From: a virus
Reading direction: 5' to 3' (one strand)
DNA: 64,000 bases
Virus record (IMG/VR): IMGVR_UViG_3300032050_000037
Span: 1-64,000 of that record
In this document: positions 1 to 64,000 of the stretch, one piece after another
How the letters are laid out: each line of letters opens with the position of its first letter
How positions within the stretch are numbered: the stretch's first letter is position 1
Notes under the pieces: generated by a model
Told to the model about the DNA's origin: nothing
The model's database searches: none
Seen by the model: the letters and a program-made list of their open reading frames with translations, nothing else
Made by a program: the position numbers and the translations under genes

Positions 1-1
1 A

Positions 2-631
2 TTCAAAATAATCCTCTACAAGCCAAGCCTCACCAGTCTCACCAGAGATAGCATCTACATATGGGACCTTTTCTACATTTTCATGTTTAAAGAATATAAT
101 GTCTCCACCTTCGTAATCATCGTTAATGTATATATTAAAATTAAAAGAATGATTTTGATCATAGGCTCCACCTTTAATTACATCTTGGTGAATATCCATT
201 TGCCAATTTTTTGAAGAATTTGTATTTGTTTCAAAAACAACTAAATCGGCCATCAATACACCGTTTCTGTTACCATTTTCCTCTAAATCATCTAATGATT
301 TTGGAATAAATTTAGGTATTTTATTTTTTTCAAAATACTCATCATCAAAATAATTATCTCTGTAAATGTTCAAAATTTCAAAAAATACATCTAAACATTC
401 TCTCTGAAGCGCAGCTCCAAAACTGGAATCTTTTTTATATGAATGGTCTTGCATTGGATATGCTTTAGAATAATTGCCCCATGGCCTCCAGTCTTTCCAT
501 GTGTCTTTATTAAAATATGGGTCATCACCGTTTTTAGAATTTTTTATAAATTCATAGGTTGCAACCTTATCCTTTAATACATTTTTAAATAATAAAATTC
601 CACTTCCTAGATCAATTGGCTTTAAGTTCAT
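2..631 (-). CDS. 2OG-Fe(II) oxygenase (prolyl 4-hydroxylase-like), runs off the window edge
   Basis: Not in the ORF track. Reverse-strand reading from ATG 631 (MNLKPIDLGSGILLFKNV...) contains MDIHQD (HxD) and FNIYINDDYEGGDIIF, the motif shared by the other oxygenases. Confidence 0.85.
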   Translation of the reverse strand, partial: MNLKPIDLGSGILLFKNVLKDKVATYEFIKNSKNGDDPYFNKDTWKDWRPWGNYSKAYPMQDHSYKKDSSFGAALQRECLDVFFEILNIYRDNYFDDEYFEKNKIPKFIPKSLDDLEENGNRNGVLMADLVVFETNTNSSKNWQMDIHQDVIKGGAYDQNHSFNFNIYINDDYEGGDIIFFKHENVEKVPYVDAISGETGEAWLVEDYFE

Positions 632-774
632 TTTTTCCTTTTTATTATAAGTATCTTTTTAAAAAAATTTTCGATTTTATTCTGTAATTTAATTTCATGA
701 CTTTCATTTTTATAATGATCTGATTGAAAATATGGATTAAACATTTGATCACTAAAATGTCTTCTCGGCGCCAT
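628..774 (-). CDS. 48-aa small basic protein, probably leaderless
   Basis: MAPRRHFSDQMFNPYFQSDHYKNESHEIKLQNKIENFFKKILIIKRKK. The ATG is 6 nt after TGGTATAAT, and the stop overlaps the next start (ATGA). Confidence 0.7.
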   Translation of the reverse strand: MAPRRHFSDQMFNPYFQSDHYKNESHEIKLQNKIENFFKKILIIKRKK

Positions 775-790
775 AATATAATTATACCAC

Positions 791-1414
791 TTAGACTATC
801 GAAGTAATAATTCCGCTAGATACAGTTATTGTTTTACCATCGTTAGATGTAAAAGAACCACTAGCTCCATGAAAATTAACCCAAGTGGTACCATTCCATT
901 TAAGCATATCACCAGAAGTTTTACCATTTAATACTACGTTATGAAGTTCTTCTACTTCAAAACCATTTTGTACTTTTACAAATATTTCTCCATTATTTTG
1001 TTGAGCTCTAGTTACAATTCCTATAAACACTAAATGTGCAGGCGCCACTGGTTTATTTGCTAAACCGTATATTAAATTACCATCTACTCCTAACCAAACT
1101 GGATCTCCAGGATTAGCCCCATTGGTATTTAGTCCAGCCAATAAGCCTTCTGTAACTACATAACCTATTCCATTTTTATTTAAACTTTCTTCAAGTAGAC
1201 CCATAGTTTTAGACGAGGTCATTTCTATATTATTACTGGCTCTGTTTATCAACATATTAGTACCAGATTGACCAGTTGAACCAGTTACATAAACAGCTTG
1301 GCCTTTATTTATTGTTCCATTATAATCGCTTTTAACCAAATGTTTTACAGTAGATATATAGGCAGTAGATGGGTCAAATGGTGGAGTAGTAATTCTTATT
1401 CTTGGCTGAGTCAT
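791..1414 (-). CDS. Putative virion structural or fibre-associated protein
   Basis: Gly/Thr/Asn-rich beta-structure (GTINKGQAVYV...GYVVTEGLLAGLNT...GDPVWLG; C-terminal LKWNGTTWVN) typical of phage fibre or decoration domains. Confidence 0.5.
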   Translation of the reverse strand: MTQPRIRITTPPFDPSTAYISTVKHLVKSDYNGTINKGQAVYVTGSTGQSGTNMLINRASNNIEMTSSKTMGLLEESLNKNGIGYVVTEGLLAGLNTNGANPGDPVWLGVDGNLIYGLANKPVAPAHLVFIGIVTRAQQNNGEIFVKVQNGFEVEELHNVVLNGKTSGDMLKWNGTTWVNFHGASGSFTSNDGKTITVSSGIITSIV

Positions 1415-1680
1415 CCGATATCCAATTTAAATAATGCTATAGATACACCTGCATCGCCTACTGCAAATATTTTATCGCTAGGTGCAAGCTCTATAGTAAA
1501 TGATTGTCCAGGATAAAGCTTATGTCCATAATTTGAAGAAGATACAGATTCATTACCAAGATAAGCGTACCCAGTTGTCATAATATTTTGAATAGATAAA
1601 ACCATAGGTCTATCAAGAACACCACTTCTTGTTAAATCTAGCGGTGTGCTATTTAATAAAATTATAGATTGTCTTATCAC
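1411..1680 (-). CDS. Hypothetical small beta-sandwich protein, leaderless GTG start
   Basis: ORF track. GTG lies 6 nt after TATAAT; ATGA overlap with the next gene. Confidence 0.6.
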   Translation of the reverse strand: MIRQSIILLNSTPLDLTRSGVLDRPMVLSIQNIMTTGYAYLGNESVSSSNYGHKLYPGQSFTIELAPSDKIFAVGDAGVSIALFKLDIG

Positions 1681-1703
1681 TATACTATTATACCGCTAAT
1701 CAA

Positions 1704-1781
1704 CAGAAAACCCAATCGGAGGCGGATCCAATTGGGCTCTGGCATCTAATGATGCATTGTAAGGAGCTAGGCTCGACCTAC
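1704..1781 (-). ncRNA. Candidate ~78-nt structured small RNA (three hairpins, the last terminator-like)
   Basis: GC-rich island in an AT-rich spacer with its own TTGACT-N17-TAAAAT promoter. The stems contain G-U pairs only when read on the minus strand. Confidence 0.6.
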
Positions 1782-1787
1782 AAAACT

Positions 1788-1816
1788 ATTTTATAATTTA
1801 TATATTTTAAAGTCAA
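1788..1816 (-). promoter_or_regulatory. Sigma70-type promoter for the candidate sRNA
   Basis: TTGACT (1816-1811), 17-nt spacer, TAAAAT (1793-1788); predicted +1 at G1781. Confidence 0.65.
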
Positions 1817-2460
1817 TCTTTATTAATTTTTTCAAAATATTTTTTTCTATATTCAGATCTCCACAAAAACATAACTAAATTTACACGCTCCCCAGATTCG
1901 ACCTTATTTACTAAATGCGGAAAATTCATATCCCCACGGAAAAAAATAAGGGTTCCAGGATTTGGTTTTATTTTTAAATTTTGTAAAGGGAATTCTATCT
2001 CTCCACCTTGATATTTATTGTTTAAATATAATATTGCTGAATAATCTGGCTCTAAACCTAATTCTTTTATTATATTTTTATCTGTTCCATATGGAAAATA
2101 AAAAGAACCATCTGGATCGTAATTGTCATAATGTTCTGTTATTTCTGACCCTGAAATCATTTTACTATAAAATATTGTTCTTGGATCAATACTAGTGTCA
2201 TATTTTTTTGATAAAAATGATTTAATAGACACAACACAATTTGTTAATAAATCTATAGATATATTTTTATTTATATTATCAGAGTATTCTTGAATTGGAT
2301 TATTGTATCCAATTTTCCAAGCAGATTCTATACCTTGACTAGGTCCTCCAAAAATTCCTTTATTTTCAGTTTCATTTAAAGAATCTTTGAATGAATCTAC
2401 TATGAAATTACAAGAATCTTCAGATAAAAAATTTTCTATAATTTCTACATTGTTTTGCAT
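1813..2460 (-). CDS. 2OG-Fe(II) oxygenase (prolyl 4-hydroxylase-like)
   Basis: HYD ... SAILYLNNKYQGGEIEF ... H ... R: facial triad plus 2OG-binding basic residue. Confidence 0.9.
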   Translation of the reverse strand: MQNNVEIIENFLSEDSCNFIVDSFKDSLNETENKGIFGGPSQGIESAWKIGYNNPIQEYSDNINKNISIDLLTNCVVSIKSFLSKKYDTSIDPRTIFYSKMISGSEITEHYDNYDPDGSFYFPYGTDKNIIKELGLEPDYSAILYLNNKYQGGEIEFPLQNLKIKPNPGTLIFFRGDMNFPHLVNKVESGERVNLVMFLWRSEYRKKYFEKINKD

Positions 2461-2463
2461 TTA

Positions 2464-2667
2464 TCAAGAAATATTTTTAAGTAAATCTTTAGATTGTAAT
2501 CCATCTAGAATATCAGAGCATACTTGTCTGTAATATGGCTGTGCGGCTAATATTTGTTTTTCTAATTCTATTAAACTAGAACCAGATTCAACAGCAACCA
2601 TTCTATTTCTTGTATTGATTTTTTCTACCATTAATTCAATTACTGCAAATTTATCCATTCGTCTCAT
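2464..2667 (-). CDS. Hypothetical protein
   Basis: ORF track; tightly packed in the leftward operon. Confidence 0.55.
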   Translation of the reverse strand: MRRMDKFAVIELMVEKINTRNRMVAVESGSSLIELEKQILAAQPYYRQVCSDILDGLQSKDLLKNIS

Positions 2668-2881
2668 CCTTTTCAGAAGTAAATGAAGGGACTGGACCTA
2701 ATAGATATCCTTGATCATGATATGCAATTAATTTAGATACCTCGTCGCCATCATCTTTTGATGTATTTTTGGCTATTAATGTTAATACGTCATAAATTCT
2801 ATGAAGCATAATATAGCTAACCATTGGAAGATTATCTTCCAAATTCTGTTGTTGCCTATCCTCTTCAGACATTTTTATCAA
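2651..2881 (-). CDS. Hypothetical protein (start probably ATG 2872)
   Basis: ORF track; overlaps both neighbours in operon fashion. Confidence 0.6.
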   Translation of the reverse strand: MIKMSEEDRQQQNLEDNLPMVSYIMLHRIYDVLTLIAKNTSKDDGDEVSKLIAYHDQGYLLGPVPSFTSEKDETNG

Positions 2882-3077
2882 CCTTTTCTTTTATACTATT
2901 ATACAATTTTTCTCCTATAAAATTTTTATAAGAACAAGATAAACAATATAAAAATATATTATCTTCCATATCTAAATTAGATTGAAGAAGGCCTTGGTCC
3001 ATAGGACATTCTATCCTAGGTACAAGACCCTCTTCTGATAAAGCTATATATTTAGATACATATTGTATCTTTTTCAA
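2865..3077 (-). CDS. Small zinc-ribbon protein
   Basis: CPMD ... CLSC motif; AAGGAG RBS before a TTG start. Confidence 0.6.
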   Translation of the reverse strand: MKKIQYVSKYIALSEEGLVPRIECPMDQGLLQSNLDMEDNIFLYCLSCSYKNFIGEKLYNSIKEKVDKNV

Positions 3078-3086
3078 TATCGCTCC

Positions 3087-3638
3087 TTAAGCTGAAGGAA
3101 ACTCTGTAATAAGTTTCTTTGCTTTGACTATAGAGTTTGGCCAGGAAGACCAATCTTTACCGCCCTTAGTCATATAGTACGTTATCTCGGCATTTGTTAC
3201 TGGATCAAATAATTCCTTATTTGAAACTAATTCGAATTTTTCTAATCTTTTTACACCTAGTTGCCCAAGCATATTAATTTGAAAAATTCCGTAAGATTTA
3301 TCACCAGTTGATTTGTTGTCGTTTAAAGCCATTGGTCTCCCATTAGACTCTACCCTTGCAACAGCCCAAGCTGTTTTTAAACCAATTCCTTCAAATCCCA
3401 CAGCCCATAGTAAATCTTTTAAATCTTCAGGTGCAAGCATTTCTGAACTGGCATAAGTATCATTACTGAACTTATTTATTATTTCTCTTTTTAGTTGTTT
3501 TTCGGTTTTTTCTACCTTTGCAGGCAGTGCTTGAGTTGCTGTAGGCCCAGGCTGGACTGAAAACAAAAATAATGTTATCATTATAATTGCAGTCCAACTA
3601 TGAACTACATCGCTCAAACGTTGTTTGATTCTCTCCAT
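3087..3638 (-). CDS. Lytic transglycosylase (SLT/lysozyme-like fold) with N-terminal hydrophobic signal or anchor
   Basis: AVARVESNG (catalytic Glu), SYGIFQIN and WSSW motifs. AAGGAGG RBS precedes ATG 3644/3638; the ORF-track start at 3701 is the TTG of a -35 box. Confidence 0.85.
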   Translation of the reverse strand: MERIKQRLSDVVHSWTAIIMITLFLFSVQPGPTATQALPAKVEKTEKQLKREIINKFSNDTYASSEMLAPEDLKDLLWAVGFEGIGLKTAWAVARVESNGRPMALNDNKSTGDKSYGIFQINMLGQLGVKRLEKFELVSNKELFDPVTNAEITYYMTKGGKDWSSWPNSIVKAKKLITEFPSA

Positions 3639-3671
3639 TGGCATTTCCTCCTTTAGAGATAACGGACTATA

Positions 3672-3701
3672 ATAATAACATTGTATTTGTAGATGTGTCA
3701 A
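3672..3701 (-). promoter_or_regulatory. Leftward promoter at the strand switch
   Basis: TTGACA, 18-nt spacer, TATTAT, with an extended -10 TG. Confidence 0.65.
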
Positions 3702-3723
3702 CCTAGTTGAGTAGAAAGATTTT

Positions 3724-4713
3724 ATGAATATATCATTTTCAACACCTATTATTAACTTAAAAAGTAATAATGGTTATGGATATGCTGCTAAAAATATAGT
3801 AAAATCATTGACTAATTTAGGACACTTTGTTCCATTTCAAGACCCAAAATCAAAAGTTCAATTAAATTTTTCTCAGCCATCGCATTATAAGTTACATAAA
3901 AATCAATATCAAATTAGTTATACTCCATGGGAATCTACCGTTATTCCAAAAGAATGGATTTACTACATGAATGCATGTGATGAAATATGGACAACTTCTA
4001 CTTGGTGTGCAAATAATTTTGAAGATAATGGATTTAAAAATGTTAAAGTTTATCAACATGGAATAGATCCAATATGGAAGCCATACCGTAGACCAGACGA
4101 TGGAATAATTAAATTTTTGCATATAGGAGAACCTGCTCCAAGAAAAGCGGGTCAAATGGTTGTAGATGCTTTTGTTTCTTTATTTGGAAATAATCCAAAT
4201 TATTCTTTAACTATAAAAGCTGATCAAATAAATACAACAAGAATATATAACAACTATATAGATAAAAATATTATAGGATTGCCACAAAATTTATATTCTA
4301 ATATAAATTTAATTACTGATGTTTTAAATGATGAAGATTTGGTTAATTTATATAACTCTCATGACGTTTTAGTTTATCCAAGTTATGGAGAAGGTTTTGG
4401 CTTTATTCCATTACAAGCCTTAGCAACTGGCATGCCAACTATTTGTACAAGTGGTTGGGCAGAATATGAAAGTTATCTTGGGCCATTAAAGTTAAAATCT
4501 GAATTAATAGATTCCCCATGGCCTTTTCCGCATGAAGGTAAAGTTTTAGAGCCAAACTATAAACATCTACTTGAAGTTATGAGAGACGTTGCGATAAATT
4601 TTAATGCATATTCTGGTTATTATTTTGCTCAGTCAACTAAAATACATAAAGAATATAATTGGGATCAGTTGACCAATAATGCATTTGATCATATTTTTAA
4701 AAAGTTTTCTTAA
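3724..4713 (+). CDS. Glycosyltransferase, GT-B fold (GT4-like)
   Basis: FLHIGEPAPRKAG and DVLVYPSYGEGFGFIPLQALATGMPTI motifs. Confidence 0.9.
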   Translation: MNISFSTPIINLKSNNGYGYAAKNIVKSLTNLGHFVPFQDPKSKVQLNFSQPSHYKLHKNQYQISYTPWESTVIPKEWIYYMNACDEIWTTSTWCANNFEDNGFKNVKVYQHGIDPIWKPYRRPDDGIIKFLHIGEPAPRKAGQMVVDAFVSLFGNNPNYSLTIKADQINTTRIYNNYIDKNIIGLPQNLYSNINLITDVLNDEDLVNLYNSHDVLVYPSYGEGFGFIPLQALATGMPTICTSGWAEYESYLGPLKLKSELIDSPWPFPHEGKVLEPNYKHLLEVMRDVAINFNAYSGYYFAQSTKIHKEYNWDQLTNNAFDHIFKKFS

Positions 4714-4800
4714 AGTCTTCCCTCTATAAATAACATTTGATACACTTATATCTCATTTAAATTTAATAAACCGTCAGGCGGAGAAAAGGTCGTATAATAA

Positions 4801-6735
4801 ATGTCATACAGCATTCAGAATCCATATGAAAATTTTATTGCATTGTCAAGATATGCAAGATGGATACCAGAAGAAAATCGTCGAGAAACTTGGAGCGAAA
4901 CAGTAGATCGTTATTTTTCTTTTATGCTAGATCATTTATTTAAAGAACATTCATACGAACCTTCATCTAAACTTATAGAAGAATTAAAGCAAGCAGTTCT
5001 TGATAGAAACGTTATGCCTTCAATGAGAGCAGTAATGACTGCAGGCGCTGCTTTGGAAAGAGACCATGTTGCTGGATATAATTGTTCATTTGTGCCAGTA
5101 GACAATCCAAGATCATTTGATGAAACAATGTATATTCTTATGTGCGGAACAGGTGTTGGATTTTCTGTAGAATACAAGTATGTAAATAAACTTCCTGCAG
5201 TTCCAGAAACATTTGAAAAATCTACAACAGTTATAACAGTAGAAGATTCTAAGCAAGGTTGGGCAAAAGCATATAGAGAATTATTAGCTTTACTATGGTC
5301 AGGACAAATCCCGTCAGTAGATGTTTCAAAGCTTCGTCCAGCAGGAGCAAGACTTAAAACAATGGGAGGTCGTTCATCTGGCCCACAACCATTAATAAAT
5401 CTTTTTGATTTTACAATTGCTAAATTTAAATCAGCAGCAGGTCGTCAATTAAAGCCAATTGAGGCACATGATTTAATGTGTAAAATTGGTGAAATCGTTG
5501 TAGTTGGTGGAGTTCGTCGCTCTGCAATGATTTCTTTATCTAATATCAATGATATAGAGATGGCAGCAGCTAAATCAGGAAATTGGTGGGAGAATAATTC
5601 TCAACGTGCACTATCTAACAACTCAGTGGCTTATTCTCGTAAACCAGAAATGGAACAGTTTATTGCAGAATGGAAAAACTTATATGATTCAAAATCAGGA
5701 GAACGTGGAATCTACAATGTTGCAGCGGCACAAAAACAAGCAGCTAAATATGGAAGACGGGATCCTGAAATTCATTATGGAACCAACCCTTGTTCGGAAA
5801 TTATTCTCCGTCCTTATCAGTTTTGTAATCTTTCAGAAGTCGTATTACGTGAAAAAGATACAGTTGAAGATGTTGCAAATAAAGTCCGTCTTGCCACTAT
5901 TTTAGGAACATGGCAATCAACATTAACAGATTTTAAATATCTTCGTAAAATTTGGAAAGATAATACAGAAGAGGAGCGTCTATTGGGTGTTTCTTTAACT
6001 GGTCAATTTGGACATAAATTCTTTTCAGGAAAAGAAGATATTGATAAGTTAGAAAAAACATTAATTCAACTTCGTGAGTCTGCAAGAAAAGTAAATGCAG
6101 AAGAGGCTAAAAAAATTGGTATTCAGGAATCAGCAGCGATTACATGTGTTAAGCCTTCTGGAACAGTATCTCAACTAGTTGGAGTTTCATCTGGAATGCA
6201 TCCTTGGCATTCTCAATATTATATTCGTACAGTACGTGGAGACAAAAAGGATCCAATTTCTACATTTTTAAAAGAAGTAGGTATACCAGTAGAAGATGAT
6301 GTAATGAAACCAAATGACACATATGTATTCTCATTCCCAGTAAAAGCTCCAGAAGGCGCTATTGTTAGAAATGATCTTACTGCAATTGATCATTTAAACA
6401 CATGGTTAATTTATCAACGTGCATGGTGTGAACACAAGCCATCTATTACAGTATCTGTGAAAGAAGATGAATGGATGGAAGTTGGCGCATGGGTATACAA
6501 GCATTTTGATGAGGTATCTGGCATTTCATTTTTACCACATTCAGATCATACATACAAGCAAGCACCATATCAAGAAGTTTCTAAAGAAGAATATGTAGAT
6601 CTTTTAAGCAAGATGCCTAAAGAAATCAGATGGGCAGACCTTTCTTTCTATGAAACAGAAGATGGAACATCTGGAACACAAACACTTGCATGCACATCTG
6701 ATGGAAACTGTGAACTTGTAGATATTTCTGCATAG
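4801..6735 (+). CDS. nrdJ: Ribonucleotide reductase, probably class II (adenosylcobalamin-dependent)
   Basis: YNCSF, GVRRSAMISL, TNPCSEI, CVKPSGT and a C-terminal Cys pair; no beta-subunit gene nearby. Confidence 0.88.
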   Translation: MSYSIQNPYENFIALSRYARWIPEENRRETWSETVDRYFSFMLDHLFKEHSYEPSSKLIEELKQAVLDRNVMPSMRAVMTAGAALERDHVAGYNCSFVPVDNPRSFDETMYILMCGTGVGFSVEYKYVNKLPAVPETFEKSTTVITVEDSKQGWAKAYRELLALLWSGQIPSVDVSKLRPAGARLKTMGGRSSGPQPLINLFDFTIAKFKSAAGRQLKPIEAHDLMCKIGEIVVVGGVRRSAMISLSNINDIEMAAAKSGNWWENNSQRALSNNSVAYSRKPEMEQFIAEWKNLYDSKSGERGIYNVAAAQKQAAKYGRRDPEIHYGTNPCSEIILRPYQFCNLSEVVLREKDTVEDVANKVRLATILGTWQSTLTDFKYLRKIWKDNTEEERLLGVSLTGQFGHKFFSGKEDIDKLEKTLIQLRESARKVNAEEAKKIGIQESAAITCVKPSGTVSQLVGVSSGMHPWHSQYYIRTVRGDKKDPISTFLKEVGIPVEDDVMKPNDTYVFSFPVKAPEGAIVRNDLTAIDHLNTWLIYQRAWCEHKPSITVSVKEDEWMEVGAWVYKHFDEVSGISFLPHSDHTYKQAPYQEVSKEEYVDLLSKMPKEIRWADLSFYETEDGTSGTQTLACTSDGNCELVDISA

Positions 6736-6802
6736 TGGTATTATTATAGTATTGGGTAACACCAAAATTGCTGAGCACACGGCTCAGAAATAGGAGGATC
6801 TA

Positions 6803-7030
6803 ATGAAAAAAGATCTAAATAATGATGGAGTAATATCAATGACAGAACAAATCCTAGCAGCTCTTGGAACATATGCTCGTGCATTCCTTTCAGCAGCAAT
6901 TGCTTTGTATATGACTGGAAATACAAATCCAAAGGATCTACTTATGGGCGGAGTAGCAGCAGTAGCCCCAGTGATTTTGAAAGCTCTTTCTCCAAGCAAT
7001 CAAGAATTTGGTTTTAAATCAGCCAAGTAA
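6803..7030 (+). CDS. Putative holin (two hydrophobic helices)
   Basis: 75 aa; two hydrophobic segments (YARAFLSAAIALYM, LLMGGVAAVAPVILKAL) and a polar C-terminus; strong RBS. Confidence 0.65.
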   Translation: MKKDLNNDGVISMTEQILAALGTYARAFLSAAIALYMTGNTNPKDLLMGGVAAVAPVILKALSPSNQEFGFKSAK

Positions 7031-7048
7031 TTCAGTAGACTGTATTAA

Positions 7049-7085
7049 GAAAGCTCCTATGCTAAAATGAGCATAGGAGTTTTCC
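7049..7085 (+). terminator. Intrinsic terminator with an embedded extended -10 (TGCTAAAAT)
   Basis: CTCCTATGCT-aaaatg-AGCATAGGAG followed by TTTT. Confidence 0.65.
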
Positions 7086-7105
7086 TATTTTAGGAGATTT
7101 TGCAA

Positions 7106-7456
7106 ATGGCAGTACAAAAAAATTTTGAAGTAGATCAAAATGCTACTTTCACCTTTGAAGTTCAATATACTGAAGAGGATGAAGTCACACCTATAAGTTT
7201 AGTAAATGCAACTGCAAAAATGCAAGTACGTGATACTAAAGGTGGATCTAAATTAGCATTTACTTTAACATCACCAACTGGTGGTATAACAATTAATGGA
7301 GCAACTGGAACATTAACTGTTAAAATGACACCTACTCAAACTAATAAATTGTTTTATCCAAAATCTTCTTATGACATTATGGTCGTCGATTCTAATGGGA
7401 ATAAAATAAAACTCCTAGAGGGGTTTTTAACACTCAGTAGATCGGTGACTATATGA
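7106..7456 (+). CDS. Virion structural protein (Ig-like baseplate or fibre-adaptor domain)
   Basis: DQNATF...AKMQVR...YDIMV...LLEG pattern typical of phage fibre-adaptor domains; AGGAG RBS. Confidence 0.6.
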   Translation: MAVQKNFEVDQNATFTFEVQYTEEDEVTPISLVNATAKMQVRDTKGGSKLAFTLTSPTGGITINGATGTLTVKMTPTQTNKLFYPKSSYDIMVVDSNGNKIKLLEGFLTLSRSVTI

Positions 7457-7905
7457 CAGAAAAAGTAATAGTAAAAGAAGAAAAAAGAAAAGTTATTGTT
7501 ACGTCTCCTGGACCTCAAGGTCCAGCAGGAAGAACAATATTAAATGGAACTGGTGCTCCTTCTGGAAATTTAGGAGTAACTGGAGATTTTTATTACAATA
7601 CATCTACAACAGACTTTTATGGACCAAAACTTACAGACTTAAGTTGGTCTGGCGCAACAGTAATTAAATTTATTCAAGAAGGTGCAGATTATGCATATTC
7701 AACTTCTTGGGAAATAGCTCAACTTTCAGGGCCATTAAATGGCGTATATTCTTTAGAAATTATGCACAACTTAGGATTTTATCCAAATCTAACAGTAAGA
7801 ACAAGTTCTGGAGATATTTTAGAAACTGGAATAGATTACAATAATATAAACAAAATAACACTGACTATGGCTCAACCATTTTCAGGGACAGCATACCTGT
7901 CATAA
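7453..7905 (+). CDS. Fibre-associated protein with a short collagen-like segment
   Basis: PGPQGPAG, GTGAPSGNLGVTGDFYY and HNLGFYP motifs. Confidence 0.6.
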   Translation: MTEKVIVKEEKRKVIVTSPGPQGPAGRTILNGTGAPSGNLGVTGDFYYNTSTTDFYGPKLTDLSWSGATVIKFIQEGADYAYSTSWEIAQLSGPLNGVYSLEIMHNLGFYPNLTVRTSSGDILETGIDYNNINKITLTMAQPFSGTAYLS

Positions 7906-7919
7906 AGGAGAAATAAAAA

Positions 7920-9548
7920 ATGGCAAGATTATTTGCAACTAGTATTAACCTCAATAAAAATGAGTTACAAAATGCTAGAATTCAAAATCTGTCCTCTAAC
8001 CCATCCTCACCAGTGGCAGGTCAGATTTATTTTAATACAGTAGACAATGAACTTCGCATATATGATGGTTCACAATGGGTTGGTAGCGGCACAATTCTTT
8101 ACGGAAACACCGCCAGCAGACCAGCATCTTCAAAAGCTGGATTAGTATATGCAGACACACAAACAGGAACATTCTATTTAGATACAGGATCTACGTGGCT
8201 ACAAATTGGTGCAAATGCACAAGATATTGTAGATGCTATTAATGATATTAATACAGATGATATCGAAGAAGGTTCTTCAAATTTATATTTTACTGCAGGA
8301 AGAGCAAAAGATGCAGCAGGAGAAGCATCTGAGGCTGGAACACAAACTGGCATAACAGTAACATATGATGACGCAAACTCTGCAATTAATTTTGTTGTAG
8401 CAGATCAATTCTTATCTCACACAACTTCAGATTTATCAGAGGGAACTAATAAATATTTTACAGATCAAAGAGCAATAGATGCTAATACAGGCTTATGGGA
8501 TACCATTGGTGCTGCAGCAACAGCTCAACAAAATGCAGAAGACTATGCAGATGACGCAGTTGATACTCATAATAATTTAACAACTGTGGTTCATGGGGTT
8601 ACTGGAGATGTCGTAGGAACATCTGACTCACAAACTCTTACAAATAAAACAATAGGATCAGGAACATCGCTAGGTGCTAATTTAGATGCCGATGATTATA
8701 GAATCACAGGACTTGCAGATCCACAAAATCCACAAGATGCTGCAAATAGAAGATATGTTGATAATGCAATATCTGGTTTAGATTGGAAGCAATCAGTACA
8801 TCTTCTTTATGATGATGCTACACCAACACTTTCTGGAGACTCAGTAACAACTCCTTTAATAATTGATGGACATGCAGCACTAGATGTAGCAGATATTGGA
8901 TATAGAATACTTGTTAAAAATGGAAATGATGCTGGTATTTATGTATATAACCAATCTGGAACATCATGGACATTAACACGTTCTGACGACGCAGACACAT
9001 ACTCAGAACTAATCGGTGCAGCAGTATTTGTAATGGAAGGAACTCAATATGGAAATACATCTTGGGTACAATCTAATCATTACTTAACTGATTTTACTGG
9101 TCAATCATGGTCACAATTTTCTGGAACTGGATCAGTAGTTGCTGGATCTGGTATTGCAATAGATGGTCTCGAAGTATCATTTAGCCCAACATCAGATGGT
9201 GGATTAAACTCAAATGGATCTATTAAACTTGCAACAGACAGTGGACTTTCTACAAGTTCTTCAGGACTACAGGTAAATGTAGGAACTGGTTTAGAAGTCA
9301 ATGCAGATACTATTGAATTTGCTTCAGGATATGGCATACGCAAATACGCAACATCAGTAGGCAATAACTCATCAGTTGCAGCAGACGTAACACATAACTT
9401 TGGAACAAAAGATGTAACCGTTACTGTATTCGATAATGCTACAGATGAAGAAGTTTTTGTAGATGTTAAACATTATGATAATAAAGTAACAATTACAACT
9501 GCAACAACAATTACAACAAATCAATATAGAGTAGTAGTAGTAGGCTAA
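7920..9548 (+). CDS. Tail or head fibre protein
   Basis: TDDIEEGSSNLYFT repeats, an ITGLADP..QDAANRRYVD stalk motif and a C-terminal THNFGTKDV module. Confidence 0.7.
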   Translation: MARLFATSINLNKNELQNARIQNLSSNPSSPVAGQIYFNTVDNELRIYDGSQWVGSGTILYGNTASRPASSKAGLVYADTQTGTFYLDTGSTWLQIGANAQDIVDAINDINTDDIEEGSSNLYFTAGRAKDAAGEASEAGTQTGITVTYDDANSAINFVVADQFLSHTTSDLSEGTNKYFTDQRAIDANTGLWDTIGAAATAQQNAEDYADDAVDTHNNLTTVVHGVTGDVVGTSDSQTLTNKTIGSGTSLGANLDADDYRITGLADPQNPQDAANRRYVDNAISGLDWKQSVHLLYDDATPTLSGDSVTTPLIIDGHAALDVADIGYRILVKNGNDAGIYVYNQSGTSWTLTRSDDADTYSELIGAAVFVMEGTQYGNTSWVQSNHYLTDFTGQSWSQFSGTGSVVAGSGIAIDGLEVSFSPTSDGGLNSNGSIKLATDSGLSTSSSGLQVNVGTGLEVNADTIEFASGYGIRKYATSVGNNSSVAADVTHNFGTKDVTVTVFDNATDEEVFVDVKHYDNKVTITTATTITTNQYRVVVVG

Positions 9549-9550
9549 AA

Positions 9551-9925
9551 ATGTCAAAAAAGATGAAGGTACCACTTAACCTTCTAACATTATCCTCCGA
9601 CCCAGTTTTTGGGTCGGCAGGAGATGTTTACTTTAATCTTATAACAAAAAATATAAAGTTGTATAATGGATTAGTTTGGGTTGACATAACCCCAGCATCA
9701 ACAGATCCAACACCATTTTACATGCACACACATACATACGATGGAGATGTACATACAATAGATGTAGGCAACCAAATTACATTTAAAGAAATAAACTTAA
9801 ATTCTTTACCTGAAGAAGATTTGCCTGATATAATTGGTATTGATGGTGGTGCACCAAACGATGTTATAACAAATGCACAATCATCAAATTTAAGTTTGAT
9901 GGACGGTGGAAACGTTGGCAATTAA
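9551..9925 (+). CDS. Small fibre-associated structural protein
   Basis: GDVYFN...LYNGLVW module as in 7920; contains HTH; IDGG/MDGG ending. Confidence 0.55.
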   Translation: MSKKMKVPLNLLTLSSDPVFGSAGDVYFNLITKNIKLYNGLVWVDITPASTDPTPFYMHTHTYDGDVHTIDVGNQITFKEINLNSLPEEDLPDIIGIDGGAPNDVITNAQSSNLSLMDGGNVGN

Positions 9926-10472
9926 TTTTCCAAACAGTTTAGATACATTAACTAATCCTAATTCTACAGACTCACTATCAAGCCCATCTCACTCAGAGCA
10001 ACATAGAAATGCTAATGATGCTATAGAAGCACTACAGCAAAAAGTTGGAGTAGATGGATCACAAGATGTTAATTCTATAGATTATAAAATTTCAGATATA
10101 ATATCTCAACTAGATGGCTTAGATAATAGTACTGAATCTATTCAAACATTATTAGGCTTAGAAGGCAATAATGATGTTTCAATAAGTGGAATAGAAAATA
10201 AAACTGTTATAGATAGTTTTTCAAAAACTTTATATAGAACAGTAAGATGGGTTCTTCAAATTTCAAGAGGAACAGATTTTGTTGCTGAAGCTTTAGATTT
10301 AGTTCAAGATGGAATAGATTTCCATTTGCAAGAGTATGAGATATCATCAAATACTTCAAATGTATTAGCAACAGTTACATTAGAAGAAAATTCAGGTATA
10401 ATTAATTTATGCGTTACTCCTACGAGTACAGCAGTTACTGCTAGATTCTATAGAACAGCGCTTAAAGTATAA
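9915..10472 (+). CDS. Structural protein (fibre block)
   Basis: Probable TTG start giving MAINFPNSLD; C-terminal domain resembles that of 10496..11827 (YRTVRW...EY). Confidence 0.55.
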   Translation: MAINFPNSLDTLTNPNSTDSLSSPSHSEQHRNANDAIEALQQKVGVDGSQDVNSIDYKISDIISQLDGLDNSTESIQTLLGLEGNNDVSISGIENKTVIDSFSKTLYRTVRWVLQISRGTDFVAEALDLVQDGIDFHLQEYEISSNTSNVLATVTLEENSGIINLCVTPTSTAVTARFYRTALKV

Positions 10473-10495
10473 AAAAGCAGTAAAAAGGGGATAAA

Positions 10496-11827
10496 GTGGC
10501 AACAGTAAATAAAAACTTTAGAATCAAAAATGGTTTAGTAGTTGAAGGATCAACCGCTACCGTTAATGGTCAAAATGTATTAACAGAAACTGGTTCAGAC
10601 CAGTATATTTTAAATTTAATTGGCGGAGAAACACTTGTAAAATCAGTTAATTCTTCTCAATTAGAAGTAAGCGCAGGCGGAGAGTTATCCGTAAAAGCAA
10701 ACGTATTTGATGCACATGGCGCAGCTTCACAAGCTCTTTCAGATGCTGAAGATTATGTAGACAATGCATTAAATAGCTATACACCAACATCTAGTTTAGA
10801 TACAACAATTGATGGTTATGGATACCTAAAGTCTGCTGATCTTTCTGGCTATGCAACAGAAACTTATGCAGACAATGCAGTCTCAACAGCAGTAAATGCA
10901 TTAGATACAGATGATATTGAAGAAGGTGCATCTAACCTTTACTTTACAAATCAACGTGCTCTTGATGCAACCTCAGCTGCATATGATGCAGCAGGTGCCG
11001 CTTCTACAGCAGAAGCAAATGCTAATACTTATACAGATAACGCAATTAATGGACTAGATACAGATGACATTGAAGAAGGTACAACTAATAAGTACTACTC
11101 AGATACTCTTGCCCGTCAAGCAATAAGTGCTGGAACTGGTATTAGTTATAATACTTTATCTGGTGAGATTTCCGTAGACAATACAATTGCAACTCAATCT
11201 TATGTAGATACAGCAATTGATAATCTTGTAGACGGAGCCCCAGGACTTCTAGATACACTTAATGAAATCGCAGCAGCAATTAATGATGATGCAAACTACT
11301 TTACAACAGTAGCAAACTCAATTGCAGCTAAGCAAGATACTTTAACTGCTGGCGCTAATATTGATATTACCTCAAATACAATATCTGTAACTGGACTAGA
11401 TACAGATGATGTAGCAGAAGGTACAAATCTATACTTCACAGATGCTCGTGCAAGAAGCGCAGTAGACGGAACTGATCGTTCCTTTACTTCTGTTGAAATT
11501 AATGAGGTTTCAAAAGAAGTTGCAGCGACAACTGGAAATATTGCAACAGCAGCAGCTACAACAGCATATGCTTGGGCAAAAGCAGATTATCGCAGTGCCA
11601 AGTTTATGGTTAAAATTAAAAATGGATCACACACAGAAGTTTCTGAACTACTAGTTACTTTAGACACATCTGATAGTGTTTATCTAACAGAATACGGAAT
11701 GTCATCAACAAGCGGAACATCTCTAGGAACTATTACAGCAGATGTAAGCGGATCAGATGTGCGTATCCGTGTAACACCAGCAAATAATAACTCAGAGGTT
11801 ATTGTAGCTGGAACATTGTTAATATAA
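10496..11827 (+). CDS. Fibre protein
   Basis: Three LDTDD(I/V)xEG..N(L/K)Y(F/Y) repeats and GAPGLLDTLNEIAAAI, a common phage fibre coiled motif. Confidence 0.7.
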   Translation: MATVNKNFRIKNGLVVEGSTATVNGQNVLTETGSDQYILNLIGGETLVKSVNSSQLEVSAGGELSVKANVFDAHGAASQALSDAEDYVDNALNSYTPTSSLDTTIDGYGYLKSADLSGYATETYADNAVSTAVNALDTDDIEEGASNLYFTNQRALDATSAAYDAAGAASTAEANANTYTDNAINGLDTDDIEEGTTNKYYSDTLARQAISAGTGISYNTLSGEISVDNTIATQSYVDTAIDNLVDGAPGLLDTLNEIAAAINDDANYFTTVANSIAAKQDTLTAGANIDITSNTISVTGLDTDDVAEGTNLYFTDARARSAVDGTDRSFTSVEINEVSKEVAATTGNIATAAATTAYAWAKADYRSAKFMVKIKNGSHTEVSELLVTLDTSDSVYLTEYGMSSTSGTSLGTITADVSGSDVRIRVTPANNNSEVIVAGTLLI

Positions 11828-11892
11828 TTAAATAATAGGCTAGGGGAGAGCCTGAATCTCCCCACAAAAAAAATTAGGGGATAGTGAACTTA

Positions 11893-12240
11893 ATGGCAAC
11901 AACAGATAAAGATTTTAAAGTTAAAAATGGATTAAATGTCGCAGGAACTGCCACATTTGACTCCAATGTCGTATTGGGAACAACCCCCCTTAGATTTGAT
12001 ACAACAACAAATAAACTACAAATCCAGTTAAATGGAGAGTGGAAGCCTATTGCATTTACAGAAGACCTAGATAATCAAATTGGATTTACAGATATAGGTT
12101 TAGCTATAGATTACAATGGTTTACCAATATATACAGTTCAGGCAAATGGAGTAAACACCACAGCAACAAAATTTGCTGATGGAGGAAGTCCAACAACCTC
12201 AACTTATGGTATAAGTTTTGACTCAGGTTCTTTAGTTTAA
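11893..12240 (+). CDS. Small structural protein; N-terminus paralogous to 10496
   Basis: MATTDKDFKVKNGL versus MATVNKNFRIKNGL. Confidence 0.55.
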   Translation: MATTDKDFKVKNGLNVAGTATFDSNVVLGTTPLRFDTTTNKLQIQLNGEWKPIAFTEDLDNQIGFTDIGLAIDYNGLPIYTVQANGVNTTATKFADGGSPTTSTYGISFDSGSLV

Positions 12241-12279
12241 ATAAAATAATGCTATACTTAGCAAATAAGGGGTAATAAA

Positions 12280-14562
12280 ATGTCAACAGTAAGAATTCAG
12301 TTACGCAGAGGCACAGCAACCGAATGGACAAATGCTGATACTGCTTTAAACTCATCAGGCGGTCTTGTATTAGCTGCTGGTGAAATGGGTGTAGAGACAA
12401 ACACCAGAAAAATTAAAATTGGCGATGGTTCCACACGATGGAGCTCATTAGCATATGTAGCAGCAGACTCACCTGCAATTAGTGAGATTGCACAAGATGC
12501 AATTAATGATGCCCTTTCAATGGGTTCAGGTTTAACAAAATCTTACAACGATAATACAGATACAATTTCTATTGCAATTGATGATTCTGTTGTAGCACTT
12601 AAGTCTTATGTAGACTCTGAAGTGGGCGGATTACAAAATACAGTAACATCAGATTATGTATTAATATCAGATGTAGGAAATGCAGGAGGACCTGCAAAGT
12701 TAGATGTAGATGGAAATCTATTAGTTCCTAAATCAAGCATTATTTTAGAAGGATCATCAGCAAATGATTATGAGACAACTCTAACAGTAACAGATCCTAC
12801 AGCAGATAGAACAATTACATTGCCAGATGCTTCAGGAACTGTAGCAGTTTTAACAGGTAGCGGAGATTTAGTTATACCTGGAAATCTAACTGTAAACGGA
12901 GATACAACATCATTTAATACAGCAGAAATGCTTGTAGAAGATAATGAATTTGTATTAAATTCAAATGTTTCAACAGGAACTCCTACAGTAAGTGCTCAGA
13001 TTTCTGTAAGACGTGGATCATTAGACCCAGCATTTATTCAGTGGAATGAAACAACCGATAAATGGGTAGCAAATTATGGTGAAGCTAATGCAAAAGAAAT
13101 AGCAACACTAGACGATGTTGAATTTATGGGAGACACATCAGAAGCATATGCGGATACTCAAATAGGATATCACAATGGAATAAGTGTAAATGTTCATGGA
13201 ATAGCAGACACTTCTTTATTAGTAATACAAAATGATTTATCAACAGCAATTTCTGATCATAATTTAGATACAACAAGCGTTCATGGAATAGCAGATACAT
13301 CTGTTTTGGTTACTACATCTGACCTTTCATCAACCCTATCTTCAGCTGAAAGTTATGCAGAAACTCAAGTAACAAATCATAATTTAGATACTACAGATGT
13401 TCATGGAATATCAAATACAGCAGATTTAGCAACAAAAGGTTACGCAGATCAAGCGGTATCAGATCATAGTGGAGACACAACAAATATTCATGGTATTTCA
13501 GACACATCTGCTTTAGCAACAAAAACATATGCAGATAATGCAGTATCACAAGAAGCAATTACAACTGCATCTAATTTAGCTACAGCAGTATCAAATCATA
13601 ATAATGCTACAACTTCAGTTCATGGCATTGCGGATACATCTTTGTTAGCAACTACATCTTATGTAGATAACGCAGACTCAGATTTACAAGACTCAATAGA
13701 TCTAAAAGCACCAATTGCAAATCCAACATTTACTGGAACAGTTTCTGGCATTACAGCAACCATGGTAGGACTTGGAAACGTAGACAATACTTCTGATTTA
13801 GATAAACCAGTTTCTACCGCTACACAAACAGCATTAGATCTTAAGGCAAACCTTAATTCTCCAACATTCACAGGTACAGCAACAACAAACCATCTTGTTG
13901 TAGATGGTGACTTTACTGTAAATGGTACTAATTTTGCAGCAAGTGCAACATCTATTACAATTGAAGATAATATGGTTCAACTTGCACATCAAAATGCAGC
14001 AAATACAGTTGATCTTGGTCTTGTTGTAGCATACAACGACGGCTCAGCAAAGCATGCTGGTATTGTTCGAGATGTTTCCGAAAATAAATGGAAGCTGTTT
14101 AAAGGTGTAGCAACAGAACCTTCAACAACAGTTGATTTTACAGAAGGATCTTTAGATGATCTTAAAGTTGCAGCATTCGAAGCAACAACTGTAACACCTT
14201 CAAGCGGTGTAGTGTTCTCAGATGGAACACAAACAAAAGAGGGTGTTCCTTCAAGAACCCCGATTATTTCAAAGACCGCTGATTACACACTTTCAGCATT
14301 ATCTGAAAGAGATTCATTAATTGAAGTTGATTCTTCTTCAGCAGTAACAATTACAATTCCAACAAATTCAGCAGTAGCCTTCCCAGTCGGAACTACTCTT
14401 GATATTCTTGGAATAAATACAGGATTAATTACAATAGCAGGAGATACTGGAGTGACAGTAAATGCTACACCAGGATTAAAATTACGTACACAATGGTCAT
14501 CATGTACTCTATTTAAGCGTGGAGAAAACGCTTGGGTAGCTTACGGAGATCTAAAGGCATAG
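12280..14562 (+). CDS. Fibre protein with Mtd/hyaluronidase-type N-terminal domain
   Basis: RIQLRRGTATEW...LAAGEMGVETNTRKIKIGDG; five H-x7-HGI(A/S)(D/N)T repeats; VGLGNVDNTSDLDKPVS fibre motif. Confidence 0.75.
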   Translation: MSTVRIQLRRGTATEWTNADTALNSSGGLVLAAGEMGVETNTRKIKIGDGSTRWSSLAYVAADSPAISEIAQDAINDALSMGSGLTKSYNDNTDTISIAIDDSVVALKSYVDSEVGGLQNTVTSDYVLISDVGNAGGPAKLDVDGNLLVPKSSIILEGSSANDYETTLTVTDPTADRTITLPDASGTVAVLTGSGDLVIPGNLTVNGDTTSFNTAEMLVEDNEFVLNSNVSTGTPTVSAQISVRRGSLDPAFIQWNETTDKWVANYGEANAKEIATLDDVEFMGDTSEAYADTQIGYHNGISVNVHGIADTSLLVIQNDLSTAISDHNLDTTSVHGIADTSVLVTTSDLSSTLSSAESYAETQVTNHNLDTTDVHGISNTADLATKGYADQAVSDHSGDTTNIHGISDTSALATKTYADNAVSQEAITTASNLATAVSNHNNATTSVHGIADTSLLATTSYVDNADSDLQDSIDLKAPIANPTFTGTVSGITATMVGLGNVDNTSDLDKPVSTATQTALDLKANLNSPTFTGTATTNHLVVDGDFTVNGTNFAASATSITIEDNMVQLAHQNAANTVDLGLVVAYNDGSAKHAGIVRDVSENKWKLFKGVATEPSTTVDFTEGSLDDLKVAAFEATTVTPSSGVVFSDGTQTKEGVPSRTPIISKTADYTLSALSERDSLIEVDSSSAVTITIPTNSAVAFPVGTTLDILGINTGLITIAGDTGVTVNATPGLKLRTQWSSCTLFKRGENAWVAYGDLKA

Positions 14563-14573
14563 GAGATAAATAA

Positions 14574-15890
14574 ATGAGTAAAAGAGCTGGAAGAAAATCT
14601 CAACAGTCTAATGACTTTTTAGAGCCATATAAACCAATAATTACATCAGTTACAGATGTAGGTACAAATAGACCATTTAATGATGGGTCTGCAAGCATAG
14701 CATTTGAATTGCCAGCAGGATCTCCAGATGCGACATCTTTCACAGCAACATCTAGTCCTACTGGATTAACAATAACTGGATCTTCATCTCCATTGGTTAT
14801 GACTGGATTAGCATCAAATACTAATTATACATTTACAGTATATGCAACAAATTCTTATGGAAATTCACAAACATCAGATGCATCCTCATCTACATTAATT
14901 ACAACAGTACCATCAGCACCAGTATCTCCTTCCGTTTCTTCAACAGTTGCCGACAGGGACGATGTTTCTTGGTCAGAACCATCTAGTGGTGGTAAATCTA
15001 TTACATCATATACAGTAGTGTCTTCAGATGGACCATCTTATCAAAATATAGCAGCAACGTCATATCAAGTTTCAGAATCTGGTGGAACTACACAAAGTTA
15101 TACAATTTATGCAGTTAATGCTAATGGAACATCAGCAGGAGCATCTACAAATTCAGTAACTACATTCTTTTCTCCACCATCATTCTTTGCACCTCCAGGG
15201 TTCTTTAGCCCTCCAGGATTCTTCAGTCCTCCAGGATTCTTCAGTCCTCCAGGATTCTTCAGTCCTCCAGGATTCTTCAGTCCTCCAGGATTCTTTAGTC
15301 CTCCAGGGTTCTTTGCACCACCAAGATTTTTTGCACCTCCAGGGTTCTTTGCACCACCAAGATTTTTTGGACCTCCGTATTTTGGAGGAGGAGCCACCTG
15401 CTTACACGAAGATACACCAGTAACAGTTGTTGGTGAAAATGACTCAATTGAATATAAACCTGCAAAAGATGTTCAAGAAGGAGATTGGATATGGGCAGTG
15501 GATATAGAAGAACTAGATCCAAATGAACCAGCATATTCATCATTATTCTGGATAAGCCCTACAGCAACCTTTAATGGTTTAGTTAAAACAGAGGTTATTA
15601 ATAAATATACTTCTTTAGCTGAAGAAACAATAACCATTAATAATGATCCAAGTTCTAGATTTACAAAAGAACATCCAATGTTTATAACAAGAAATGGAGA
15701 AAATACATTCGTTTTAGCAAATAATTTGCAAATCGGTGATATTTTATCTAAGCATGATAATCAAGGCAACATATACTCAGAAACAATAAATTCTATAGAA
15801 ACTATTGTAGAAGAGTGTGCAGTGCTTACATTTAATGCTGAGCCATATGATTTAATTTATGCAAATGGCATATTAACTCATAATAAATAA
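14574..15890 (+). CDS. FN3-domain virion-type protein with FFxPPx repeats and a C-terminal Hint (intein-like) domain
   Basis: Two FN3-like units (GLASNTNYTFTVYATN; YTIYAVNANG), 12 hexapeptide repeats, then CLHEDTPV...FTKEHP...IYANGILTHNK. Confidence 0.85.
   Translation: MSKRAGRKSQQSNDFLEPYKPIITSVTDVGTNRPFNDGSASIAFELPAGSPDATSFTATSSPTGLTITGSSSPLVMTGLASNTNYTFTVYATNSYGNSQTSDASSSTLITTVPSAPVSPSVSSTVADRDDVSWSEPSSGGKSITSYTVVSSDGPSYQNIAATSYQVSESGGTTQSYTIYAVNANGTSAGASTNSVTTFFSPPSFFAPPGFFSPPGFFSPPGFFSPPGFFSPPGFFSPPGFFSPPGFFAPPRFFAPPGFFAPPRFFGPPYFGGGATCLHEDTPVTVVGENDSIEYKPAKDVQEGDWIWAVDIEELDPNEPAYSSLFWISPTATFNGLVKTEVINKYTSLAEETITINNDPSSRFTKEHPMFITRNGENTFVLANNLQIGDILSKHDNQGNIYSETINSIETIVEECAVLTFNAEPYDLIYANGILTHNK
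15165..15380 (+). repeat. Tandem 18-bp coding repeat x12, encoding FF(S/A/G)PP(G/S/R/Y)
   Basis: Read directly from the sequence; four consecutive units are the identical TTCTTCAGTCCTCCAGGA. Confidence 0.97.
15399..15890 (+). other. Hint / bacterial intein-like autoprocessing domain (163 aa)
   Basis: Block A Cys1, block B TxxH (TKEH), terminal His-Asn followed by a single Lys and the stop. Confidence 0.85.
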
Positions 15891-15892
15891 TA

Positions 15893-15921
15893 TAGACATA
15901 TAAATAAAGTTTTGCTATAAT
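15893..15921 (+). promoter_or_regulatory. Promoter of the oxygenase cluster
   Basis: TAGACA, 17-nt spacer, TATAAT, with an extended TG. Confidence 0.7.
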
Positions 15922-15954
15922 TATTTTTTAAATACTAGCAGAAAGATATTTATT

Positions 15955-16572
15955 TTGGAAAAATTAGAAGTAGGATATGGCATATGGCTATACCGCAACG
16001 TATTTCCAGACAATCTTAATTTAATTACAAGAATAGAAAATGCTATTGATAATAGTAATGGAATTTATTCTTGGAAAGAAGCAATGGTTGGATGGAAACA
16101 AAAAATTCCAGAGTATAGAAATTGTTTAGATTTTAAAGTTTCTAAACCAAATAGTACATCAATAACTAAGAATAAAAGTTCAGTAGAAGTACAATCAATT
16201 TGGCAAGACTCCTACAATGCACAAAAAGAATGTCTAGATGATTATTGTAAAATGTATAGAATAAAATTAGATTATTGGGAATCTTTTAACTTTGTTAAGT
16301 ATGAAGAGGGCCATCATTTTGAGGAGCACTCAGATCATGGAGATGCCTATGTTTGTACTGTATCTGGAGTAGGATATCTAAATGATGATTATGAAGGTGG
16401 AGAATTATTTTTTCCAAAAATTAATATATTTATTAAACCACAAAAGGGAGATCTATACTTATTTCCATCTTCATTTATTTATTCTCATAAATCAATGCCA
16501 ATAAAGTCAGGAACTAAATACTCAATAGTTACAATGTTTGATTATAACGATAAGCACCATAAAGGACAATAA
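15955..16572 (+). CDS. 2OG-Fe(II) oxygenase (prolyl 4-hydroxylase-like)
   Basis: HSD, YLNDDYEGGEL, H...GTKY. Confidence 0.9.
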   Translation: MEKLEVGYGIWLYRNVFPDNLNLITRIENAIDNSNGIYSWKEAMVGWKQKIPEYRNCLDFKVSKPNSTSITKNKSSVEVQSIWQDSYNAQKECLDDYCKMYRIKLDYWESFNFVKYEEGHHFEEHSDHGDAYVCTVSGVGYLNDDYEGGELFFPKINIFIKPQKGDLYLFPSSFIYSHKSMPIKSGTKYSIVTMFDYNDKHHKGQ

Positions 16573-17267
16573 TGTTAAATAATGCTGAATACCTAGCCCC
16601 AGGAATTATAGTTTATAGAAATGTATTCCCAGAATCAATGAATTTAATTCAAAGATTAGAATCAGAACTTTCAAAAGAAAATAATCCTTATAAATGGAAA
16701 ACTGCAAAAACTGGGTATAATTTAGAAGATAAAAGATATAGAGATTGTGCTGATTTTAAAATTAAAAGTAACCCACAAGGTTATTTAATGTTAGGCGGAG
16801 AAAGCGTTACGCCAGAAAATAAAAAAGAAACAGAAATAGCTTTAGAAAAAGTTTGGCAAGACTCTTATAGCGCACAAATAGAACCAGTAGAAGATTATAG
16901 AAAAATATTTGGACTTGCACCATTAAATTATTGGGAATCTTTTAATTTTGTTAAGTATGGAGAGGACCAGCATTTTCAAGTACATTCAGATCACGGATAT
17001 TCTTATATTTGTGTTTTATCTTCTGTTGGATATATTAATGACGATTACGAGGGTGGAGAATTATTTTTTGATAAGTTAAATTTAAAAATTAAACCAAAAG
17101 CTGGGGATCTTTACTTATTTCCTTCATCTTATATTTACTCACACGCAGCTATGCCAGTTACAAAAGGGGTTAAATACTCTATAGTTACAATGCTAGATTA
17201 TTTAGAGGCACCACACACCCCAGAGTACAGAGAAATAGAAAAAAGATATACAGAAAATTATTTATAA
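16572..17267 (+). CDS. 2OG-Fe(II) oxygenase; close paralogue of 15955..16572
   Basis: Shares YWESFNFVKY, HSDHG, GDLYLFPSS and KYSIVTM with its neighbour. Confidence 0.9.
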   Translation: MLNNAEYLAPGIIVYRNVFPESMNLIQRLESELSKENNPYKWKTAKTGYNLEDKRYRDCADFKIKSNPQGYLMLGGESVTPENKKETEIALEKVWQDSYSAQIEPVEDYRKIFGLAPLNYWESFNFVKYGEDQHFQVHSDHGYSYICVLSSVGYINDDYEGGELFFDKLNLKIKPKAGDLYLFPSSYIYSHAAMPVTKGVKYSIVTMLDYLEAPHTPEYREIEKRYTENYL

Positions 17268-17968
17268 TGTATAAGATTAAGGCTTATAAAAATATTAATT
17301 CTGCAGATATAAAACAAATTAATATTAAAAGAGACTGGATGGACAATACTGTAGATGGACACGCATACAGATGTTTTCCAGTAACATTAGCAAATGGATT
17401 AGGATGGGGTTTATCTTTTCCTAAAGATATATCTTTTATTTGGGACGGAATTTCAGACACCTCTGGAAATCATGTAAAAATATTAGAAGGAGAAGAGTAT
17501 TGTTATACAGAAAGAGCAAATGCTACAATTAGTTTCAAAACAGGTATAATATTTGAAACAGATAAAGACGTAAGCTTACTACAAATGCCTGTCCCAAATA
17601 TGTTTATAGATGGAGCACAAGCATTTACAACAATAATGAGTACATCTTTTTTTAAAGGAGAATTTCCCTGTGCTCTAAGAATAACTAAACCGTTTACAAA
17701 AATTACAATTAAAGCTAATCAGCCGTTTATATCAATAGTACCAATATCTTTAACTAATTTACAAAATTCAATAATAGAAATTGATGATCCTAAGAATATG
17801 AAAAATAACATATCTTTAGATGAAAAAGAACACTTAGATGTTGTTAAAGAAAAAACAAAAAATGGAATATGGACCAATTTCTATAGAGATGCTGTTAATT
17901 ATAAAGGACAAAAAATAGGAGAGCATGAAGTTAAAGCAATTAGACTTTATGTTAACAATAATGAATAA
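17267..17968 (+). CDS. DUF6065-like protein
   Basis: RDWMD...HAYRCFPVTLANGLGW signature. Confidence 0.7.
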   Translation: MYKIKAYKNINSADIKQINIKRDWMDNTVDGHAYRCFPVTLANGLGWGLSFPKDISFIWDGISDTSGNHVKILEGEEYCYTERANATISFKTGIIFETDKDVSLLQMPVPNMFIDGAQAFTTIMSTSFFKGEFPCALRITKPFTKITIKANQPFISIVPISLTNLQNSIIEIDDPKNMKNNISLDEKEHLDVVKEKTKNGIWTNFYRDAVNYKGQKIGEHEVKAIRLYVNNNE

Positions 17969-18680
17969 AATAATATTTCATTCATCTAGACCTTATAATA
18001 AAAATACTGAAGAATATTTACCCGTGCCTTCAAAAACAGAAATTCCAAACTGGTTTTCTAAAGCTAGTAAATATTGGAAAAACATGGATGGTTCATATAT
18101 TGTAGATCATCTTGGTGAAAGAGGACTCGGTTTTAAATCATGCCCAGCACTTTTAGATTCATTTTCTATTGGTTATCTTTTAAAAACTCCATGTGATTTA
18201 GCATTTTATGAAAAAGATGGAGATATACATGTAGAAACCCCCAAAGGATTTGAAGAGTTTTGTGCAAGAAGAGAAGAGATGCCAGAGTTTGTAGTTCCAC
18301 ATGGATATAGAAAAACACATTTTCATTGGTGGCCAAATTGGTCAATGGAGACCCCAGAAGGATATAGCTTATTAGTTATAAATCCATTAAATAGATTTGA
18401 TTTACCATTTTTAACAACTAATGGTATTATAGATAGTGATATGTACACAATTTCAGGACTTATTCCATTTTTCTTAAAAGATAATTTTGTAGGATTAATT
18501 CCTAAAGGAACTCCATATGCACAAGTAATTCCTTTTAAAAGAGAAGACTGGAAAATGGAACCTATTTTTCATGAAAAAAGAACTATGATAAAAAAACATG
18601 TTTTTACTGCAAGAAAATTTAGAGTAAAAGGCGGAGGAATATACAAAAAAGATATTTGGAAACCAAAGAAATATGAATAA
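17961..18680 (+). CDS. DUF6065-related protein (possible dUTPase-like beta-fold)
   Basis: IPNWF...FKSCPALLD...TPEGYSLL..PLNR...IPKGTPYAQVIPFKREDW. Confidence 0.55.
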   Translation: MNKIIFHSSRPYNKNTEEYLPVPSKTEIPNWFSKASKYWKNMDGSYIVDHLGERGLGFKSCPALLDSFSIGYLLKTPCDLAFYEKDGDIHVETPKGFEEFCARREEMPEFVVPHGYRKTHFHWWPNWSMETPEGYSLLVINPLNRFDLPFLTTNGIIDSDMYTISGLIPFFLKDNFVGLIPKGTPYAQVIPFKREDWKMEPIFHEKRTMIKKHVFTARKFRVKGGGIYKKDIWKPKKYE

Positions 18681-18691
18681 AGGAGACTGTT

Positions 18692-19408
18692 ATGTTTGAA
18701 AATGCAAACGAAAAAGATATTATACAAAATTTTGATGCCGTAAATGAAAACAAAGATATTAGAACTGCTAGAAAATCAATAACCCCTTCTGGATACTTTG
18801 GTTCTTCTTCTAATATGATTCAAGAAATAGAAAATTTTTTAACTGAGGAAGAACAAGAATTTTTATTAAATTTTGCAAAAAATAATAAAATATGGGACGT
18901 AACAGAATCACATTATAATGAAAATGGAACTATTATATATGACCATAGGCCTTGGGAAAATAGAGTCGCAACTCTTAATACATTAACAAAAGCAAACCCA
19001 GAAGTAGTTTTAATGTTAAGAGAAATTATAGAAAGATTGAAACCAGTAATTGAATCTTTTTATAATGTAGAAGCTACACCTACACACCCAGCAATTGTTA
19101 GATGGCCTAAAGGTACATATCAATTCCCACATGCAGATAAAGAGTTACACGAGGGCCCAGACGCTGGAAAAGAAAATGATTTTCCATGGTATGATCTAGG
19201 AACTATTTTTTATTTAAATGATGACTACGAAGGCGGAGAACTTCATTTCCCTAAACAAAATATATCTTTTAAACCAAAAGCAAGAGCAGCATATTTTTTC
19301 CCTGGAGATTTAAATTATATACATGGAGTTAATGTAGTAAAGGAAGGATGTAGATATACATCGCCCTGGTTTTGGACTATTACAAAATTAAAGGATAAAA
19401 ATGTATAA
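18692..19408 (+). CDS. 2OG-Fe(II) oxygenase
   Basis: HAD, YLNDDYEGGEL, HGV...RY. Confidence 0.9.
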   Translation: MFENANEKDIIQNFDAVNENKDIRTARKSITPSGYFGSSSNMIQEIENFLTEEEQEFLLNFAKNNKIWDVTESHYNENGTIIYDHRPWENRVATLNTLTKANPEVVLMLREIIERLKPVIESFYNVEATPTHPAIVRWPKGTYQFPHADKELHEGPDAGKENDFPWYDLGTIFYLNDDYEGGELHFPKQNISFKPKARAAYFFPGDLNYIHGVNVVKEGCRYTSPWFWTITKLKDKNV

Positions 19409-20114
19409 TATAACAAAATATAAAGATGATGTATTTACAATAGATGATTTTTTAACTGAAGATGAGTGTAAAAGAATCATAGATTATTTGGAAATGTCAG
19501 TACAAAATAATTATATTAAATGGAACCAGATCTCATTTTATGAATCTTATGCTATGGGATTTTGGGAATATGATAATAATTTAATTCCTTTTGGATTTAA
19601 TCCAAAATATTTTCATGAGCTTAAAGAAAAAATAAAAAATGCTGGTGAAATCTGCTTTAATAATAAATTAAGCGAAATTAGTTATCATGCACAAAAATGG
19701 ACAGAGGGCGCATTTGCAGGATTCCATTCAGACAATTCAGATGAACATGGAAACCCAACGGCTTTTCAAAGAAGTAAATATGCAATTTTTTTATATCTTA
19801 ATGATAATTTTGATGGTGGTAATTTAAACTTTGAACACTATCCAATTAACATAAAACCAAAAGTAGGAATGTTAGCGGTTTTTAAAGGCGGATATAAAAA
19901 TGAACATGAAGTAACAACAGTTAAAAATGGTGAAAGGTATACTATTGGATCATTTTGGGATGACGCAGACGCAGTCTACACAGATGAAGAAAAAGCTAAA
20001 TGGGAAGTTGAATTAAAAGAAACAAGAGCTGGTCAAGAAGTTATGTATAAAAAATGGAAATCTGATAAAGAAAATGGAATAGTTCCAACTTATAAAAGTA
20101 AGTATGAAAACTAA
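19401..20114 (+). CDS. 2OG-Fe(II) oxygenase
   Basis: HSD, YLNDNFDGGNL, HEV...ERY. Confidence 0.9.
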   Translation: MYNITKYKDDVFTIDDFLTEDECKRIIDYLEMSVQNNYIKWNQISFYESYAMGFWEYDNNLIPFGFNPKYFHELKEKIKNAGEICFNNKLSEISYHAQKWTEGAFAGFHSDNSDEHGNPTAFQRSKYAIFLYLNDNFDGGNLNFEHYPINIKPKVGMLAVFKGGYKNEHEVTTVKNGERYTIGSFWDDADAVYTDEEKAKWEVELKETRAGQEVMYKKWKSDKENGIVPTYKSKYEN

Positions 20115-20125
20115 CAGGAGAAAAC

Positions 20126-20944
20126 ATGAGCAATAATATGGAAAGAATAGTATTATATCCAAAGGTAGAGGTATATAGAAATTTATTAAATAACGTAAAT
20201 GATTTATATGAAACTATGAAGGAATCAGAAAAAACATCAGACGGAAAATATTATTTAAGAAAATGGGATAAATGGTCGGTTTTTGGAACTTATACTCAAC
20301 AAAAACACGAGGAGTCAGAGCCAAGAGAATACGGTCAAATGTACGATAGAGAAAAACTATTATCTGATGAAGTTTATAAAGCGTATAACATTGCAATAGA
20401 TGCATATATAAAAAATAATAATGTTGTCATGCCAGAAGGAGCTCAATTAATGTCTTCTTCATTCTCTAAATATAAAAAAGACTTAGATGTTTTAGAAAAT
20501 AATTTAGCCATGCAGTACCATACAGATTTTAAAATTTTTGAATCAGAGTGGCCAGGGTCAAAATTTTTTCTAACATGTACAACTTACATTAATGATGATT
20601 ATGAGGGTGGAGATATTGAATTTTTTATAAATGGAGAATTTGTTTCTCACAAACCAAAAGCAGGAGACATTTTAGTTTTTCCTTCTATCCCTCCATATTT
20701 TCATGGAGTTAAAACAATTAAAAGAGGAGAAAAGTTTTTTGTAAGAAATTTTATCACATATCTTTCTGAGGGTTCTAGATCTTGGTTAGAGAATCAAAAA
20801 ATATACGGACCAAGAGAATGGCTTCAGATGGAAGAAGATAGAATTAAAAGAGAGATGCCAGAAGCAATGCTTTATTTTGAAAATGGAAAACAGATACAAT
20901 ATTCAGAGAAAATAAAAAATAATGAAAATAACAACATTAAATGA
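20126..20944 (+). CDS. 2OG-Fe(II) oxygenase
   Basis: HTD, YINDDYEGGDI, HGV...K. Confidence 0.9.
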   Translation: MSNNMERIVLYPKVEVYRNLLNNVNDLYETMKESEKTSDGKYYLRKWDKWSVFGTYTQQKHEESEPREYGQMYDREKLLSDEVYKAYNIAIDAYIKNNNVVMPEGAQLMSSSFSKYKKDLDVLENNLAMQYHTDFKIFESEWPGSKFFLTCTTYINDDYEGGDIEFFINGEFVSHKPKAGDILVFPSIPPYFHGVKTIKRGEKFFVRNFITYLSEGSRSWLENQKIYGPREWLQMEEDRIKREMPEAMLYFENGKQIQYSEKIKNNENNNIK

Positions 20945-21524
20945 TAATATTATTTACTATCAGAGTTTAATAAATGATATAGATAATTTTATTAATTTAA
21001 TAAATAATATAGAAGAAGAATATGTTTATCTTTTTTCTAAATGGGAAAAATGGTATGCCAGCAATGCAGATGTTTTATATGGAGAATCTAGAGAATCTTC
21101 TTTTAGTAGTATATTAAATAATTGTAAAAAGGAATCAGATTCTTTTTTTATTGCAAAAACTATCAAAGAATTAGTAGATTTTTGCATTAAAGATTATTGT
21201 GAAAAAACAAAACAGGTCCCAGGATATTTGCCAGATCATTTTACAATTAAAAAATATAATACCGATGCATATATGGGTCCACATGTAGATACCGAAGATT
21301 TATTTGATAAAAAACAACCATCTATATCTATGGTTTTTTATTTAAATGATGATTACGAGGGGGGAGAAATAGAGTTCCCTAATCAGCAAATCAAAATAAA
21401 GCCAGAAGCTGGAAGTTTAATTATATTCCCGTCCTATCAACCATATATACATGACCCAAAACCAGTTTTATCTGGAACCAAATACATGATACCTCTTTTT
21501 TGGTTTAAAGAAAAGTTTTGGTAG
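20922..21524 (+). CDS. 2OG-Fe(II) oxygenase
   Basis: HVD, YLNDDYEGGEI, H...GTKY. Confidence 0.9.
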   Translation: MKITTLNDNIIYYQSLINDIDNFINLINNIEEEYVYLFSKWEKWYASNADVLYGESRESSFSSILNNCKKESDSFFIAKTIKELVDFCIKDYCEKTKQVPGYLPDHFTIKKYNTDAYMGPHVDTEDLFDKKQPSISMVFYLNDDYEGGEIEFPNQQIKIKPEAGSLIIFPSYQPYIHDPKPVLSGTKYMIPLFWFKEKFW

Positions 21525-21556
21525 ATTTATTTTAATAATTAAGGTATAATAAAATA

Positions 21557-23335
21557 ATGTCTTATAAAAATGTAATTGTAAAAGACTCACCAATAGGATA
21601 CTGGCCGCTGTCTGAAAATACTGGCACAACTATAATAGATGAATCTGGATGCAATAATAATGGAACAGCGTCAAGTTTAAGCGTAGTAAAAATACCACTA
21701 GTTTCAGACGGATCATCAGTAGCTAGGCTGATGTCAGATTCAGTATATTTAATATTTAATACATTAAATAGCTATTCTCAAGAATCACTAACGGTTCCTG
21801 GATTTGCAAACAAATATTCATCTGACAATGATTTTAGTTTAGAGTGTTGGGTATATCCACAAATATCTGACCTATCAGAAATTGCAATCCTAGCAGATAT
21901 AGATAATGAAATAGGAATTTTTTGGGATCAGGGAAATATAGTATTTAAATTAAATAGTGAAACGTTGTCATATACAATCCCAGACTTTAATCAAGCATTG
22001 CACATAGTTGCCACATATTCTGTAGACAGAATGTCTATTTATTTAAATGGAAGTTTGGCTGTATTCAAAACATTAGAAAGTTTTTCTTTTTCAAATACAT
22101 CTCTTGAAATACAATCTGGACCAATAGATGGAGACGATAATTATTTTATTTTAGATAATGTAGCAATATATAGATATGCTTTAAACGAAAATCAAATTTT
22201 AAACCATTATTCGTATACTGGATATACCATACCATATCAAGTTGTAATACCAGACGACGGAGAACTTTTTGAATTTGTAGATAGTCAGATGAATAAAACT
22301 TTTACATATTCATACCCATACAATAAATCATGGGAAGGATTTTTAAATGAAGATGTGGTGTTAAATAGATCAGAAAATTATATAGAAATATTAAAAACAA
22401 ATACTGTTGAAAATAAAGAATTTATAATAGAAGATATAATTTCTATACCATCAGCAATACCAATGGACTCATCAAAAATAGAATGGGCTGGACACAATGG
22501 CATTTCTGTAGAAACAAGTATAGATGGAATTACTTATGAACAATGTGTTAATGGACAATCAATACCTCAATTTTTAACAAGTAGCTTTAGCGATTCAAAA
22601 GTTATTTATTTAAAAATTACTATGTCGTCTACCGACACGTCGAAGTATTGTCCAAAACTATATAGCCTAACAATATCATTCTATAATCAGCAAATAATGT
22701 ATTCTAGAAATGGAAATAGCTATTTATCAAAAGTTGAAGATTGCGACGCATACCTAGGGACAGAAAAACACCCAATATCTTTTAGAAATAATAAAAATGG
22801 AATCTTGGTTCCACTAGATTCAGGATTTAAGATAAATACAGATAAGCTAGTAAAATCAATAGAATTTTTCTATACGCCATACGATAACTTTCTTTCTGGT
22901 CCATCAACTATACCAGGATCAATAATTAATGTCGCTTTATTTGGAGACGGGGAAGCAGCAAGTTATTCATGGGATAATGGATTTACAATATCCAAAACCA
23001 ATATAGAATCATTATATGTGAACACAGTAGACTATACAAGCGAAACCAATATGTCATATATATTTGCCCCAGGAAATCTACACCATGTAGTAATTTCATT
23101 TTCTGACTCAGTAACTGGAGAATTAATTTTTAATATAAATCAAGGGGATGGACCTAAAGCCCTATACCAAAATCTATCCCTATATACAGAAACCTTAGAC
23201 TATAATAAAATTAAAAACCACTATAGTCTATATTTAGGAAAGTCTACCTATACAGCAGAAACTTCTGCCACCAACCTGTCAGAAAATTCAGTAAATTTAT
23301 ATAATAATGACTGGCTTGTGATACAAAACTCATAA
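21557..23335 (+). CDS. LamG/concanavalin-A-like domain structural protein
   Basis: DSPIGYWPLSE, FSLECW, HIVATY...IYLNG and LDNVAIY LamG pattern. Confidence 0.75.
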   Translation: MSYKNVIVKDSPIGYWPLSENTGTTIIDESGCNNNGTASSLSVVKIPLVSDGSSVARLMSDSVYLIFNTLNSYSQESLTVPGFANKYSSDNDFSLECWVYPQISDLSEIAILADIDNEIGIFWDQGNIVFKLNSETLSYTIPDFNQALHIVATYSVDRMSIYLNGSLAVFKTLESFSFSNTSLEIQSGPIDGDDNYFILDNVAIYRYALNENQILNHYSYTGYTIPYQVVIPDDGELFEFVDSQMNKTFTYSYPYNKSWEGFLNEDVVLNRSENYIEILKTNTVENKEFIIEDIISIPSAIPMDSSKIEWAGHNGISVETSIDGITYEQCVNGQSIPQFLTSSFSDSKVIYLKITMSSTDTSKYCPKLYSLTISFYNQQIMYSRNGNSYLSKVEDCDAYLGTEKHPISFRNNKNGILVPLDSGFKINTDKLVKSIEFFYTPYDNFLSGPSTIPGSIINVALFGDGEAASYSWDNGFTISKTNIESLYVNTVDYTSETNMSYIFAPGNLHHVVISFSDSVTGELIFNINQGDGPKALYQNLSLYTETLDYNKIKNHYSLYLGKSTYTAETSATNLSENSVNLYNNDWLVIQNS

Positions 23336-23398
23336 ATCTGAACATACTGCTGACAAGATATGGACTTTAACCAAGAATAATGGTAGAATAAATACCTG

Positions 23399-23734
23399 AT
23401 GGATATTAAAAGAGTAAATCAAGAACTAATAGAAGAGACTATTCTAGGAATTTATGTCTGGGAAATGCCAGATGGTAGATGGATAGGCGATGATGATGGA
23501 AATTTTCTTTCTATTTCATCTAAAAAGGGAAACCGTTCTAGAATCGATGCACTTGCTAGAGAAGTAAGATCATATGGAATATATGAAGGAAAACCTAAAT
23601 TTTTATCTGGTAGACGTAAAATAGATGATGAAGAATTTGAATATCAAAAACAAAGACTTGAATGGGGACTTACACCAGATCCACTAGATATTGGTGTTTA
23701 TAAGGATTCATTGAAAAATGGAGGAAAACCGTAA
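23399..23734 (+). CDS. Conserved-looking hypothetical protein preceding the portal
   Basis: ORF track; own promoter TGGACT-N17-TAGAAT; TAATG overlap with the portal gene. Confidence 0.65.
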   Translation: MDIKRVNQELIEETILGIYVWEMPDGRWIGDDDGNFLSISSKKGNRSRIDALAREVRSYGIYEGKPKFLSGRRKIDDEEFEYQKQRLEWGLTPDPLDIGVYKDSLKNGGKP

Positions 23735-25320
23735 TGGAATTTATTGATGAAGAAAATAATCTATCTCAAGAAGTAAGTATATCAAATTCAGCAGATTGGT
23801 TTAAGTTTAATAATAAAGAAGTTACAATAGACAATGATCCATTTAATATTGATGAAGACTCATTAAAAAAAGTACACGGACTTAGTCCAGCTTTTAGACG
23901 TAAAATGTCTAGAGAATTTTCAAAACGTTTTATCGGACAAGAAAAAACTGGAACTCAACAAAATTTATTGCAACAGGCTGTAACTGGCTATGCCATGTTC
24001 GACCTAGTACAACCAGTTTATAACTTAGAATATTTATCTAAAATTTATGAAATATCTCCATATAACTATGCTGCAATTAATGCAAAGGTTGCAAATATTG
24101 TTGGATTAGGATATACATTTGTTGAAACTAAAAAGGCAAATGATGCATTAGATAATATTGAAGATCCAAAACAATTAGAAAGAGCTCGTCGTAAATTAAA
24201 TAAACTAAGACAAGATCTAGATAATTGGCTAGAGGAAACAAACGAAGAAGAAACTTTCACAGAAACTTTGATAAAAGCATATACTGATCTTGAAGCCACT
24301 GGAAATGGATATATTGAAATTGGTAGAACAAGCGCTGGTAATATTGGATATATAGGACACATTCCTGCAAAAACTATGCGTGTTCGTAGACTTCGTGATG
24401 GCTTTATTCAATTGCTTTACGGTAAGGCAGTATTCTTTAGAAACTTTGGAGATCAGGAAACACCTAATCCAATCGCAGGGCAAGAAGATCGTCCAAATGA
24501 AATTATTCATTTAAAGAAATACACACCGATGAATAACTATTATGGCATTCCAGATATTATTGCATCACAAAATGCTATGGCAGGAAATGAGTTTGCTGGT
24601 AAATACAATTTAGATTATTTTGAAAACAAAGCAGTACCTCGTTATATTATTACTGTAAAGGGTGCCAAGTTATCACCAGAATCAGAACGTAAGCTTCTTG
24701 AATTTTTCCAGGTAGGACTAAAAGGTAAAAATCACAGATCATTATATGTGCCACTACCAGCAGATACAGCAGATTCTAAAGTTGAATTTAAAATGGAACC
24801 AATTGAAGCAAATGCTCAAGAATCTTCATTTAATGTATATCGTAAATCAAATAGAGATGAAATATTATTAGCCCATAGAGTTCCAATTAATAAAATTGGA
24901 GTTCCAGAAGGAGTAAGTTTAGCTTCTGCTAGAGATGCTGATAAAATGTTTAAGGAGCAGGTATGTCGTCCTGCACAAGATATTTTAGAGAAAAAATTAA
25001 ATAGAATTATTGCAGAAAAAACAGATGCTGTAATTCTTAAATTCAATGAATTAACTCTAACTGATGAGGATACTCAGTCTAAAATTGATGAAAGATATTT
25101 GCGTATGCAGGTTATTACCCCTAATGAGGTTAGAATTAGAAAAGGTATGATTCCAATGGACGGCGGAGATGAGGTTGTTGTTTTAAAACCACAGCAACAA
25201 TCAGAAATTAGAGCCCAAGCTGGAAATTCTAGAAATAGGACTCAAGAGAGATCTGCAAATTCCCCAGATATTTCAGGGGAGGCTAGAAATCCAAAAGGTG
25301 AAGGTCGTACCACCGCTTAA
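23734..25320 (+). CDS. Portal protein
   Basis: DLEATGNGYIEI, EIIHLK..YYGIPD, YFENKAVP and ITPNEVR motifs of HK97/PBSX-type portals; gene position. Confidence 0.9.
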   Translation: MEFIDEENNLSQEVSISNSADWFKFNNKEVTIDNDPFNIDEDSLKKVHGLSPAFRRKMSREFSKRFIGQEKTGTQQNLLQQAVTGYAMFDLVQPVYNLEYLSKIYEISPYNYAAINAKVANIVGLGYTFVETKKANDALDNIEDPKQLERARRKLNKLRQDLDNWLEETNEEETFTETLIKAYTDLEATGNGYIEIGRTSAGNIGYIGHIPAKTMRVRRLRDGFIQLLYGKAVFFRNFGDQETPNPIAGQEDRPNEIIHLKKYTPMNNYYGIPDIIASQNAMAGNEFAGKYNLDYFENKAVPRYIITVKGAKLSPESERKLLEFFQVGLKGKNHRSLYVPLPADTADSKVEFKMEPIEANAQESSFNVYRKSNRDEILLAHRVPINKIGVPEGVSLASARDADKMFKEQVCRPAQDILEKKLNRIIAEKTDAVILKFNELTLTDEDTQSKIDERYLRMQVITPNEVRIRKGMIPMDGGDEVVVLKPQQQSEIRAQAGNSRNRTQERSANSPDISGEARNPKGEGRTTA

Positions 25321-25375
25321 TTATTAGGCAACTAGTTATTTGCCTTTTTATATATAGAAAGATAAAATTAAGCAT

Positions 25376-26686
25376 ATGAATATTGAAAAATCTTATTGGT
25401 CCAGCAATGGCGAAAATATCAATTTATCAGTTCCATTCACAAAAGTCAATCGTGAGAAGAGAACTGTATCAGGTTTTGCAACACTAGATAATCTAGATCA
25501 AACTGGTGATGTAGTTACAGCAGAAGCATCGCTTAAAGCGTTTGAGAATTTTCGTGGCAATATTCGTGAGATGCATGGACCAAATGCTGTTGGTAAAATG
25601 GTTTCTTTTAAACCAGAAACATTTTATGATCCAAAAAGCGGAGAATTTTACCATGGAGTATTTGTAGATGCATATATTTCAAAGGGTGCACAAGATACTT
25701 GGGAAAAAGTTCTTGATGGAACACTTTCTGGATTTTCAATAGGCGGAAAGATTATCGAATCAGATAATGAAGTAAATAAGTCAACAGGACAAACAGTAAG
25801 ATTTATCAAAGATTATTCATTGATGGAGCTGTCAGTAGTAGACTCTCCAGCAAATGAACTTTGTAACATATTGTCAATTCAAAAAATGAATGGACAACTT
25901 ATGTTTAAAGGTATTGCAGCAGAAACAAAAGTAGAAAATATTTTTTATTGTGAAGATAGTGATTCTGTATTTATGTCAACAGAATCAACATTTGTATCCC
26001 CAGTAAGTGGCAAAGAAGCAGAACTAATTGGTTGGGTAGAATCAAATGATGTTAATAAAGCTAAAGAAATAGAAAAGATTCTTGCTTCATTCAAGAAGAC
26101 AAGATTAACGTTGCCTGAAACACAAACAATTGCAAAACAGGCAAACGAAGAAGGAGGTAATGAAGTGTCAGAAAACACAGAAACAGTAGCAGTAGAAGAA
26201 ACTGCTCCAGTAGAAGTTTTAGCTCCTGCAGTAGATGCAGTAGTTGAAAAAGCTGTTACAGAAGATGTAGTAGCAGATACTTCTGCCGAAATCGTTGAAA
26301 AAGCAGCAGACGTCTCAGAAGTCGTCGTTGATGAACCTGATTTTGCAAAAATGTTGGGTGATCTAAAGGGCTTTTTCTCAGAAACTCTAAGCAAGGCTTC
26401 TGAAGCAAATGCAGCACAAGTAGCAACTCTTAAAGATACAGTTGAAACTTTTAGCAAGAGCGTAGAAGGCCGAATCTCAGAGTTGGCAGAGCAACACGCA
26501 GAACTCAGCAAGTCTGTTGAGAATATCAAGAACACGATTGATGGCGTACAAAAGCGTGTCGATGCAGTAGAATCAGAGACTGCAATAAAGAAGTCCTCTG
26601 ACCTTGGCGGGTCTCAGGAAGTAAAAATCCAAAAATCAAAATGGAACGGTTCTTTCCTCGGTTCCGTAAACGAACTATTTAAATAA
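25376..26686 (+). CDS. Prohead protease fused to a scaffold region
   Basis: REMH, GFSIGG and ELSVVDSPAN protease motifs; acidic, coiled-coil C-terminal half. Confidence 0.88.
   Translation: MNIEKSYWSSNGENINLSVPFTKVNREKRTVSGFATLDNLDQTGDVVTAEASLKAFENFRGNIREMHGPNAVGKMVSFKPETFYDPKSGEFYHGVFVDAYISKGAQDTWEKVLDGTLSGFSIGGKIIESDNEVNKSTGQTVRFIKDYSLMELSVVDSPANELCNILSIQKMNGQLMFKGIAAETKVENIFYCEDSDSVFMSTESTFVSPVSGKEAELIGWVESNDVNKAKEIEKILASFKKTRLTLPETQTIAKQANEEGGNEVSENTETVAVEETAPVEVLAPAVDAVVEKAVTEDVVADTSAEIVEKAADVSEVVVDEPDFAKMLGDLKGFFSETLSKASEANAAQVATLKDTVETFSKSVEGRISELAEQHAELSKSVENIKNTIDGVQKRVDAVESETAIKKSSDLGGSQEVKIQKSKWNGSFLGSVNELFK
26165..26686 (+). CDS. Putative nested in-frame scaffolding protein (173 aa)
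   Basis: AAGGAGGT at 26151-26158 precedes an in-frame GTG at 26165. Confidence 0.55.
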   Translation: MSENTETVAVEETAPVEVLAPAVDAVVEKAVTEDVVADTSAEIVEKAADVSEVVVDEPDFAKMLGDLKGFFSETLSKASEANAAQVATLKDTVETFSKSVEGRISELAEQHAELSKSVENIKNTIDGVQKRVDAVESETAIKKSSDLGGSQEVKIQKSKWNGSFLGSVNELFK

Positions 26687-26707
26687 AGGGTAGGTGAAAT
26701 AAAAATA

Positions 26708-27757
26708 ATGAGCAATGAACTATTAGAAAAAGCAGTTGCTAGTGATACAACAGTAACTGGTACATTTGCTTCAACAACTGGTGGAGAAGGAATCCACACT
26801 GGGTCTGAAAATGGCAACGGTGGTCTTCTAAATCCAGAACAATCAGCACGTTTCCTCGACTATATGTTCGACGCAACCGTAATTGGTAAAGTCGCCCGTA
26901 CAGTTCGCATGAAGGCTGATACAACTGAAATTGATCGCATGGGCGTAGGCGAAAAGCTTATGAAACTTGCAACTGAGGCTGACAACACTGCAGAAAACGC
27001 AGCTGTTACATTCTCAAAGATTTCTCTTTCAACAAAGAAACTACGTCTAGATTGGGAACTTTCAACTGAGTCTCTAGAAGACAATATTGAAGGTCCAGAT
27101 CTAGAAGATCACATTGCCCGCTTGATGGCAACACAAGCAGGTAATGATATTGAAGATGTAATTCTTAACGGAAATACAGCTTTGTCATCTGATGCTCTAT
27201 ATAAGGCATTTGATGGTGTAGTAAAGATCGCAAAGGCAAACGGACACGTTGTAGATGCAGGCGGAGATACAATCTCTCGTGCAGTATTCAATGATGCTCT
27301 AAAGGCGCTTCCACGTAAGTATAAGCAACGCCGTACAGATCTTCGCTTCTTGTCAGGTTCAAACTTGATTCAAGATTATCTATACAATACTTCACAGAAT
27401 ATTCAAAATGTTAACCCACAAGATATTGCTTCTGGCATTATCCGTGGTGAGGTAGCTCCTGTATCTGGCCCAGCTGGATATGTAGCTCCATACGCATTTG
27501 GTATTCCAATTGTTGAAGTTCCATTACTACCAGAAACACAAACTGGTACATACTCAGGAACATCTGGTTCACACGGAGACGTCCACTTGACATTCCCAAA
27601 TAACGTAGTTATTGGTATCAAGCGTGATGTAACTGTTTACCGATTCTTCTGGCCACGTAAGGACTCCATTGAGTACACAATGTATACTCGTGTTGGTGTT
27701 CAAATCGAGCAAGCAGACGCTTGGGTAGTTGTAAAGAACGTTAAGGTTGCTTCTTAA
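26708..27757 (+). CDS. Major capsid protein (HK97 fold)
   Basis: Follows the protease; GGLLNPEQ, ELSTESLEDNIEG; high-expression codon bias; downstream terminator. Confidence 0.9.
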   Translation: MSNELLEKAVASDTTVTGTFASTTGGEGIHTGSENGNGGLLNPEQSARFLDYMFDATVIGKVARTVRMKADTTEIDRMGVGEKLMKLATEADNTAENAAVTFSKISLSTKKLRLDWELSTESLEDNIEGPDLEDHIARLMATQAGNDIEDVILNGNTALSSDALYKAFDGVVKIAKANGHVVDAGGDTISRAVFNDALKALPRKYKQRRTDLRFLSGSNLIQDYLYNTSQNIQNVNPQDIASGIIRGEVAPVSGPAGYVAPYAFGIPIVEVPLLPETQTGTYSGTSGSHGDVHLTFPNNVVIGIKRDVTVYRFFWPRKDSIEYTMYTRVGVQIEQADAWVVVKNVKVAS

Positions 27758-27773
27758 TTAAGAATTAACCAAT

Positions 27774-27806
27774 TGAAGGCCCCCAATTAATTTTGGGGGC
27801 TTTTCA
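27774..27806 (+). terminator. Intrinsic terminator after the major capsid gene
   Basis: GGCCCCCAA-ttaatt-TTGGGGGC followed by TTTTC. Confidence 0.8.
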
Positions 27807-27855
27807 TTTAAATTTAGTAATGCTATAATTAAATAACTTAGACTAAGGAGAATAT

Positions 27856-28251
27856 ATGTCATTTGAGACATTAAAATTAGCTGAAATTAAAAAAGTAGCC
27901 GAAGACTTTGGCGTAGATATAGAATCAATAAAAAGTAAAAATGATATTATCGCAGCTTTAGCTGAAGAGGGTGTCACATGGGCAATATATGAAAAAACAA
28001 TTAAAGATGTAGCACAAGCATCAGAAGAAATTGAAGTATTACCTAAATTTGATCCAAAGAAAAATCAAGATAAAGATTCAGTCTTGGTTAGAATGGAAAG
28101 AGCAAACTTTAGATACGATACTATGGGATATACTTTTACACAGGAACATCCATTTGTAGCAATGTCAGAAGATCAAGCTCAAGCAATTTTTGATAAGGAG
28201 GAAGGTTTTAGATTAGCCACACCAAAGGAAGCACAAGACTTCTATAACTAA
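27856..28251 (+). CDS. Hypothetical head-associated protein (HeH/Rho-N-like N-terminus)
   Basis: LKLAEIKKVAEDFGV...KNDIIAAL; position after the capsid gene. Confidence 0.55.
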   Translation: MSFETLKLAEIKKVAEDFGVDIESIKSKNDIIAALAEEGVTWAIYEKTIKDVAQASEEIEVLPKFDPKKNQDKDSVLVRMERANFRYDTMGYTFTQEHPFVAMSEDQAQAIFDKEEGFRLATPKEAQDFYN

Positions 28252-28265
28252 TTTAAGCCTTTAAA

Positions 28266-29261
28266 ATGGCAGAGATATATAAAGATACAGTTACTCCAGT
28301 AAAAACTAAAATATTTTGGAATAACGAAATAGTTAATGCTGATAACGACGAAGTTACAGCTGAAATTTATGACATAACAAATGATATTTCTATAGATCCG
28401 CCAATTGATCCAGAAGCCATAATTTCTACTATGGATGCAGATAAAGTAGAAAATGATAATGGAACATATCAAATATCATTATCAAGATATTACACAAATA
28501 GAAATAGAAAATTTAAAATTGTATGGCTTTATAATATTGGCGGATTAAATGGAGAGCATTCAACATATCTAGATGTAGTTACTCCATACTGTAGTTTTGC
28601 TGAAGTTATAGATGATTTAGAATTAGGAACAGATCCTTCTGATCCAAAATATAAAACTTATCACGAGTTGTCAATGGCAGAAAAATATGCTCGTAAAATT
28701 ATAGAAGATTATACTGGACAATCATTTTATTTATATAATGATGAAGAGATAATTTATGGTAATAATTCTGACGTATTGCCATTGCCATATAAAATAAATG
28801 AAATATATCAAATATATGCAGATGATATTCTTTTAGTAGATAATTTATCCACACCACCAGTTAATAATTGGGGGTATACTCCAGTAATTTCAGAAACTGG
28901 ATTTGGAATTAGATTAGATAGAACAGAACTTGTTGATAATACTGTATATGTGGCAAACGGAATGATTCCTCCATCAATTAATGATTTGTATACTGGACAA
29001 GCTTTTAGAAAAGGTGTCAGATATAGAGTTGTTGGAAAATATGGATGGGACACAGTACCAGATGAAGTTGAACAAGCAACAATTCAATTAATTGGACACT
29101 ATTTTGGAAAAGACAGAATGTGGGCAGATAGATATTTGAAGAGTGTTTCAACATTTGATTGGGACTTTGAGTATAATGATGCTGTATACAGTGGAACTGG
29201 ATGCGCTTATTCTGATAAATTATTATCTGCTTATGTTTTATCAAATATGGTGCTTATCTAA
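28266..29261 (+). CDS. Head-tail adaptor
   Basis: ARKIIEDYTGQSF and GKYGWDTVPDEVEQAT motifs; position. Confidence 0.7.
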   Translation: MAEIYKDTVTPVKTKIFWNNEIVNADNDEVTAEIYDITNDISIDPPIDPEAIISTMDADKVENDNGTYQISLSRYYTNRNRKFKIVWLYNIGGLNGEHSTYLDVVTPYCSFAEVIDDLELGTDPSDPKYKTYHELSMAEKYARKIIEDYTGQSFYLYNDEEIIYGNNSDVLPLPYKINEIYQIYADDILLVDNLSTPPVNNWGYTPVISETGFGIRLDRTELVDNTVYVANGMIPPSINDLYTGQAFRKGVRYRVVGKYGWDTVPDEVEQATIQLIGHYFGKDRMWADRYLKSVSTFDWDFEYNDAVYSGTGCAYSDKLLSAYVLSNMVLI

Positions 29262-29689
29262 TGTACGATCTCATGGAAGCTGTGCTATCCATGAAAATGG
29301 ATATATATAAACAATTTGATAAACAAAATGAAGATACTGGTGCAATAGTCAAAGAGTGGAATTATTATAAAACCATAAATTGTCATGCTAAAGGAGTTAT
29401 AACAAACTCTGCTACTACCAGATCTGGCGATAAGCAAATATTTAATAATAAATATACTAACGAACAAATAATTCAAGTAAGAACATCTGAAAAGCTTACT
29501 GCTAGAGAAAAAATTACTAATATTAGAGATGCAGATGAAAATATTATTTGGGTAGAAATAGATTATCCAACAGAGACGCCTACCGTATTCGAGGTAATGG
29601 GAACTACACCAGTAACCGATCCATTTGGATATGTCGTTGCATTTAACTCCACTTTAAAGAGATCGGAGAATCAACAAATTGGAATCTAA
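29261..29689 (+). CDS. Head-tail stopper (putative)
   Basis: Size and synteny. Confidence 0.5.
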   Translation: MYDLMEAVLSMKMDIYKQFDKQNEDTGAIVKEWNYYKTINCHAKGVITNSATTRSGDKQIFNNKYTNEQIIQVRTSEKLTAREKITNIRDADENIIWVEIDYPTETPTVFEVMGTTPVTDPFGYVVAFNSTLKRSENQQIGI

Positions 29690-30467
29690 CGTAATGCTAC
29701 TGCAGGCAGCATCTGGACTTGAGAGATTAATGTATAATAAAAATCCTAAAGGGGATATACAGGATAGCAATATTGCTCAAATCTCAGCAGCATTATATTA
29801 TCAAGCAAATGTAGTGGCTAAATTAAGCAATAGCAAAAAATTTAAATCAGCATTTAAAAAAATTATATTTACTCAAATAGATAAAGATTTTGGAGAATAT
29901 ATAGACTCTCAAGCAAGAGCAAAACCAAGATCCCTACATCATGTTTATGAATGGAAAAAATTTGGTAATAAAAATGCTAGATTATTTAAATTAACATTTA
30001 TGGATTCTGAAGGAATTTCATTTAAAATAGATTATCAATTTAAAGCATCCACATCCATGGTTCCAGCACCACAAGGTAGACGTAGACATGTATTTGCAAA
30101 TAAAGCATCTGTGATGGAAGCTGGAATGCCTCTTAAAATTGCTCCACGCCATTCTCAGAGGCTAGTATTTGAATCTAATGGTATTACAGTATACATGCCT
30201 AAAAACGCTTCTGTGACCGTTCAGAGGCCTGGAGGACCTGGTGTTAAAAATCAATTTAAATTACAATATTCTAGATTCTTTAGTAGTGAATTAGTAAATA
30301 ATTCTATTAAAAGATCTGGATTTAAAAATCTATTTAATTCAGAGTCAATGAAGGCTCTTAAAATACCAGCCTCTATTAAAAAAATTCAATATTCATTTTC
30401 TCCAAATACAATTAGGTCAATGGCGGACGCTGCAGTAGAATCATCATTTGGAGGAGTAGTATTATGA
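29679..30467 (+). CDS. Neck or tail-completion protein (putative)
   Basis: Basic protein in the neck position. Confidence 0.45.
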   Translation: MESNVMLLQAASGLERLMYNKNPKGDIQDSNIAQISAALYYQANVVAKLSNSKKFKSAFKKIIFTQIDKDFGEYIDSQARAKPRSLHHVYEWKKFGNKNARLFKLTFMDSEGISFKIDYQFKASTSMVPAPQGRRRHVFANKASVMEAGMPLKIAPRHSQRLVFESNGITVYMPKNASVTVQRPGGPGVKNQFKLQYSRFFSSELVNNSIKRSGFKNLFNSESMKALKIPASIKKIQYSFSPNTIRSMADAAVESSFGGVVL

Positions 30468-30976
30468 CAGTAAATTATAAATTAGATGCAATGCTAGAAA
30501 TTAGAAAGTTTTTATGGTCTGAACTAGTAGACGCTAATATATTTGATGAGGACGACTATTATAGCGATAATGTCGGAAGCACAATTGTTCCAATAATACC
30601 TGTTCAACAAGCAGCAGAAATGAATCAATTTTTGAGCGGAAAAAAGCATATCATTTACGATAAAATAGGAATGTCTTATGAAGACAACTGGCTGATATGT
30701 TGTGAGCAAATTTTATTTACCATATATTCAACAGACATATCTGAAATAAATGAAATTAGAAACTTCATGACAGATGTATTTAGAAGGATGGACGATTCGG
30801 CTAGAGATATCAATAGATCTGGGTCATTGAACGATAAATTTAAATTCCATAGTATATTTATAGCAGACATATCTCCGACAGAGCCTTCAGAGGAACTACA
30901 AGGATTTTTGTCTACCGATGTAATTATAGAGGCTAAATATTCAAGAATAACAGATTTAAACGGCAGATTCCAGTAG
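30464..30976 (+). CDS. Tail terminator (putative)
   Basis: Acidic 170-aa protein immediately before the major tail gene. Confidence 0.55.
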   Translation: MTVNYKLDAMLEIRKFLWSELVDANIFDEDDYYSDNVGSTIVPIIPVQQAAEMNQFLSGKKHIIYDKIGMSYEDNWLICCEQILFTIYSTDISEINEIRNFMTDVFRRMDDSARDINRSGSLNDKFKFHSIFIADISPTEPSEELQGFLSTDVIIEAKYSRITDLNGRFQ

Positions 30977-30977
30977 A

Positions 30978-31006
30978 TTGCTTTAGGTCTTAATATGCCG
31001 TATTAT
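30978..31006 (+). promoter_or_regulatory. Promoter of the major tail gene
   Basis: TTGCTT, 17-nt spacer, TATTAT. Confidence 0.55.
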
Positions 31007-31088
31007 AGGCTATGAGGAAAGAAGCCTAGCCAGCTTTGGTTTTTAAAATATATATATATAGTTTAAAACACAGGAGGTAACAAATACT

Positions 31089-31796
31089 ATGGCACAATCC
31101 GTAGGTAATGCTAAAAATATTCTCGTTGGTGCATCTCCGTTGTTCTTGTCAACAATTGACGTAAACGACTCAGATTACATCGCAAACGCAGAAGCAGGTG
31201 TAGCAATTGCTTCAAGTGCTGGAACAGTTGGTGTCCCAGCTTTTGCAACAGGCGTATCTTACACAGATACACTTAATGCAGTAGATCAGGAAGCAGGTAA
31301 GTTTGGATATCGTAACGTTGGTTTTACTAACAACGGTCTTCAAATTACTTATAATCCAACATACGATTCAGTAACTGTAGATCAGTTGCTTGATACAGCT
31401 AAGCTGTTCAAGTCTGCAATGGAAGTTATGATCGCAACAGAAATGTCAGAAGGTACTCTAGAAAACATCGTAGCAGTATTCGGACAACAGGCATCATCAA
31501 TTTCAACAACAGGAACTGGAACATCTAAGAAAGATACATTAGGTTTAGTTGCAGGTGCTCTTGGAGAATCTCCAACAGAGCGTCAACTTATTGCAGTAGG
31601 ATTAGCTCCAACCGCAAATTCAACTGCATCTGAGCGTGTATACTATGCACGTCGAGTTTTGTCTGTACAACAGTCACAATTCTCACTTGCACGTACAACT
31701 CCAACCACATTCCCAGTAACATTCCGTCTTCTTCCAGATGCTAACTACTCTGGCTCAGAATACGGCAAGATTATTGACCGTGTATTGGTAGCATAA
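31089..31796 (+). CDS. Major tail tube protein
   Basis: NILVGA, VGFTNNGLQITY and FPVTFRLLPD motifs; AGGAGGT RBS; downstream terminator. Confidence 0.85.
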   Translation: MAQSVGNAKNILVGASPLFLSTIDVNDSDYIANAEAGVAIASSAGTVGVPAFATGVSYTDTLNAVDQEAGKFGYRNVGFTNNGLQITYNPTYDSVTVDQLLDTAKLFKSAMEVMIATEMSEGTLENIVAVFGQQASSISTTGTGTSKKDTLGLVAGALGESPTERQLIAVGLAPTANSTASERVYYARRVLSVQQSQFSLARTTPTTFPVTFRLLPDANYSGSEYGKIIDRVLVA

Positions 31797-31815
31797 ATTT
31801 AATTAATTTAAATTG

Positions 31816-31847
31816 TAGAGGCCCCCATTAATTTGGGGGCTTTTCTA
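31816..31847 (+). terminator. Intrinsic terminator after the major tail gene
   Basis: GGCCCCCA-ttaatt-TGGGGGC followed by TTTTC; nearly identical to 27774-27806. Confidence 0.8.
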
Positions 31848-31904
31848 TTTGTAGTGATAATGCCATTATGTTATAATAATTAAGACAAATCCGAGGAGGA
31901 TAAA

Positions 31905-32243
31905 TTGGCTACAACAGTATACGATGTAGAAGAAATTGAACTACAAAATGGCTCTAAAATTAAGTTAAAGCCTTTAACAATTAAAGCCCTAAGAGAGTTC
32001 ATGCTTGAAATAAAGAAAACTGAAAACTCAAAAACAGAAGATGAAACATTAACAATTCTAACTACAGCATGTGGTATTGCAATTAAATCACAAGTACCAG
32101 AATTGGTAGCAGATAGAGATAAATTAGAAGATGCACTAGATATGCCAACCATTAATCGCATTCTAGAAGTATGTGGTGGAATTAAACTTGACGACCCAAA
32201 CCTTCTAGCGGCAGCGGTTCTGGCTGGGCAGAACTCGATTTAG
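31905..32243 (+). CDS. Tail assembly chaperone (gpG equivalent)
   Basis: Lies between the tail tube and tape measure genes; TTG start with GGAGG RBS. Confidence 0.8.
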   Translation: MATTVYDVEEIELQNGSKIKLKPLTIKALREFMLEIKKTENSKTEDETLTILTTACGIAIKSQVPELVADRDKLEDALDMPTINRILEVCGGIKLDDPNLLAAAVLAGQNSI

Positions 32244-32563
32244 CCGCATTATTAGGAGAGGTTTTTCTTTTAGGTAATTGGAAAAACTACGAAGAACTAG
32301 AAGAAAATCTTTCAATGCCAGAGTTAATACAAACATTTAAGGCAATGCAAAAAACTGAAGATGAAAAAAGAAGATTCTTAGCATCACTTCAAGGTGTTAA
32401 CTTAAATGAAGAAGAACAAACAGAAGGTCCTACATTTGATGATATACGAAGAAAGGCCCTAGGAATAAATGCAAAAGGAGATGATATAGTGTCACTTCAA
32501 GGTCAGTTTGCTTTAGAGGCTGGGTTCGGAATAGGAGCAGGTTTAGGATACTCTAAGGGGTAA
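31905..32563 (+). CDS. Tail assembly chaperone gpGT, made by a -1 frameshift at 32195-32201
   Basis: In-frame slippery heptamer C CCA AAC; the -1 frame is open from there through the 32315..32563 ORF. Confidence 0.75.
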
Positions 32564-32573
32564 ACTATAATAA

Positions 32574-35500
32574 ATGGCTGAAGAACAAATAGTAACACGA
32601 ATAGTCGCCACGTCCGACTTTTCAAATCTTATTGTAGATCTCAATAAGGTATCTTCAGCCTTAACAAATCTTCAAACAAAATTAAACGCAACAAATAAAA
32701 ACTTATCAGCACAAGTTGCTGTAATGAATCGTTCTTTTGCCGAGACACTTCGAAGCACTGGACAATTTTCTACACATTTTGTTAATTTAACATCTGATGT
32801 AGATAAGTTTGGCTCTCAATTAGATAAGGGCCAAATTAAATTAAGACAGTTTTTTCAAGTATATCAAAGTCATTTAAAAACTAACGGCGGACTAATCAGG
32901 CAATTAGCACAACAACAGGTGCAGCTACAGAACGCAGTACTCCAGCCATTAGGTAAAAATGCTGAAGGATTAATGCAATATAATGTGCATATTCCAACAG
33001 GACTTGATAAAGTAAAGAGTAAAACAGCATTAGCAAGACAAGAATTACAGATCATGAATCGTGTAGTTCAAGAAGGTGCTAATTCATTAATTAACTGGGG
33101 TAAAAATACACAGTGGGCAGGTCGTCAGTTAACAGTAGGCTTAACAATACCGTTAGCAGCATTTGGTAAAGCATCAGCAGATGCATTTAGAGCAGCAGAT
33201 CAAGAATTAACAAGATTAACTAAGGTATACGGCGGACTTGCTGCAACTTCAGCAGCAGAATTAGCAAAAGTAAGACAAGACGTAACAGCAACTGCAACTG
33301 AATTATCTAAAGCATATGGATCATCATTTAAAGAAACATTAGCTCTAGGTGCTGATATTGCTGCAACTGGTAAACAAGGAAATGAATTACTTGGATCTAT
33401 AAAAGAAACAACACGTCTTGCTGTACTTGGTGAAGTAGATCGTCAAGATGCAATGAAAGCAACTCTTGCAATTCAATCTGCATTTAAATCAAATACAGAT
33501 CAATTAGCAGAATCAATTAACTTTTTAAACGCAGTTGAAAACCAAACATCAACAACTCTTAATGACTTGGTAGAAGCAATTCCTAAAGCTGGTCCAATTA
33601 TTAAAGGACTTGGTGGAGACGTACAAGATCTTGCACTTTATCTTACAGCTATGCGTGAAGGTGGAATTAGCGCATCAGAAGGAGCTAACGCATTAAAGTC
33701 AGGCCTTGCTTCTTTAATTAATCCAACAAAAGTTGCAACAGAAATGTTTGCAGGATTTGGAATAGATTTAAAGGGTATAGTTCAAAAAAATGCAGGAGAC
33801 ACAACTAAAACTATATTGGCTTTACAGGCAGCATTAGATACATTAAATCCTTTACAAAAACAACAGGCTATTGAACAATTGTTTGGTAAATTCCAATTTT
33901 CAAGAATGAATGCTTTGTTTGAAAATCTTGGAAAACAAGGAAGTCAGACACTACAAGTAATGGATTTAATGAATGCAAGCGCTGCAGACCTGGCTAATAT
34001 TGCAGGTCGAGAATTAAGTATGGTTACAGAATCTGCTTCTGGTAAATACCGTAGAGCATTAGAAGGATTAAAAGCAGATCTAGCTGGCGTTGGCGAACAA
34101 TTTTTAACTATTAATACTCATTTAATTAATATGGTTGATGGAATTTTACAATTTGTTAATAAACTACCAGGACCAATTAAATCTATATTAAGTTTATTTG
34201 GCGGACTAACGGCTGTAGCTGGTCCACTTATTATGTTAACTGGTGTACTTGGAAACTTCTTTGGCTATATCATAAAAGGTGTATCACATTTTAGAGCACT
34301 ATTTAAAGGTGGAGAAGGATGGAGATTACTCACACCAGAAATATTAGCTGCTAATAAAGCAGGTGCACTTGCAGAAACAACATTCTATAGCGATGCAAAA
34401 GCTGCAGATATATTAAATCAAGCAATAACTAGACTATCTGCTTCATATACAAAACTTGCAGCGGATGCAAATAATGCAATTATAGCAACAAATCCAGGAG
34501 TATCAACAGTAGGCGGAACACCATTAGTATTAAGTAAACAAGAAAGAATTGCAAATCCAGCGCATCCTCTTATTGGTAAAATAGATGAAAGAGCTGCTGC
34601 TCATTCTAGGCCAAGAGGAAGAATGACAAAGTCTCAAAGAGACGCACAAACAATTCACTCTGTTACTCCTAATCCAATACTTGTTAATCAAAAAATAGGA
34701 CAGGCACCACAAATCTTTACATATCAAAATATGCCAGATATTCCTGGATTGACAACACAAGGTGGAGTATCAACAGGTATTGTTGCTGGAGAAGCAGCTA
34801 AGTGGCACTCATTAATGGCAGCTCTTTCTATGCAAACTAAGCAAGAAGTTGCAACATTAAAGAAAGAAATTTCAACAACAGGAACAGTAAGTCAAGAGTT
34901 TTTGACAAGCTATTCTACAATATTACCAGCAATGACTAGAGTAATAGATAATGCAGTACTTGAATCTCAAGCAATTGTAAGACAAACAATGGCTGGTAAA
35001 ATGCGTGTAGATCAAGCACAAGCAGAAATTATTCGTATCAATGCACAATTAGAACAAGCAATGATACAGACTACAACACAAACAGCACAGCAAATGGGTA
35101 GAACTGCAAACTTAACAGCAGTTCCATTACTAAATCAACCTATAGTTGATAAATCTGGTAAATCTAATTTAAGAGAATTGTTTAGATCAGGAAGACCAGT
35201 AAAACGAATGCTTGATGCAATTGCTAGAGCAACTGGTGTAAAGACTTGGGGTGGCGGATATTCTATAGAAACTACTAACCCAAAGAGAATGAATCGTGGA
35301 AGCATAGTTCCAGGAACAGGAAATACAGACAGCGTCCCAGCAGTTCTTACTCCTGGAGAGTTTGTTGTAAATAAAGAAGCTACTGCTGCTAACTTACCTT
35401 TATTGACTGCGATCAATGAGGGTTATGGAAAAGGCGGACCAAACTTTAATGATGGCGGACTATCTGATTTACAATCAGCACACTTAATGAGATCTTATCA

Positions 35501-38500
35501 ATTGTTAGAAGACCCAGCAATTCAAAAGGCATTAGTTGCAGCAGGACAAGATCCAAAGAGATTGACCAGCTTAACATTCCAAGGATTTGGTCAGGGAACA
35601 ACTGCAGCGATACCTAGAAATATAAATAATTTAATGGCTATGGCTTGGGATGGAAGTAGTGCAGAAAGATCAATCAGAATAGCAGAAAATATGAAGCTTC
35701 CAAGGCATTTACGTGGAGACATAATTCCACTTACAAATTCTGATGCACAAAGGGTGTCAAAATTCTATAAAGCAATAGGTATCCCTGCTGTTGCTTCTTT
35801 CTTTGACCGTAAAGATTATCAATCTGATTTAATAAAAAGAATTGCTGTTGCAAGCGCAAAAGCTAGAGGTGTTTCTTCAACAAAAGATTTTAATTTATTC
35901 TATCAAGAAGAATTAGCTAAAACCACAAAAGCATTTAATCAAGGAGCAACTCATCAAGCAATTACAAGAGGCTTAATTAATGAATTTATTGTTGATCCAA
36001 AAACTTCTGAATTCAGACCTGACGCATTAAAGAAAGCTTATGTAACAAATGTATCAAGACAAAGAGTAAGGGTTAGAACAGGACAATCTGTACCATACTC
36101 AATAAATAGAGGATCAGAAGAGTATTCAGCAAGACAAGCTGCAAGATATGGTGGAGGTAGATGGTCAAATCTATTACCTCTAACAACTAAATTATTTGGC
36201 GGAAGACTCAGAATGAATTCTGGAGGACTTGTTCCAGGATATCAAGACGGTGGACCAGTTAAACCTTCAATGCTTGGTGGTATTGGACAAAACTTAGGAT
36301 ATATGGGCGCCATGATGGGCGGAGCAACATTAGGTGGACAATTTGGTGGCACAATGGGATCAATTGCTGGTTCTATTCTTGCTCCTGCAGTATTCACATC
36401 ACTTACTCAAAAAATATCTGCAGTAAACAAACAAGGAATGGCCTCTGCAGGAATCTTTTCAAGATTAGGTCCAATAATATCAAATCCATATGTTATGGCT
36501 GGTGCGGCAGTAATTGGCGTAACCGCTGGATTAATGAAATTAAAATCAAGAGTAGAAGAATTTTCAAGAATAAATAGATTGGCATTTTCTGGCGGAGTAA
36601 AGCCAATTAAAGATTTTGATTCTGAATTAAAGCAGGTTATTAAAAATATTGAAGATACAAGAGCAACTGCAGAATTATTACATGCTCAAATGAATTCAGC
36701 TGGAATTTCTGGATTAACATTAACAATTAAACAATTTGCAGATTTAAGAGAAAAAGTTAAATCTACACATCCAGAACTTGTTAAGCTATTTAATCAAACA
36801 CCATCAGATAAATTAAGTCAAGTTGCTGAAGGATTAAAAGCTCAATTTGTTGCAGCAGGAGACTCAGCTGCAAAAGCAAATGCTAAAATTGCAGCATTGC
36901 TTGCAGAATCAGGTAAGGCTGGATTTATACAAGTAGTATTAGGCGGACAAGGTTTAGCTGGAATAACAGATGCAAAAACTGCTATAGATTCTATGCTCAA
37001 GTCTATGTCAAGGTTTAAAGACGCAAAAGATAGAGCAGCAGGAATGCTACAAATATTTACATCTATGGGAGACTATATTGGTAATGCTAAAGATAAATCA
37101 GCTGCATTAAAAGAACAATTCGATGCAATAGGAAAATCTAATCAGGCTAATGTTAAGTTAACAGAACAGCAAATAAATGAAATAGCTAAAACAAACCCTA
37201 TGCTTGCTGCAATATTAAGCACATCTGATGACATAGGAACAGCTTTGGCAAAATGGAGACTATCCCTTGCTGGAGTTCAAAGAGATTTAAATGGATTAAC
37301 AAATCAACAACTAAAAGATTTTGCAGCAGCATCAGAAGCAATAGGTGCTTATTATAATAAATTGCTTGATGTATCAAGTAAAGAAGCTCAAAGCAATATT
37401 ATGACTGGCAAACTTGCAAAAGATATTGATGCATTTAATAAAAAGCAACAATCTGCAGGTAAAATAACTGTACAAAATTTACAAGATCAAATTGATTTAA
37501 AAAATAAACAAATTGATCAAATTAAAAAAGAAGGCGAAGCAAGAAAGAAAGCCTTAAGAGACCAGCAACAAATTGAAGATGTTAAATTACAAATTCAACA
37601 AGAGCAATTAAATTATCAAATAGCTCTTGCTTCTGGAGACATGGCATCTGCTGCACAGGCTCAAATAAATATTCAAAGACTTGTAGGACAGCAACAATTA
37701 AAGGCAGCCGAAGATGCTATAGATGCAGCAGTACAGGCAAAGATAGATGCATTACAAGCTCAAATAGATGTATTAAATAAAAAATCAACAGCAGCATCAA
37801 ATGCTGCTGCAAATAATAAACCAAAAGAATCTCCATATGCTTCTACATATCAACAAATTCAGGGAGTATACAAAGAATTCTCATTAGGTAATATAGATGA
37901 AAAAGAAGCCATGAAGAGGCTTAATGATTTAATTAGACAGTTAGAGCAAACTCCAGGCGGAAAGAAGTACTTAGCAGATCTAGGTGTAACAGGATCAGCA
38001 GGAAACTTAGTTCGTGAAGATAGAGAAACTAGAAGAACAGATATTGATCCTAATACAACACAAGGCGCTGCTTTATTAAAAGCACTACAAAAAGGATCAG
38101 ATAACCTTGTTGTAAATGCAATTGGAAAATCAAATCAATATCTAAAAGATATTTTAGCTGCAATTAAAAATGAAGGAGTTAATCTAGATGCAGGAAAAAC
38201 AGCATCAGATAAATCATATGATTCTGTATCTGGAAAGACTGCAGCTGGTGGATTAAATACTACTGGTACAGCTAAGGTTTATGATGCTAAAACATTAAAT
38301 GCAGCAGCAGGAAAAGCATTTAATGATAGAAATTCAGCATCAGCAGCAGGCGTTGGTAAGTCATATAGGCTATTTAGTTTTGGCGGTAAAACCTATGCAG
38401 TAAGCACTGTTGACGGATTAATATATGAATTTGATACAAATAAAAATACAACTTCTAAGAGCAATGTTGGCGTAGCCACACTTGCATTAGGCGGAATGGT

Positions 38501-38873
38501 TAAGAGATATTCTTCTGCAGGATATGTATCTGGTCCAGGTACAGGAACATCCGATTCTATTCCAGCAATGCTTTCTAATGGTGAATATGTAATTAGAGCA
38601 GCAGCAGTTAAATCTATAGGAACCCCAACACTAGATAGAATTAATAAAATGGCAATGGGTGGCTTAGCAACAAAATACAATATTCCAAGAATGTCCATGG
38701 GTGGAAGAGTTAATATGAATCAAGCTGGATTAGCCTCTACATCTAATTCATTATATAATATTAATGTTACACTTAATGGAAGCAACCTATCGCCAGACGA
38801 TGTTGCAAAAGCAATTGAAGCTAGAATGAGAATGATTGAAACTAAAGAAGGAAGAAATAGGTTATTTGTATGA
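32574..38873 (+). CDS. Tape measure protein
   Basis: 2099-aa Ala/Gln/Leu-rich helical protein following the tail chaperones. Confidence 0.93.
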   Translation: MAEEQIVTRIVATSDFSNLIVDLNKVSSALTNLQTKLNATNKNLSAQVAVMNRSFAETLRSTGQFSTHFVNLTSDVDKFGSQLDKGQIKLRQFFQVYQSHLKTNGGLIRQLAQQQVQLQNAVLQPLGKNAEGLMQYNVHIPTGLDKVKSKTALARQELQIMNRVVQEGANSLINWGKNTQWAGRQLTVGLTIPLAAFGKASADAFRAADQELTRLTKVYGGLAATSAAELAKVRQDVTATATELSKAYGSSFKETLALGADIAATGKQGNELLGSIKETTRLAVLGEVDRQDAMKATLAIQSAFKSNTDQLAESINFLNAVENQTSTTLNDLVEAIPKAGPIIKGLGGDVQDLALYLTAMREGGISASEGANALKSGLASLINPTKVATEMFAGFGIDLKGIVQKNAGDTTKTILALQAALDTLNPLQKQQAIEQLFGKFQFSRMNALFENLGKQGSQTLQVMDLMNASAADLANIAGRELSMVTESASGKYRRALEGLKADLAGVGEQFLTINTHLINMVDGILQFVNKLPGPIKSILSLFGGLTAVAGPLIMLTGVLGNFFGYIIKGVSHFRALFKGGEGWRLLTPEILAANKAGALAETTFYSDAKAADILNQAITRLSASYTKLAADANNAIIATNPGVSTVGGTPLVLSKQERIANPAHPLIGKIDERAAAHSRPRGRMTKSQRDAQTIHSVTPNPILVNQKIGQAPQIFTYQNMPDIPGLTTQGGVSTGIVAGEAAKWHSLMAALSMQTKQEVATLKKEISTTGTVSQEFLTSYSTILPAMTRVIDNAVLESQAIVRQTMAGKMRVDQAQAEIIRINAQLEQAMIQTTTQTAQQMGRTANLTAVPLLNQPIVDKSGKSNLRELFRSGRPVKRMLDAIARATGVKTWGGGYSIETTNPKRMNRGSIVPGTGNTDSVPAVLTPGEFVVNKEATAANLPLLTAINEGYGKGGPNFNDGGLSDLQSAHLMRSYQLLEDPAIQKALVAAGQDPKRLTSLTFQGFGQGTTAAIPRNINNLMAMAWDGSSAERSIRIAENMKLPRHLRGDIIPLTNSDAQRVSKFYKAIGIPAVASFFDRKDYQSDLIKRIAVASAKARGVSSTKDFNLFYQEELAKTTKAFNQGATHQAITRGLINEFIVDPKTSEFRPDALKKAYVTNVSRQRVRVRTGQSVPYSINRGSEEYSARQAARYGGGRWSNLLPLTTKLFGGRLRMNSGGLVPGYQDGGPVKPSMLGGIGQNLGYMGAMMGGATLGGQFGGTMGSIAGSILAPAVFTSLTQKISAVNKQGMASAGIFSRLGPIISNPYVMAGAAVIGVTAGLMKLKSRVEEFSRINRLAFSGGVKPIKDFDSELKQVIKNIEDTRATAELLHAQMNSAGISGLTLTIKQFADLREKVKSTHPELVKLFNQTPSDKLSQVAEGLKAQFVAAGDSAAKANAKIAALLAESGKAGFIQVVLGGQGLAGITDAKTAIDSMLKSMSRFKDAKDRAAGMLQIFTSMGDYIGNAKDKSAALKEQFDAIGKSNQANVKLTEQQINEIAKTNPMLAAILSTSDDIGTALAKWRLSLAGVQRDLNGLTNQQLKDFAAASEAIGAYYNKLLDVSSKEAQSNIMTGKLAKDIDAFNKKQQSAGKITVQNLQDQIDLKNKQIDQIKKEGEARKKALRDQQQIEDVKLQIQQEQLNYQIALASGDMASAAQAQINIQRLVGQQQLKAAEDAIDAAVQAKIDALQAQIDVLNKKSTAASNAAANNKPKESPYASTYQQIQGVYKEFSLGNIDEKEAMKRLNDLIRQLEQTPGGKKYLADLGVTGSAGNLVREDRETRRTDIDPNTTQGAALLKALQKGSDNLVVNAIGKSNQYLKDILAAIKNEGVNLDAGKTASDKSYDSVSGKTAAGGLNTTGTAKVYDAKTLNAAAGKAFNDRNSASAAGVGKSYRLFSFGGKTYAVSTVDGLIYEFDTNKNTTSKSNVGVATLALGGMVKRYSSAGYVSGPGTGTSDSIPAMLSNGEYVIRAAAVKSIGTPTLDRINKMAMGGLATKYNIPRMSMGGRVNMNQAGLASTSNSLYNINVTLNGSNLSPDDVAKAIEARMRMIETKEGRNRLFV

Positions 38874-39343
38874 GCGCATTAATTGTTCCAAGAGGATCTA
38901 TTCTTCAAATACAAGGTTACGATTCAACCACTAATGGCGGCGATGGCACATTAAAATATAATAAAGTAACAGAACATAATAGATCCCAGTTTGATATCAC
39001 TCCAGAAAGAATAGAAAAACAAACAAGAATGGGAAATGGTACATTAAGAAAATACTTCGTTGCAGATAAAAAAACTTTTAATTTATCATGGGATATGTTG
39101 CCATCATACAGAACATTAACTGTAGATGGAGCCTGGGGAGCAGAAGACTTAAGGACATTCTATAATAGCACAGAAGGAAAATCTTCTTTTAATATTAGGA
39201 TAAATTTTGCAAAAGATGGAACAAATCAGGAATCAGTTAATTACGAACAATACAGTGTAATGTTTGGAGAATGTAATTTTATCGTACTAAAAAGAGGCCT
39301 ACAGCCATTTTGGAACGTTTCCTTAACAATGGTAGAGGTTTAA
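38870..39343 (+). CDS. Distal tail or minor tail protein
   Basis: Immediately after the tape measure gene; RMGNGTLRKY...FNLSW pattern. Confidence 0.6.
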   Translation: MSALIVPRGSILQIQGYDSTTNGGDGTLKYNKVTEHNRSQFDITPERIEKQTRMGNGTLRKYFVADKKTFNLSWDMLPSYRTLTVDGAWGAEDLRTFYNSTEGKSSFNIRINFAKDGTNQESVNYEQYSVMFGECNFIVLKRGLQPFWNVSLTMVEV

Positions 39344-39344
39344 C

Positions 39345-41339
39345 ATGATAACTTCTTCTACTGCATTAAAAAATATATTTTATAATAAAGCCAGCGTTAT
39401 TATTAAATCTGGGTGTTATATTGAATATAATATGAATACTATGTTAGATGGAATATCTGTTACAAATAATATATCAGACTCTTTATATACTTCACAAATT
39501 GTTAACGCAGCAGATCAACAGGTATGGCCAGCAAGTAGACCAAATCCATATAAAAAATTATTTCCTGTAGACTCTATAGTAAAACCATTTAGACCAGAAA
39601 ATTCAGGAATTAAATATTTTATATTAGAAAAAGTTAGCAACGGATCTGGAACAGATGTTCCTAAAAATAGTTTTTCTTCATATAGATCAGTCAGCTATCC
39701 AGAAAGCCAGCCAAGAATATATTATCCAGGAGCAAGCACCTATTATAAATATTGGGTTACTCCACAAAATACTGGAGTAGATGTAACAGTTAATTATTTA
39801 ACATCTGGTACAAAATTTGCCCTAACAAATAAAATAGTTATTAAATTTGAAAAGACACATAGCTTGCCATCTTCATATACAATTAAAATAACTAAATCAG
39901 ATAATACTCAAGAAACAATTGCAAGTTCTTTATCTACCCCAGCAAATGGAATAGTAAATTTATACTATAATGGAACTACATGGTCAGCAAATCAATTATC
40001 AGAACCATATTCATTTGCTAACCCAGTATCTATAAAATCAATTAATATCACAACGCCAAGCGCAGGAACAGATAGAATTATTGGTCTTATTGAAATTTCT
40101 GCAAGATGGGTAAAAGATATATCTGACGATGTTGAGTCATTTGATATAAGCAAAGAGGCATCATCAAGCTCAGAAGATTTATTGCCAGTTGGCAAGGTAA
40201 CATCAAATAATATATCTTTAAATTTAATTAAATACAATCAAACATCTTTGCAATATGCTTCCTACAATAGATCTGTTGCCTTAAATTCTTCTTTAACTTA
40301 TATGGTAAAGAATGCAAAATTAACTCCTTATTTTAAAATATATCATGCTGACGGAGCAATAACTGAAGGTTTAGAAAAATATGACAAAATATATCAAGGT
40401 CAATTTTATGTAGATGAATGGAATATCGGTGCATATGGAGAGGTTTCTGTTAATGCATTAGATTCGGCAAAGTATTTAATGGAAGTGATATGCCCAGATG
40501 TTCTATGTGAATTTTACCCAGCTACAGCAGTAATACGTAGACTTTTAGATTCTGTAGGATATACAAATTATAAATTTAATCTTACATCAGAAACAGACTC
40601 TTCTGTTCCCTTAATTAATTATTTTTGGACAGATGGATCAAAAACAGTCTGGGAGTATATCCAGGAAATATGTAGAGATATACAAATGAATGCTATTGTT
40701 GATGAAAATGATATTTTACAATTTTATAGCAGAAATTACATGTATGGTCGTACAACAAAAGATTGGAATTTTTATTACGAAGCAGAATCTAGTATTTTGC
40801 CAAACATAGTTGATTTTTCACAAAAAGAAATAGCCTCTGCAAATCAAGTTAAAGTAATTTGGTCTACTCCAACATCTACTTCATATTTAGGAACATCTGG
40901 ACCTCTTTGGCAATCACCTACTAAATTTTTAGTAGCAGGAGGACTTCTGGAACCTCTAAGCGCTTCTGGTAATCAATATCTAGCAATTAAATTTGAAACA
41001 TTAGATAAGTATAGTAAATTTCAATCAGGATTTAATTTTAATGGATACTTTTTAGTAGATTCTGAAATAATTGAGTATGATGCAATGGGATATCAATATG
41101 TTCCAAAAGATTCAAACGACTTAACATTTATTAACATATGGATTGAAAATGCTGCTGATTTAAATAAATATACAAATTTTGCAAAACCTGGATCAGAAAA
41201 TATAGCGTCGGATATTTATATTAAACCAAATGGTAGATATAGAATTAAAACTAGAGGAGCTTTAGGTACTACAGCCGCAGCACATAATTCTAGTGGTGTT
41301 CCATCAACTCAGTATGCATGGACAGGAGTTTTATTATAA
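39345..41339 (+). CDS. Minor tail (hub/baseplate) protein
   Basis: Synteny; GQFYVDEW and IVDENDILQF hub-like motifs. Confidence 0.6.
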   Translation: MITSSTALKNIFYNKASVIIKSGCYIEYNMNTMLDGISVTNNISDSLYTSQIVNAADQQVWPASRPNPYKKLFPVDSIVKPFRPENSGIKYFILEKVSNGSGTDVPKNSFSSYRSVSYPESQPRIYYPGASTYYKYWVTPQNTGVDVTVNYLTSGTKFALTNKIVIKFEKTHSLPSSYTIKITKSDNTQETIASSLSTPANGIVNLYYNGTTWSANQLSEPYSFANPVSIKSINITTPSAGTDRIIGLIEISARWVKDISDDVESFDISKEASSSSEDLLPVGKVTSNNISLNLIKYNQTSLQYASYNRSVALNSSLTYMVKNAKLTPYFKIYHADGAITEGLEKYDKIYQGQFYVDEWNIGAYGEVSVNALDSAKYLMEVICPDVLCEFYPATAVIRRLLDSVGYTNYKFNLTSETDSSVPLINYFWTDGSKTVWEYIQEICRDIQMNAIVDENDILQFYSRNYMYGRTTKDWNFYYEAESSILPNIVDFSQKEIASANQVKVIWSTPTSTSYLGTSGPLWQSPTKFLVAGGLLEPLSASGNQYLAIKFETLDKYSKFQSGFNFNGYFLVDSEIIEYDAMGYQYVPKDSNDLTFINIWIENAADLNKYTNFAKPGSENIASDIYIKPNGRYRIKTRGALGTTAAAHNSSGVPSTQYAWTGVLL

Positions 41340-42994
41340 TGAGTACGTATACAGCAATACTTGATTTAGTTATAAATCCATCTGAAAATGGAGCAGTTAT
41401 TACTGCAGAAACATATCCAGGTTTAAGCGATCCTACTAATTATAATGTTCTTATTATTAGAGAATTTGATCAATATGAAACGACAATACAAAATTTTGAT
41501 ACACAATCTCAACCAATTACAATAAGTAATTTATTAAGTGGAACTTCTTATAAAGCAGTTGTTATACCATCTTTAAATGGAGTGTTTGATCCAAGAGGTC
41601 GTTGGGAAAAAAGATTTAGCACTTTAACAAATTATGGAGGACAAACGGTTTCTCCAACAAGGCAAGATTTTAAAGTCAGCAAATCTTATTTACAACTAGC
41701 AGTAACCGAAACTCAATATGCAAAAAAACAATCTGCTTTATTTTATAGAGATTTTGATTCAATAGAGGTACCTACAGTTAAAACAGTATCTTCTGTTAAT
41801 GGAAACTCATATAATACTGGATACTTTTCTTTTGGAACTAGTATATTAATGGATAATATTTTAGATAATACCAAACAGTCTGGTGGGATAGGATTCTTTT
41901 TAAATAGCTCTGGAACTAGTGGCTATTACTTAATTTTAGAATCAACTACTTCAGCTTCAGCTGTATTAGATAAAAAATCAGTAAGAATAGAAAAATGGGT
42001 TGGAAGCAATAAAATTCCATTAAAAGAAATAGGTACAAGAACTGAATCTACTATAGAGGGTATTTATGGAGGAAGAACATATAATATTGATATTAAAGTT
42101 AAGATTGATAATCAAACAGTATTTATTGATGCTTTTATAAATGGCTACAGAATATCAGCCACAGATACAACATATAAAATTAATAATGCTGTTCAAGTTA
42201 AATCTGTTATTTTAGCACCAAGTAAAAAAATTGGATTAGTCTGTTCAAGAGGTCAAGTTGCATTTGATTATGCATATGCAAATACTTTAAAAGATTATCA
42301 ATATGATGACAGATTTTTAGAATTAAATATATATCAAGGACAATTTAGTAATGATTTAATAAATACTTCATACGGAGATTTATCTTACATGGCAAATTAC
42401 GGAGAAGATGAGATTGCTTCAGGTAATAAAAGGGCTACTGCTGTTGATGAGTTTGGAACCGTAATAAGAGAAATTGTAAAAACAGATGTTTCTTTTTCTA
42501 AGAGACCATCATATCCAGTAAAATGGAGTACAGGAATAAATCCTTTTGCTAAAATACTTGGGCAAAAAGTTTCTAACTTTGGATCTCAAGCATTTGTTAT
42601 GAATAATACATCTACCACTATTCCTTTATCAAACGGGGCTGAAGCGGCATTTGTTTTATGGGGTAATGATCTAGGAGACTCTGGAGAACTAATATATAGT
42701 ACAGATGAACTAAATGATTATGTTACAAAAGAACCAGTTACATTTAAATCATTTTGGTTACAAAATGAGGCAGATGTAAAGTCTTTAGCAAATTGGATTA
42801 AAAACAATGTTATTAACAGAGGTAAAATAGTTAATATGAAAATATTTGGAAACCCTTTAATTTCTGTAGGAGACATTGTTTCAATTAAATATACTTATCA
42901 AGGACTAGCAGGAACAGAAAGCTTCATTGTTACAGAGGTAAAGCATAGATATTCTGAAGGATTGGAGACGGAGTTATCCTGTAGAACTTTATAG
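41339..42994 (+). CDS. Minor tail protein
   Basis: TAATG overlap with AGGAG RBS; C-terminal GNPLISVGDIV hub motif. Confidence 0.6.
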   Translation: MSTYTAILDLVINPSENGAVITAETYPGLSDPTNYNVLIIREFDQYETTIQNFDTQSQPITISNLLSGTSYKAVVIPSLNGVFDPRGRWEKRFSTLTNYGGQTVSPTRQDFKVSKSYLQLAVTETQYAKKQSALFYRDFDSIEVPTVKTVSSVNGNSYNTGYFSFGTSILMDNILDNTKQSGGIGFFLNSSGTSGYYLILESTTSASAVLDKKSVRIEKWVGSNKIPLKEIGTRTESTIEGIYGGRTYNIDIKVKIDNQTVFIDAFINGYRISATDTTYKINNAVQVKSVILAPSKKIGLVCSRGQVAFDYAYANTLKDYQYDDRFLELNIYQGQFSNDLINTSYGDLSYMANYGEDEIASGNKRATAVDEFGTVIREIVKTDVSFSKRPSYPVKWSTGINPFAKILGQKVSNFGSQAFVMNNTSTTIPLSNGAEAAFVLWGNDLGDSGELIYSTDELNDYVTKEPVTFKSFWLQNEADVKSLANWIKNNVINRGKIVNMKIFGNPLISVGDIVSIKYTYQGLAGTESFIVTEVKHRYSEGLETELSCRTL

Positions 42995-43018
42995 TTTTAA
43001 AATGGTATAATAAAAAAT

Positions 43019-43828
43019 ATGGTAAATTCAAATAAAAGAAAAGACTTAAAGGACTTAAATAGAGGCCAAGTAATAGTCCTTTCAGAAGATAGTGTAGATA
43101 GGATTATTGCCTATCCAACTGAATATTTAACCATAAAAGGCGGGTCAATTGATTATTCTAAATATCTAGCATCTAGTTTATATTCAGGAGAATCAGACGG
43201 AGAAAATTATGTAAATGAAGATGGAGAAAGACCTGTTGATGGAGGAGATCTAGAGGAGATATACCTAGATATACCAGAGCTAACAGATATTGAAAGTATT
43301 ACATATGAGCCATATTTTGACGCAGCAACTAAATCACAAAAAATTAGAGCTATATTAAAAATAAGAAACTCTAGCAAGAATCCATCAAATATTGACGGTG
43401 TAGATGCTAGAATATTTAATCCAAGTGTTATAGTTACAGCAATAACACCACAATCAACAAATAAATCAGTTGCGTTTACAGCGCCTACACCAGGAACACC
43501 TTCAGTTTATTTCAAACGAAATGGAACATCAATAGCTTGGGGTTGGAACAATGTTTCTGGACTTGGATCATTTTCAGAAGTAAGATATGATTGGATTATA
43601 AGTTCTTCAAGCTCTCCCACTGCTCCTGCACTCGAAAGCGGATCAGAAACATATTCAACTACTAGTTCTTATAATATAGGAAATAGTGGAGTTATGAAAA
43701 CATATAGAGTAAGTTCAAGGGATGGAGATGTTGATGCAACTTCATCATTTAGATGGCTTAGAGTACAAGCAGTAGTTACAGGAACAAATGGAATAGAATA
43801 TTCTTCATCATATTCTACACCAATTTAA
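43019..43828 (+). CDS. Minor tail or structural protein, probably leaderless
   Basis: FN3-like C-terminal half; ATG 7 nt after TGGTATAAT. Confidence 0.5.
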   Translation: MVNSNKRKDLKDLNRGQVIVLSEDSVDRIIAYPTEYLTIKGGSIDYSKYLASSLYSGESDGENYVNEDGERPVDGGDLEEIYLDIPELTDIESITYEPYFDAATKSQKIRAILKIRNSSKNPSNIDGVDARIFNPSVIVTAITPQSTNKSVAFTAPTPGTPSVYFKRNGTSIAWGWNNVSGLGSFSEVRYDWIISSSSSPTAPALESGSETYSTTSSYNIGNSGVMKTYRVSSRDGDVDATSSFRWLRVQAVVTGTNGIEYSSSYSTPI

Positions 43829-43836
43829 GGAGAATA

Positions 43837-44904
43837 ATGATTACAAAATTTGGAAAAAGATTTTTAACTAATCTAATTGCAGGAAATACAAAAAGTTTAA
43901 ATAAAGATATTGCAATAGGTATAGATCTTACAGAAGCAACAGAAAACGATACTAGACTTGGATTTGAATTTTATAGAGTACCTGCTTTATTTGGATCAAC
44001 AGAAATTCAAACAGTTGATAATGTATCGACATATTCTGTAATATTTAAAGCATCTATTCCTCAAGATGTTGAAGGGGAAATAAATGAAATAGGATTGTAT
44101 CCATCTGATAGATCTTCAATTAATAATTTTGATAGTAAATTTTTAACAGATTTTTCTAACTATTTAGACTGGACAGATGAAGACTTATTCAAAGCAGATT
44201 TTTCTACCAATAATCCTAAAATAGGAAATAATATAATAGTTATGCAGTCAGATGGACCAGCCTCAAATGAATATTTCTATAATATAGAAAATTTAGATTT
44301 ATCTGGATATAGCGTAAACGATACTTTAAGATTAGCATATAGAAAAATAGACGATAATCTAGAATCTATAATAATTAAATTTTATAGCTCAAGCACTGAA
44401 TATTTTGAATATGAAATTACACCACCTGCTGGAACTGGAGATCAAATTACAGAGGATATCTCCATGTCATTAATATATGCAGGAGCAACTAATCCAGCAC
44501 CAGATAAATCATTAATAAATAAAATTGGTATTACAATTACTCCATCTGGAACTGACACTACCTATGTTGGTTTTGACGGATTAAGAATTAATGATGAAGA
44601 TACCTTTGATCCATTTTTTGGATTAATCAGTAGATCTGTAGTTATAAATACTACAACAATATCTGGATCTTCTGGAGAAAATACAATAGAGGTTGACTCT
44701 ATAAATAACCTATTTATAGGACAAAAGGTATCAGGAACTGGAATTGCAACTGGTGCAACCATTACAAATATTGAAGATAATACCATAACCTTATCAAGCA
44801 ACAATACAGCAGCAGTTTCTGGTAATGGGTCTTTTTATGGAATTAAAAAAGTTGCTGGCAGATCTTTAGATATAGAATATAAATTGGATTTAGACTGGAA
44901 CTAA
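43837..44904 (+). CDS. Minor tail protein (fibre-attachment type)
   Basis: MITKFGKRFL...IAIG...EINEIGLY pattern. Confidence 0.55.
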   Translation: MITKFGKRFLTNLIAGNTKSLNKDIAIGIDLTEATENDTRLGFEFYRVPALFGSTEIQTVDNVSTYSVIFKASIPQDVEGEINEIGLYPSDRSSINNFDSKFLTDFSNYLDWTDEDLFKADFSTNNPKIGNNIIVMQSDGPASNEYFYNIENLDLSGYSVNDTLRLAYRKIDDNLESIIIKFYSSSTEYFEYEITPPAGTGDQITEDISMSLIYAGATNPAPDKSLINKIGITITPSGTDTTYVGFDGLRINDEDTFDPFFGLISRSVVINTTTISGSSGENTIEVDSINNLFIGQKVSGTGIATGATITNIEDNTITLSSNNTAAVSGNGSFYGIKKVAGRSLDIEYKLDLDWN

Positions 44905-44905
44905 T

Positions 44906-46906
44906 ATGACAACATATCAGGATCTATTAAAAGATACATCAGTAGCTATCGAAAATGGTAACTATTTTGTTGTAACTATTACAGATCTTGAATTAAATAA
45001 AAATTATCCAATTCAATTTAGATGGAAATATAAAGATGGAACATTTGGTCTTTGGTCTGCATCAAAAACATTAACTACCCCAGGAGAAACATTACCAGGA
45101 ACACCAGATCTTCCAGTAGGAAGCGTTTCTGCAGAACCAGGTTTAATAAAAATAACATGGAATGGTAATGACGCAGCAGGAAGAGCAATAACAAATATAG
45201 ATAGAGTTGATATTTATATTGATGGTTCTCCATTTGATGGCGAAAAAGCGGCAGGAAGTTTTAAAACAGCTGGAACTCAAACAATAGCCGCACCTGCAGG
45301 ACAATATGCCGTTGCGTTATATGCTATATCAAGTTACGGTGCTAAGTCTGCTGTAAGTTTACCAAGATCAGTAATTGTTCCAGCTATAACAGAAACAATT
45401 CTTTCCCCAGAAGATCCAGATATTCCAATAGTAACCGCTGGATTAGCTTCTGTAATTGTTGAATGGAATGGAAAAAGATTAGATGAAAACGGAGATCCAG
45501 TAGATTTTACTAAAGGAAGTTTTGCTGGTGCAAAAGTATTTATAGGTACTACAGCAGGATTTACTCCAAGCAATGATAACTGGGTGCATACATTAAATTT
45601 TGCAAATGGATCAAATAAAGTTTCAATAGGTGTTGGAACTATTATTGATAAATCTTTAGGTACAACATTAGATTATAATACTCCATATTATGTAAAAATA
45701 GACACAGTAAATGCTAGTGGTACTGCAAACGGACAACCAGTAGCAGCAGATGGAAACCCTATTACGGTTTCTAAATTACCAGCAAGCGAAATTAGTACTG
45801 GAATAATAACTGCAGATGCATCAATTACTGCAGGTGTTTCAGGCGGACAAAGAGTAGTTATATCAGGCAGTTCATCTCCATTTATTATTTATGGAACAGA
45901 TGGAACAACAAAACTATTAGAATATTTGGCAAGCGGAACAGCTGGAACACTTGCTATAAAAGGATCAGGAACATTTACTGGAAGTTTAGAAATAGGTTCT
46001 AGCAATGACATATTTAAAGCGGTACCAGCAACAGGAATTTGGCTAGGACATGCTGATTTTGCAAGTGCTCCATTTAGTGTTTCAAAAAGTGGATACTTAA
46101 CATCAACCTATGGAGAAATTGGTGGTTGGAATTTAGGAAGTTCATATTTACAAAACTCAACAGGAACATTAAAAATTAATAGCGGAAGCGATCCAAATAT
46201 ATTTTTAGGAAGTAGTTCTGGATATCATTTTAGATTAACCCCTTCATCAATATCACATTATAATGGTGGATCTCCTACTGGAAAATTTACATTAACAGCA
46301 AGCCCTGGAAATGATAGCTCACACCTTAGCATGTCTGGAAATATTACTGCGTCTACGATAACAGGATCATCTTTTGTTGTAGAAGAATCATATAATAAAT
46401 GGAATTCTGAAAAGTTTACTGTAGGAGATGCTAATACAAGAATAGAATCATTATCTAGTAGTAATGTAATTACTTTATACTCTGGTGTAGTTCCACTAGA
46501 ATTTTCATCAACTGAAATAGATACAGAATCTGGAGATACTGGAAGTTCTGGATCTACGTACACTCCATTGTCCAGAATAGAGTTAACTCCAGACGGAGTT
46601 GAAATTCAAAATATACCTGGGGTTGGAAATGGATTAACAGCTTTAGGAAGCCTTGAATATAATAATAGCGGAGCACCTAATACTGCTATAACACAATATA
46701 TTAGTGGTGGATATCCAAGTACTGGTACAAATGGCCCAACATATAATTATGGAAAGGCTGCAAGATATAGAGTAATTATTGCAGATCCATATGATGATAA
46801 TAAATTAAAACGTGGACTTGGAGTTTATTATGGAGTTCGTAGCGGAACCAATAACCCACCATCAGCAAGCACAGGCTTTGTCGGAGACCTTTGGATAAGT
46901 TGGTAA
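44906..46906 (+). CDS. Tail fibre or minor tail protein with FN3-like domains
   Basis: Ser/Gly/Thr-rich; GEIGGWNL fibre motif; C-terminal PSASTGFVGDLWI. Confidence 0.65.
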   Translation: MTTYQDLLKDTSVAIENGNYFVVTITDLELNKNYPIQFRWKYKDGTFGLWSASKTLTTPGETLPGTPDLPVGSVSAEPGLIKITWNGNDAAGRAITNIDRVDIYIDGSPFDGEKAAGSFKTAGTQTIAAPAGQYAVALYAISSYGAKSAVSLPRSVIVPAITETILSPEDPDIPIVTAGLASVIVEWNGKRLDENGDPVDFTKGSFAGAKVFIGTTAGFTPSNDNWVHTLNFANGSNKVSIGVGTIIDKSLGTTLDYNTPYYVKIDTVNASGTANGQPVAADGNPITVSKLPASEISTGIITADASITAGVSGGQRVVISGSSSPFIIYGTDGTTKLLEYLASGTAGTLAIKGSGTFTGSLEIGSSNDIFKAVPATGIWLGHADFASAPFSVSKSGYLTSTYGEIGGWNLGSSYLQNSTGTLKINSGSDPNIFLGSSSGYHFRLTPSSISHYNGGSPTGKFTLTASPGNDSSHLSMSGNITASTITGSSFVVEESYNKWNSEKFTVGDANTRIESLSSSNVITLYSGVVPLEFSSTEIDTESGDTGSSGSTYTPLSRIELTPDGVEIQNIPGVGNGLTALGSLEYNNSGAPNTAITQYISGGYPSTGTNGPTYNYGKAARYRVIIADPYDDNKLKRGLGVYYGVRSGTNNPPSASTGFVGDLWISW

Positions 46907-46909
46907 TTA

Positions 46910-49360
46910 ATGACAGCAAAAACATATTTAAAGGTTACTCCAAGTACATGGAAAGCTGTAAAATATATATATGTTAAAGTAACACAAAGTACCTGGAAAA
47001 AAGTAAAAAATATATATGTAAAAATATCTCCAACTGAGTGGACAAAAACATTTGGAACAGTTGACTCACCAACACAATTAACTAGACCTACATTATCAGG
47101 AACGGGTAGAGTTGGAACAAGCATTACCAAATCACCAGGAACATATAGCAATTATGATTCAATTGTAAATAAAATATTTTATACCACAGATGAAACTTTG
47201 CCAGGAGATGGATATAGCGAAGAGGTAATTTATGGAAATACTAAATCAACATCTTCATATACAATAGACCAAACAGATGCTACTCCACCACCAAACATTT
47301 TTTATTCAAGAGATGAAGTTACTGGAACAGATGGTATAACTAAATATTATTATTACAGTGATCCACTGACTGCTACCATGCAAGGTATAGAAGATAACTT
47401 TAACAATAGAACAACTACAAGCGGATTAGGTATTGCAAGCGGAGGATTTATTTATAGCTCCTATGCTAGAAATACAAGTTCATGGAGTGTAAGTGGTGGA
47501 AAAGCAATAAACAATAGTAATGGAAGTGGTTATCCCCTACAAAGTGTTGATTTAAATTCTTCTAATCAAAATACATCAATAGATACATCAGGTGGTGGAC
47601 TAGGACTTGCTGTATGGGTTGCATCTGCAAATTCTTGGTGGGCAGTAGTACCAGAGTACTCTTATGAAATTGAACCAGGACTTGCATACAATTGTACTAG
47701 TAATAAAACTGGAACAGAAGAAGAATGTAATGCCGTTTCATATGTTTCAGCTAATATTGAAGGATCTGCATATACAATTTCTGATGTAGGCAAAAGATGT
47801 ACAGCATGTACAACAACATCTAGCTTATATAATTATTCATGTACTAATGATGTAAGAGTATTAAATGCAGGAGATCCGTGTCCAGAATATGAAAATTGGA
47901 GCTCTGCAATGCCTGGCGGAGAAAATACAGTTTGTTCAGGATCCTGTACAGAATCTTATGAATATGTATGTACATCTGATTGGGCATTGAATCAGCCAGA
48001 TTGTAGCGGATTATTAATAAGGCCAGATCCAACAGGACCAAATCAACTTTGTGCATGTGAAAGTTATAGTGAAGTAGTAGCAATATGTCCATCATATTAT
48101 AATAATAGTGGTCCTTGCAATGATTCTAATTATGGCGGATCAGCAATAGGTGATCAATGTAGTTATTGCAATGTTTCAACTTCATATGCCTATAGCTATA
48201 GAGATTCTTATTTAACTACAACTTATCCATGTAATTCACCAGCATCATGTAACGGACAAGGTTGTTGTGAAGGAATTTCATATAGACCAGATCCAACTGG
48301 TAGCGGTCAAAGATGTAGCACTTGTAATGAAACTTCTACAAGTTCTTCTACATATTCTTATTTTGTAAGATCAAGCACTGGAAGCACTACATATCCATGT
48401 AATGGATCTACTATTACTGGATCAGCTACTTGCCCAACGTATAGACCAGATCCAACTGGTGCTGGACAAAACTGTAGTGGTTGTACATCATCTACAACTA
48501 CAACATATGGTTCATGTAAAACTCCAGGCGCTAATGACCCATCTGGATGCGTTAGAGCACCTGCTGGATATACAGCATGTGCCGTAGGATTTGTTAGATG
48601 TCCATCTACAACTACAACATATTCGTATACAGTTAGCACTTCATCAACAACTTATTCATGTAACGTACAAGTCTCTGGTTCTGGTTCTTGTCCATCGCCA
48701 TTACCAGCAACAGGATCTGGACCAGGACAAAGATGTACATCATGTTCAACTTCTACTACCACTACATATACTTCTACATATACTTTATCTAGTTCAAGTT
48801 CAAGTTATTTATGTTCAAATTATATAACTGGACAATCAAATTGTCCAGGAGAAGGATCTGGACCAGGACAAAGATGCGGAGCATGTACAGCAACAACTAC
48901 AAGTTTATATAAAACAAGAATTGCTGAAACTCAAACAAGATGGAAAACTAAAACAAGTACAACATTAACATATAATAATTATAAAACTAGACAATATTTA
49001 GGAGCAGTAATTTATAAATCTTGGAAAGAGGTAGAAGAAGTACAATCTGATGCATATACATATAATTCAAATTTAAGTATATATTCATATTCTTCTGGAA
49101 CATTAACATTACAAAATTCAATCGTTGTTAGTTCTTATGCTGCACAAGCAGGATCTGAATACAGCGAACTATTGTATCCAACAATTACAAAGGTAGCTGC
49201 AGTTACTACTGGAAATACAATAAATGCTTTAGGATATGTAGGCACATATTTTGATACTACATCTGCCACAAATACTGGCACTAAAGGAACATCTGTAGGA
49301 CTAGTTAGCCTTCCAGCAGTTGAAAAAATAGGTAATCAATTAGACAATTTCTCAGCATAA
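46910..49360 (+). CDS. Putative receptor-binding or tail-tip protein with nine Cys-rich modules
   Basis: N-terminal repeated (Y/I)(L/V)KV...W motif; 38 Cys between 47693 and 48886. Confidence 0.6.
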   Translation: MTAKTYLKVTPSTWKAVKYIYVKVTQSTWKKVKNIYVKISPTEWTKTFGTVDSPTQLTRPTLSGTGRVGTSITKSPGTYSNYDSIVNKIFYTTDETLPGDGYSEEVIYGNTKSTSSYTIDQTDATPPPNIFYSRDEVTGTDGITKYYYYSDPLTATMQGIEDNFNNRTTTSGLGIASGGFIYSSYARNTSSWSVSGGKAINNSNGSGYPLQSVDLNSSNQNTSIDTSGGGLGLAVWVASANSWWAVVPEYSYEIEPGLAYNCTSNKTGTEEECNAVSYVSANIEGSAYTISDVGKRCTACTTTSSLYNYSCTNDVRVLNAGDPCPEYENWSSAMPGGENTVCSGSCTESYEYVCTSDWALNQPDCSGLLIRPDPTGPNQLCACESYSEVVAICPSYYNNSGPCNDSNYGGSAIGDQCSYCNVSTSYAYSYRDSYLTTTYPCNSPASCNGQGCCEGISYRPDPTGSGQRCSTCNETSTSSSTYSYFVRSSTGSTTYPCNGSTITGSATCPTYRPDPTGAGQNCSGCTSSTTTTYGSCKTPGANDPSGCVRAPAGYTACAVGFVRCPSTTTTYSYTVSTSSTTYSCNVQVSGSGSCPSPLPATGSGPGQRCTSCSTSTTTTYTSTYTLSSSSSSYLCSNYITGQSNCPGEGSGPGQRCGACTATTTSLYKTRIAETQTRWKTKTSTTLTYNNYKTRQYLGAVIYKSWKEVEEVQSDAYTYNSNLSIYSYSSGTLTLQNSIVVSSYAAQAGSEYSELLYPTITKVAAVTTGNTINALGYVGTYFDTTSATNTGTKGTSVGLVSLPAVEKIGNQLDNFSA

Positions 49361-49366
49361 TTGCTG

Positions 49367-49395
49367 TAGACAAAAATAAATATATTATGTATAAT
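49367..49395 (+). promoter_or_regulatory. Promoter
   Basis: TAGACA, 17-nt spacer, TATAAT. Confidence 0.65.
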
Positions 49396-49412
49396 ATATA
49401 AAAAGGAGAAAA

Positions 49413-49661
49413 ATGGCAGAAGAAATACTAGAGCCTGGTCAAAGACCAGAACTACCACCAGTAAAAATAGCATTTGTTATTGATGGAGAAGTTGTAGATA
49501 TTTTACACACAGATGAAAGATTAGGTGCAATATTTACAAGTAATCCAATTATAAAAAATGTAACTGGAAATTTATATACAGATGAAGGCGGTATAGTTTC
49601 AGTAGGAGCACTGTACGATGCAGAAACTGATACCTTTAGCCCTAAACCAATAGAGGAATAA
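49413..49661 (+). CDS. Small acidic protein, possible fibre-assembly chaperone
   Basis: IAFVIDGEVV...VGALYD..TF pattern. Confidence 0.45.
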   Translation: MAEEILEPGQRPELPPVKIAFVIDGEVVDILHTDERLGAIFTSNPIIKNVTGNLYTDEGGIVSVGALYDAETDTFSPKPIEE

Positions 49662-49662
49662 T

Positions 49663-49938
49663 ATGTCAGAAAAAACACCTTTTCAAATTTGGAAAGAAAA
49701 AAATGCTGGTGACAAAGTTCGCCCTTGGGACTTATTAAATCCAAAAATTGGAAGAGTAGATGAAGAAACATTTAAATATAGATATGAAAATCATTGTTTA
49801 AATTGTCCATCATTAATTAAAGCATCAAAAACTTGTAAAAAATGTGGATGTTTTATGACAGAAAAAGCTAAATTGCCACACGCTAGTTGTCCTTTGGGTA
49901 AATGGGGAGCAATAACTGAAACAAAGGATGTTATTTAA
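49663..49938 (+). CDS. Cys-rich protein (DUF6171-like)
   Basis: CxxC...CxxCGCF..KA......CPLGKW. Confidence 0.6.
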   Translation: MSEKTPFQIWKEKNAGDKVRPWDLLNPKIGRVDEETFKYRYENHCLNCPSLIKASKTCKKCGCFMTEKAKLPHASCPLGKWGAITETKDVI

Positions 49939-50162
49939 TGGAGCTATCAGTACCAGAAAAAAATGCTATTATAAATGAACATTTAAAAAGTGTAGTAAAT
50001 AATATTTATAATATAAATATGTTAATAATTCAAGAGTCTGCTATCACACCAATTAATCAAGAAGTAGTAGATGCATTAAATATACAATTAGAAAATGCTT
50101 TTTTAAAGAAAGAAGCGCTACAAGCAGAACTAGAGAAAGTAAATAATGAGTCAGGAGAATAA
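49938..50162 (+). CDS. Hypothetical coiled-coil protein
   Basis: ORF track; TAATG overlap. Confidence 0.55.
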   Translation: MELSVPEKNAIINEHLKSVVNNIYNINMLIIQESAITPINQEVVDALNIQLENAFLKKEALQAELEKVNNESGE

Positions 50163-50334
50163 GGCAAATTTAGTAATAACAGCCCTACAACAGCGTATTG
50201 GAGAAATGGTATCTAATTATGAAACTCAAATTGCAATTTTACGGGCAGAGATTACTCAACTTATGGAAGAAAAAAATGCTAAATTACAGGCTAAAGAAGA
50301 ATACTCAGAGCATCTTAGTAACCTCACCAACTAA
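50146..50334 (+). CDS. Hypothetical coiled-coil protein
   Basis: ORF track; heptad pattern. Confidence 0.55.
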   Translation: MSQENKANLVITALQQRIGEMVSNYETQIAILRAEITQLMEEKNAKLQAKEEYSEHLSNLTN

Positions 50335-50680
50335 TTTTCCATCTGGAATTGCTGTTAAAACATCTAAAGATGTTTATTGGATAAAAGATAATAAACGATA
50401 TAGGCTTATATCTAAAAGAGCAGCGGAGTCATGGGCATTTAATACCGTAAATGCAACAGAAGAAGCATTAAGTTTAACTAAATTGGCTGGCAAGCTTGGA
50501 TTTAGAGATGGAACTTTGATAAAAAACATAGCAGATGGTAAAATGTATTTAATATCTCAAAATAAAAAGAGGCATATAGTAGACCCAGATTCATTTATTA
50601 AATATGGAATAGATAGATCAAAGGTTATAGAGGTAAGCGAATCAGAAGCAAATTCGCATGAATTAGGAGAAAATTTATAA
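50276..50680 (+). CDS. Hypothetical protein with a duplicated beta-module
   Basis: VYWIKDNKRYRL and MYLISQNKKRHI internal repeat; start uncertain (track gives 50198). Confidence 0.55.
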   Translation: MLNYRLKKNTQSILVTSPTNFPSGIAVKTSKDVYWIKDNKRYRLISKRAAESWAFNTVNATEEALSLTKLAGKLGFRDGTLIKNIADGKMYLISQNKKRHIVDPDSFIKYGIDRSKVIEVSESEANSHELGENL

Positions 50681-51108
50681 TGACCGAAAAATGGAAAGCA
50701 GTAACATTTAATGAGGGTGCTCCATTTGACCCAAATGATTTAAATCAATTACAATCTAATCTAACAGATGTATTTACAACATCTAAGTCTTTATTAAATG
50801 CTACAAGAGATTCTAGTGGTCAAAATAGAGTTGCAATTGTTGATCAAGGTTTTGTAACAATAACATTGAAAGGCACCACCCCAGTAAATCAAACAGTAAC
50901 ATTTACATCATCATTTGTTGCTGGAACAGATACTGGATTTGTAGCGTCTGTAGGACAAGCATTAACAGCAGCATTAGGAATAGTCTCAGTGTCAGCAGTT
51001 AAAAATTCTACAGGTACAGGCGGAACTATTTATGTTGCTACTAGCAATGCTAAAGCAACTGGAGATATAAAAATTAATTGGATGGCAGCCCAACTTAAAA
51101 CAATATAA
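50680..51108 (+). CDS. Fibre-tip-like small structural protein
   Basis: VTFTSSF...INWMA pattern of fibre C-terminal domains. Confidence 0.45.
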   Translation: MTEKWKAVTFNEGAPFDPNDLNQLQSNLTDVFTTSKSLLNATRDSSGQNRVAIVDQGFVTITLKGTTPVNQTVTFTSSFVAGTDTGFVASVGQALTAALGIVSVSAVKNSTGTGGTIYVATSNAKATGDIKINWMAAQLKTI

Positions 51109-51111
51109 TGC

Positions 51112-51139
51112 TTGACAGGATATAACAATATGTTAAAAT
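51112..51139 (+). promoter_or_regulatory. Promoter at the start of the replication module
   Basis: TTGACA, 16-nt spacer, TAAAAT, with an extended TG. Confidence 0.6.
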
Positions 51140-51153
51140 ATAGCATATTGCAC

Positions 51154-51178
51154 AAAGTCACGAAACCGTGACTTTTTT
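51154..51178 (+). terminator. Intrinsic terminator
   Basis: AAAGTCACG-aaac-CGTGACTTT followed by further Ts. Confidence 0.7.
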
Positions 51179-51194
51179 AATTTAAGGATAATAG

Positions 51195-52001
51195 ATGTCT
51201 AATGATCTAAAATGGATGTTGTCATCAGATCAACAGTTCCCGTATCAAGATGATAAAGCCATTAAGCTTTGGTTTGAGGTAATGAAATGGTTCAAGCCAG
51301 ATGTTGTAGATATTTTAGGAGATACAGACGACCAAGCCTGTTATAGTAAATATACAGAAGGCAGATCAGCAGAGTTTCTTAAGATGTATAAAGATGAAAA
51401 TGGCGCAGCCATTATTCCATTAATGCAACATGAAGCAAAAGGTGCTCGTGATTTTTTTGCTCAAAATAGAAAAGTAGCTGGCAAGGATGCAGAATTATTT
51501 ACTGCTTTAGGAAATCATGATGTTAGAATTTTTAATTATATAGACGCAAAACTTCCTGATTATATTAAAACAGTAACACCAGAATCTTTATGGAATTTAG
51601 ATTCATTAGGTTATGATTATATTTATTATAATGAATTACCTAAAAAGCGTTATGGAGATATCCATGTTCATCACGGATTATCTGTAGCAGACACTGGTGC
51701 AGTGCGTAAAGATATGAATGATCTTCAGGTTTCATTAATTCGTGGACATTCACATAGAATTGCTTCACACTTTCAAACATATGAATTAAGGAATAAAGGC
51801 AAAGGTGAAACTATTCGTGGGTACGAAATTGGACATATGTGTGATGAAAAGAGTTCTGGCATGAAGTATTCTCAGCACCATGATTGGCAAAAGGGATTTG
51901 CTATTGCACATATTGAAAATGGTAAATGGCCACATGTTCAAATTATTGAAATATCACCAGACTATTCTTGCGTGGTAGATGGAAAGGTGTTCAAAGTATA
52001 A
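51195..52001 (+). CDS. Calcineurin-like metallophosphoesterase
   Basis: SD, GD, GNHD, HG and GHSH motifs. Confidence 0.85.
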   Translation: MSNDLKWMLSSDQQFPYQDDKAIKLWFEVMKWFKPDVVDILGDTDDQACYSKYTEGRSAEFLKMYKDENGAAIIPLMQHEAKGARDFFAQNRKVAGKDAELFTALGNHDVRIFNYIDAKLPDYIKTVTPESLWNLDSLGYDYIYYNELPKKRYGDIHVHHGLSVADTGAVRKDMNDLQVSLIRGHSHRIASHFQTYELRNKGKGETIRGYEIGHMCDEKSSGMKYSQHHDWQKGFAIAHIENGKWPHVQIIEISPDYSCVVDGKVFKV

Positions 52002-52002
52002 A

Positions 52003-52188
52003 ATGTGGTGTGCTAAATGTTCTGGCAGAGTATTTGTAGATAGAGTATTTTCTCAAAAACTTCATGTAGAGCTATTCTGTATTTTATGTGGCAAAAGGTG
52101 GATGATCAACAAAGAAACGAATAGATTTGGAAGATGGTTAGAAAAACAAGATCGGGAATACGCAAAAAATTTCTCTATTTCTTCTTGA
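52003..52188 (+). CDS. Zinc-ribbon protein
   Basis: CAKC ... CILCG. Confidence 0.65.
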   Translation: MWCAKCSGRVFVDRVFSQKLHVELFCILCGKRWMINKETNRFGRWLEKQDREYAKNFSISS

Positions 52189-52616
52189 ATAATAAATTAC
52201 ATAAAGTAATTAGATTATCAAAAGCAAGAGACGAGTTAATTGCTTGGTGCTATACAGATAAAAAAAGAGTGCTGTATTCATATGTAGATGTTAAAAAAAA
52301 TATGGAAAACGCATATACTATAAAACAGGTGGGATTAATAATAGGAAGACATAAAGTTACTATTGAAGAATATATACTTCAAGGTAAAATTAAAGAGCCA
52401 CAGAAGGTGTATCCAATAAGTAATCCAGATAGTAAATGGTATAAATTTATGTTTAGTGAATCAGATATACTTAAATTACATGAATATATATTAGAAGCTG
52501 GATATACTAAAGACCTTCCATCAAAAACACAATTGCAGGCTCTTCTCAAACAGAACATGATATTGTATACTAAGACCGTTGACGGTTCATTTGTACCTGT
52601 ATGGAAGGCGGAGTAA
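52134..52616 (+). CDS. Putative DNA-binding protein (MerR/excisionase-like HTH)
   Basis: YTIKQVGLIIGRHKVTIEEYILQGKI...FSESDI. Confidence 0.6.
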   Translation: MVRKTRSGIRKKFLYFFLNNKLHKVIRLSKARDELIAWCYTDKKRVLYSYVDVKKNMENAYTIKQVGLIIGRHKVTIEEYILQGKIKEPQKVYPISNPDSKWYKFMFSESDILKLHEYILEAGYTKDLPSKTQLQALLKQNMILYTKTVDGSFVPVWKAE

Positions 52617-52726
52617 TGTCAAATAGAATAGTTAAATGTGATATGTGTAATAAAGAAATTGAATTGCGCTGGGGAATATTTGGACATGACACATTAAATA
52701 GACATATAAAGGCAGAGCATAAATGA
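52616..52726 (+). CDS. 36-aa C2H2 zinc-finger-like miniprotein
   Basis: Not in the track. MSNRIVKCDMCNKEIELRWGIFGHDTLNRHIKAEHK; TAATG and ATGA overlaps on both sides. Confidence 0.75.
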   Translation: MSNRIVKCDMCNKEIELRWGIFGHDTLNRHIKAEHK

Positions 52727-52923
52727 CCACAGTAAAAGTTGATCTATCATTTACTCGAAATCTTGGAAACTATGAAAGTATAAAAATAGGTATTGGCGTA
52801 GAGGATGAAGTACGTTCTGGAGAAAATGTCGATACAGCAACAGAACGTGTTTATAAATTTGTAGAAGATAAACTAATTCAAAAAACACAAGAAGTAGAAG
52901 AAGAGTTAAAACGTGGCAAATAA
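52723..52923 (+). CDS. Conserved-looking small phage protein
   Basis: TRNLGNYESIKI motif; ORF track. Confidence 0.65.
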   Translation: MTTVKVDLSFTRNLGNYESIKIGIGVEDEVRSGENVDTATERVYKFVEDKLIQKTQEVEEELKRGK

Positions 52924-53230
52924 TAAAGAGGCATATATTCTTTTAACAATGTATCAAAATATGTATAAAGAAAAATATGGTAAACTTCCTTCTTTAAATA
53001 AGTATAGAGAAAAATGGGCCATGCAAGATGTTGTTGATAGTATAGGGTATGAACGTGCTAAAGAATTATTGCAATATTATTTTACAACTGGTAAACATGG
53101 ACATCCGCTTCAGTTTTTCTTTTTTAATTTTGATAAAATTGATATAATGCAAAAAGAAATTGAAAAAGATAAAAGAAATCGTAAAATATTACAAGAAGCA
53201 ACTAAGAAATTAGTAGAGGGAGAAGAGTGA
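52913..53230 (+). CDS. Hypothetical protein (possible helicase loader or initiator)
   Basis: Helical protein directly upstream of DnaB; function inferred from position only. Confidence 0.5.
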   Translation: MANNKEAYILLTMYQNMYKEKYGKLPSLNKYREKWAMQDVVDSIGYERAKELLQYYFTTGKHGHPLQFFFFNFDKIDIMQKEIEKDKRNRKILQEATKKLVEGEE

Positions 53231-54465
53231 ATACAGAAGCTACATTAATATCTGCTGTATGTAAAAATAAAGATATAAGCACCCTATTAGCAGATAATGT
53301 TGATGACTTATTTACATCTCATAGGGATATTTGGGAAGGTCTTAAATCATATTATTATAAATTTAAAGCAGTTCCTGAAACTGGTGTGCTTCAAGAAAAA
53401 TTTAAAGATTTCGAACCAGACTTAAACGTAAAGGCAGAAACTGGATATTACCTAGACAAATTAAAAAATGAATATTTATCTGCACGATTAAAAAGTATTA
53501 TTCTTCAAGGTGGATCTGCATTAAAAGAAGATGCAGCCTCTAGAGTATTAGCAGATATGCAAAGTAAACTTGCTGGACTTGCTAGGTTTACTAATAATGT
53601 AAGAGACTTAGATGTTACAGACCTAGAAGCAGCAGAAAGACATTTTATGTCTGTAAAAGATAGATCTTCCGCAATGGGCGGAAGTCCAGGAATAAAAACT
53701 GGATTTGAAGCAATTGATAAAGCATATCCTACAGGAATGGCTCCAGGACATTTAATTGTTGCAATTGGTTGGCCAGGAAAAGGTAAAACATGGTTTACTT
53801 CATATCTTGCATGTAAAGCTTGGGAGCAAGGATTTAAACCAATGATTATTTCTCTAGAAATGTCGCCAGAAAATATGCGTGATCGTATTTATACAATGCT
53901 TGGCTCAGGTTTGTTTAAGGCATCAGATTTATCAAAAGGTGACATTAATATAGATGATTTTAGATCATGGGGTAATAAAAAGTTTGAAAATAAAAATGGA
54001 TTTATTCTTGTTTCAAATGAAGGCGCAGGAGATGTAACTCCAGCAACAGTACAAGGTAAAATAGATCAGCACAAACCAGACCTTGTTATTTTAGATTATC
54101 ACCAATTATTTAATGATAATAAAAGAAGTAATTCTGAAGTAGAAAGAAATAGAAATATATCTCGTGAGTTTAAATTACTTGCTGTAACAAACAACATACC
54201 AGTTATTGATATTACTGCTGCTACAGCAGACGATATCTCAGATCAAGAAAATCCACCAATGATGTCTCAGGTTGCATGGTCTAAAGCTATTGAATATGAT
54301 GCTGATATGGCTATGGCTATTCATAGATATCCTCAAACAAATCTTATTGAAGTTGTTTCTAGGAAAAATAGACATGGTCATGATTTTGACTTCCATTTAG
54401 ATTGGGATATCAATAGAGGTATTATTAAAGAGTTATACGATTATGTACCACCACAGCCAAATTAA
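53227..54465 (+). CDS. dnaB: Replicative DNA helicase, DnaB-like
   Basis: Walker A GWPGKGKT, SLEM, VILDY, IEYDAD and KNRHG motifs. Confidence 0.92.
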   Translation: MNTEATLISAVCKNKDISTLLADNVDDLFTSHRDIWEGLKSYYYKFKAVPETGVLQEKFKDFEPDLNVKAETGYYLDKLKNEYLSARLKSIILQGGSALKEDAASRVLADMQSKLAGLARFTNNVRDLDVTDLEAAERHFMSVKDRSSAMGGSPGIKTGFEAIDKAYPTGMAPGHLIVAIGWPGKGKTWFTSYLACKAWEQGFKPMIISLEMSPENMRDRIYTMLGSGLFKASDLSKGDINIDDFRSWGNKKFENKNGFILVSNEGAGDVTPATVQGKIDQHKPDLVILDYHQLFNDNKRSNSEVERNRNISREFKLLAVTNNIPVIDITAATADDISDQENPPMMSQVAWSKAIEYDADMAMAIHRYPQTNLIEVVSRKNRHGHDFDFHLDWDINRGIIKELYDYVPPQPN

Positions 54466-54736
54466 AAGATTTCAAATTGATGTAGAGTTTAGAGACGATT
54501 CAGATATTATTAGACTCAAAAATCAATATGAAAATATGTTAGTTCATCAAATGAGAGACAAAGGATATTCTAGAGTACTTGACATAGACACCGCATTTTC
54601 AGTAGAATTTACTGGTGAGACATGGAAGTTCTTAATGACTATTTATGGAATACATACAGGAAGGCGGAAGGCATGGGAATCAGAGGGAATAACACAAGGC
54701 AAGTTAATTCCACGCAATATGCGCCAAACCATATAA
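54443..54736 (+). CDS. Hypothetical protein overlapping the helicase end and primase start
   Basis: ORF track; fills the helicase-primase gap. Confidence 0.6.
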   Translation: MYHHSQIKRFQIDVEFRDDSDIIRLKNQYENMLVHQMRDKGYSRVLDIDTAFSVEFTGETWKFLMTIYGIHTGRRKAWESEGITQGKLIPRNMRQTI

Positions 54737-55671
54737 AATCAGTAGTTAAAGAAATAGGATTAAGAATTATTAGTGAATCTAATAATAATTTAGTTATATA
54801 TTGTCCATTTCATAATAATACTCATAGTCCAAGTTTTTATATTAGCGAAGATAATGGAGCATGGCTCTGTTTTAACCCTTCATGCGGTGAAACTGGTAAC
54901 ATAATTCAGCTAGTTAAAAAAATTACTGGTAAAAATGATTTTGAATCTATAAGGCTGGTTGCAGCAAAGGAAGCACAGGCTTTAGATAATTTTGATGAAA
55001 CCTTAAATTCAGTATTAGAAGATAAGCCTGAGTTTATTGAATTTGATCAAAAAAAATTAGATGAATTATATATGGAATTAACATTTAATAAATTAGCTAG
55101 AGATTACTTTGAGTCTCGTGGAATAAATCAAGAATCTATAACATATTTTAAATTAGGATATTCTGAATCTCAAGGCATGGCTATTGTCCCAGTGCATAGC
55201 CCAGACGGAATTCCAGTAGGACTAGTTGGCAGATCAATATCAGAAAAGAAATTTAAGAATAGCACAAACTTGCCAAAGAACAAAACATTATTTAACATAC
55301 ATCGTGCTAAAAAAATAGGTGACCATGTAATAATTGTAGAATCAAGTTTTGATGCTATTAGAATACATCAATCTGGATTTCCAAATGTGGTAGCCACACT
55401 AGGTGGACACATATCTACAGATAATATTAATTTATTAAATAGATATTTTAACAAAATTATTATCATGACAGACGCAGATCAAGCTGGCAGAGAATTAGGA
55501 ATATCAATATCTAATAAATTAAAGAATAAAGACATCTTGTGGGCTTCTTATTCTTATGGTAAGATATATCCACATGATGCAAAAGATGCAGGAGATATGT
55601 CAGAAGAAGAAATAAAAATATGTATTAAAAATGCAGTTTCTGATATTGAATACAAATCTTGGAATTTATGA
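54673..55671 (+). CDS. dnaG: DNA primase (CHC2 zinc finger plus TOPRIM)
   Basis: CPFH...CFNPSC; IVESSFDA, DADQAG and KDAGD motifs. Confidence 0.9.
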   Translation: MGIRGNNTRQVNSTQYAPNHIKSVVKEIGLRIISESNNNLVIYCPFHNNTHSPSFYISEDNGAWLCFNPSCGETGNIIQLVKKITGKNDFESIRLVAAKEAQALDNFDETLNSVLEDKPEFIEFDQKKLDELYMELTFNKLARDYFESRGINQESITYFKLGYSESQGMAIVPVHSPDGIPVGLVGRSISEKKFKNSTNLPKNKTLFNIHRAKKIGDHVIIVESSFDAIRIHQSGFPNVVATLGGHISTDNINLLNRYFNKIIIMTDADQAGRELGISISNKLKNKDILWASYSYGKIYPHDAKDAGDMSEEEIKICIKNAVSDIEYKSWNL

Positions 55672-55725
55672 TATAATAAAAAGACAGATAGATCTATACT
55701 ATCAACTACAGAAAGAGGAAGCAAA

Positions 55726-56391
55726 ATGGGTCTTGTAAAAGGACTAAAAGATTTAAATAAAGTAATGGATAAACCGCAATCATCTAGCGGAGACGGCAGT
55801 AAAGCTCGTTGGGTTAAATTAGATGACTCAGAAAGTGTTAAAATTAGATTTTTACAGGAATTAGATCCTGACTCTCCACATTATAATGAAAAAAATAGTT
55901 TAGGTTTTATTGCTGTTGAGCATACAAATCCTAAAGACTATAAGCGTAAAGCTTTATGTACAATTGATGACCAAGGAAAATGTTGGGGATGTGAGCAGCA
56001 TCGTAAGGATTACAAGGCAGGATGGAAAGGCCGTTCCCGTCTTTATATCAATGTCCTTGTAGATGATGGCAAAGAAGAGCCATATGTTGCCATCTTGTCT
56101 CAGGGTAGTAGTGGAAAGACTATTACTCCTACATTAATTGAATATGCTGGCGAAATGGGTAGCATTTCAAATTTAATGTGGCGCATTAAGCGTACAGGCA
56201 CAAAAACAGATACCAGTTATACAGCAATCCCTCTTGCTAAAGATGAAACACCATTTGATTCATCTGGATTGGAACTGTACGAATTGGAAAAGGTTGCAGT
56301 TCGTGACCTACCCTATACAGAGCAAGAAGCCTTCTTTAATGGTGAAGGCGGAGAAGAGCCATCAAACGCAACAGGTAGCGTAGAGTGGTAA
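55726..56391 (+). CDS. Single-stranded DNA-binding protein (gp32-like)
   Basis: KIRFL, H..C...CWGC zinc site, IKRTG..TDTSY and an acidic C-terminal tail. Confidence 0.75.
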   Translation: MGLVKGLKDLNKVMDKPQSSSGDGSKARWVKLDDSESVKIRFLQELDPDSPHYNEKNSLGFIAVEHTNPKDYKRKALCTIDDQGKCWGCEQHRKDYKAGWKGRSRLYINVLVDDGKEEPYVAILSQGSSGKTITPTLIEYAGEMGSISNLMWRIKRTGTKTDTSYTAIPLAKDETPFDSSGLELYELEKVAVRDLPYTEQEAFFNGEGGEEPSNATGSVEW

Positions 56392-56400
56392 ATTAAATAA

Positions 56401-56443
56401 ATAGGGGCTGGCTATTGTCAGCCCCTATATTATTTAGTAGAAT
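56401..56443 (+). terminator. Terminator hairpin after SSB overlapping the dnaE promoter
   Basis: ATAGGGGCTG...CAGCCCCTAT stem; TTGTCA (56415-56420), 17-nt spacer, TAGAAT (56438-56443). Confidence 0.65.
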
Positions 56444-56449
56444 GCTTTT

Positions 56450-59400
56450 ATGACAAATTTTGCTCACCTACATGTCCATAGCTATTACAGCTTAATGGAT
56501 GGATTAAATTCACCCAAAGCTCTAGCAGAAGCTGCAAAAAATAATGGACATACAGCAATTGCTATTACAGATCATGGAACATTATCTTCTCATAGAGAAA
56601 TGCAATTAGCATGTAAAGAAATTGGAATTAAGCCAATATTAGGTGTAGAGGCATACATATCACCAACAGATAGGTTTGATAGATCATCTAAAACAGATAA
56701 AAGTATTCAGGCATATAACCATATTATCCTTTTAGCCAAAAATATGAAAGGTTTAGAAAATATAAATATTTTACAAGAAATTGCTTGGAACGAAGGATTT
56801 TATCATAAACCACGTATTGATAGAGAGGTATTAAAAGAATATGCGGAAGGTATTATTGTACTTAGTGGATGTCTTAATGGTCTTATTAGTAAATGCATTG
56901 AACGGCAGGAGTTCTCAGAAGCAAAACTTATACTCAAAGATTTTAAACAAACTTTTGGCGAAGATTTTTACATTGAGGTTCAATCTCACAACCCACAAGA
57001 AATAAATAATAAATTATTAGAGTTTGCAAAAGAACTAGACATCAAACCAGTTGCAACATCAGATTCTCATTTTGCTAAAAAAGAAGACAAGGTTTTAGTT
57101 GAAGCTATGTTAATTCTATCTACATCTCCAAAATCAGATAAAGAATCAGATTTTGAGATGTCTAGAAATATAAGTAATATGATGGATAGGTTTAATTATT
57201 TATACCCAAATAGGAAAATATCATTTCAAGAACAAAATCTCTGGATTCAGTCTAGAAAAGAAATAGAAGAAGATTTTAATAAAGTTGGGATAAATCGATC
57301 AGATATTTTTGATAATACAATAGAAATTGCTAATAAAATTGAAGAATACGATTTTAATAGTGGTCTAGACCTCCTCCCAGTACCCAAGACGGATGCAGAT
57401 CAGAAACTGGCTGAGATGGCCTTTAAAGGCTTAGAAAGCCTACATCTGACCTCATCATGGCTAGGAAATGACATATATGAGCAAAGATTGATAGAAGAAT
57501 TAGAAATTATTAAAGATAAAAGTTTTGCCTCATATTTCCTAGTAGTAGCAGACATGATTAATTGGGCTAAAGAAAATAATATTATGGTTGGTCCTGGTCG
57601 TGGCTCTGCTGCTGGTTCATTAGTATGTTATGCCCTAGGAATTACAGATGTAGACCCAATTGAATATGACTTATTGTTTTTCCGATTTATTAATCCTGAG
57701 CGTAATGACTTCCCAGATATAGATACAGACTTTGAGGATCGTCGTCGCAAAGAGGTTAAAGATTATCTTAAAAAGAAATTTAAGCATGTAGCATCTATTT
57801 CAACATACACATATTTTAAAGATAAAGGCGTTATTAGAGATGCTGCTCGTGTATTTATGGTTCCACTACAAGACGTAAATCGTGCAATGAAGTCAATTGA
57901 TACATTTGAAGATTTTATGGAATCTCCTAACACAAAAGAATTTAGATCTAAATATCCAGAAGTGGTATGGCTTGCTGAAAGATTACGTGGAAAAATTAGA
58001 TCAGTTGGAGTACATGCTGCAGGAGTTGTTGTTGCTAAAGATGATTTAAGAAAATATGCACCAATTGAATCTAGAGAAGACGCACAAGATAAAGTTTCTG
58101 GCAGAATACCAGTAGTAGCTTATGATATGGACACCGTAGCAGATATTGGTTTAATTAAATTAGATGCATTAGGCTTAAAAACATTATCAGTTATCTCAGA
58201 TACATTAAAATCAATTAAAGAAAGATACAATAAAGATATTATTCTTTCTGATTTATCTTTAGATGATGCAGAGGTATATAGAGTATTAAGTGATGGATAT
58301 ACAAAAGGTGTATTCCAAGCTGAAGCTACTCCGTATACAAATTTATTAATTAAAATGGGTGTAGATAAATTTGAAGATCTTGCTGCTTCAAATGCTTTAG
58401 TGCGTCCAGGTGCCATGAACACGGTAGGTGCTTCATATATTAATAGAAAACATGGATTTGAAGATGTAGAATACGTTCATGAAATTATGAAACCTTTTAC
58501 TGAAAATACATATGGTGTTATCATATATCAAGAGCAAGTTATGCAAGCTTGCGTTTATTTAGGAGGGATGACTTGGTCTGAGGCTGATAAAGTTCGTAAG
58601 ATCATAGGAAAGAAAAAGGATGCAAAAGAATTCGACCAGTTCAAGGATAAATTTATTGATGGGGCTTCAAAACACATTTCTAAGAAAAAAGCCGAATCCC
58701 TATGGCATGATTTCGAAGCTCACGCAGGTTATTCTTTTAACCGTAGTCATGCCGTTGCTTATTCTATGCTTTCTTATTATACTGCTTGGCTTAAAAAGTA
58801 TTACCCTCTTGAGTTCATGTTTTCAGTACTTAAAAATGAAAATGATAAAGATGCTAGGACAGAATATTTAATTGAAGCAAAAAGATTAAACTTAAAAATA
58901 TTATTGCCACACATCAATGAATCAGAAGTTTATTTTTCTTTAAAAAATGATGCAATTCAATTTGGATTAGCTGAAATTAAATTTATATCTGATAGTATTG
59001 CAAATAAAATTATAGAAAAGAGACCGTATGAATCGTATGCAGATTTCATTAAAAAAGCCTCTGCCAAAGGCAGCGGTATTAACAGCAGGGCTATTACTGC
59101 TCTTAATAACATTGGTGGGGCTGCTTTTACGGATAATCAGCGTAATAACAAAGAAAAAGAAAATTATTACGAATATTTAGGAATACCGACTTTTAATACA
59201 GATTTGCCTCCACGAATTAAAGCACAGGCAAGGCCAATAGAAGATTTTGATGATCTTGGATCCTTTCCAATGTTTGGGATGGTAAAAAGTATTAAACGTG
59301 GTACTGGTTGGGCCAGAGTAGAATTAGTAGATGAAACAGGATCAATTGGTTTATTCCATCATGAACAAACTCAAATTGAAACTGGACAGATGTACTTTAT

Positions 59401-59731
59401 TCTTGTAGGAGATAATCGTATTGCTAGGTATATTAAAATAAACGATATCGATCCAAACGGCTCAGACTTATTTGTAGATTATTTGTATAGAAAAGAATAC
59501 GATATGGAAGATAATGAAATGATGGTAATTAATTTTAATCCATATAAAACAAAAGCTGGAAAAACGATGGCACATATTGTTATGACAAATAAAAATAAAG
59601 AATTAACAAGAGCTATTGCATTCCCATCTATGTATCCACAAGTATTAGCAAAAATGCGTGAGGGAATGAAATGTAAACCTGTTCTGTCTAAATTAGATGA
59701 TGGAACCTTAATGATAAAGGAAGTAAAATGA
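56450..59731 (+). CDS. dnaE: DNA polymerase III alpha subunit (family C)
   Basis: PHP motifs HLHVHS, TDHG and GVEAY; GPGRGSAAGS; PDIDTDF; KLDALGL; YSFNRSH. Confidence 0.96.
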   Translation: MTNFAHLHVHSYYSLMDGLNSPKALAEAAKNNGHTAIAITDHGTLSSHREMQLACKEIGIKPILGVEAYISPTDRFDRSSKTDKSIQAYNHIILLAKNMKGLENINILQEIAWNEGFYHKPRIDREVLKEYAEGIIVLSGCLNGLISKCIERQEFSEAKLILKDFKQTFGEDFYIEVQSHNPQEINNKLLEFAKELDIKPVATSDSHFAKKEDKVLVEAMLILSTSPKSDKESDFEMSRNISNMMDRFNYLYPNRKISFQEQNLWIQSRKEIEEDFNKVGINRSDIFDNTIEIANKIEEYDFNSGLDLLPVPKTDADQKLAEMAFKGLESLHLTSSWLGNDIYEQRLIEELEIIKDKSFASYFLVVADMINWAKENNIMVGPGRGSAAGSLVCYALGITDVDPIEYDLLFFRFINPERNDFPDIDTDFEDRRRKEVKDYLKKKFKHVASISTYTYFKDKGVIRDAARVFMVPLQDVNRAMKSIDTFEDFMESPNTKEFRSKYPEVVWLAERLRGKIRSVGVHAAGVVVAKDDLRKYAPIESREDAQDKVSGRIPVVAYDMDTVADIGLIKLDALGLKTLSVISDTLKSIKERYNKDIILSDLSLDDAEVYRVLSDGYTKGVFQAEATPYTNLLIKMGVDKFEDLAASNALVRPGAMNTVGASYINRKHGFEDVEYVHEIMKPFTENTYGVIIYQEQVMQACVYLGGMTWSEADKVRKIIGKKKDAKEFDQFKDKFIDGASKHISKKKAESLWHDFEAHAGYSFNRSHAVAYSMLSYYTAWLKKYYPLEFMFSVLKNENDKDARTEYLIEAKRLNLKILLPHINESEVYFSLKNDAIQFGLAEIKFISDSIANKIIEKRPYESYADFIKKASAKGSGINSRAITALNNIGGAAFTDNQRNNKEKENYYEYLGIPTFNTDLPPRIKAQARPIEDFDDLGSFPMFGMVKSIKRGTGWARVELVDETGSIGLFHHEQTQIETGQMYFILVGDNRIARYIKINDIDPNGSDLFVDYLYRKEYDMEDNEMMVINFNPYKTKAGKTMAHIVMTNKNKELTRAIAFPSMYPQVLAKMREGMKCKPVLSKLDDGTLMIKEVK

Positions 59732-59967
59732 GCAAAACTCCTGCAGAGATATATCAAGCAATGAATGCTACTAATATTTTAGTAGCAATTTTAGATTCAC
59801 AAAAAAAGATATCTGTTCCGCTAGATGTATTTTTAAATGCCTCTAATGAAGATAAAAATTTAAGTGTTGAATATAACGAGGATATAGCCTCGTTTGTTTT
59901 TGAACTAAAGGATAAAATTGAACAACAAAATATTGATAAGAATGTTGAATCAAATACAAATGAATAA
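59728..59967 (+). CDS. Hypothetical protein, paralogue of 60317..60643
   Basis: ATNILVAILDSQKKISVP versus ATTAFVAILKHQGKVSVP. Confidence 0.6.
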   Translation: MSKTPAEIYQAMNATNILVAILDSQKKISVPLDVFLNASNEDKNLSVEYNEDIASFVFELKDKIEQQNIDKNVESNTNE

Positions 59968-60301
59968 TTTAATAACTGATTATGGTTTAGATGCCTTATC
60001 TGCAATTCTTCATGAAACAGCTATAGAAAAAGGATTTTGGGACGGTGAATATAACTATGACAAAATTGGAAACAAGTTGGCATTGGTACATTCTGAAGTA
60101 ACTGAAGTCTTAGAAGCAATAAGAAAATCAAAAGGTAGTGAGCATATTGTTGAAGAAATGGCCGATATAATTATTCGTTTATTAGATATATATGCTGCTA
60201 TGAGAAATGAAAATGATATTGTTCATAGCTTAGATGAAGTTATGGATAAAAAAATTAATATAAATAAAAGTAGACCAAGACTTCACGGAAATTTATTTTA
60301 A
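59960..60301 (+). CDS. MazG-like NTP pyrophosphohydrolase
   Basis: LALVHSEVTEVLEA...EEMADIIIR...K..IN..R. Confidence 0.85.
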   Translation: MNNLITDYGLDALSAILHETAIEKGFWDGEYNYDKIGNKLALVHSEVTEVLEAIRKSKGSEHIVEEMADIIIRLLDIYAAMRNENDIVHSLDEVMDKKININKSRPRLHGNLF

Positions 60302-60316
60302 TGGTATAATCGTATG

Positions 60317-60643
60317 ATGAATCAAAAAGACCTTGAAACAATATTTAATAATTTACGAGCAACAACAGCTTTTGTAGCAATATTAAAACATCAAGGCAAA
60401 GTATCGGTACCAGCAGATATTTTTAAAGAATTACTAAATGAACAATCTTGGCCAAATGATTTTATTACTAAAAATGGAAGTGCTATGTGCGTTACTTACG
60501 ATAAAGATTTAAATGAATTTGGTTTTGAATTAATGTACGAAGACGACGGATACAGACCAACAAATTCTATAGGATTTCAATGTACAAGAGGAAATTTAGA
60601 AGTAGGATATATAGATTACAATAGCCCATATTATAGAAAGTAG
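60317..60643 (+). CDS. Hypothetical protein, probably leaderless
   Basis: The second ATG (60317) lies 6 nt after TGGTATAAT. Confidence 0.6.
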   Translation: MNQKDLETIFNNLRATTAFVAILKHQGKVSVPADIFKELLNEQSWPNDFITKNGSAMCVTYDKDLNEFGFELMYEDDGYRPTNSIGFQCTRGNLEVGYIDYNSPYYRK

Positions 60644-60648
60644 TTTAA

Positions 60649-61653
60649 ATGACAATTGAAATAAATGAAATATTATCTAAACTAGATCCAAAAACTAGAG
60701 ATAGAGTTCAGTCAGCTCAAAGTGTTCAGGTAAAAAAACAAGTTACTCCAAGTATTGGATTAAATATGGCGTTGCGTGGAGGACTTCCATATGGTCGTCA
60801 AGTTTTAGTATGGGGCAATAAGTCTGCTGGAAAATCTTCTTTTTGTTTACAAATGATAGGCATGGCACAAAAAGAAGGAAAAGTATGTGCATGGATAGAT
60901 GCTGAAGCATCTTACGATCCAGCATGGGCAGAACAACTTGGTGTAGATTCAGAAAAATTAATTTATTCGCCAGCAAAAACAGTTAATGATATGGTAGATG
61001 TCGCAACTAAATTAATGGAAGCAGATGTTGATTTAATTGTTGTAGACTCTATCTCTGCATTATTGCCAGCTATTTATTTTGAAAAAGATGGAAATGAATT
61101 AAAAGATTTACAAGATACAAAACAAATAGGCGCTGAAGCAAAGGATATGACCCACGCAGTCAAAATGTTAAACTATGCAAACAAAAATACATTACTTGTT
61201 CTTATCTCCCAACAAAGAAACCAATTTGGATCTATGCATGCCAGCCATATACCTACGGGAGGAATGGCAGTCAAATTCTTTTCCACCACTGTTATTAAGT
61301 TATGGTCTTCCGAGGCTGAGGCTAATGCTATCAAGGCTGGCGTTAAAGTTGGCGATAAAATTATTGAGCAAAGAGTCGGCAGACCAGTTAATTGGATTGT
61401 TGATTACAGCAAAGTATCCCCACCAAATTTATCTGGGCAATACGACTTCTATTATCAAGGAGAAACTTTAGGAGTTGATAAAGTAGGAGAAACTTTAGAT
61501 GTTGCAGAAATGTGTGGGCTTGTAGAAAAAGGCGGAGCTTGGTATACAGTAGATGGAGAAAGATTACAGGGACGAGCTAAAGCAGTACAGTATTTAAAAG
61601 ATAATCCAGATGTTGCTAACAAATTAATTGAGGAAATAAATGCCAAGTCTTAA
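60649..61653 (+). CDS. recA: RecA/UvsX-like recombinase
   Basis: GGLPYGR, GNKSAGKS, WIDAE, VVDSISAL, PTGG.A.KF and GAWY motifs. Confidence 0.93.
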   Translation: MTIEINEILSKLDPKTRDRVQSAQSVQVKKQVTPSIGLNMALRGGLPYGRQVLVWGNKSAGKSSFCLQMIGMAQKEGKVCAWIDAEASYDPAWAEQLGVDSEKLIYSPAKTVNDMVDVATKLMEADVDLIVVDSISALLPAIYFEKDGNELKDLQDTKQIGAEAKDMTHAVKMLNYANKNTLLVLISQQRNQFGSMHASHIPTGGMAVKFFSTTVIKLWSSEAEANAIKAGVKVGDKIIEQRVGRPVNWIVDYSKVSPPNLSGQYDFYYQGETLGVDKVGETLDVAEMCGLVEKGGAWYTVDGERLQGRAKAVQYLKDNPDVANKLIEEINAKS

Positions 61654-61831
61654 TGAGTTTTTTACAAAACCAGAAATTTTACATAAAAAAGATTTAGAAA
61701 AAATATCTGGAATAAAACCATGTTCTAAATGTGATAAAAATGCTGAAGAAGCTTTTTGGGACCCAGATACATTTATTATGTCTTGGAACTGTCCAGATGG
61801 CCATGCAAATCAAATAAAGGTTAATGGATAA
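61640..61831 (+). CDS. Small zinc-binding protein
   Basis: CSKC ... CPDGH. Confidence 0.6.
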   Translation: MPSLNEFFTKPEILHKKDLEKISGIKPCSKCDKNAEEAFWDPDTFIMSWNCPDGHANQIKVNG

Positions 61832-62139
61832 TGTCTGAAAGATCAGAAGCAAAACGAGATGGTGCTAAACAACAAAAAAATAGTGGACGTGGAAACTATC
61901 AAAAAGGAGATGCCCAATGGCGTAATTTTGTGGTAGACTATAAAGAATATGAAAAAAGCATTTCAATATCTCAAAGCATTTGGTCCAAGATATGCACAGA
62001 CACATTCAAAGTAAGTAGAGATAAGCACCCAGTACTAAAAATAATATTGGGTAAGGATAATTCAAAAACTAGGCTTGCTGTGATAGAATGGTCTTTATTA
62101 GAACAAATTTTAGATTGTTGGGAGAAAAATAATGAATAA
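61831..62139 (+). CDS. PD-(D/E)XK nuclease, Holliday-junction-resolvase-like
   Basis: E...SG...KGD...VDYK pattern. Confidence 0.65.
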   Translation: MSERSEAKRDGAKQQKNSGRGNYQKGDAQWRNFVVDYKEYEKSISISQSIWSKICTDTFKVSRDKHPVLKIILGKDNSKTRLAVIEWSLLEQILDCWEKNNE

Positions 62140-63088
62140 AATAAATATAATGCCTCAAGTGACTGTTTATAGAGATATATTATCTGAGAATGATATTAAT
62201 CTATTATTAAATCAAATATATGAATCTCAAAAAGATATTGTGGATCTTGAAAAAACAAAACCAGAAGAGTCTGTATATAGAGACTATCACGGCCCACAGC
62301 CAGAATTAAGAAACGATAATAGTTTAATTTATACATGGACTCCTTGGTATACATTCGGATTAAGAAGTATATGGTCAGACCCATATGATATGAAAAAAAA
62401 TAAAAAAGAGCACATTAAGGGTTTTAGTTTAATAAGAAATGCTATAAAAACTGTTCATTTTGATTATTTAAATGATTGGAAAGATAATGGAAAATGGACT
62501 TATGAAATAACTGATTGGGACATCATGGCCCCAGATAGAGAAGATGCTAGTAATATGAGCTTATCTACATTTGAAATATTACAACATAAATTAAATTTAG
62601 AAGAAGATTATACAATTGCAGTACATACAGATTGGCATAATCATAGAGAAGAAGAGCCTGGACCAAAGCAAATAATTACATATACAATTTATTTAAATGA
62701 CGATTATGAAGGCGGAGAAATTGATTTTGTTGATGAAGAAAATAAAAAAGTTTTTGTATATAAACCTAAAAAGGGAGACATTACTGTATTCCCATCAGGA
62801 AGACCATTTTGGCATGGAGCAAGGTCTGTAAAATCTCAACCTAATAAAATATTTATTAGGTCATTTTCTATATTTAGAAGCCCAGGAAGTAAAGATTGGA
62901 TTTATGGAGTTAGAACAAATGGTCTTGCTAAATGGATAGAAATGCAAAATGAAAAAATTAAAAATGTTGTTGAAGATGGAGAAGTAGGAAGACAATTAGT
63001 TTATAAAGGACAAGAACCAAATAAATTAAAAAGAGTTATTCCGATCTTCGTGGAATCAGAAGAATATATTGATGGAAGGAAAATATAA
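62132..63088 (+). CDS. 2OG-Fe(II) oxygenase
   Basis: HTD, YLNDDYEGGEI, WHGA...K; most similar in layout to 20126..20944. Confidence 0.9.
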   Translation: MNKINIMPQVTVYRDILSENDINLLLNQIYESQKDIVDLEKTKPEESVYRDYHGPQPELRNDNSLIYTWTPWYTFGLRSIWSDPYDMKKNKKEHIKGFSLIRNAIKTVHFDYLNDWKDNGKWTYEITDWDIMAPDREDASNMSLSTFEILQHKLNLEEDYTIAVHTDWHNHREEEPGPKQIITYTIYLNDDYEGGEIDFVDEENKKVFVYKPKKGDITVFPSGRPFWHGARSVKSQPNKIFIRSFSIFRSPGSKDWIYGVRTNGLAKWIEMQNEKIKNVVEDGEVGRQLVYKGQEPNKLKRVIPIFVESEEYIDGRKI

Positions 63089-63089
63089 A

Positions 63090-63230
63090 ATGTCTAGCGG
63101 AAAATATAAAAGACATGATGGATTTAACAAAATGCAAATAAAAAATGGCAGAATTGTTAGATTAAGAAAAGACGGTACTGTTAAAGCTGACATGGGAGCA
63201 TTTCCTAAAGACAAAAGGATAGTAAAATGA
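63090..63230 (+). CDS. 46-aa basic protein
   Basis: Not in the track. MSSGKYKRHDGFNKMQIKNGRIVRLRKDGTVKADMGAFPKDKRIVK; ATGA overlap with the next gene. Confidence 0.65.
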   Translation: MSSGKYKRHDGFNKMQIKNGRIVRLRKDGTVKADMGAFPKDKRIVK

Positions 63231-63382
63231 AAGAAGTTTTTCTAACCACATTAACTGGTGCTGGAGTAGGAGCAGTATTTGCTTTATTTAAACTTCCAGT
63301 ACCTGCACCGCCAGTATTTGCTGGGGTAATGGGTATAGTAGGATTATGGATAGGATATGGACTGATAGGTAAAATTTTATAA
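63227..63382 (+). CDS. XapX/DUF1427-like small membrane protein (51 aa)
   Basis: Not in the track. GAGVGAVFALFKLPVPAPPVFAGVMGIVGLWIG helical hairpin with the PxPAPP signature. Confidence 0.75.
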   Translation: MKEVFLTTLTGAGVGAVFALFKLPVPAPPVFAGVMGIVGLWIGYGLIGKIL

Positions 63383-63720
63383 TGACTGAATCTAAAAATA
63401 CTCTTGAACTAATTAGTGACATCACAGAATTTAATGATCTTCATGAGTTTATGAAAGATGAACATTTAGATAAAGCTTTAGCAATTGTGGTAAAATTACT
63501 AATGAATCCAGACGTACCGTCTGCAAAAGCTCCACATTTAATAATGGAATTGCAGGCAATGTCAACAAAATTTGCAGTAATGGCTTCGGTATATTCTACA
63601 ATTATGAAAGACAAGGCTGGAACAGAAAATAATAATAAAAAGAATGTTTACTATTCAGTAAAGGAGTCCATAGACAAACTTGTAGATGCCCTCAAGTATG
63701 TTGTTAGATATAATGGCTAG
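63382..63720 (+). CDS. Hypothetical protein
   Basis: ORF track; TAATG overlap. Confidence 0.65.
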   Translation: MTESKNTLELISDITEFNDLHEFMKDEHLDKALAIVVKLLMNPDVPSAKAPHLIMELQAMSTKFAVMASVYSTIMKDKAGTENNNKKNVYYSVKESIDKLVDALKYVVRYNG

Positions 63721-64000
63721 AGAAATAGTAAATAATTTAAAATTTAAAAAATACAATGGTAAATTTAACATTGAAGAATTTTCTAAATTATTAGATGATG
63801 CATACCTAGCAACAAAAAGGCCAGATGGTTTAATGACTAAAAAATCATTTAGCCCAAGTAGTTTTGGATACGGCAATGGAAATTGTCCAAGATATTGGTA
63901 TATGGCATTTTCTGGTGCAACATTTATAGATAATAACGATGCTAAAGCAATTGCAAATATGTCTCATGGAACTCAAGCTCATGAAAGATTACAAAAACTA
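63713..64000 (+). CDS. Cas4-like PD-(D/E)XK exonuclease, partial
   Basis: Open to the window end; FSPSS...CPRYWY...GTQAHERLQ N-terminal motif. Confidence 0.75.
   Translation, partial: MAREIVNNLKFKKYNGKFNIEEFSKLLDDAYLATKRPDGLMTKKSFSPSSFGYGNGNCPRYWYMAFSGATFIDNNDAKAIANMSHGTQAHERLQKL

Follow-up and report, generated by a model that had tools for sequence, protein, structure and literature searches.

The window analysed in this work comprises the first 64 kb (64,000 nucleotides) of a 113,072-bp IMG/VR virus record (IMGVR_UViG_3300032050_000037, here G000) that is rated 100% complete and has a G+C content of 33%. The phage encodes a WhiB protein (PF02467, 45 bits), which points to an actinobacterium as its probable host. 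Near the start of the window, a gene for a 2OG-Fe(II) oxygenase (1813-2460, minus strand; PF13640, E = 6.7e-10) is followed on the same strand by an 89-aa ORF (1411-1680) that has 26 homologous loci and belongs to no Pfam or PHROG family. Between these two genes lies a short element that the first-pass annotation had read as a stand-alone structured small RNA with its own promoter and terminator, a reading that comparative data now support for a predicted transcript. In a search for relatives among cultured phages, blastn of positions 1400-2500 against 50,697 phage records returned no match, and neither the gene neighbours of the element nor the candidate target families A and B, described below, gave a functional lead in Pfam, PHROG or Atlas.

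Promoter, folding and extent of the predicted RNA

The promoter proposed for the element was found where it had been reported, on the minus strand, with a -35 hexamer TTGACT (1811-1816) that overlaps the TGA stop codon of ORF 1813-2460 and, after a 17-nt spacer, a -10 hexamer TAAAAT (1788-1793). G1781 lies 7 nt past the -10 and would be the +1 position by promoter spacing. A promoter match of this kind is by itself at chance level in AT-rich DNA (40 sites against 34 expected in 6 kb) and is not significant, so the case for the promoter rests on its conservation in relatives, given in the next section. The predicted transcript spans 1697-1781 (minus strand), with G1781 as its 5' end and a 3' end probably between 1697 and 1704.

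RNAfold returned the same three adjacent hairpins that had been drawn initially, from an RNA sequence identical to the one written then. Hairpin 1 (1759-1781) consists of an outer stem GUAGG/CUUAC, a 2-nt bulge UC and an inner stem GAGC/GCUC, and hairpin 2 (1742-1755) of GCAUC-AUUA-GAUGC. Hairpin 3 (1704-1741), which was also recovered by a terminator scan, has a core stem CCCAAUUGGA/UCCGAUUGGG between 1736 and 1711, an apical loop AUCCGCCU at 1720-1727 and an outer extension CAGA/UCUG around the first U-run. The minimum free energy of the RNA is -32.9 kcal/mol, compared with -17.1 +/- 2.6 for 200 dinucleotide shuffles, none of which folded as well (z = -6.0). The scan identified hairpin 3 as an intrinsic (Rho-independent) terminator with 14 pairs, five of them G-C, followed by UUUU. 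The hairpin and its U-run are kept in all members of the family, and most have a second U-run after the extended stem; in this genome the distal U-run is weak (UUGAUU).

Some details of the initial description needed revision. It had given a length of about 78 nt; the outer stem of hairpin 3 covaries beyond the first U-run, which implies that the RNA extends past it and more likely ends after the second U-rich stretch, near 1697-1702, at about 80-85 nt. The Met-His-His minigene noted at the time is present in this genome but is not conserved, since hairpin 2 covaries freely, and the family holds no conserved ORF. Of the anti-Shine-Dalgarno-like words to which attention had been drawn, CUCCUU in hairpin 1 is not conserved, whereas CCGCCU(C) in the loop of hairpin 3 is.

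Covariation, strand and distribution of the family

The downstream 89-aa ORF retrieved 26 syntenic loci, 25 of which carry the same element upstream. A degenerate pattern of the hairpin 3 core matched at least 120 contigs in IMG/VR, with about 110 distinct variants among the matches listed, and each variant folds singly into the same architecture. A covariance model (R1) matched 100 distinct copies at 49-101 bits; on this genome it matched positions 1693-1783 at 57.5 bits (E = 1.8e-11), the sole copy in 113 kb. In the R1 alignment, which was fitted to the model and so favours the structure, 93.2% of the cells are paired and 26 of the 33 pairs show compensatory (two-sided) changes, and single-sequence folds and MAFFT/RNAalifold independently agree with the result. 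The covariation score was 0.442, compared with 0.210 for shuffles (0 of 500 reached the observed value) and with at most 0.119 when partners were slid.

The three hairpins contribute differently to this signal. Helix 1 (hairpin 1) has two-sided changes in 11 of its 12 pairs with 92% of cells paired, and its GGU...CUCC core is nearly invariant across relatives. Hairpin 2 is variable and dispensable: all five modelled pairs show two-sided changes, and it is absent from a few two-hairpin variants, among them L030, L060, L091 and L140. Helix 4 (hairpin 3) has compensatory changes in 10 of 16 pairs, as at pair 81:99 (A-U 74, U-A 22) and the outer pair 69:108 (A-U 33, C-G 32). Within this covarying stem, the loop AUCCGCCU is the only exposed stretch that is invariant. 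The sole exception is the divergent lineage G009/G012, whose loop reads ACCCGCCU and in which the stem is doubly compensated and hairpin 1 differs. Conservation of the third hairpin only, as expected of a simple terminator of the oxygenase gene, was not what we observed, since hairpins 1 and 2 are also kept by compensatory change.

The orientation assigned earlier from G-U pairs holds in the family. Pair 84:96 is G-U in 81 of the 100 copies, and R1 scores 57.5 bits on the sense strand against 12.9 bits on the antisense. The promoter is likewise a family character: of 112 distinct members, about 100 have TTGAC[TA]-N17-TAnnnT or TGTGATAAT, with an unchanging spacing to hairpin 1. Among 100 promoter-bearing distinct relatives, 98 have a -35 of the form TTGAC[T/A/C], nearly all with the 17-nt spacer, and the -10 is TACAAT (51), TATACT (17), TATAAT (12) or an extended -10 of the TGTGATAAT type, with the distance to hairpin 1 unchanged. 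Seven nucleotides past the -10, at the first paired base of hairpin 1, 75 of 100 relatives have G. On this comparative evidence the element is a gene family and not a chance fold, and a discrete structured sRNA gene very probably exists at the locus.

To examine distribution independently of the RNA, eight contigs were chosen by portal similarity alone; seven carried exactly one copy and the exception was only 42% complete. Over all related records searched, one copy was present in 15 of 17; at least 596 IMG/VR contigs carry a portal homologue. Among prokaryote genomes (185,579 species genomes), the hairpin 3 core was found on 2 of 32 million contigs, both small and phage-like and both from MAGs. 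These two contigs, a 24.9-kb contig of a Saccharibacteria MAG (L149) and a 5-kb contig of a Bacteroidia MAG (L150), carry the full promoter-sRNA unit and are probably phage contigs mis-binned into MAGs. As far as genome comparison can tell, the sRNA is restricted to phages and belongs, in one copy per genome, to the core genes of a large clade of uncultured actinobacterial phages from freshwater. The locus (searched as 1000-3000) was found in no RNA run and not in lake metatranscriptomes, which says nothing about expression either way; two wastewater runs marked 'RNA?' contained only contigs with 85-95% identity, which probably derive from the DNA of relatives.

The word AGGCGGA at ribosome-binding sites

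The loop core of hairpin 3, UCCGCCU, is the exact complement of AGGCGGA. Targets were sought in the six, later fourteen, most complete related genomes, with the ribosome-binding site (RBS) position defined as 0-8 nt before start codons. In the fourteen genomes AGGCGGA occurs 295 times, 37 of them at RBS position, compared with 5 of 253 for AGGTGGA, 3 of 24 for AGGGGGA and 53 of 171 for AGGAGGA; the mean for 105 permutations of its letters is 3.1 at RBS position. Of 11,756 7-mers present in the 16 nt that precede candidate starts, it holds rank 39, below canonical AAGGAG variants, A-runs and the -10 boxes of leaderless genes. Against the 16S anti-Shine-Dalgarno sequence (CCUCC), AGGCGG has a central C-U mismatch, whereas with the sRNA loop it forms a perfect 7-bp duplex with five G-C pairs. 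Having C where the 16S sequence needs A, AGGCGGA would therefore be a weaker site for the ribosome and a perfect match for the sRNA.

The word is conserved among orthologues. The gene of family A (G000 100,635-100,901, minus strand) has AGGCGGAU-AUG behind a TTGACC-17-TATAAT promoter, and AGGCGGA stands 1-5 nt before ATG in every orthologue examined, in 10 genomes and in six more distinct UTRs. The proteins are as little as 42% identical, and the remainder of the short leader has diverged around the word. The promoter of this gene (G000 100,905-100,960, minus strand; orthologues L207-L219) has a conserved C-rich spacer, TTGACC-TTCCCCAACCTTTTTG-ATATAAT, and is preceded by GGGAGGG-type repeats, which suggests an additional protein operator. 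AGGCGGA was also found at the RBS of family C, a 67-70-aa protein, in eight genomes, of Pol III alpha in five, of family B (the MGDRANFGF protein) in four, of a DnaG-like primase in three and of an SSB-like protein in one.

Within the window, the candidate target is the gene for the DnaG-like primase, a protein with Zn-ribbon and Toprim domains, where AGGCGGA (54662-54668) is followed after 4 nt by ATG 54673 (54662-54675, plus strand) and would be the site of pairing. The same RBS word precedes the orthologues in G006 and G010. The start of the longest ORF at 54622 is probably wrong, ATG 54673 being indicated by the conserved RBS and by orthologue N-termini; this is an example of the gene starts corrected by the analysis. 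A second site, at a gene junction (52606-52618, plus strand), has AGGCGGA at 52606-52612, then GUA and AUG 52616; it is a weaker candidate, whose UGGAAGGCGGA junction recurs before the family C gene in 8 of the 14 genomes.

The perfect word occurs at only two or three genes of this genome. Family B has AGGCGGU here, and in Pol III alpha the orthologous RBS is replaced by GGGAGGA in G001 and by a leaderless start in this genome. Such replacements indicate that the genes can do without AGGCGGA and that the word also functions as a normal Shine-Dalgarno sequence. The leaderless Pol III alpha gene of this genome (ATG 56450; window 56420-56452) reads TTGTCA-17-TAGAAT-6 nt-ATG, in place of the AGGCGGA or GGGCGGA RBS of relatives. 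Leaderless designs are common in this phage group, with GTATAAT within 16 nt of candidate starts 76 times in the fourteen genomes.

Loop and target word are both invariant, leaving no variation in which loop and target could covary, and no covariation was seen between the flanks of the sRNA loop and those of the RBS. The seed is only 7 nt long, and all 7 bp can form only if the closing pair of the 6-nt loop opens. Genome-wide duplex and cofold rankings were noisy: family A was 8th among 784 in G000 and 2nd among 849 in G002, no candidate target was among the top 8 of G003 or G004, and no single conserved top target emerged. Two other leads were discarded. The 8-mer AGGCGGAU also occurs within coding regions, at the K-G-G-S and K-G-G-Y codons of two conserved genes, but these codons vary synonymously among homologues, here too (GGC/GGT, AAA/AAG), so the matches are due to chance or codon use; likewise, a strand bias of AGGCGGAT matches follows coding-strand bias and is shared by the reversed-word control. 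A separate candidate sRNA of the same genome, against the early RBS AACGAAAGG, has no sequence likeness to the three-hairpin element.

Possible modes of action and known RNAs

With its own promoter and terminator, no conserved ORF and a loop complementary to an enriched, orthologously conserved RBS word, the element has the sequence features of a trans-acting sRNA. We propose that a strong host-type (sigma-A/sigma-70-like) promoter fires early in infection, that transcription begins at G1781, right at the base of hairpin 1, and ends at hairpin 3, and that the resulting non-coding RNA of about 80-85 nt, independently transcribed, acts in trans by base pairing. The C-rich invariant loop 5'-AUCCGCCU-3', presented as the seed on an easily opened top (a conserved G-U and an A-U closing pair), would pair with AGGCGGA, taken as a non-canonical Shine-Dalgarno element 0-8 nt before the start codons of a small gene set. 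The putative targets are a conserved 89-137-aa protein, the DnaG-like primase, Pol III alpha, the SSB-like protein and several small proteins. By masking these sites, the sRNA would repress or time translation of the replication module and spare canonical AAGGAG sites, and host mRNAs with AGGCGGA could be further targets. Actinobacteria have neither Hfq nor ProQ, so pairing through a G-C-rich loop is expected to proceed without a chaperone, as for the 6C sRNA. To the mechanism as a whole, a trans-acting and chaperone-independent sRNA that masks AGGCGGA as a private Shine-Dalgarno variant, we give an even chance. A wider reading, possible though somewhat doubtful, is that this clade of lake actinophages has a private Shine-Dalgarno code, read poorly by the ribosome, on its replication module and one early sRNA whose invariant loop is the anti-code, serving as master timer or off-switch for the translation of replication genes.

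A real base-pairing sRNA might instead have its relevant targets among host mRNAs, in an early takeover of the cell, with the phage AGGCGGA match incidental or the expression of a general anti-Shine-Dalgarno-like seed. The strong host-type promoter implies very early expression, and a highly conserved target in the host would fit a loop that does not vary among over 100 diverged phages. Thermodynamic ranking singles out no phage target, and the phage RBS word is sometimes replaced. Such a reading is nevertheless unlikely, as the sevenfold excess of AGGCGGA over AGGTGGA at phage starts and its conservation in five gene families would need another cause.

The same invariance could also mark a site for protein. 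The RNA would then serve as a scaffold, sponge or decoy and would involve no base pairing; its partner could be a protein of the host or of the phage, such as a ribonuclease, a ribosomal protein or a nuclease of a defence system. An invariant loop on a covarying stem, the conserved G-U wobble 84:96 and the conserved 2-nt bulge of hairpin 1 are typical of protein sites, sRNA and RBS do not co-vary, and the RNA adjoins tRNA clusters in many genomes. However, no candidate partner gene travels with the sRNA, the element is not similar to any Rfam protein-binding RNA, and the exact complementarity of the loop to an enriched RBS word would be left as coincidence. We therefore regard protein binding as the sole function as rather improbable.

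The context downstream of the sRNA bears on two further explanations. In this genome the next gene has its own promoter and a leaderless start (1678-1692, minus strand: TATAAT at 1692-1687, 6 nt, GTG at 1680-1678), as had been noted at the outset, and the design of a -10 box, 6-7 nt and ATG or GTG recurs in all 26 syntenic loci, even in L012, where the sRNA is absent. TTGGGT, in the 3' arm of the sRNA terminator (1715-1710, minus strand), lies exactly 17 nt 5' of this TATAAT, and the terminator may double as the -35 region of the leaderless gene. In other members the sRNA is followed by tRNA genes (56 of 123 distinct contexts), all on the opposite strand, and in 17 of these the 3' end of the tRNA is 36-42 nt from hairpin 3, which probably also terminates the convergent tRNA operon as a two-way terminator. 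In G000, tRNA-Asn and tRNA-Glu genes lie at the far end of the record (111800-112063, outside the window; the other side is window 1-1700). Joining the two ends gives the sRNA-to-convergent-tRNA synteny of relatives, which indicates that the record is probably circularly permuted or was cut at an arbitrary point. In seven members (L024, L038, L040, L052, L103, L139 and L147) a repeated, partly palindromic motif, GTGCA(A)TTGCGTCG(C/A)A(A)TTGCAAAAAA, occurs 20-60 nt downstream of the sRNA and looks like an operator or other protein-binding site. The second pattern match in L118 is an H3-only copy with the same invariant loop and without hairpin 1, hairpin 2 or the promoter; it stands directly after a protein-coding gene as a plain terminator before a TGTATAAT promoter.

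This arrangement could suggest that the element is punctuation, a strong bidirectional terminator or insulator between a converging tRNA operon and the early arm, with the transcript as a by-product. The convergent tRNA genes, the H3-only copy of L118 and the recurrence of TTGGGT 17 nt before the TATAAT of the next gene in syntenic loci would all fit, as would the outer stem of hairpin 3, which pairs an A-rich 5' flank with the U-run in the manner of two-way terminators. Yet termination needs no invariant loop, no compensated hairpins 1 and 2 and no consensus promoter at a fixed distance, the conserved G-U pairs would be C-A mismatches on the other strand, and hairpin 1 is missing from only 1 of about 146 pattern matches among the matches listed; punctuation as the primary function is accordingly quite improbable.

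The weakest alternative, a cis-acting leader or attenuator whose short constitutive transcript would end at hairpin 3 unless an antiterminator intervenes, on the model of lambda PR'-tR', where a short transcript is terminated unless an antiterminator allows read-through, draws on the succession of promoter, structured leader, terminator and co-directional genes here and in 25 syntenic loci and on the weak distal U-run of this genome, but we rejected it as very improbable because at least 17 members have opposite-strand tRNA genes next, 36-42 nt away, because co-directional neighbours carry a conserved -10 of their own 6 nt before the start even in L012, and because the downstream genes differ among members. 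The variable downstream context likewise excludes a 5' UTR or attenuator as the general function, in agreement with the first-pass annotation, which had held that the element is not a 5' UTR.

A trans-acting sRNA that masks AGGCGGA thus remains our preferred interpretation. To our knowledge, very few phage regulatory RNAs have been characterised, and none from uncultured phages of freshwater Actinobacteria. The present element is, on comparative grounds, a new and widespread family of phage sRNAs that comes with a specific and testable hypothesis on its targets, and as a core single-copy sRNA of a group with at least 596 portal-bearing contigs it probably acts in very many lake infections. Its covariance model provides a new marker and annotation for these genomes. 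If the proposed pairing is true, the phage makes a subset of its genes addressable by one RNA through a Shine-Dalgarno variant that the ribosome binds weakly, a design principle that would be of interest for the timing of phage development, for the mechanisms of sRNAs in bacteria that have no Hfq and for synthetic, orthogonal control of translation.

The element had not been recognised at first as a tRNA, ribozyme or riboswitch. In database searches, Rfam 15 gave no match at gathering score in the 64-kb window and ARAGORN found no tRNA or tmRNA. The best sub-threshold match in a permissive cmscan of 1500-2000 was ctRNA_pGA1 (20.9 bits against a threshold of 45), confined to the terminator, and permissive scans of five relatives against all of Rfam recovered no family and no 6C. 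Several partial resemblances were considered and set aside. A likeness of one hairpin 1 variant to the sarcin-ricin loop region was judged coincidental, since the outer stem covaries; the ANTAR dual-hexaloop motif was rejected because only hairpin 3 has a hexaloop, and without A at position 1. The 8-mer AUCCGCCU recurs in the phage tRNA-Thr(UGU) genes of L019 (near 3743) and L061 (near 3973), where it runs from the end of the D-arm into the 5' strand of the anticodon stem; it is there in the same sense, not complementary, and was judged coincidental.

Among phage systems, the PeSL (promoter-early stem-loop) elements of T4-type phages, which are multi-copy cassettes of recombination and punctuation, share with the present unit a compact combination of a sigma-70-type early promoter and a stem-loop; unlike them, the sRNA is single-copy (in G000 and in 15 related records) and has three covarying hairpins and an invariant loop. 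The c4 antisense RNA of P1 and P7, of about 77 nt, pairs through its loops with sites that cover an RBS on the phage's own mRNA and blocks expression; it is processed from the same operon transcript that it regulates and has one adjacent target. Our sRNA resembles c4 as a phage RNA proposed to mask phage RBSs, and differs in having its own promoter and terminator, candidate targets dispersed over the genome and no Rfam C4 match. A parallel in the proposed regulatory logic is RegA of T4, an early protein that lowers the translation of several early and replication genes by covering their RBSs. In both cases one early product would act on the RBSs of a gene set, but the proposed effector here is an RNA that reads a Shine-Dalgarno variant, and if the reading of a private code is true, it would be an RNA counterpart of RegA that works without any chaperone.

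The 6C sRNA of Actinobacteria (B11; RF01066) binds G-rich mRNA sites, including that of dnaB, through C-rich loops and without chaperones (PMC6486639). The present RNA is like 6C a small, highly structured, stand-alone RNA of a lineage free of Hfq and ProQ, with a C-rich loop and, as proposed here, replication genes as targets. Unlike 6C, it is phage-encoded and not chromosomal, and the two are not homologous; the 6C model (gathering threshold 47 bits) had no match at E <= 10 in the whole 113-kb genome. In 6C, two hairpins have a run of C in the loop, of six or more residues. The one invariant loop of the phage RNA, UCCGCC of hairpin 3, is C-rich but interrupted by G, and lies in the terminator; the loop of hairpin 1 is AUCCCAC in most relatives and CCUA in this window. 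By analogy, the proposed mode of action most resembles that of the 6C sRNA, outside whose family the phage RNA stands.

What the first reader, a model, noticed from the sequence alone, without database searches (positions are those of the whole stretch)
14574..21524. Candidate phage post-translational tailoring system: Pro-Pro repeat + Hint protein followed by a hydroxylase battery
Seen: one ORF has the order FN3-FN3-(FFxPPx)12-GGGAT-Hint. The next eight genes are six intact 2OG-Fe(II) oxygenases of the prolyl-4-hydroxylase type and two DUF6065-like proteins. Established: P4H-type enzymes hydroxylate Pro in Pro-Gly and Ser-Pro-Pro contexts (collagen, extensins); Hint domains autocleave through a thioester; repetitive precursor plus adjacent tailoring enzymes is the layout of RiPP clusters. 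Inference: the array (24 Pro, 23 Phe, 1 Tyr plus flanking Phe) is the oxygenase substrate. Hint cleavage would leave it at an activated C-terminus, giving either a modified virion appendage or released or cyclised peptides. I know of no described phage system like this, but novelty needs a literature check.
Basis: partly seen in the sequence, partly recalled or inferred. Interest (0 to 1): 0.9.

Follow-up and report, generated by a model that had tools for sequence, protein, structure and literature searches.

The report
Phage Pro/Phe-repeat fibre protein with hydroxylases
An uncultured lake phage encodes, in its tail-fibre gene block, a protein ending in a Phe-Phe-x-Pro-Pro-x polymer capped by a self-cleaving-type domain, followed by six collagen-type proline-hydroxylase-like enzymes; proline-rich tail and enzyme set recur together in related and unrelated phages, so the tail is a testable candidate substrate for phage oxygenases of unknown role, though no chemistry has been shown.

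Summary
ORF 14574-15890 is two FN3 domains, 12 FFxPPx units (24 Pro, 25 Phe), a 5-residue linker and a Hint domain. It is followed by six PF13640 oxygenases with intact HxD...H...K/R sites and two DUF6065-type proteins.

- Of 143 informative repeat ORFs from lake-phage contigs, 125 have oxygenase/DUF6065 genes within 3 kb downstream. Most of the rest are second copies in loci that carry the cluster further on.
- 123 of 128 follow a tail-fibre gene.
- All 77 non-redundant complete clusters have 4-9 oxygenases.
- The repeat is the constant partner. FN3 and Hint are dispensable: one variant carries a Peptidase_S74 autocleaving chaperone instead, and others end right after the repeat.
- Marine T4-like phage contigs place unrelated proteins ending in polyproline runs, one with a probable Hint, beside DUF6065 + PF13640 pairs.
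- DUF6065 has a dUTPase-like fold and occurs fused to PF13640, sulfotransferase and Skp1-type GlcNAc-transferase domains.

This fits a modified virion fibre-module protein, not a RiPP. No hydroxylation is shown. Seven more oxygenases lie elsewhere in the genome, and enzyme number does not track proline content. The scan found this system before in at least 10 other genomes. I found no paper describing it.

The parts
12280..14562 (+). Tail-fibre protein (760 aa, Mtd_N N-terminus). It lies directly upstream of the repeat protein. It is context, and a possible assembly partner.
   Evidence: Pfam Mtd_N 1.8e-12. A homologous fibre gene lies within 300 nt upstream of 123 of 128 informative repeat ORFs.
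14574..15890 (+). Repeat-Hint protein, 438 aa: basic N-terminus, two FN3 domains, (FFxPPx)12, linker, Hint.
14631..15164 (+). Tandem FN3 domains (residues ~20-197).
   Evidence: Pfam fn3 1e-7. AF2 pLDDT >90. Foldseek matches FN3 tandems at E 1e-11.
15165..15383 (+). Array of 12 x 18 bp encoding FFxPPx units plus a final Phe. This is the proposed hydroxylation substrate.
   Evidence: No fold is predicted (pLDDT <50). The repeat is conserved at the amino-acid level in all homologues, with 7-36 units.
15399..15887 (+). Hint (intein-like) domain, Cys276 to Lys438. It ends His-Asn-Lys-stop, so canonical splicing is impossible. N-terminal autocleavage is inferred.
   Evidence: Pfam PF14890 2e-4, below its cut-off. 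Cys1, the block-A Thr and the terminal Asn are invariant in 24 homologues. PDB intein hits at E 0.03. pLDDT about 90.
15893..15921 (+). Promoter-like site (11 of 12 matches, with an extended -10 TG) in the 64-nt gap between the repeat gene and the first oxygenase.
   Evidence: The region as a whole is not enriched in such matches (73 found against 85.6 expected), so this is weak.
15955..16572 (+). 2OG-Fe(II) oxygenase 1, P4H-type.
   Evidence: PF13640 1.2e-11. HxD at residue 125, His178, Lys ten residues later.
16572..17267 (+). 2OG-Fe(II) oxygenase 2, P4H-type.
   Evidence: PF13640 1.2e-12. Best solved relative is Bacillus anthracis prolyl 4-hydroxylase at 7e-8. Triad intact.
17267..17968 (+). 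DUF6065 protein 1, with a dUTPase-like fold. Probable partner of the oxygenases.
   Evidence: PF19541 3e-28. AF2 pLDDT 91.8. dUTPases at Z 8-10.5. Fusions DUF6065-PF13640 exist elsewhere.
17925..18680 (+). DUF6065-like protein 2, a distant paralogue.
   Evidence: phrog_7084 1e-30. 15-19% identity to protein 1 in alignment A1. 44% identity to the DUF part of the GlcNAc-transferase fusion P0174.
18692..19408 (+). 2OG-Fe(II) oxygenase 3. Of the six paralogues it is the closest to the oxygenase half of DUF6065-oxygenase fusion proteins.
   Evidence: PF13640 2.1e-6.. Profile hits to B. anthracis P4H and prolyl 3-hydroxylase 1.
19401..20114 (+). 2OG-Fe(II) oxygenase 4.
   Evidence: PF13640 6.4e-11. 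Triad intact.
20126..20944 (+). 2OG-Fe(II) oxygenase 5.
   Evidence: PF13640 7e-7. Triad intact.
20922..21524 (+). 2OG-Fe(II) oxygenase 6.
   Evidence: PF13640 6.4e-13. Best solved relative is PBCV-1 prolyl 4-hydroxylase 5c5t at 3e-4.
21557..23335 (+). Laminin_G_3 (concanavalin-like) 592-aa protein. It closes the cluster on the portal side and is probably a virion protein.
   Evidence: PF13385 8.7e-13. Its position is conserved in relatives.

Best explanation
The gene encodes a virion fibre-module protein. Its working end is a C-terminal tail built of aromatic-aromatic-(x)-Pro-Pro units, with no predicted fold.

Proposed sequence of events:
1. During late infection, some or all of the six adjacent P4H-type 2OG/Fe(II) oxygenases hydroxylate prolines of this tail in the host cytoplasm. 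They work with DUF6065 partner proteins, which have a dUTPase-like fold. (Inferred.)
2. In relatives, further enzymes such as a sulfotransferase, an AspH-type hydroxylase, a radical-SAM enzyme and glycosyltransferases may add to the new hydroxyls. (Inferred.)
3. The C-terminal Hint domain makes a thioester at Cys276 and removes itself, so the mature protein ends a few residues after the last repeat. (Inferred from motifs.)

Hint-less variants and the Peptidase_S74 variant would reach the same mature C-terminus by other routes.

Shown here: the domain architecture, intact catalytic motifs, conserved linkage of Pro-rich tail with oxygenases and DUF6065 in related and unrelated phages, and the tail-fibre gene context.

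Not shown: any hydroxylation, any cleavage, or presence in the virion.
For: (1) Linkage within the clade.
- In 80 loci found through the protein, the order fibre, repeat protein, oxygenase/DUF6065 cluster, LamG protein, portal is kept down to 34% identity. Each oxygenase paralogue has its own orthologue.
- In a scan for the repeat pattern alone, 125 of 143 informative distinct repeat ORFs have oxygenase/DUF6065 genes within 3 kb downstream. Most exceptions are second, upstream copies in loci that hold the cluster further on.
- In the reverse direction, among 72 loci anchored on DUF6065, 54 have the repeat, 16 are too short, and 2 have a period-4 variant, (F/Y/H)-F-P-P.

(2) The repeat is the invariant part.
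- Of 157 distinct repeat ORFs, FN3 is present in 107 and Hint in 93. 32 have neither, including proteins of 102-150 aa.

(3) Two unrelated self-cleaving modules occupy the same place directly after the repeat.
- These are Hint and, in L172, Peptidase_S74 (6.5e-10).
- Other variants stop right after the repeat, with the first oxygenase 69 nt later.

(4) Independent lineages.
- Low-GC marine contigs with T4-like tail-fibre genes carry DUF6065 and PF13640 as a split pair or as one fused protein, beside non-homologous proteins ending in runs of 9-22 prolines.
- One of them (L275) has fibre repeats, 13 prolines and a probable Hint, overlapped by DUF6065 and followed by a radical-SAM enzyme and oxygenases.
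- 6 of 6 informative loci show this.
- The two Hint domains show no pairwise similarity, so the module was not simply transferred.

(5) Enzymology.
- All six enzymes keep the Fe and 2OG ligands.
- The nearest solved relatives are Bacillus anthracis P4H, PBCV-1 P4H and prolyl 3-hydroxylase 1.
- Pro-Pro-Gly is the classical collagen P4H substrate (established knowledge).

(6) DUF6065 is tied to hydroxylation chemistry by gene fusion with PF13640 (four clusters), Stf0 sulfotransferase, and PF11397, the Skp1-hydroxyproline GlcNAc-transferase family.
- In the fusions the DUF half resembles gene 17267-17968 and the oxygenase half resembles 18692-19408. This matches the gene order here.

(7) In the whole 113-kb genome this is the only ORF with such repeats, and there is no collagen-like Gly-x-y run anywhere.
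Against: - No chemical evidence exists.
- Seven further PF13640-like genes lie elsewhere in this genome.
- Cyanomyoviruses such as S-PM2 place related oxygenases after tail-fibre genes with no Pro-rich repeat and no DUF6065. The enzyme family therefore has other or broader targets.
- The number of oxygenases does not follow the proline content of the tail (Spearman -0.05, p 0.70, 77 clusters).
- Six to nine conserved paralogues are more than a 6-residue repeat obviously needs.
- For the one studied viral P4H (PBCV-1), hydroxyproline was not detected in virions and its role is unknown (PMC7019647).
- Linkage within the main clade is largely inherited synteny.
- The sixth residue of the unit is often not Gly in relatives, so collagen-type X-Pro-Gly recognition cannot be general.
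- The block-B His of Hint is replaced by Gln in most homologues, so cleavage competence is uncertain there.
Confidence: 0.5

Rival explanations
1. The oxygenases and DUF6065 proteins act on something other than the repeat protein: host proteins (translation factors, ribosomal proteins), small molecules or nucleic acids. They sit beside the repeat gene only because tail-fibre modules are where phages collect accessory genes.
For: - Thirteen PF13640-like ORFs are scattered over the genome.
- Related enzymes in cyanomyoviruses lie after fibre genes with no Pro-rich partner.
- A source names one DUF6065-oxygenase fusion as a ribosomal Rps23 prolyl dihydroxylase-like protein.
- The literature treats these genes as auxiliary metabolic genes of unknown use (PMC9301287).
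- A promoter-like site separates the cluster from the repeat gene.
- Enzyme number does not correlate with proline content.
Against: The pairing recurs with unrelated carrier proteins, unrelated Pro-rich sequences and a different phage type. The repeat persists beside the cluster when FN3 and Hint are lost. Chance co-location does not predict either.
Confidence: 0.25
2. The enzymes modify virion fibre proteins in general (the 760-aa fibre, the LamG protein, or their glycans). The Pro/Phe tail is a structural or docking element of the fibre, for example a PPII spacer, a sticky hydrophobic tip or an assembly handle. It is not the substrate.
For: - A fibre gene lies within 300 nt upstream of 123 of 128 repeat ORFs, a tighter link than the link to the oxygenases.
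- Upstream second copies of repeat proteins are followed by more fibre genes, not by enzymes.
- An S74 trimerisation chaperone follows the repeat in L172.
- AspH-type and other hydroxylase types in relatives suggest non-proline targets too.
Against: The fibre proteins are not Pro-rich, and the nearest solved enzymes are prolyl hydroxylases. In the marine lineages the polyproline-tailed protein, not a long fibre, is the immediate neighbour of the DUF6065-oxygenase pair.
Confidence: 0.15
3. A RiPP-like system: the repeat is a precursor from which modified small peptides, or a cyclised product, are released through the Hint thioester.
For: A repetitive precursor next to tailoring enzymes, and a Hint domain able to form a C-terminal thioester.
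Against: - Hint cleavage would release a ~275-aa FN3-FN3-repeat protein, not peptides.
- No leader peptidase, cyclase or exporter lies in the cluster.
- Many variants have no Hint at all.
- The setting is a tail-fibre block ending at the portal gene.
Confidence: 0.03
4. DUF6065, a trimeric-type dUTPase fold, and the Hint or S74 caps form a folding and assembly system for a trimeric Pro/Phe fibre. The oxygenases are unrelated passengers.
For: The dUTPase-like fold. S74 is a trimerisation chaperone of fibres.
Against: DUF6065 is fused to oxygenase, sulfotransferase and glycosyltransferase domains, not to fibre domains. Units of period 4 and period 6 both occur, which argues against one fixed fibre geometry.
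Confidence: 0.07

Closest known systems
Chlorovirus PBCV-1 prolyl 4-hydroxylase (PDB 5c5t) and that virus's Pro-rich repeats
   Same: A virus-encoded small P4H-type enzyme together with virus-encoded proline-rich repeat proteins. 5c5t is the best solved match of oxygenase 6. The enzyme hydroxylates Pro-containing peptides in vitro (PMC7019647).
   Different: PBCV-1 is a eukaryotic virus with a single enzyme. It has no DUF6065, no Hint and no gene linkage with a dedicated repeat protein. Hydroxyproline was not found in PBCV-1 virions. Here there are six to nine paralogues in an operon-like block inside a phage tail-fibre module.
Collagen-type prolyl 4-hydroxylation, including Bacillus anthracis P4H (3itq, 5hv0)
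   Same: The same enzyme family is the nearest solved relative of oxygenases 2 and 3. Eight of the 12 units contain Pro-Pro-Gly, the classical P4H substrate (established knowledge).
   Different: The repeat is not collagen. Gly comes at best every sixth residue and is replaced by Asn, Leu, Gln, Arg and others in relatives, and period-4 variants exist. No triple helix is predicted.
Plant and algal hydroxyproline-rich glycoproteins (extensins) and the Skp1 Pro-hydroxylation/GlcNAc pathway
   Same: Contiguous prolines are hydroxylated and the hydroxyl group is then glycosylated. A DUF6065 protein is fused to the Skp1-type GlcNAc-transferase family PF11397. The phage has a glycosyltransferase cluster containing a P4H-like gene.
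   Different: There is no evidence of glycosylation of this protein. The motif is aromatic-rich, not Ser-Pro(n). The setting is prokaryotic cytoplasm.
Hedgehog C-terminal Hint domains and A-type bacterial intein-like (BIL) domains
   Same: A C-terminal or terminal-like Hint with Cys1 and a conserved His-Asn end. It sits in a variable, non-conserved protein and is expected to autocleave rather than splice (PMC7765530).
   Different: There is no sterol-recognition region, the C-extein is a single Lys, and the host protein is a phage FN3 fibre-module protein. Membership in the BIL-A family was not tested with its own profile.
C-terminal intramolecular chaperone domains of phage tail spikes and fibres (Peptidase_S74)
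   Same: A self-removing C-terminal module on a fibre protein. One variant of the repeat protein (L172) carries exactly this domain directly after the repeat.
   Different: The window's protein uses an unrelated fold (Hint) in that position.
Multi-copy 2OG-Fe(II) oxygenase 'auxiliary metabolic genes' of cyanomyoviruses
   Same: The same Pfam/PHROG family (phrog_61), 26-36% identity, several copies per genome, often just after tail-fibre genes as in S-PM2.
   Different: S-PM2 has no DUF6065 and no Pro-rich tail protein beside them. No substrate is known.

Membership tests
2OG-Fe(II) oxygenase, P4H-type (PF13640) | Profile match above the curated cut-off | tested here: met
   All six score 29-49.9 bits against a cut-off of 27.
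2OG-Fe(II) oxygenase, P4H-type (PF13640) | HxD...H iron triad and a basic residue binding the 2OG C5 carboxylate | tested here: met
   All six have HxD, the distal His, and Lys or Arg ten residues after it.
2OG-Fe(II) oxygenase, P4H-type (PF13640) | Peptidyl-proline hydroxylase activity | not testable with these tools
   Only remote similarity to solved prolyl 4- and 3-hydroxylases, E 7e-8 to 3e-4. Lysyl hydroxylases and PiuC-type enzymes also appear in those lists.
Hint / intein-like autoprocessing domain | Profile match above the curated cut-off | tested here: not met
   PF14890 scores 21.6 bits against 35.8, E 2e-4. PDB intein hits at E 0.03.
Hint / intein-like autoprocessing domain | N-terminal nucleophile (Cys1), block-B Thr-x-x-His, C-terminal His-Asn | tested here: met
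   All are present in the window's protein. Cys1 and the terminal Asn are invariant in 24 homologues, but the block-B His is Gln in most of them.
Hint / intein-like autoprocessing domain | A +1 nucleophile (Cys/Ser/Thr) for canonical splicing | tested here: not met
   The +1 residue is Lys, followed by the stop. It is therefore not a canonical intein; only cleavage is expected.
Hint / intein-like autoprocessing domain | Hint fold | tested here: inconclusive
   The domain is modelled at pLDDT about 90, but the fold search of the whole model was filled by FN3 matches. The domain was not searched alone.
DUF6065 (PF19541) | Profile match above the cut-off | tested here: met
   17267-17968 scores 99.3 bits against 26.6. 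17925-18680 has no Pfam hit; it matches only phrog_7084 at 1e-30 and a joint profile.
dUTPase | Trimeric dUTPase fold together with the conserved catalytic motifs | tested here: inconclusive
   Fold similarity at Z 8-10.5 and Foldseek E 1e-4. No Pfam dUTPase hit, 8-16% identity, and the motifs were not examined. I do not file it as a dUTPase.
Collagen triple helix | Gly at every third residue | tested here: not met
   Gly comes at most every sixth residue and is variable in relatives. A period-4 variant exists. No Gly-x-y runs occur in the genome.
RiPP biosynthetic cluster | Short precursor with leader and core, plus a dedicated peptidase or cyclase releasing a small product | tested here: not met
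   The precursor has 438 aa with folded FN3 domains. None of the eight downstream genes is a peptidase or cyclase.
Fibronectin type III | Profile match and fold | tested here: met
   PF00041 scores 32.5 bits against 25. Tandem FN3 structures match at E 1e-11.

The most novel reading that the evidence does not exclude
A widespread, undescribed class of phage virion-maturation systems. Tail-fibre-module proteins carry C-terminal proline-rich tails (aromatic-Pro repeats in lake phages, polyproline in marine T4-like phages). Batteries of P4H-type oxygenases hydroxylate these tails together with a new dUTPase-fold partner (DUF6065). The tails may be further sulfated or glycosylated, and are trimmed by interchangeable self-cleaving caps (Hint or S74). 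This would give the first natural substrate for the abundant phage '2OG-Fe(II) oxygenase / P4H auxiliary metabolic genes', and would show them to be virion-decorating rather than metabolic.
Probability: 0.4. Interest if true: 0.85.

Novelty: new variant of a known kind. Interest (0 to 1): 0.75.

Why it matters
Phage 2OG-Fe(II)/prolyl-hydroxylase genes are among the most frequently counted 'auxiliary metabolic genes' in marine and freshwater viromes, and their use is openly called cryptic (PMC9301287).

This locus offers a defined, clonable candidate substrate next to its candidate enzymes. The phage is near-identical (97% or more of sampled words) in lake and freshwater metagenomes from about ten studies.

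If the tail is hydroxylated:
- these genes would be reclassified as virion-maturation genes;
- a function would be attached to DUF6065, which has more than 3,000 cluster representatives;
- it would be a bacterial-virus counterpart of collagen and extensin chemistry;
- it would show a new use of Hint domains as removable caps on structural proteins.

Tried and rejected
- GenBank phages (50,697 records): no match to the region's DNA, to the repeat protein, to either DUF6065 query or to the marine polyproline protein. No cultured relative or virion proteome could be used.
- Collagen-like triple helix: rejected, because Gly is not at every third residue and a period-4 variant exists.
- AF2 gave no structure for the repeat.
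- RiPP reading: rejected (see the rival explanations).
- Correlation between oxygenase number and proline content, reported by earlier notes on other genomes: not reproduced in my 77 non-redundant complete clusters (rho -0.05).
- The apparent 'cluster without oxygenases' (L108) was an artefact of a second repeat ORF lying after the cluster.
- The profile of both DUF6065 subfamilies (alignment A1) was too diverse for the search for related loci. Fusion protein P0221 had no match in viral contigs.
- The DUF6065-anchored scan returned only relatives of 54% identity or more, so it did not reach beyond the clade.
- The Hint domains of the window and of L275 have no pairwise similarity. The L275 Hint call rests on sub-threshold Pfam hits.
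- Paper searches: 'DUF6065' gave 0 papers. None of the other paper searches returned a description of this system.
- RNA evidence: two metatranscriptome runs hold a few short contigs identical to parts of the repeat gene and the oxygenase 1/2 junction. Coverage is sparse and DNA carry-over cannot be excluded. The raw-read DNA run gave one read, so variation in repeat length within a population could not be examined.
The genomic context of most DUF6065 fusion proteins, and a DUF6065 + oxygenase 3 complex prediction, could not be obtained.

Full report
**What is there**

The window is the first 64 kb of a 113,072-bp IMG/VR virus record rated complete, at about 32% G+C. All genes from 10.5 to 25.3 kb lie on the + strand, with short gaps or overlaps. 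In order they are:
- fibre-like proteins;
- a 760-aa tail fibre with an Mtd_N N-terminus (12280-14562);
- the 438-aa protein of the finding (14574-15890);
- eight enzyme-like genes (15955-21524);
- a 592-aa Laminin_G_3 protein;
- a small ORF;
- the portal gene (23734-25320), 58% identical to portals of large Streptomyces siphoviruses.

**The repeat protein**

Residues ~20-197 form two FN3 domains. Pfam finds one above its cut-off, the AF2 model shows two at pLDDT above 90, and Foldseek matches FN3 tandems at E 1e-11.

Residues 198-270 (window 15165-15383) are 12 units of Phe-Phe-x-Pro-Pro-x plus a final Phe, with 24 Pro and 25 Phe. Four central 18-bp units are identical in DNA. AF2 predicts no fold for this stretch (pLDDT below 50).

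After a five-residue linker comes a Hint domain, Cys276 to Lys438. It has the block-A Cys and Asp-Thr, the block-B Thr-x-x-His, and a His-Asn end followed by one Lys and the stop. The Pfam intein model matches below its cut-off (2e-4), two archaeal inteins match at E 0.03, and pLDDT is about 90. With Lys at +1 it cannot splice canonically. Like Hedgehog and A-type bacterial intein-like domains (PMC7765530), it is expected to cleave at its N-terminus only.

**The enzymes**

All six oxygenases pass the PF13640 gathering score and keep HxD, the distal His, and a Lys or Arg ten residues later. Their nearest solved relatives are Bacillus anthracis prolyl 4-hydroxylase, PBCV-1 prolyl 4-hydroxylase and prolyl 3-hydroxylase 1. 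Lysyl hydroxylases and PiuC-type enzymes come further down the lists.

Gene 17267-17968 is DUF6065 (3e-28). Gene 17925-18680 is a distant paralogue recognised through phrog_7084. The first-stage observation is therefore confirmed, apart from a small miscount of Phe.

**Is the pairing real?**

I tested it in three directions.

(a) Starting from the protein. IMG/VR holds 222 relatives. In the best 80 loci the order fibre, repeat protein, oxygenase/DUF6065 cluster, LamG protein, portal is kept down to 34% identity. Each oxygenase paralogue finds its own orthologue, so the paralogue set is old and maintained.

(b) Starting from the repeat alone, with a degenerate DNA pattern for three units. Pooled with the other loci, I obtained 157 distinct repeat ORFs.
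- 125 of 143 informative ones have oxygenase or DUF6065 genes within 3 kb downstream on the same strand.
- 123 of 128 have a fibre gene within 300 nt upstream.
- Most of the 18 exceptions are second, upstream repeat proteins in loci that carry the cluster after a second fibre/repeat pair.

(c) Starting from DUF6065. Of 72 loci, 54 have the repeat and 16 are too short upstream. Two have an FN3 homologue with a period-4 variant of the repeat, (Phe/Tyr/His)-Phe-Pro-Pro.

All 77 non-redundant complete clusters have 4-9 oxygenases. Within the reach of these searches, the cluster never occurs without an aromatic-aromatic-(x)-Pro-Pro protein.

**What varies**

The repeat is the constant. Its carriers are not.
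- FN3 is present in 107 of the 157 ORFs and Hint in 93. 32 have neither, including proteins of only 102-150 aa.
- After the repeat one finds any of the following: a Hint domain of several subtypes, some lacking the Cys; nothing at all, with the first oxygenase starting 69 nt later; small Cys-rich knobs; fibre-type Trp/Lys repeats; or, in L172, a Peptidase_S74 intramolecular chaperone (6.5e-10) starting directly after the last unit.
- Two unrelated self-removing modules in the same position, together with forms that simply stop there, argue that the mature protein ends with the repeat. Hint would then be a removable cap rather than the point of the system.
- Units of period 4 and period 6 both occur, and the sixth position is free to be Gly, Ser, Asn, Leu, Gln or Arg. 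This rules out a collagen-type helix and points to a compositionally defined tail.

**Independent lineages**

A profile of the DUF6065 family finds 3,305 cluster representatives. Among them are fusion proteins:
- DUF6065 with PF13640, in four clusters;
- Stf0 sulfotransferase with DUF6065;
- PF11397, the Skp1-hydroxyproline GlcNAc-transferase family, with DUF6065.

In the oxygenase fusions the DUF half is closest to gene 17267-17968 and the oxygenase half to 18692-19408. This mirrors the gene order here.

Using these fusions to search metagenomes gave six informative low-GC marine or estuarine loci. One of them is itself an IMG/VR viral contig. The three examined (L275, L277, L280) carry T4-like tail-fibre genes. 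In all six, the DUF6065-oxygenase pair lies beside a non-homologous protein ending in a run of 9-22 prolines.

In L275 a 651-aa fibre-like protein carries 13 prolines followed by a probable Hint domain (sub-threshold Pfam hits). It is overlapped by a DUF6065 gene and followed by a B12-radical-SAM enzyme, two PF13640-type oxygenase genes and a second DUF6065. Its Hint shows no similarity to the window's Hint.

This recurrence, with a different phage type, a different carrier and a different Pro-rich sequence, is the strongest argument that the Pro-rich tail and the DUF6065/oxygenase set work together. Conserved synteny inside one clade could not show that.

**Further tailoring enzymes**

In 38 related loci a Sulfotransfer_2 protein and an AspH-type hydroxylase are inserted between the repeat gene and the first oxygenase. 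Outside the window, this genome has a glycosylation cluster (GT25, methyltransferase, GT32-like, GT61, nucleotidyltransferase/HAD) with a P4H-like gene in its midst.

**DUF6065**

The AF2 model is confident (pLDDT 91.8). It matches dUTPases in two independent fold searches: Foldseek at E 1e-4, and VIA at Z 8-10.5 for 14 dUTPase entries. Sequence identity is 8-16% and no dUTPase profile matches. I read it as a repurposed fold acting as a partner of the oxygenases. Its activity is unknown.

**Cautions**

- Nothing here shows hydroxylation, cleavage or presence in virions.
- The genome has 13 PF13640-like ORFs, seven of them away from this cluster.
- The closest cultured relatives of the enzymes are the multi-copy oxygenases of cyanomyoviruses. 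In S-PM2 these also follow tail-fibre genes, but without any Pro-rich protein or DUF6065.
- Oxygenase number is unrelated to proline content in my sample. This contradicts what earlier notes of this scan reported for other genomes.
- For the one studied viral P4H (PBCV-1), hydroxyproline was not found in virions (PMC7019647).
- A promoter-like site lies between the repeat gene and the cluster, but such matches are not enriched in the region.
- RNA-library contigs identical to parts of the locus exist, but they are too sparse to prove transcription.

**Verdict**

The repeat is a well-founded candidate substrate and the cluster looks like a tailoring battery. However, the object is a tail-fibre-module protein with a removable cap, not a RiPP, and Hint is optional.

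I put 0.5 on 'the adjacent P4H-type enzymes hydroxylate the Pro-rich tail of a virion protein'.

The closest known case is the PBCV-1 prolyl 4-hydroxylase with that virus's Pro-rich repeats, so I class this as a new variant of a known kind. I found no paper describing it ('DUF6065' gave 0 papers). The same system has already been noted by this scan in at least ten other genomes.

Noticed in passing
whole genome G000: 2-631(-), 1813-2460(-), 62132-63088(+) in the window; 68441-68998, 92793-93518, 93520-94341, 112543-113070(-) beyond it: Seven further PF13640-like oxygenase ORFs lie outside the cluster, making 13 in a 113-kb phage genome. The ORFs at the two record ends may be one gene if the record is circularly permuted. 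ORF 93520-94341 also has a CDGSH iron-sulfur zinc-finger match just below its cut-off.
   Followed up: partly
G000 65642-75303 (locus L271:1642-11303), beyond the window: A glycosylation cluster: GT25, methyltransferase, GT32-like (Gly_transf_sug), GT61 and nucleotidyltransferase/HAD, with a P4H-like oxygenase (68441-68998) next to a 596-aa protein without a Pfam match. It is a possible second step (O-glycosylation of hydroxylated residues).
   Followed up: partly
L018:11293-12550 and 37 other related loci: A Sulfotransfer_2 protein and an Asp/Asn beta-hydroxylase-family (PF05118) protein are inserted between the repeat-Hint gene and the first P4H-type oxygenase.
   Followed up: partly
L172:9631-10284(-): A 217-aa variant in which 11 FFxPPx units are followed directly by a Peptidase_S74 intramolecular chaperone domain instead of Hint.
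   Followed up: yes
L108:8368-9258, L142:7837-8787 and L142:3-2453: Repeat variants of period 4, (Phe/Tyr/His)-Phe-Pro-Pro, in FN3 homologues and in an 816-aa Hint-bearing protein.
   Followed up: yes
L275:1365-8755; L277:3595-6591; L280:392-3520: Marine T4-like phage contigs hold polyproline-tailed proteins beside DUF6065 + PF13640. L275 also has a B12-binding radical-SAM gene (4021-5589) inside the cluster. Conserved 260-265-aa ORFs with no family match lie between the polyproline protein and DUF6065 in L277 and L280.
   Followed up: partly
L055:2418-5045, L068:1632-4391, L077:1780-4401, L070:1298-3955, L064:1881-4442: Some relatives carry a second, larger (850-920 aa) protein with the same repeat plus Hint after an upstream fibre gene. 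The fibre/repeat pair is therefore duplicated while the enzyme cluster is single.
   Followed up: partly
window 4801-6735: A 644-aa ORF with B12-dependent (class II) ribonucleotide reductase domains, upstream of the structural block.
   Followed up: no
window 14000-22000: 17 runs from about ten studies, labelled lake or freshwater metagenomes (several labelled 'fungus metagenome'), hold 97% or more of the sampled words. The phage genotype is widespread in lakes. Many of these runs may be sources of the assembly.
   Followed up: partly
window 15893-15921: The best promoter-like match of the region (11 of 12, with an extended -10) falls in the only sizeable intergenic gap, between the repeat gene and oxygenase 1.
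   Followed up: no

Follow-up and report, generated by a model that had tools for sequence, protein, structure and literature searches.

A BIL-like Hint domain at the end of a viral fibre-associated protein: a candidate self-removing cap

Introduction

What can a Hint domain do when its protein stops one residue after the domain's last asparagine? The question is raised by a gene in the window, by which we mean the whole stretch of DNA analysed here: the first 64 kb of the 113,072-bp IMG/VR virus record IMGVR_UViG_3300032050_000037, a record rated complete. An initial annotation, made from the letters of the DNA, read the end of this gene as a Hint domain that cannot splice canonically. It listed several fates for the protein ahead of the domain: attachment to another virion protein, to a lipid or to a host surface molecule, or release from a domain that acts as a self-removing chaperone.

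To our knowledge, self-removing C-terminal domains in phage fibre maturation are known only with the S74 chaperone fold. A literature search turned up no publication that deals with Hint domains in phage fibre proteins. If self-removal is true here, intein-like thioester chemistry would be a second, unrelated and new solution for fibre maturation.

Results

We located the elements of the gene and of its surroundings on the DNA (Table 1). A Cys1 behind GGGAT, a TxxH motif and a terminal His-Asn had been claimed for the protein and all three are present; the 162 residues from Cys276 to Asn437 have the size of a mini-intein. The Lys at +1, followed by the stop, is also there, and the exact Asn-Lys-stop end recurs in 39 of the 135 C-terminal domains of the family described below. 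The gene that follows has its own start in a different frame. Four-step splicing is thus impossible for this domain, because the protein offers no +1 Cys, Ser or Thr, no real C-extein and no insertion in the conserved site of a housekeeping protein: the domain cannot splice in the normal way.

Table 1. Features of the Hint gene and its neighbours in the window
Feature	Position	Strand	Details
Upstream fibre gene, 760 aa, Mtd_N domain	12280..14562	+	Pfam Mtd_N E 1.8e-12
FN3/repeat/Hint gene	14574..15890	+	438 aa, 46.7 kDa
Basic N-terminal peptide, consensus MSKRxGRKSQxxNDFLEP	14574..14639	+	family conservation; putative docking role
Two FN3-type domains	14679..15164	+	Pfam fn3 E 1e-7, 2 stretches, best residues 36-105
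FFxPPx hexapeptide x12, residues 198-270	15165..15383	+	18-bp tandem array
Gly-rich hinge GGGAT (G271-G272-G273-A274-T275)	15384..15398	+	last five residues before predicted scissile Thr275-Cys276 bond
Hint domain Cys276-Asn437	15399..15884	+	162 aa, 18.2 kDa
Cys276, Hint position 1, predicted thioester nucleophile	15399..15401 (TGC)	+	
Block B T364-K-E-H367	15663..15674	+	
His436-Asn437-Lys438 (protein end T435-H436-N437-K438)	15879..15887	+	TAA stop 15888-15890
Six 2OG-FeII_Oxy_3 oxygenases, DUF6065, one further ORF	15955..21524	+	downstream battery

The part of the protein that precedes the Hint domain begins with the basic peptide MSKRAGRKSQQSNDFLEP. A PHROG minor tail protein match covers residues 105-197, and the FFxPPx repeat is encoded by a tandem array that TRF places at 15182-15376 (period 18, 85% matches); orthologues carry roughly 7-35 units. 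We considered a collagen-like triple helix for this repeat and rejected it: Gly does not occupy every third residue, and Arg, Leu and Val are found at the 'Gly' position. The window genome has a single Hint. An Atlas cluster that combines LamG with Hint had suggested a second one on the LamG protein at 21557-23335, an idea that we dropped since the sequence has no such end. Further along the phage genome, HK97-type portal, protease and capsid genes are present.

We then asked how firmly the fold can be assigned. Searched alone, the window protein matched Pfam Intein_splicing at 26.7 bits, below the 35.8-bit cut-off; its best PDB sequence match had an E of 0.04, and AF2 from the single sequence gave a pLDDT of 33. 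With an alignment of Hint domains (A1, 69 rows), AF2 modelled the last 169 residues at a pLDDT of 93.8 and a pTM of 0.89, and the model bore out the Hint fold proposed by the initial annotation. It is a continuous Hint fold with a short insert only and no endonuclease domain, as expected from the reported absence of a homing endonuclease. The suggested kinship with Hint and BIL domains also emerged when the family profile was run against the PDB, where it matched both BIL and intein chains: the C. thermocellum BIL 2lwy came first (E 3.5e-10, 43.1 bits), ahead of many mini-inteins at 1e-8 to 1e-6 (35-38 bits, a margin of ~5 bits). Foldseek with the Hint model returned 56 matches at E <= 1e-3, with Tetrahymena BIL2 first (E 4.8e-8) and the RadA intein, the Cth BIL, NpuDnaB and Hedgehog among the other top matches. 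By VIA-align, the Z values were 18.6 for BIL2, ~17.8-17.9 for the RecA intein, 17.8 for Hedgehog and 17.5 for the Cth BIL (rmsd 1.7-2.1 A over 132-138 residues), so that BIL, intein and Hedgehog matches are tied within 1. The modelled Hint fold of the C-terminal domain is certain, with a match far beyond chance. Neither PHROGs nor NCBIfam returned an informative family for the Hint part; Pfam PT-HINT (PF07591) gave weak profile matches to 6 of the 69 alignment members only, and searches of the window protein in Pfam, PHROG and NCBIfam returned no S74 match.

An exhaustive HMMER search at E <= 1e-3 recovered 213 cluster representatives, and scanning viral contigs confirmed 222 relatives encoded on them. 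The Atlas neighbours of the Hint protein are nearly all viral and carry FN3, LamG or DUF642 in their N-parts; by these sequence neighbours the family is large and almost wholly viral. A tblastn search of the window protein in 50,697 deposited phage genomes gave no match at E 1e-5. In the source databases the relatives are named 'hypothetical protein'; in BFVD, some relatives bear the automatic names 'Hint domain containing protein' or 'Fibronectin type III'.

Which positions does this family keep? We counted residues in 143 full-length domains aligned to one HMM, and tails in 135 C-terminal domains whose last residue is Asn or Asp; both sets are cluster representatives and fetched loci of common ancestry, not independent samples. 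Position 1 is Cys in 137 domains and Ser in 5 (142/143 together), and the first residue of block B is Thr or Ser in all 143. The fourth is His in 63, Gln in 51 and Glu in 29: the intact TxxH stressed by the initial annotation holds for the window protein, but the block-B His is Gln or Glu in 80 of the 143 relatives, so the chemistry may differ from that of textbook inteins. An acidic residue ahead of the last strands is Asp in 108/143, the penultimate residue is His in 118 and Tyr in 19, and the last Hint residue is Asn in 135 and Asp in 3. Tails after the Hint domain mostly measure 1-10 residues and often read x-K-x-aromatic. The +1 residue is Lys in 51 of the 135 tails and Ser or Thr in only 6; another 50 have Lys at +2. 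The one-residue C-extein is therefore real, but Lys438 is no accident, since 101 of 135 relatives have Lys at +1 or +2.

These residues vary together. The main set combines Cys, His or Gln, Asp, His-Asn and Lys; a second combines Cys, Glu, Gly, Tyr-Asn and Gly-Cys; a third, small set pairs Ser1 with Phe/Tyr-Asp. From these sets and the residue counts, His-Asn-Lys-stop is the signature of the family's commonest flavour and no truncation. The co-variation suggests, at the level of sequence, that the C-terminal junction is part of the functional active site, and the conservation of His-Asn-(x)-Lys likewise argues for the involvement of this junction in the reaction. Asn and Lys would not be expected to be so strongly conserved if hydrolysis alone accounted for the outcome.

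With Asn and Lys both conserved, resolution of the thioester by Lys is a serious variant. Lys438 would attack the Thr275 thioester through its alpha-amine after Asn437 cyclisation, or through its epsilon-amine before cyclisation, in a BIL-type splicing onto a mini C-extein; the Hint domain would be excised and the mature protein would gain a Lys, or in relatives a short x-K-x-aromatic peptide. Several observations speak for it: the frequency of Lys at +1 or +2 (101/135), an Asn kept in 135/143 despite a tail of 1-10 residues, the co-variation of the junction with active-site residues, and tandem poly-Hint proteins that keep Lys +1 ahead of further sequence (HNK-GGGG-C). There are also precedents. 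Type-A BILs keep His-Asn and lack the +1 nucleophile; cleavage predominates in them, and ligation is possible if an amine released by Asn cyclisation goes on to attack the thioester (PMC4031507; PMC7765530). BIL2, our best structural match, forms an isopeptide with a Lys epsilon-amine (PMC8616854). However, a single freed lysine would probably diffuse off before it attacks, Lys amines are weak nucleophiles at neutral pH, and a quarter of the domains have Lys at neither +1 nor +2. We keep ligation onto Lys as a tentative alternative and lean against it.

The family counts also bear on two readings in which the domain does no work as a catalyst. The first sees the domain as a selfish or decaying mini-intein that was left behind at the gene end, for instance by truncation of a former C-extein. 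Its size, its motifs and the sub-threshold Intein_splicing match would fit, but 39 cluster representatives have the same N-K-stop end, a +1 nucleophile (Ser/Thr) is present in only 6/135, and the architecture is common to over 200 viral relatives, with conserved synteny. We estimated dN/dS from four orthologues with dS near 1 and obtained 0.10-0.27 for the Hint part and 0.16-0.27 for the FN3 part. One stop codon at the junction would be enough to delete the domain without cost; that the domain persists means that it must pay its way. Such purifying selection excludes a stranded or decaying intein in our judgement, and we give that origin next to no chance.

The second is a non-catalytic Hint that is retained as a structural or receptor-binding tip, with its conserved residues serving structure. 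A few relatives do have altered ends (L073 is without His-Asn; L030, L071 and L072 have Ser1 and Phe/Tyr-Asp), and the Hint part is as conserved as the FN3 part. In inteins, Ser1 and a terminal Asp are still potentially catalytic. Moreover, conservation is concentrated at catalytic positions, namely nucleophile 1 (142/143) and the terminal Asn (135/143), and receptor-binding tips usually vary fast, whereas dN/dS here is about 0.1. A retained, inert tip is very improbable. Taken together, the fold, the conservation of Cys1 and Asn, the rarity of a +1 nucleophile and the purifying selection uphold the view that this is an autoprocessing Hint of the BIL or Hedgehog kind and no canonical intein.

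What would the protein look like without its Hint domain? Among the fetched loci, 11 have a Hint-less orthologue at the same place, with a stop 2-25 residues past the last repeat. Five end in ...PPGFWD-stop (L049, L050, L066, L077, L078), one in ...TVFSI-stop (L081), one in a 25-residue tail (L064) and three in a four-Cys tail of 18-20 residues (L045, L046, L060). In L049, the next gene begins ~90 nt past the stop. In a maximum-likelihood tree of the N-part, the Hint-less forms are neighbours of Hint-bearing proteins at four or more supported positions (96/89, 95/84, 100/99 and 100/99), which indicates that the Hint domain was lost repeatedly, at least four times. We rejected the idea that these are 'empty alleles', as their ends differ from the predicted spliced product of the nearest Hint-bearing relatives.

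The Hint-less proteins are what N-terminal cleavage would leave, and to judge from their sequences they are the best evidence available for a mature protein that ends with the repeat. They show that the Hint domain is dispensable, which is no proof of its removal from the proteins that have it. They also weigh against ligation onto Lys, as they end without Lys or tail motifs.

The same orthologues bear on acyl transfer to an outside nucleophile, by which the C-terminus of the FN3-repeat protein would be coupled to a virion protein, a lipid or an amine or hydroxyl on the host surface. Hedgehog with cholesterol (PMC7765530) and BIL2 with Lys (PMC8616854) are precedents, and the N-parts of the family (FN3, PASTA, LamG, DUF642) are adhesin-like. 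But since at least four lineages hold a Hint-less form at the same locus, covalent coupling through the thioester seems inessential; no sterol-recognition-like extension or other adaptor follows the Hint domain, and a thioester is unlikely to survive for long in free virions. The gene neighbourhood adds a point on either side of this transfer.

We examined where the Hint gene stands relative to the fibre. A homologous fibre C-terminal part ends no more than 700 nt upstream of it in 60 of the 65 loci with enough upstream sequence. In two independent contigs (L099 and L109), the fibre C-terminal domain and the Hint protein form one ORF: a fibre-like domain with homology to the final 100 residues of the window fibre (E 1.4e-14) is followed by Thr-rich linkers, Cys-rich modules, FFPP repeats and a Hint domain that ends in HNK. 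These fusions link the Hint protein physically to the fibre's distal end and make the Hint domain the outermost tip. A host-facing position of this kind would suit transfer to a host molecule, but the same topology speaks against coupling to the fibre itself. We consider outside transfer distinctly unlikely. Among the fates first listed for the protein, self-removal of the Hint domain thus fits best, with Hint-less orthologues that end at the repeat/Hint junction, while attachment to a virion protein is disfavoured by the fibre-Hint fusions.

The N-terminal peptide is conserved family-wide and is common to Hint-bearing and Hint-less orthologues; it may be the docking end toward the fibre. Some relatives, reached through the PASTA-type member P0004, have a second pair beyond the oxygenase block, in which a fibre homologue is followed by a protein with PASTA, FFPP repeat and Hint; some P0004-type relatives have a third Hint protein. 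Homologues of the 2OG oxygenases lie downstream in 75 of 75 related loci. Their best solved match is prolyl 4-hydroxylase, and they possibly act on the PPG-rich repeat.

Discussion

Our preferred reading of the sequence evidence, with a probability of about 0.6, is that a fibre-associated protein carries a type-A-BIL-like Hint cap at its distal end and that this cap removes itself by thioester chemistry. The N-terminal peptide would dock to the fibre encoded upstream, the two FN3 domains and the Phe/Pro-rich repeat would extend outward, and the Hint domain would close the chain. After folding, Cys276 would attack the Thr275 carbonyl in an N-S acyl shift. Resolution of the thioester would then release an 18.3-kDa Hint domain and leave a 28.4-kDa mature protein that ends at or next to the repeat. 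The resolving agent may be water or, as in type-A BILs, a Lys amine freed by Asn437 cyclisation. What the cap is for is the weakest step: it might be a folding aid or cover for the hydrophobic repeat at the fibre tip, by analogy with the chaperone of T5 pb1, a protein that sheds its C-terminal chaperone by autoproteolysis (PMC4690869). The Hint cap would then be a counterpart, with other chemistry, of the self-cleaving C-terminal intramolecular chaperone in T5 pb1 and K1F-type fibres.

A broader alternative is that the Hint domain at the distal tip is a ligase that passes its thioester to an amine, either the conserved Lys at +1 or +2 or a nucleophile on the host surface. We rate this as unlikely, and each form would have its own consequence. 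With Lys as the acceptor, the domain would represent a Hint class that splices through lysine; with a host-surface nucleophile, phage adsorption would be covalent and irreversible.

Self-removal of the cap, if true, would extend BIL biology from bacterial surface proteins to virions, in a Hint family that is spread over hundreds of uncultured phages. The His-Asn-Lys end offers a handle on how a thioester is resolved when Cys, Ser and Thr are missing as acceptors. The locus contributes a separate-gene form beside the fibre, fibre fusions, repeated losses, co-varying active-site flavours and an oxygenase context; it thereby provides a natural comparison set of Hint-bearing, Hint-less and fibre-fused versions, near prolyl-hydroxylase-like genes and with a PPG-rich repeat. 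Small self-cleaving domains with a one-residue scar could also be of practical use as tags in protein engineering.

Comparison with known Hint systems and S74

How does this domain relate to the systems already known? It shares fold, size, Cys1, TxxH and His-Asn with class-1 mini-inteins (Npu DnaB, Mtu RecA, Pho RadA). Unlike canonical inteins, it has neither a homing endonuclease nor the +1 residue, C-extein and conserved housekeeping insertion site discussed above, and it closes a gene, behind a low-complexity repeat. The Hedgehog autoprocessing domain (1at0, Z 17.8) is likewise a C-terminal Hint behind a Gly-rich junction and releases the N-terminal functional part through a thioester, but its Hint lacks the terminal His-Asn and is followed by a sterol-recognition region. 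In pretoxin HINT proteins (PF07591), the Hint is a releasing module, as is predicted here; however, PT-HINT precedes a toxin domain, whereas only a Lys follows the window Hint.

The S74 chaperone of T5 pb1 and of the K1F endosialidase (PMC4690869) is also a distal C-terminal self-cleaving domain, and we propose it as a functional analogue only. The S74 fold is different, a trimeric alpha/beta structure with a coiled coil and Ser-Lys type chemistry, and it gave no sequence or structure match to the window Hint in our searches. Hint domains are normally monomeric, which counts against the analogy with a trimeric chaperone. Accordingly, the window Hint lacks defining features of canonical inteins, the Hedgehog Hog domain, pretoxin HINT and S74 alike.

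The closest structural match is BIL2 of Tetrahymena BUBL (6tmm/6y75; Z 18.6, rmsd 1.8 A, 138 residues), which passes its N-extein to a Lys amine in place of Cys, Ser or Thr (PMC8616854). Unlike the window Hint, which has next to nothing behind it, BIL2 lies with one ubiquitin-like domain on either side, in a polyubiquitin-like locus of a eukaryote; the sequence identity is 19%.

The type-A BIL domain of C. thermocellum (2lwy) superposes on the window model with a Z of 17.5 (rmsd 1.7 A, 132 residues). Type-A BIL domains are reportedly the subject of work by Amitai in 2003 and by Dassa in 2004. The window family differs from the bacterial ones: it is viral, it lies at the extreme C-terminus with a tail of mostly 1-10 residues, it has Lys at +1 or +2, and its block-B His is often Gln or Glu. 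The similarities are a Hint fold, Cys1, a C-terminal His-Asn, no +1 nucleophile and a location in proteins of the variable surface or adhesin type. Thus, while sequence does not place the domain clearly inside BIL-A, it has the features by which type-A BIL domains are described.

The fibre end and a Hint protein are fused on two related contigs

The Hint protein gene lies directly downstream from a gene that encodes a 760-aa fibre. On two related viral contigs, L099 and L109, a fibre end and a Hint protein are joined in a single ORF. Each fusion ORF combines a homologue of the C-terminal domain of the window fibre with linkers rich in Thr, Cys-rich modules that recur, FFPP repeats, and a Hint domain that ends in His-Asn-Lys (HNK). 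These ORFs are Rosetta-stone fusions that connect the fibre with the Hint protein.

Coordinates of the features in the window and of the fusion ORFs on related contigs
Feature	Position	Details
ORF, 644 aa	4801-6735	ribonucleotide reductase (RNR) model matches in short stretches alone: residues 17-42 and 141-216
Window fibre protein	12280-14562	Mtd_N domain; HGI(A/S)(D/N)T-centred motif in at least 5 copies
N-terminal peptide of Hint protein	14574-14639	M-S/A-K-R/K-x-G-R-K-S-x-x-x-N-D-F-L-E-P
Hexapeptide array of Hint protein	15182-15376	85% DNA self-identity
2OG oxygenase block	15955-21524	six ORFs with Pfam 2OG-FeII_Oxy_3 matches, interspersed with a DUF6065 ORF and an unassigned ORF
Fibre-Hint fusion ORF	L099:5080-7737	single ORF
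Fibre-Hint fusion ORF	L109:3560-6478	single ORF

A fibre homologue also precedes a Hint protein elsewhere. The related loci L082-L093, L106, and L107 carry a second gene pair 3' of the oxygenase block (for example, L082:6875-8912). The first gene of the pair encodes a short fibre homologue, and the second encodes a ∼325-aa protein that combines PASTA, an FFPP repeat, and a Hint domain terminating in HNK-stop. In some loci (L110, L113, L114, and L120), a third, larger protein with a Hint end was found upstream.

The N-terminal peptide of the Hint protein is common to orthologues with and without Hint, and the PASTA-type paralogues also begin with a related basic peptide. Possibly, it serves as a docking peptide for the fibre.

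Hint variants and other ORFs

Tandem Hint domains, two to five per protein, were observed in seven non-phage-like database proteins (P0018, P0054, P0076, P0092, P0113, P0136, and P0151). The Hint domains of these proteins are connected solely by HNK-GGGG-C linkers, in which the Lys at +1 is retained. By eye, some start with an apparent signal peptide, and P0018 has a Tim44-like domain at its C-terminal end. In a second catalytic flavour of the family, block B contains Glu, the late Asp is replaced by Gly, and Tyr-Asn precedes Gly-Cys. Hint ends of this flavour occur in L020, L023, L033, L036, L039, L044, L067, L068, L076, and L080, with longer tails (up to ∼35 aa) that are acidic in some cases.

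Orthologues differ in the length of the hexapeptide array, which ranges from about 7 to about 35 units, and the antisense ORF at 15107-15397 (96 aa) is probably an artefact of this repeat. Elsewhere in the window, the 644-aa ORF may encode a very divergent or rearranged RNR.

The repeat protein is followed by an oxygenase block

The oxygenase block lies 3' of the repeat protein in all 75 of 75 related loci, including those where the orthologue ends soon after the repeat and lacks Hint. In the L143-L149 clade, the repeat is FSPFG, without Pro-Pro, and just one or two oxygenase homologues are found within 8 kb. The closest solved relatives of ORF 16572 are Bacillus anthracis prolyl 4-hydroxylase (P4H) chains (E 7e-8). 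Pro-Pro-Gly, the classic P4H substrate motif, is abundant in the repeat of the Hint protein.
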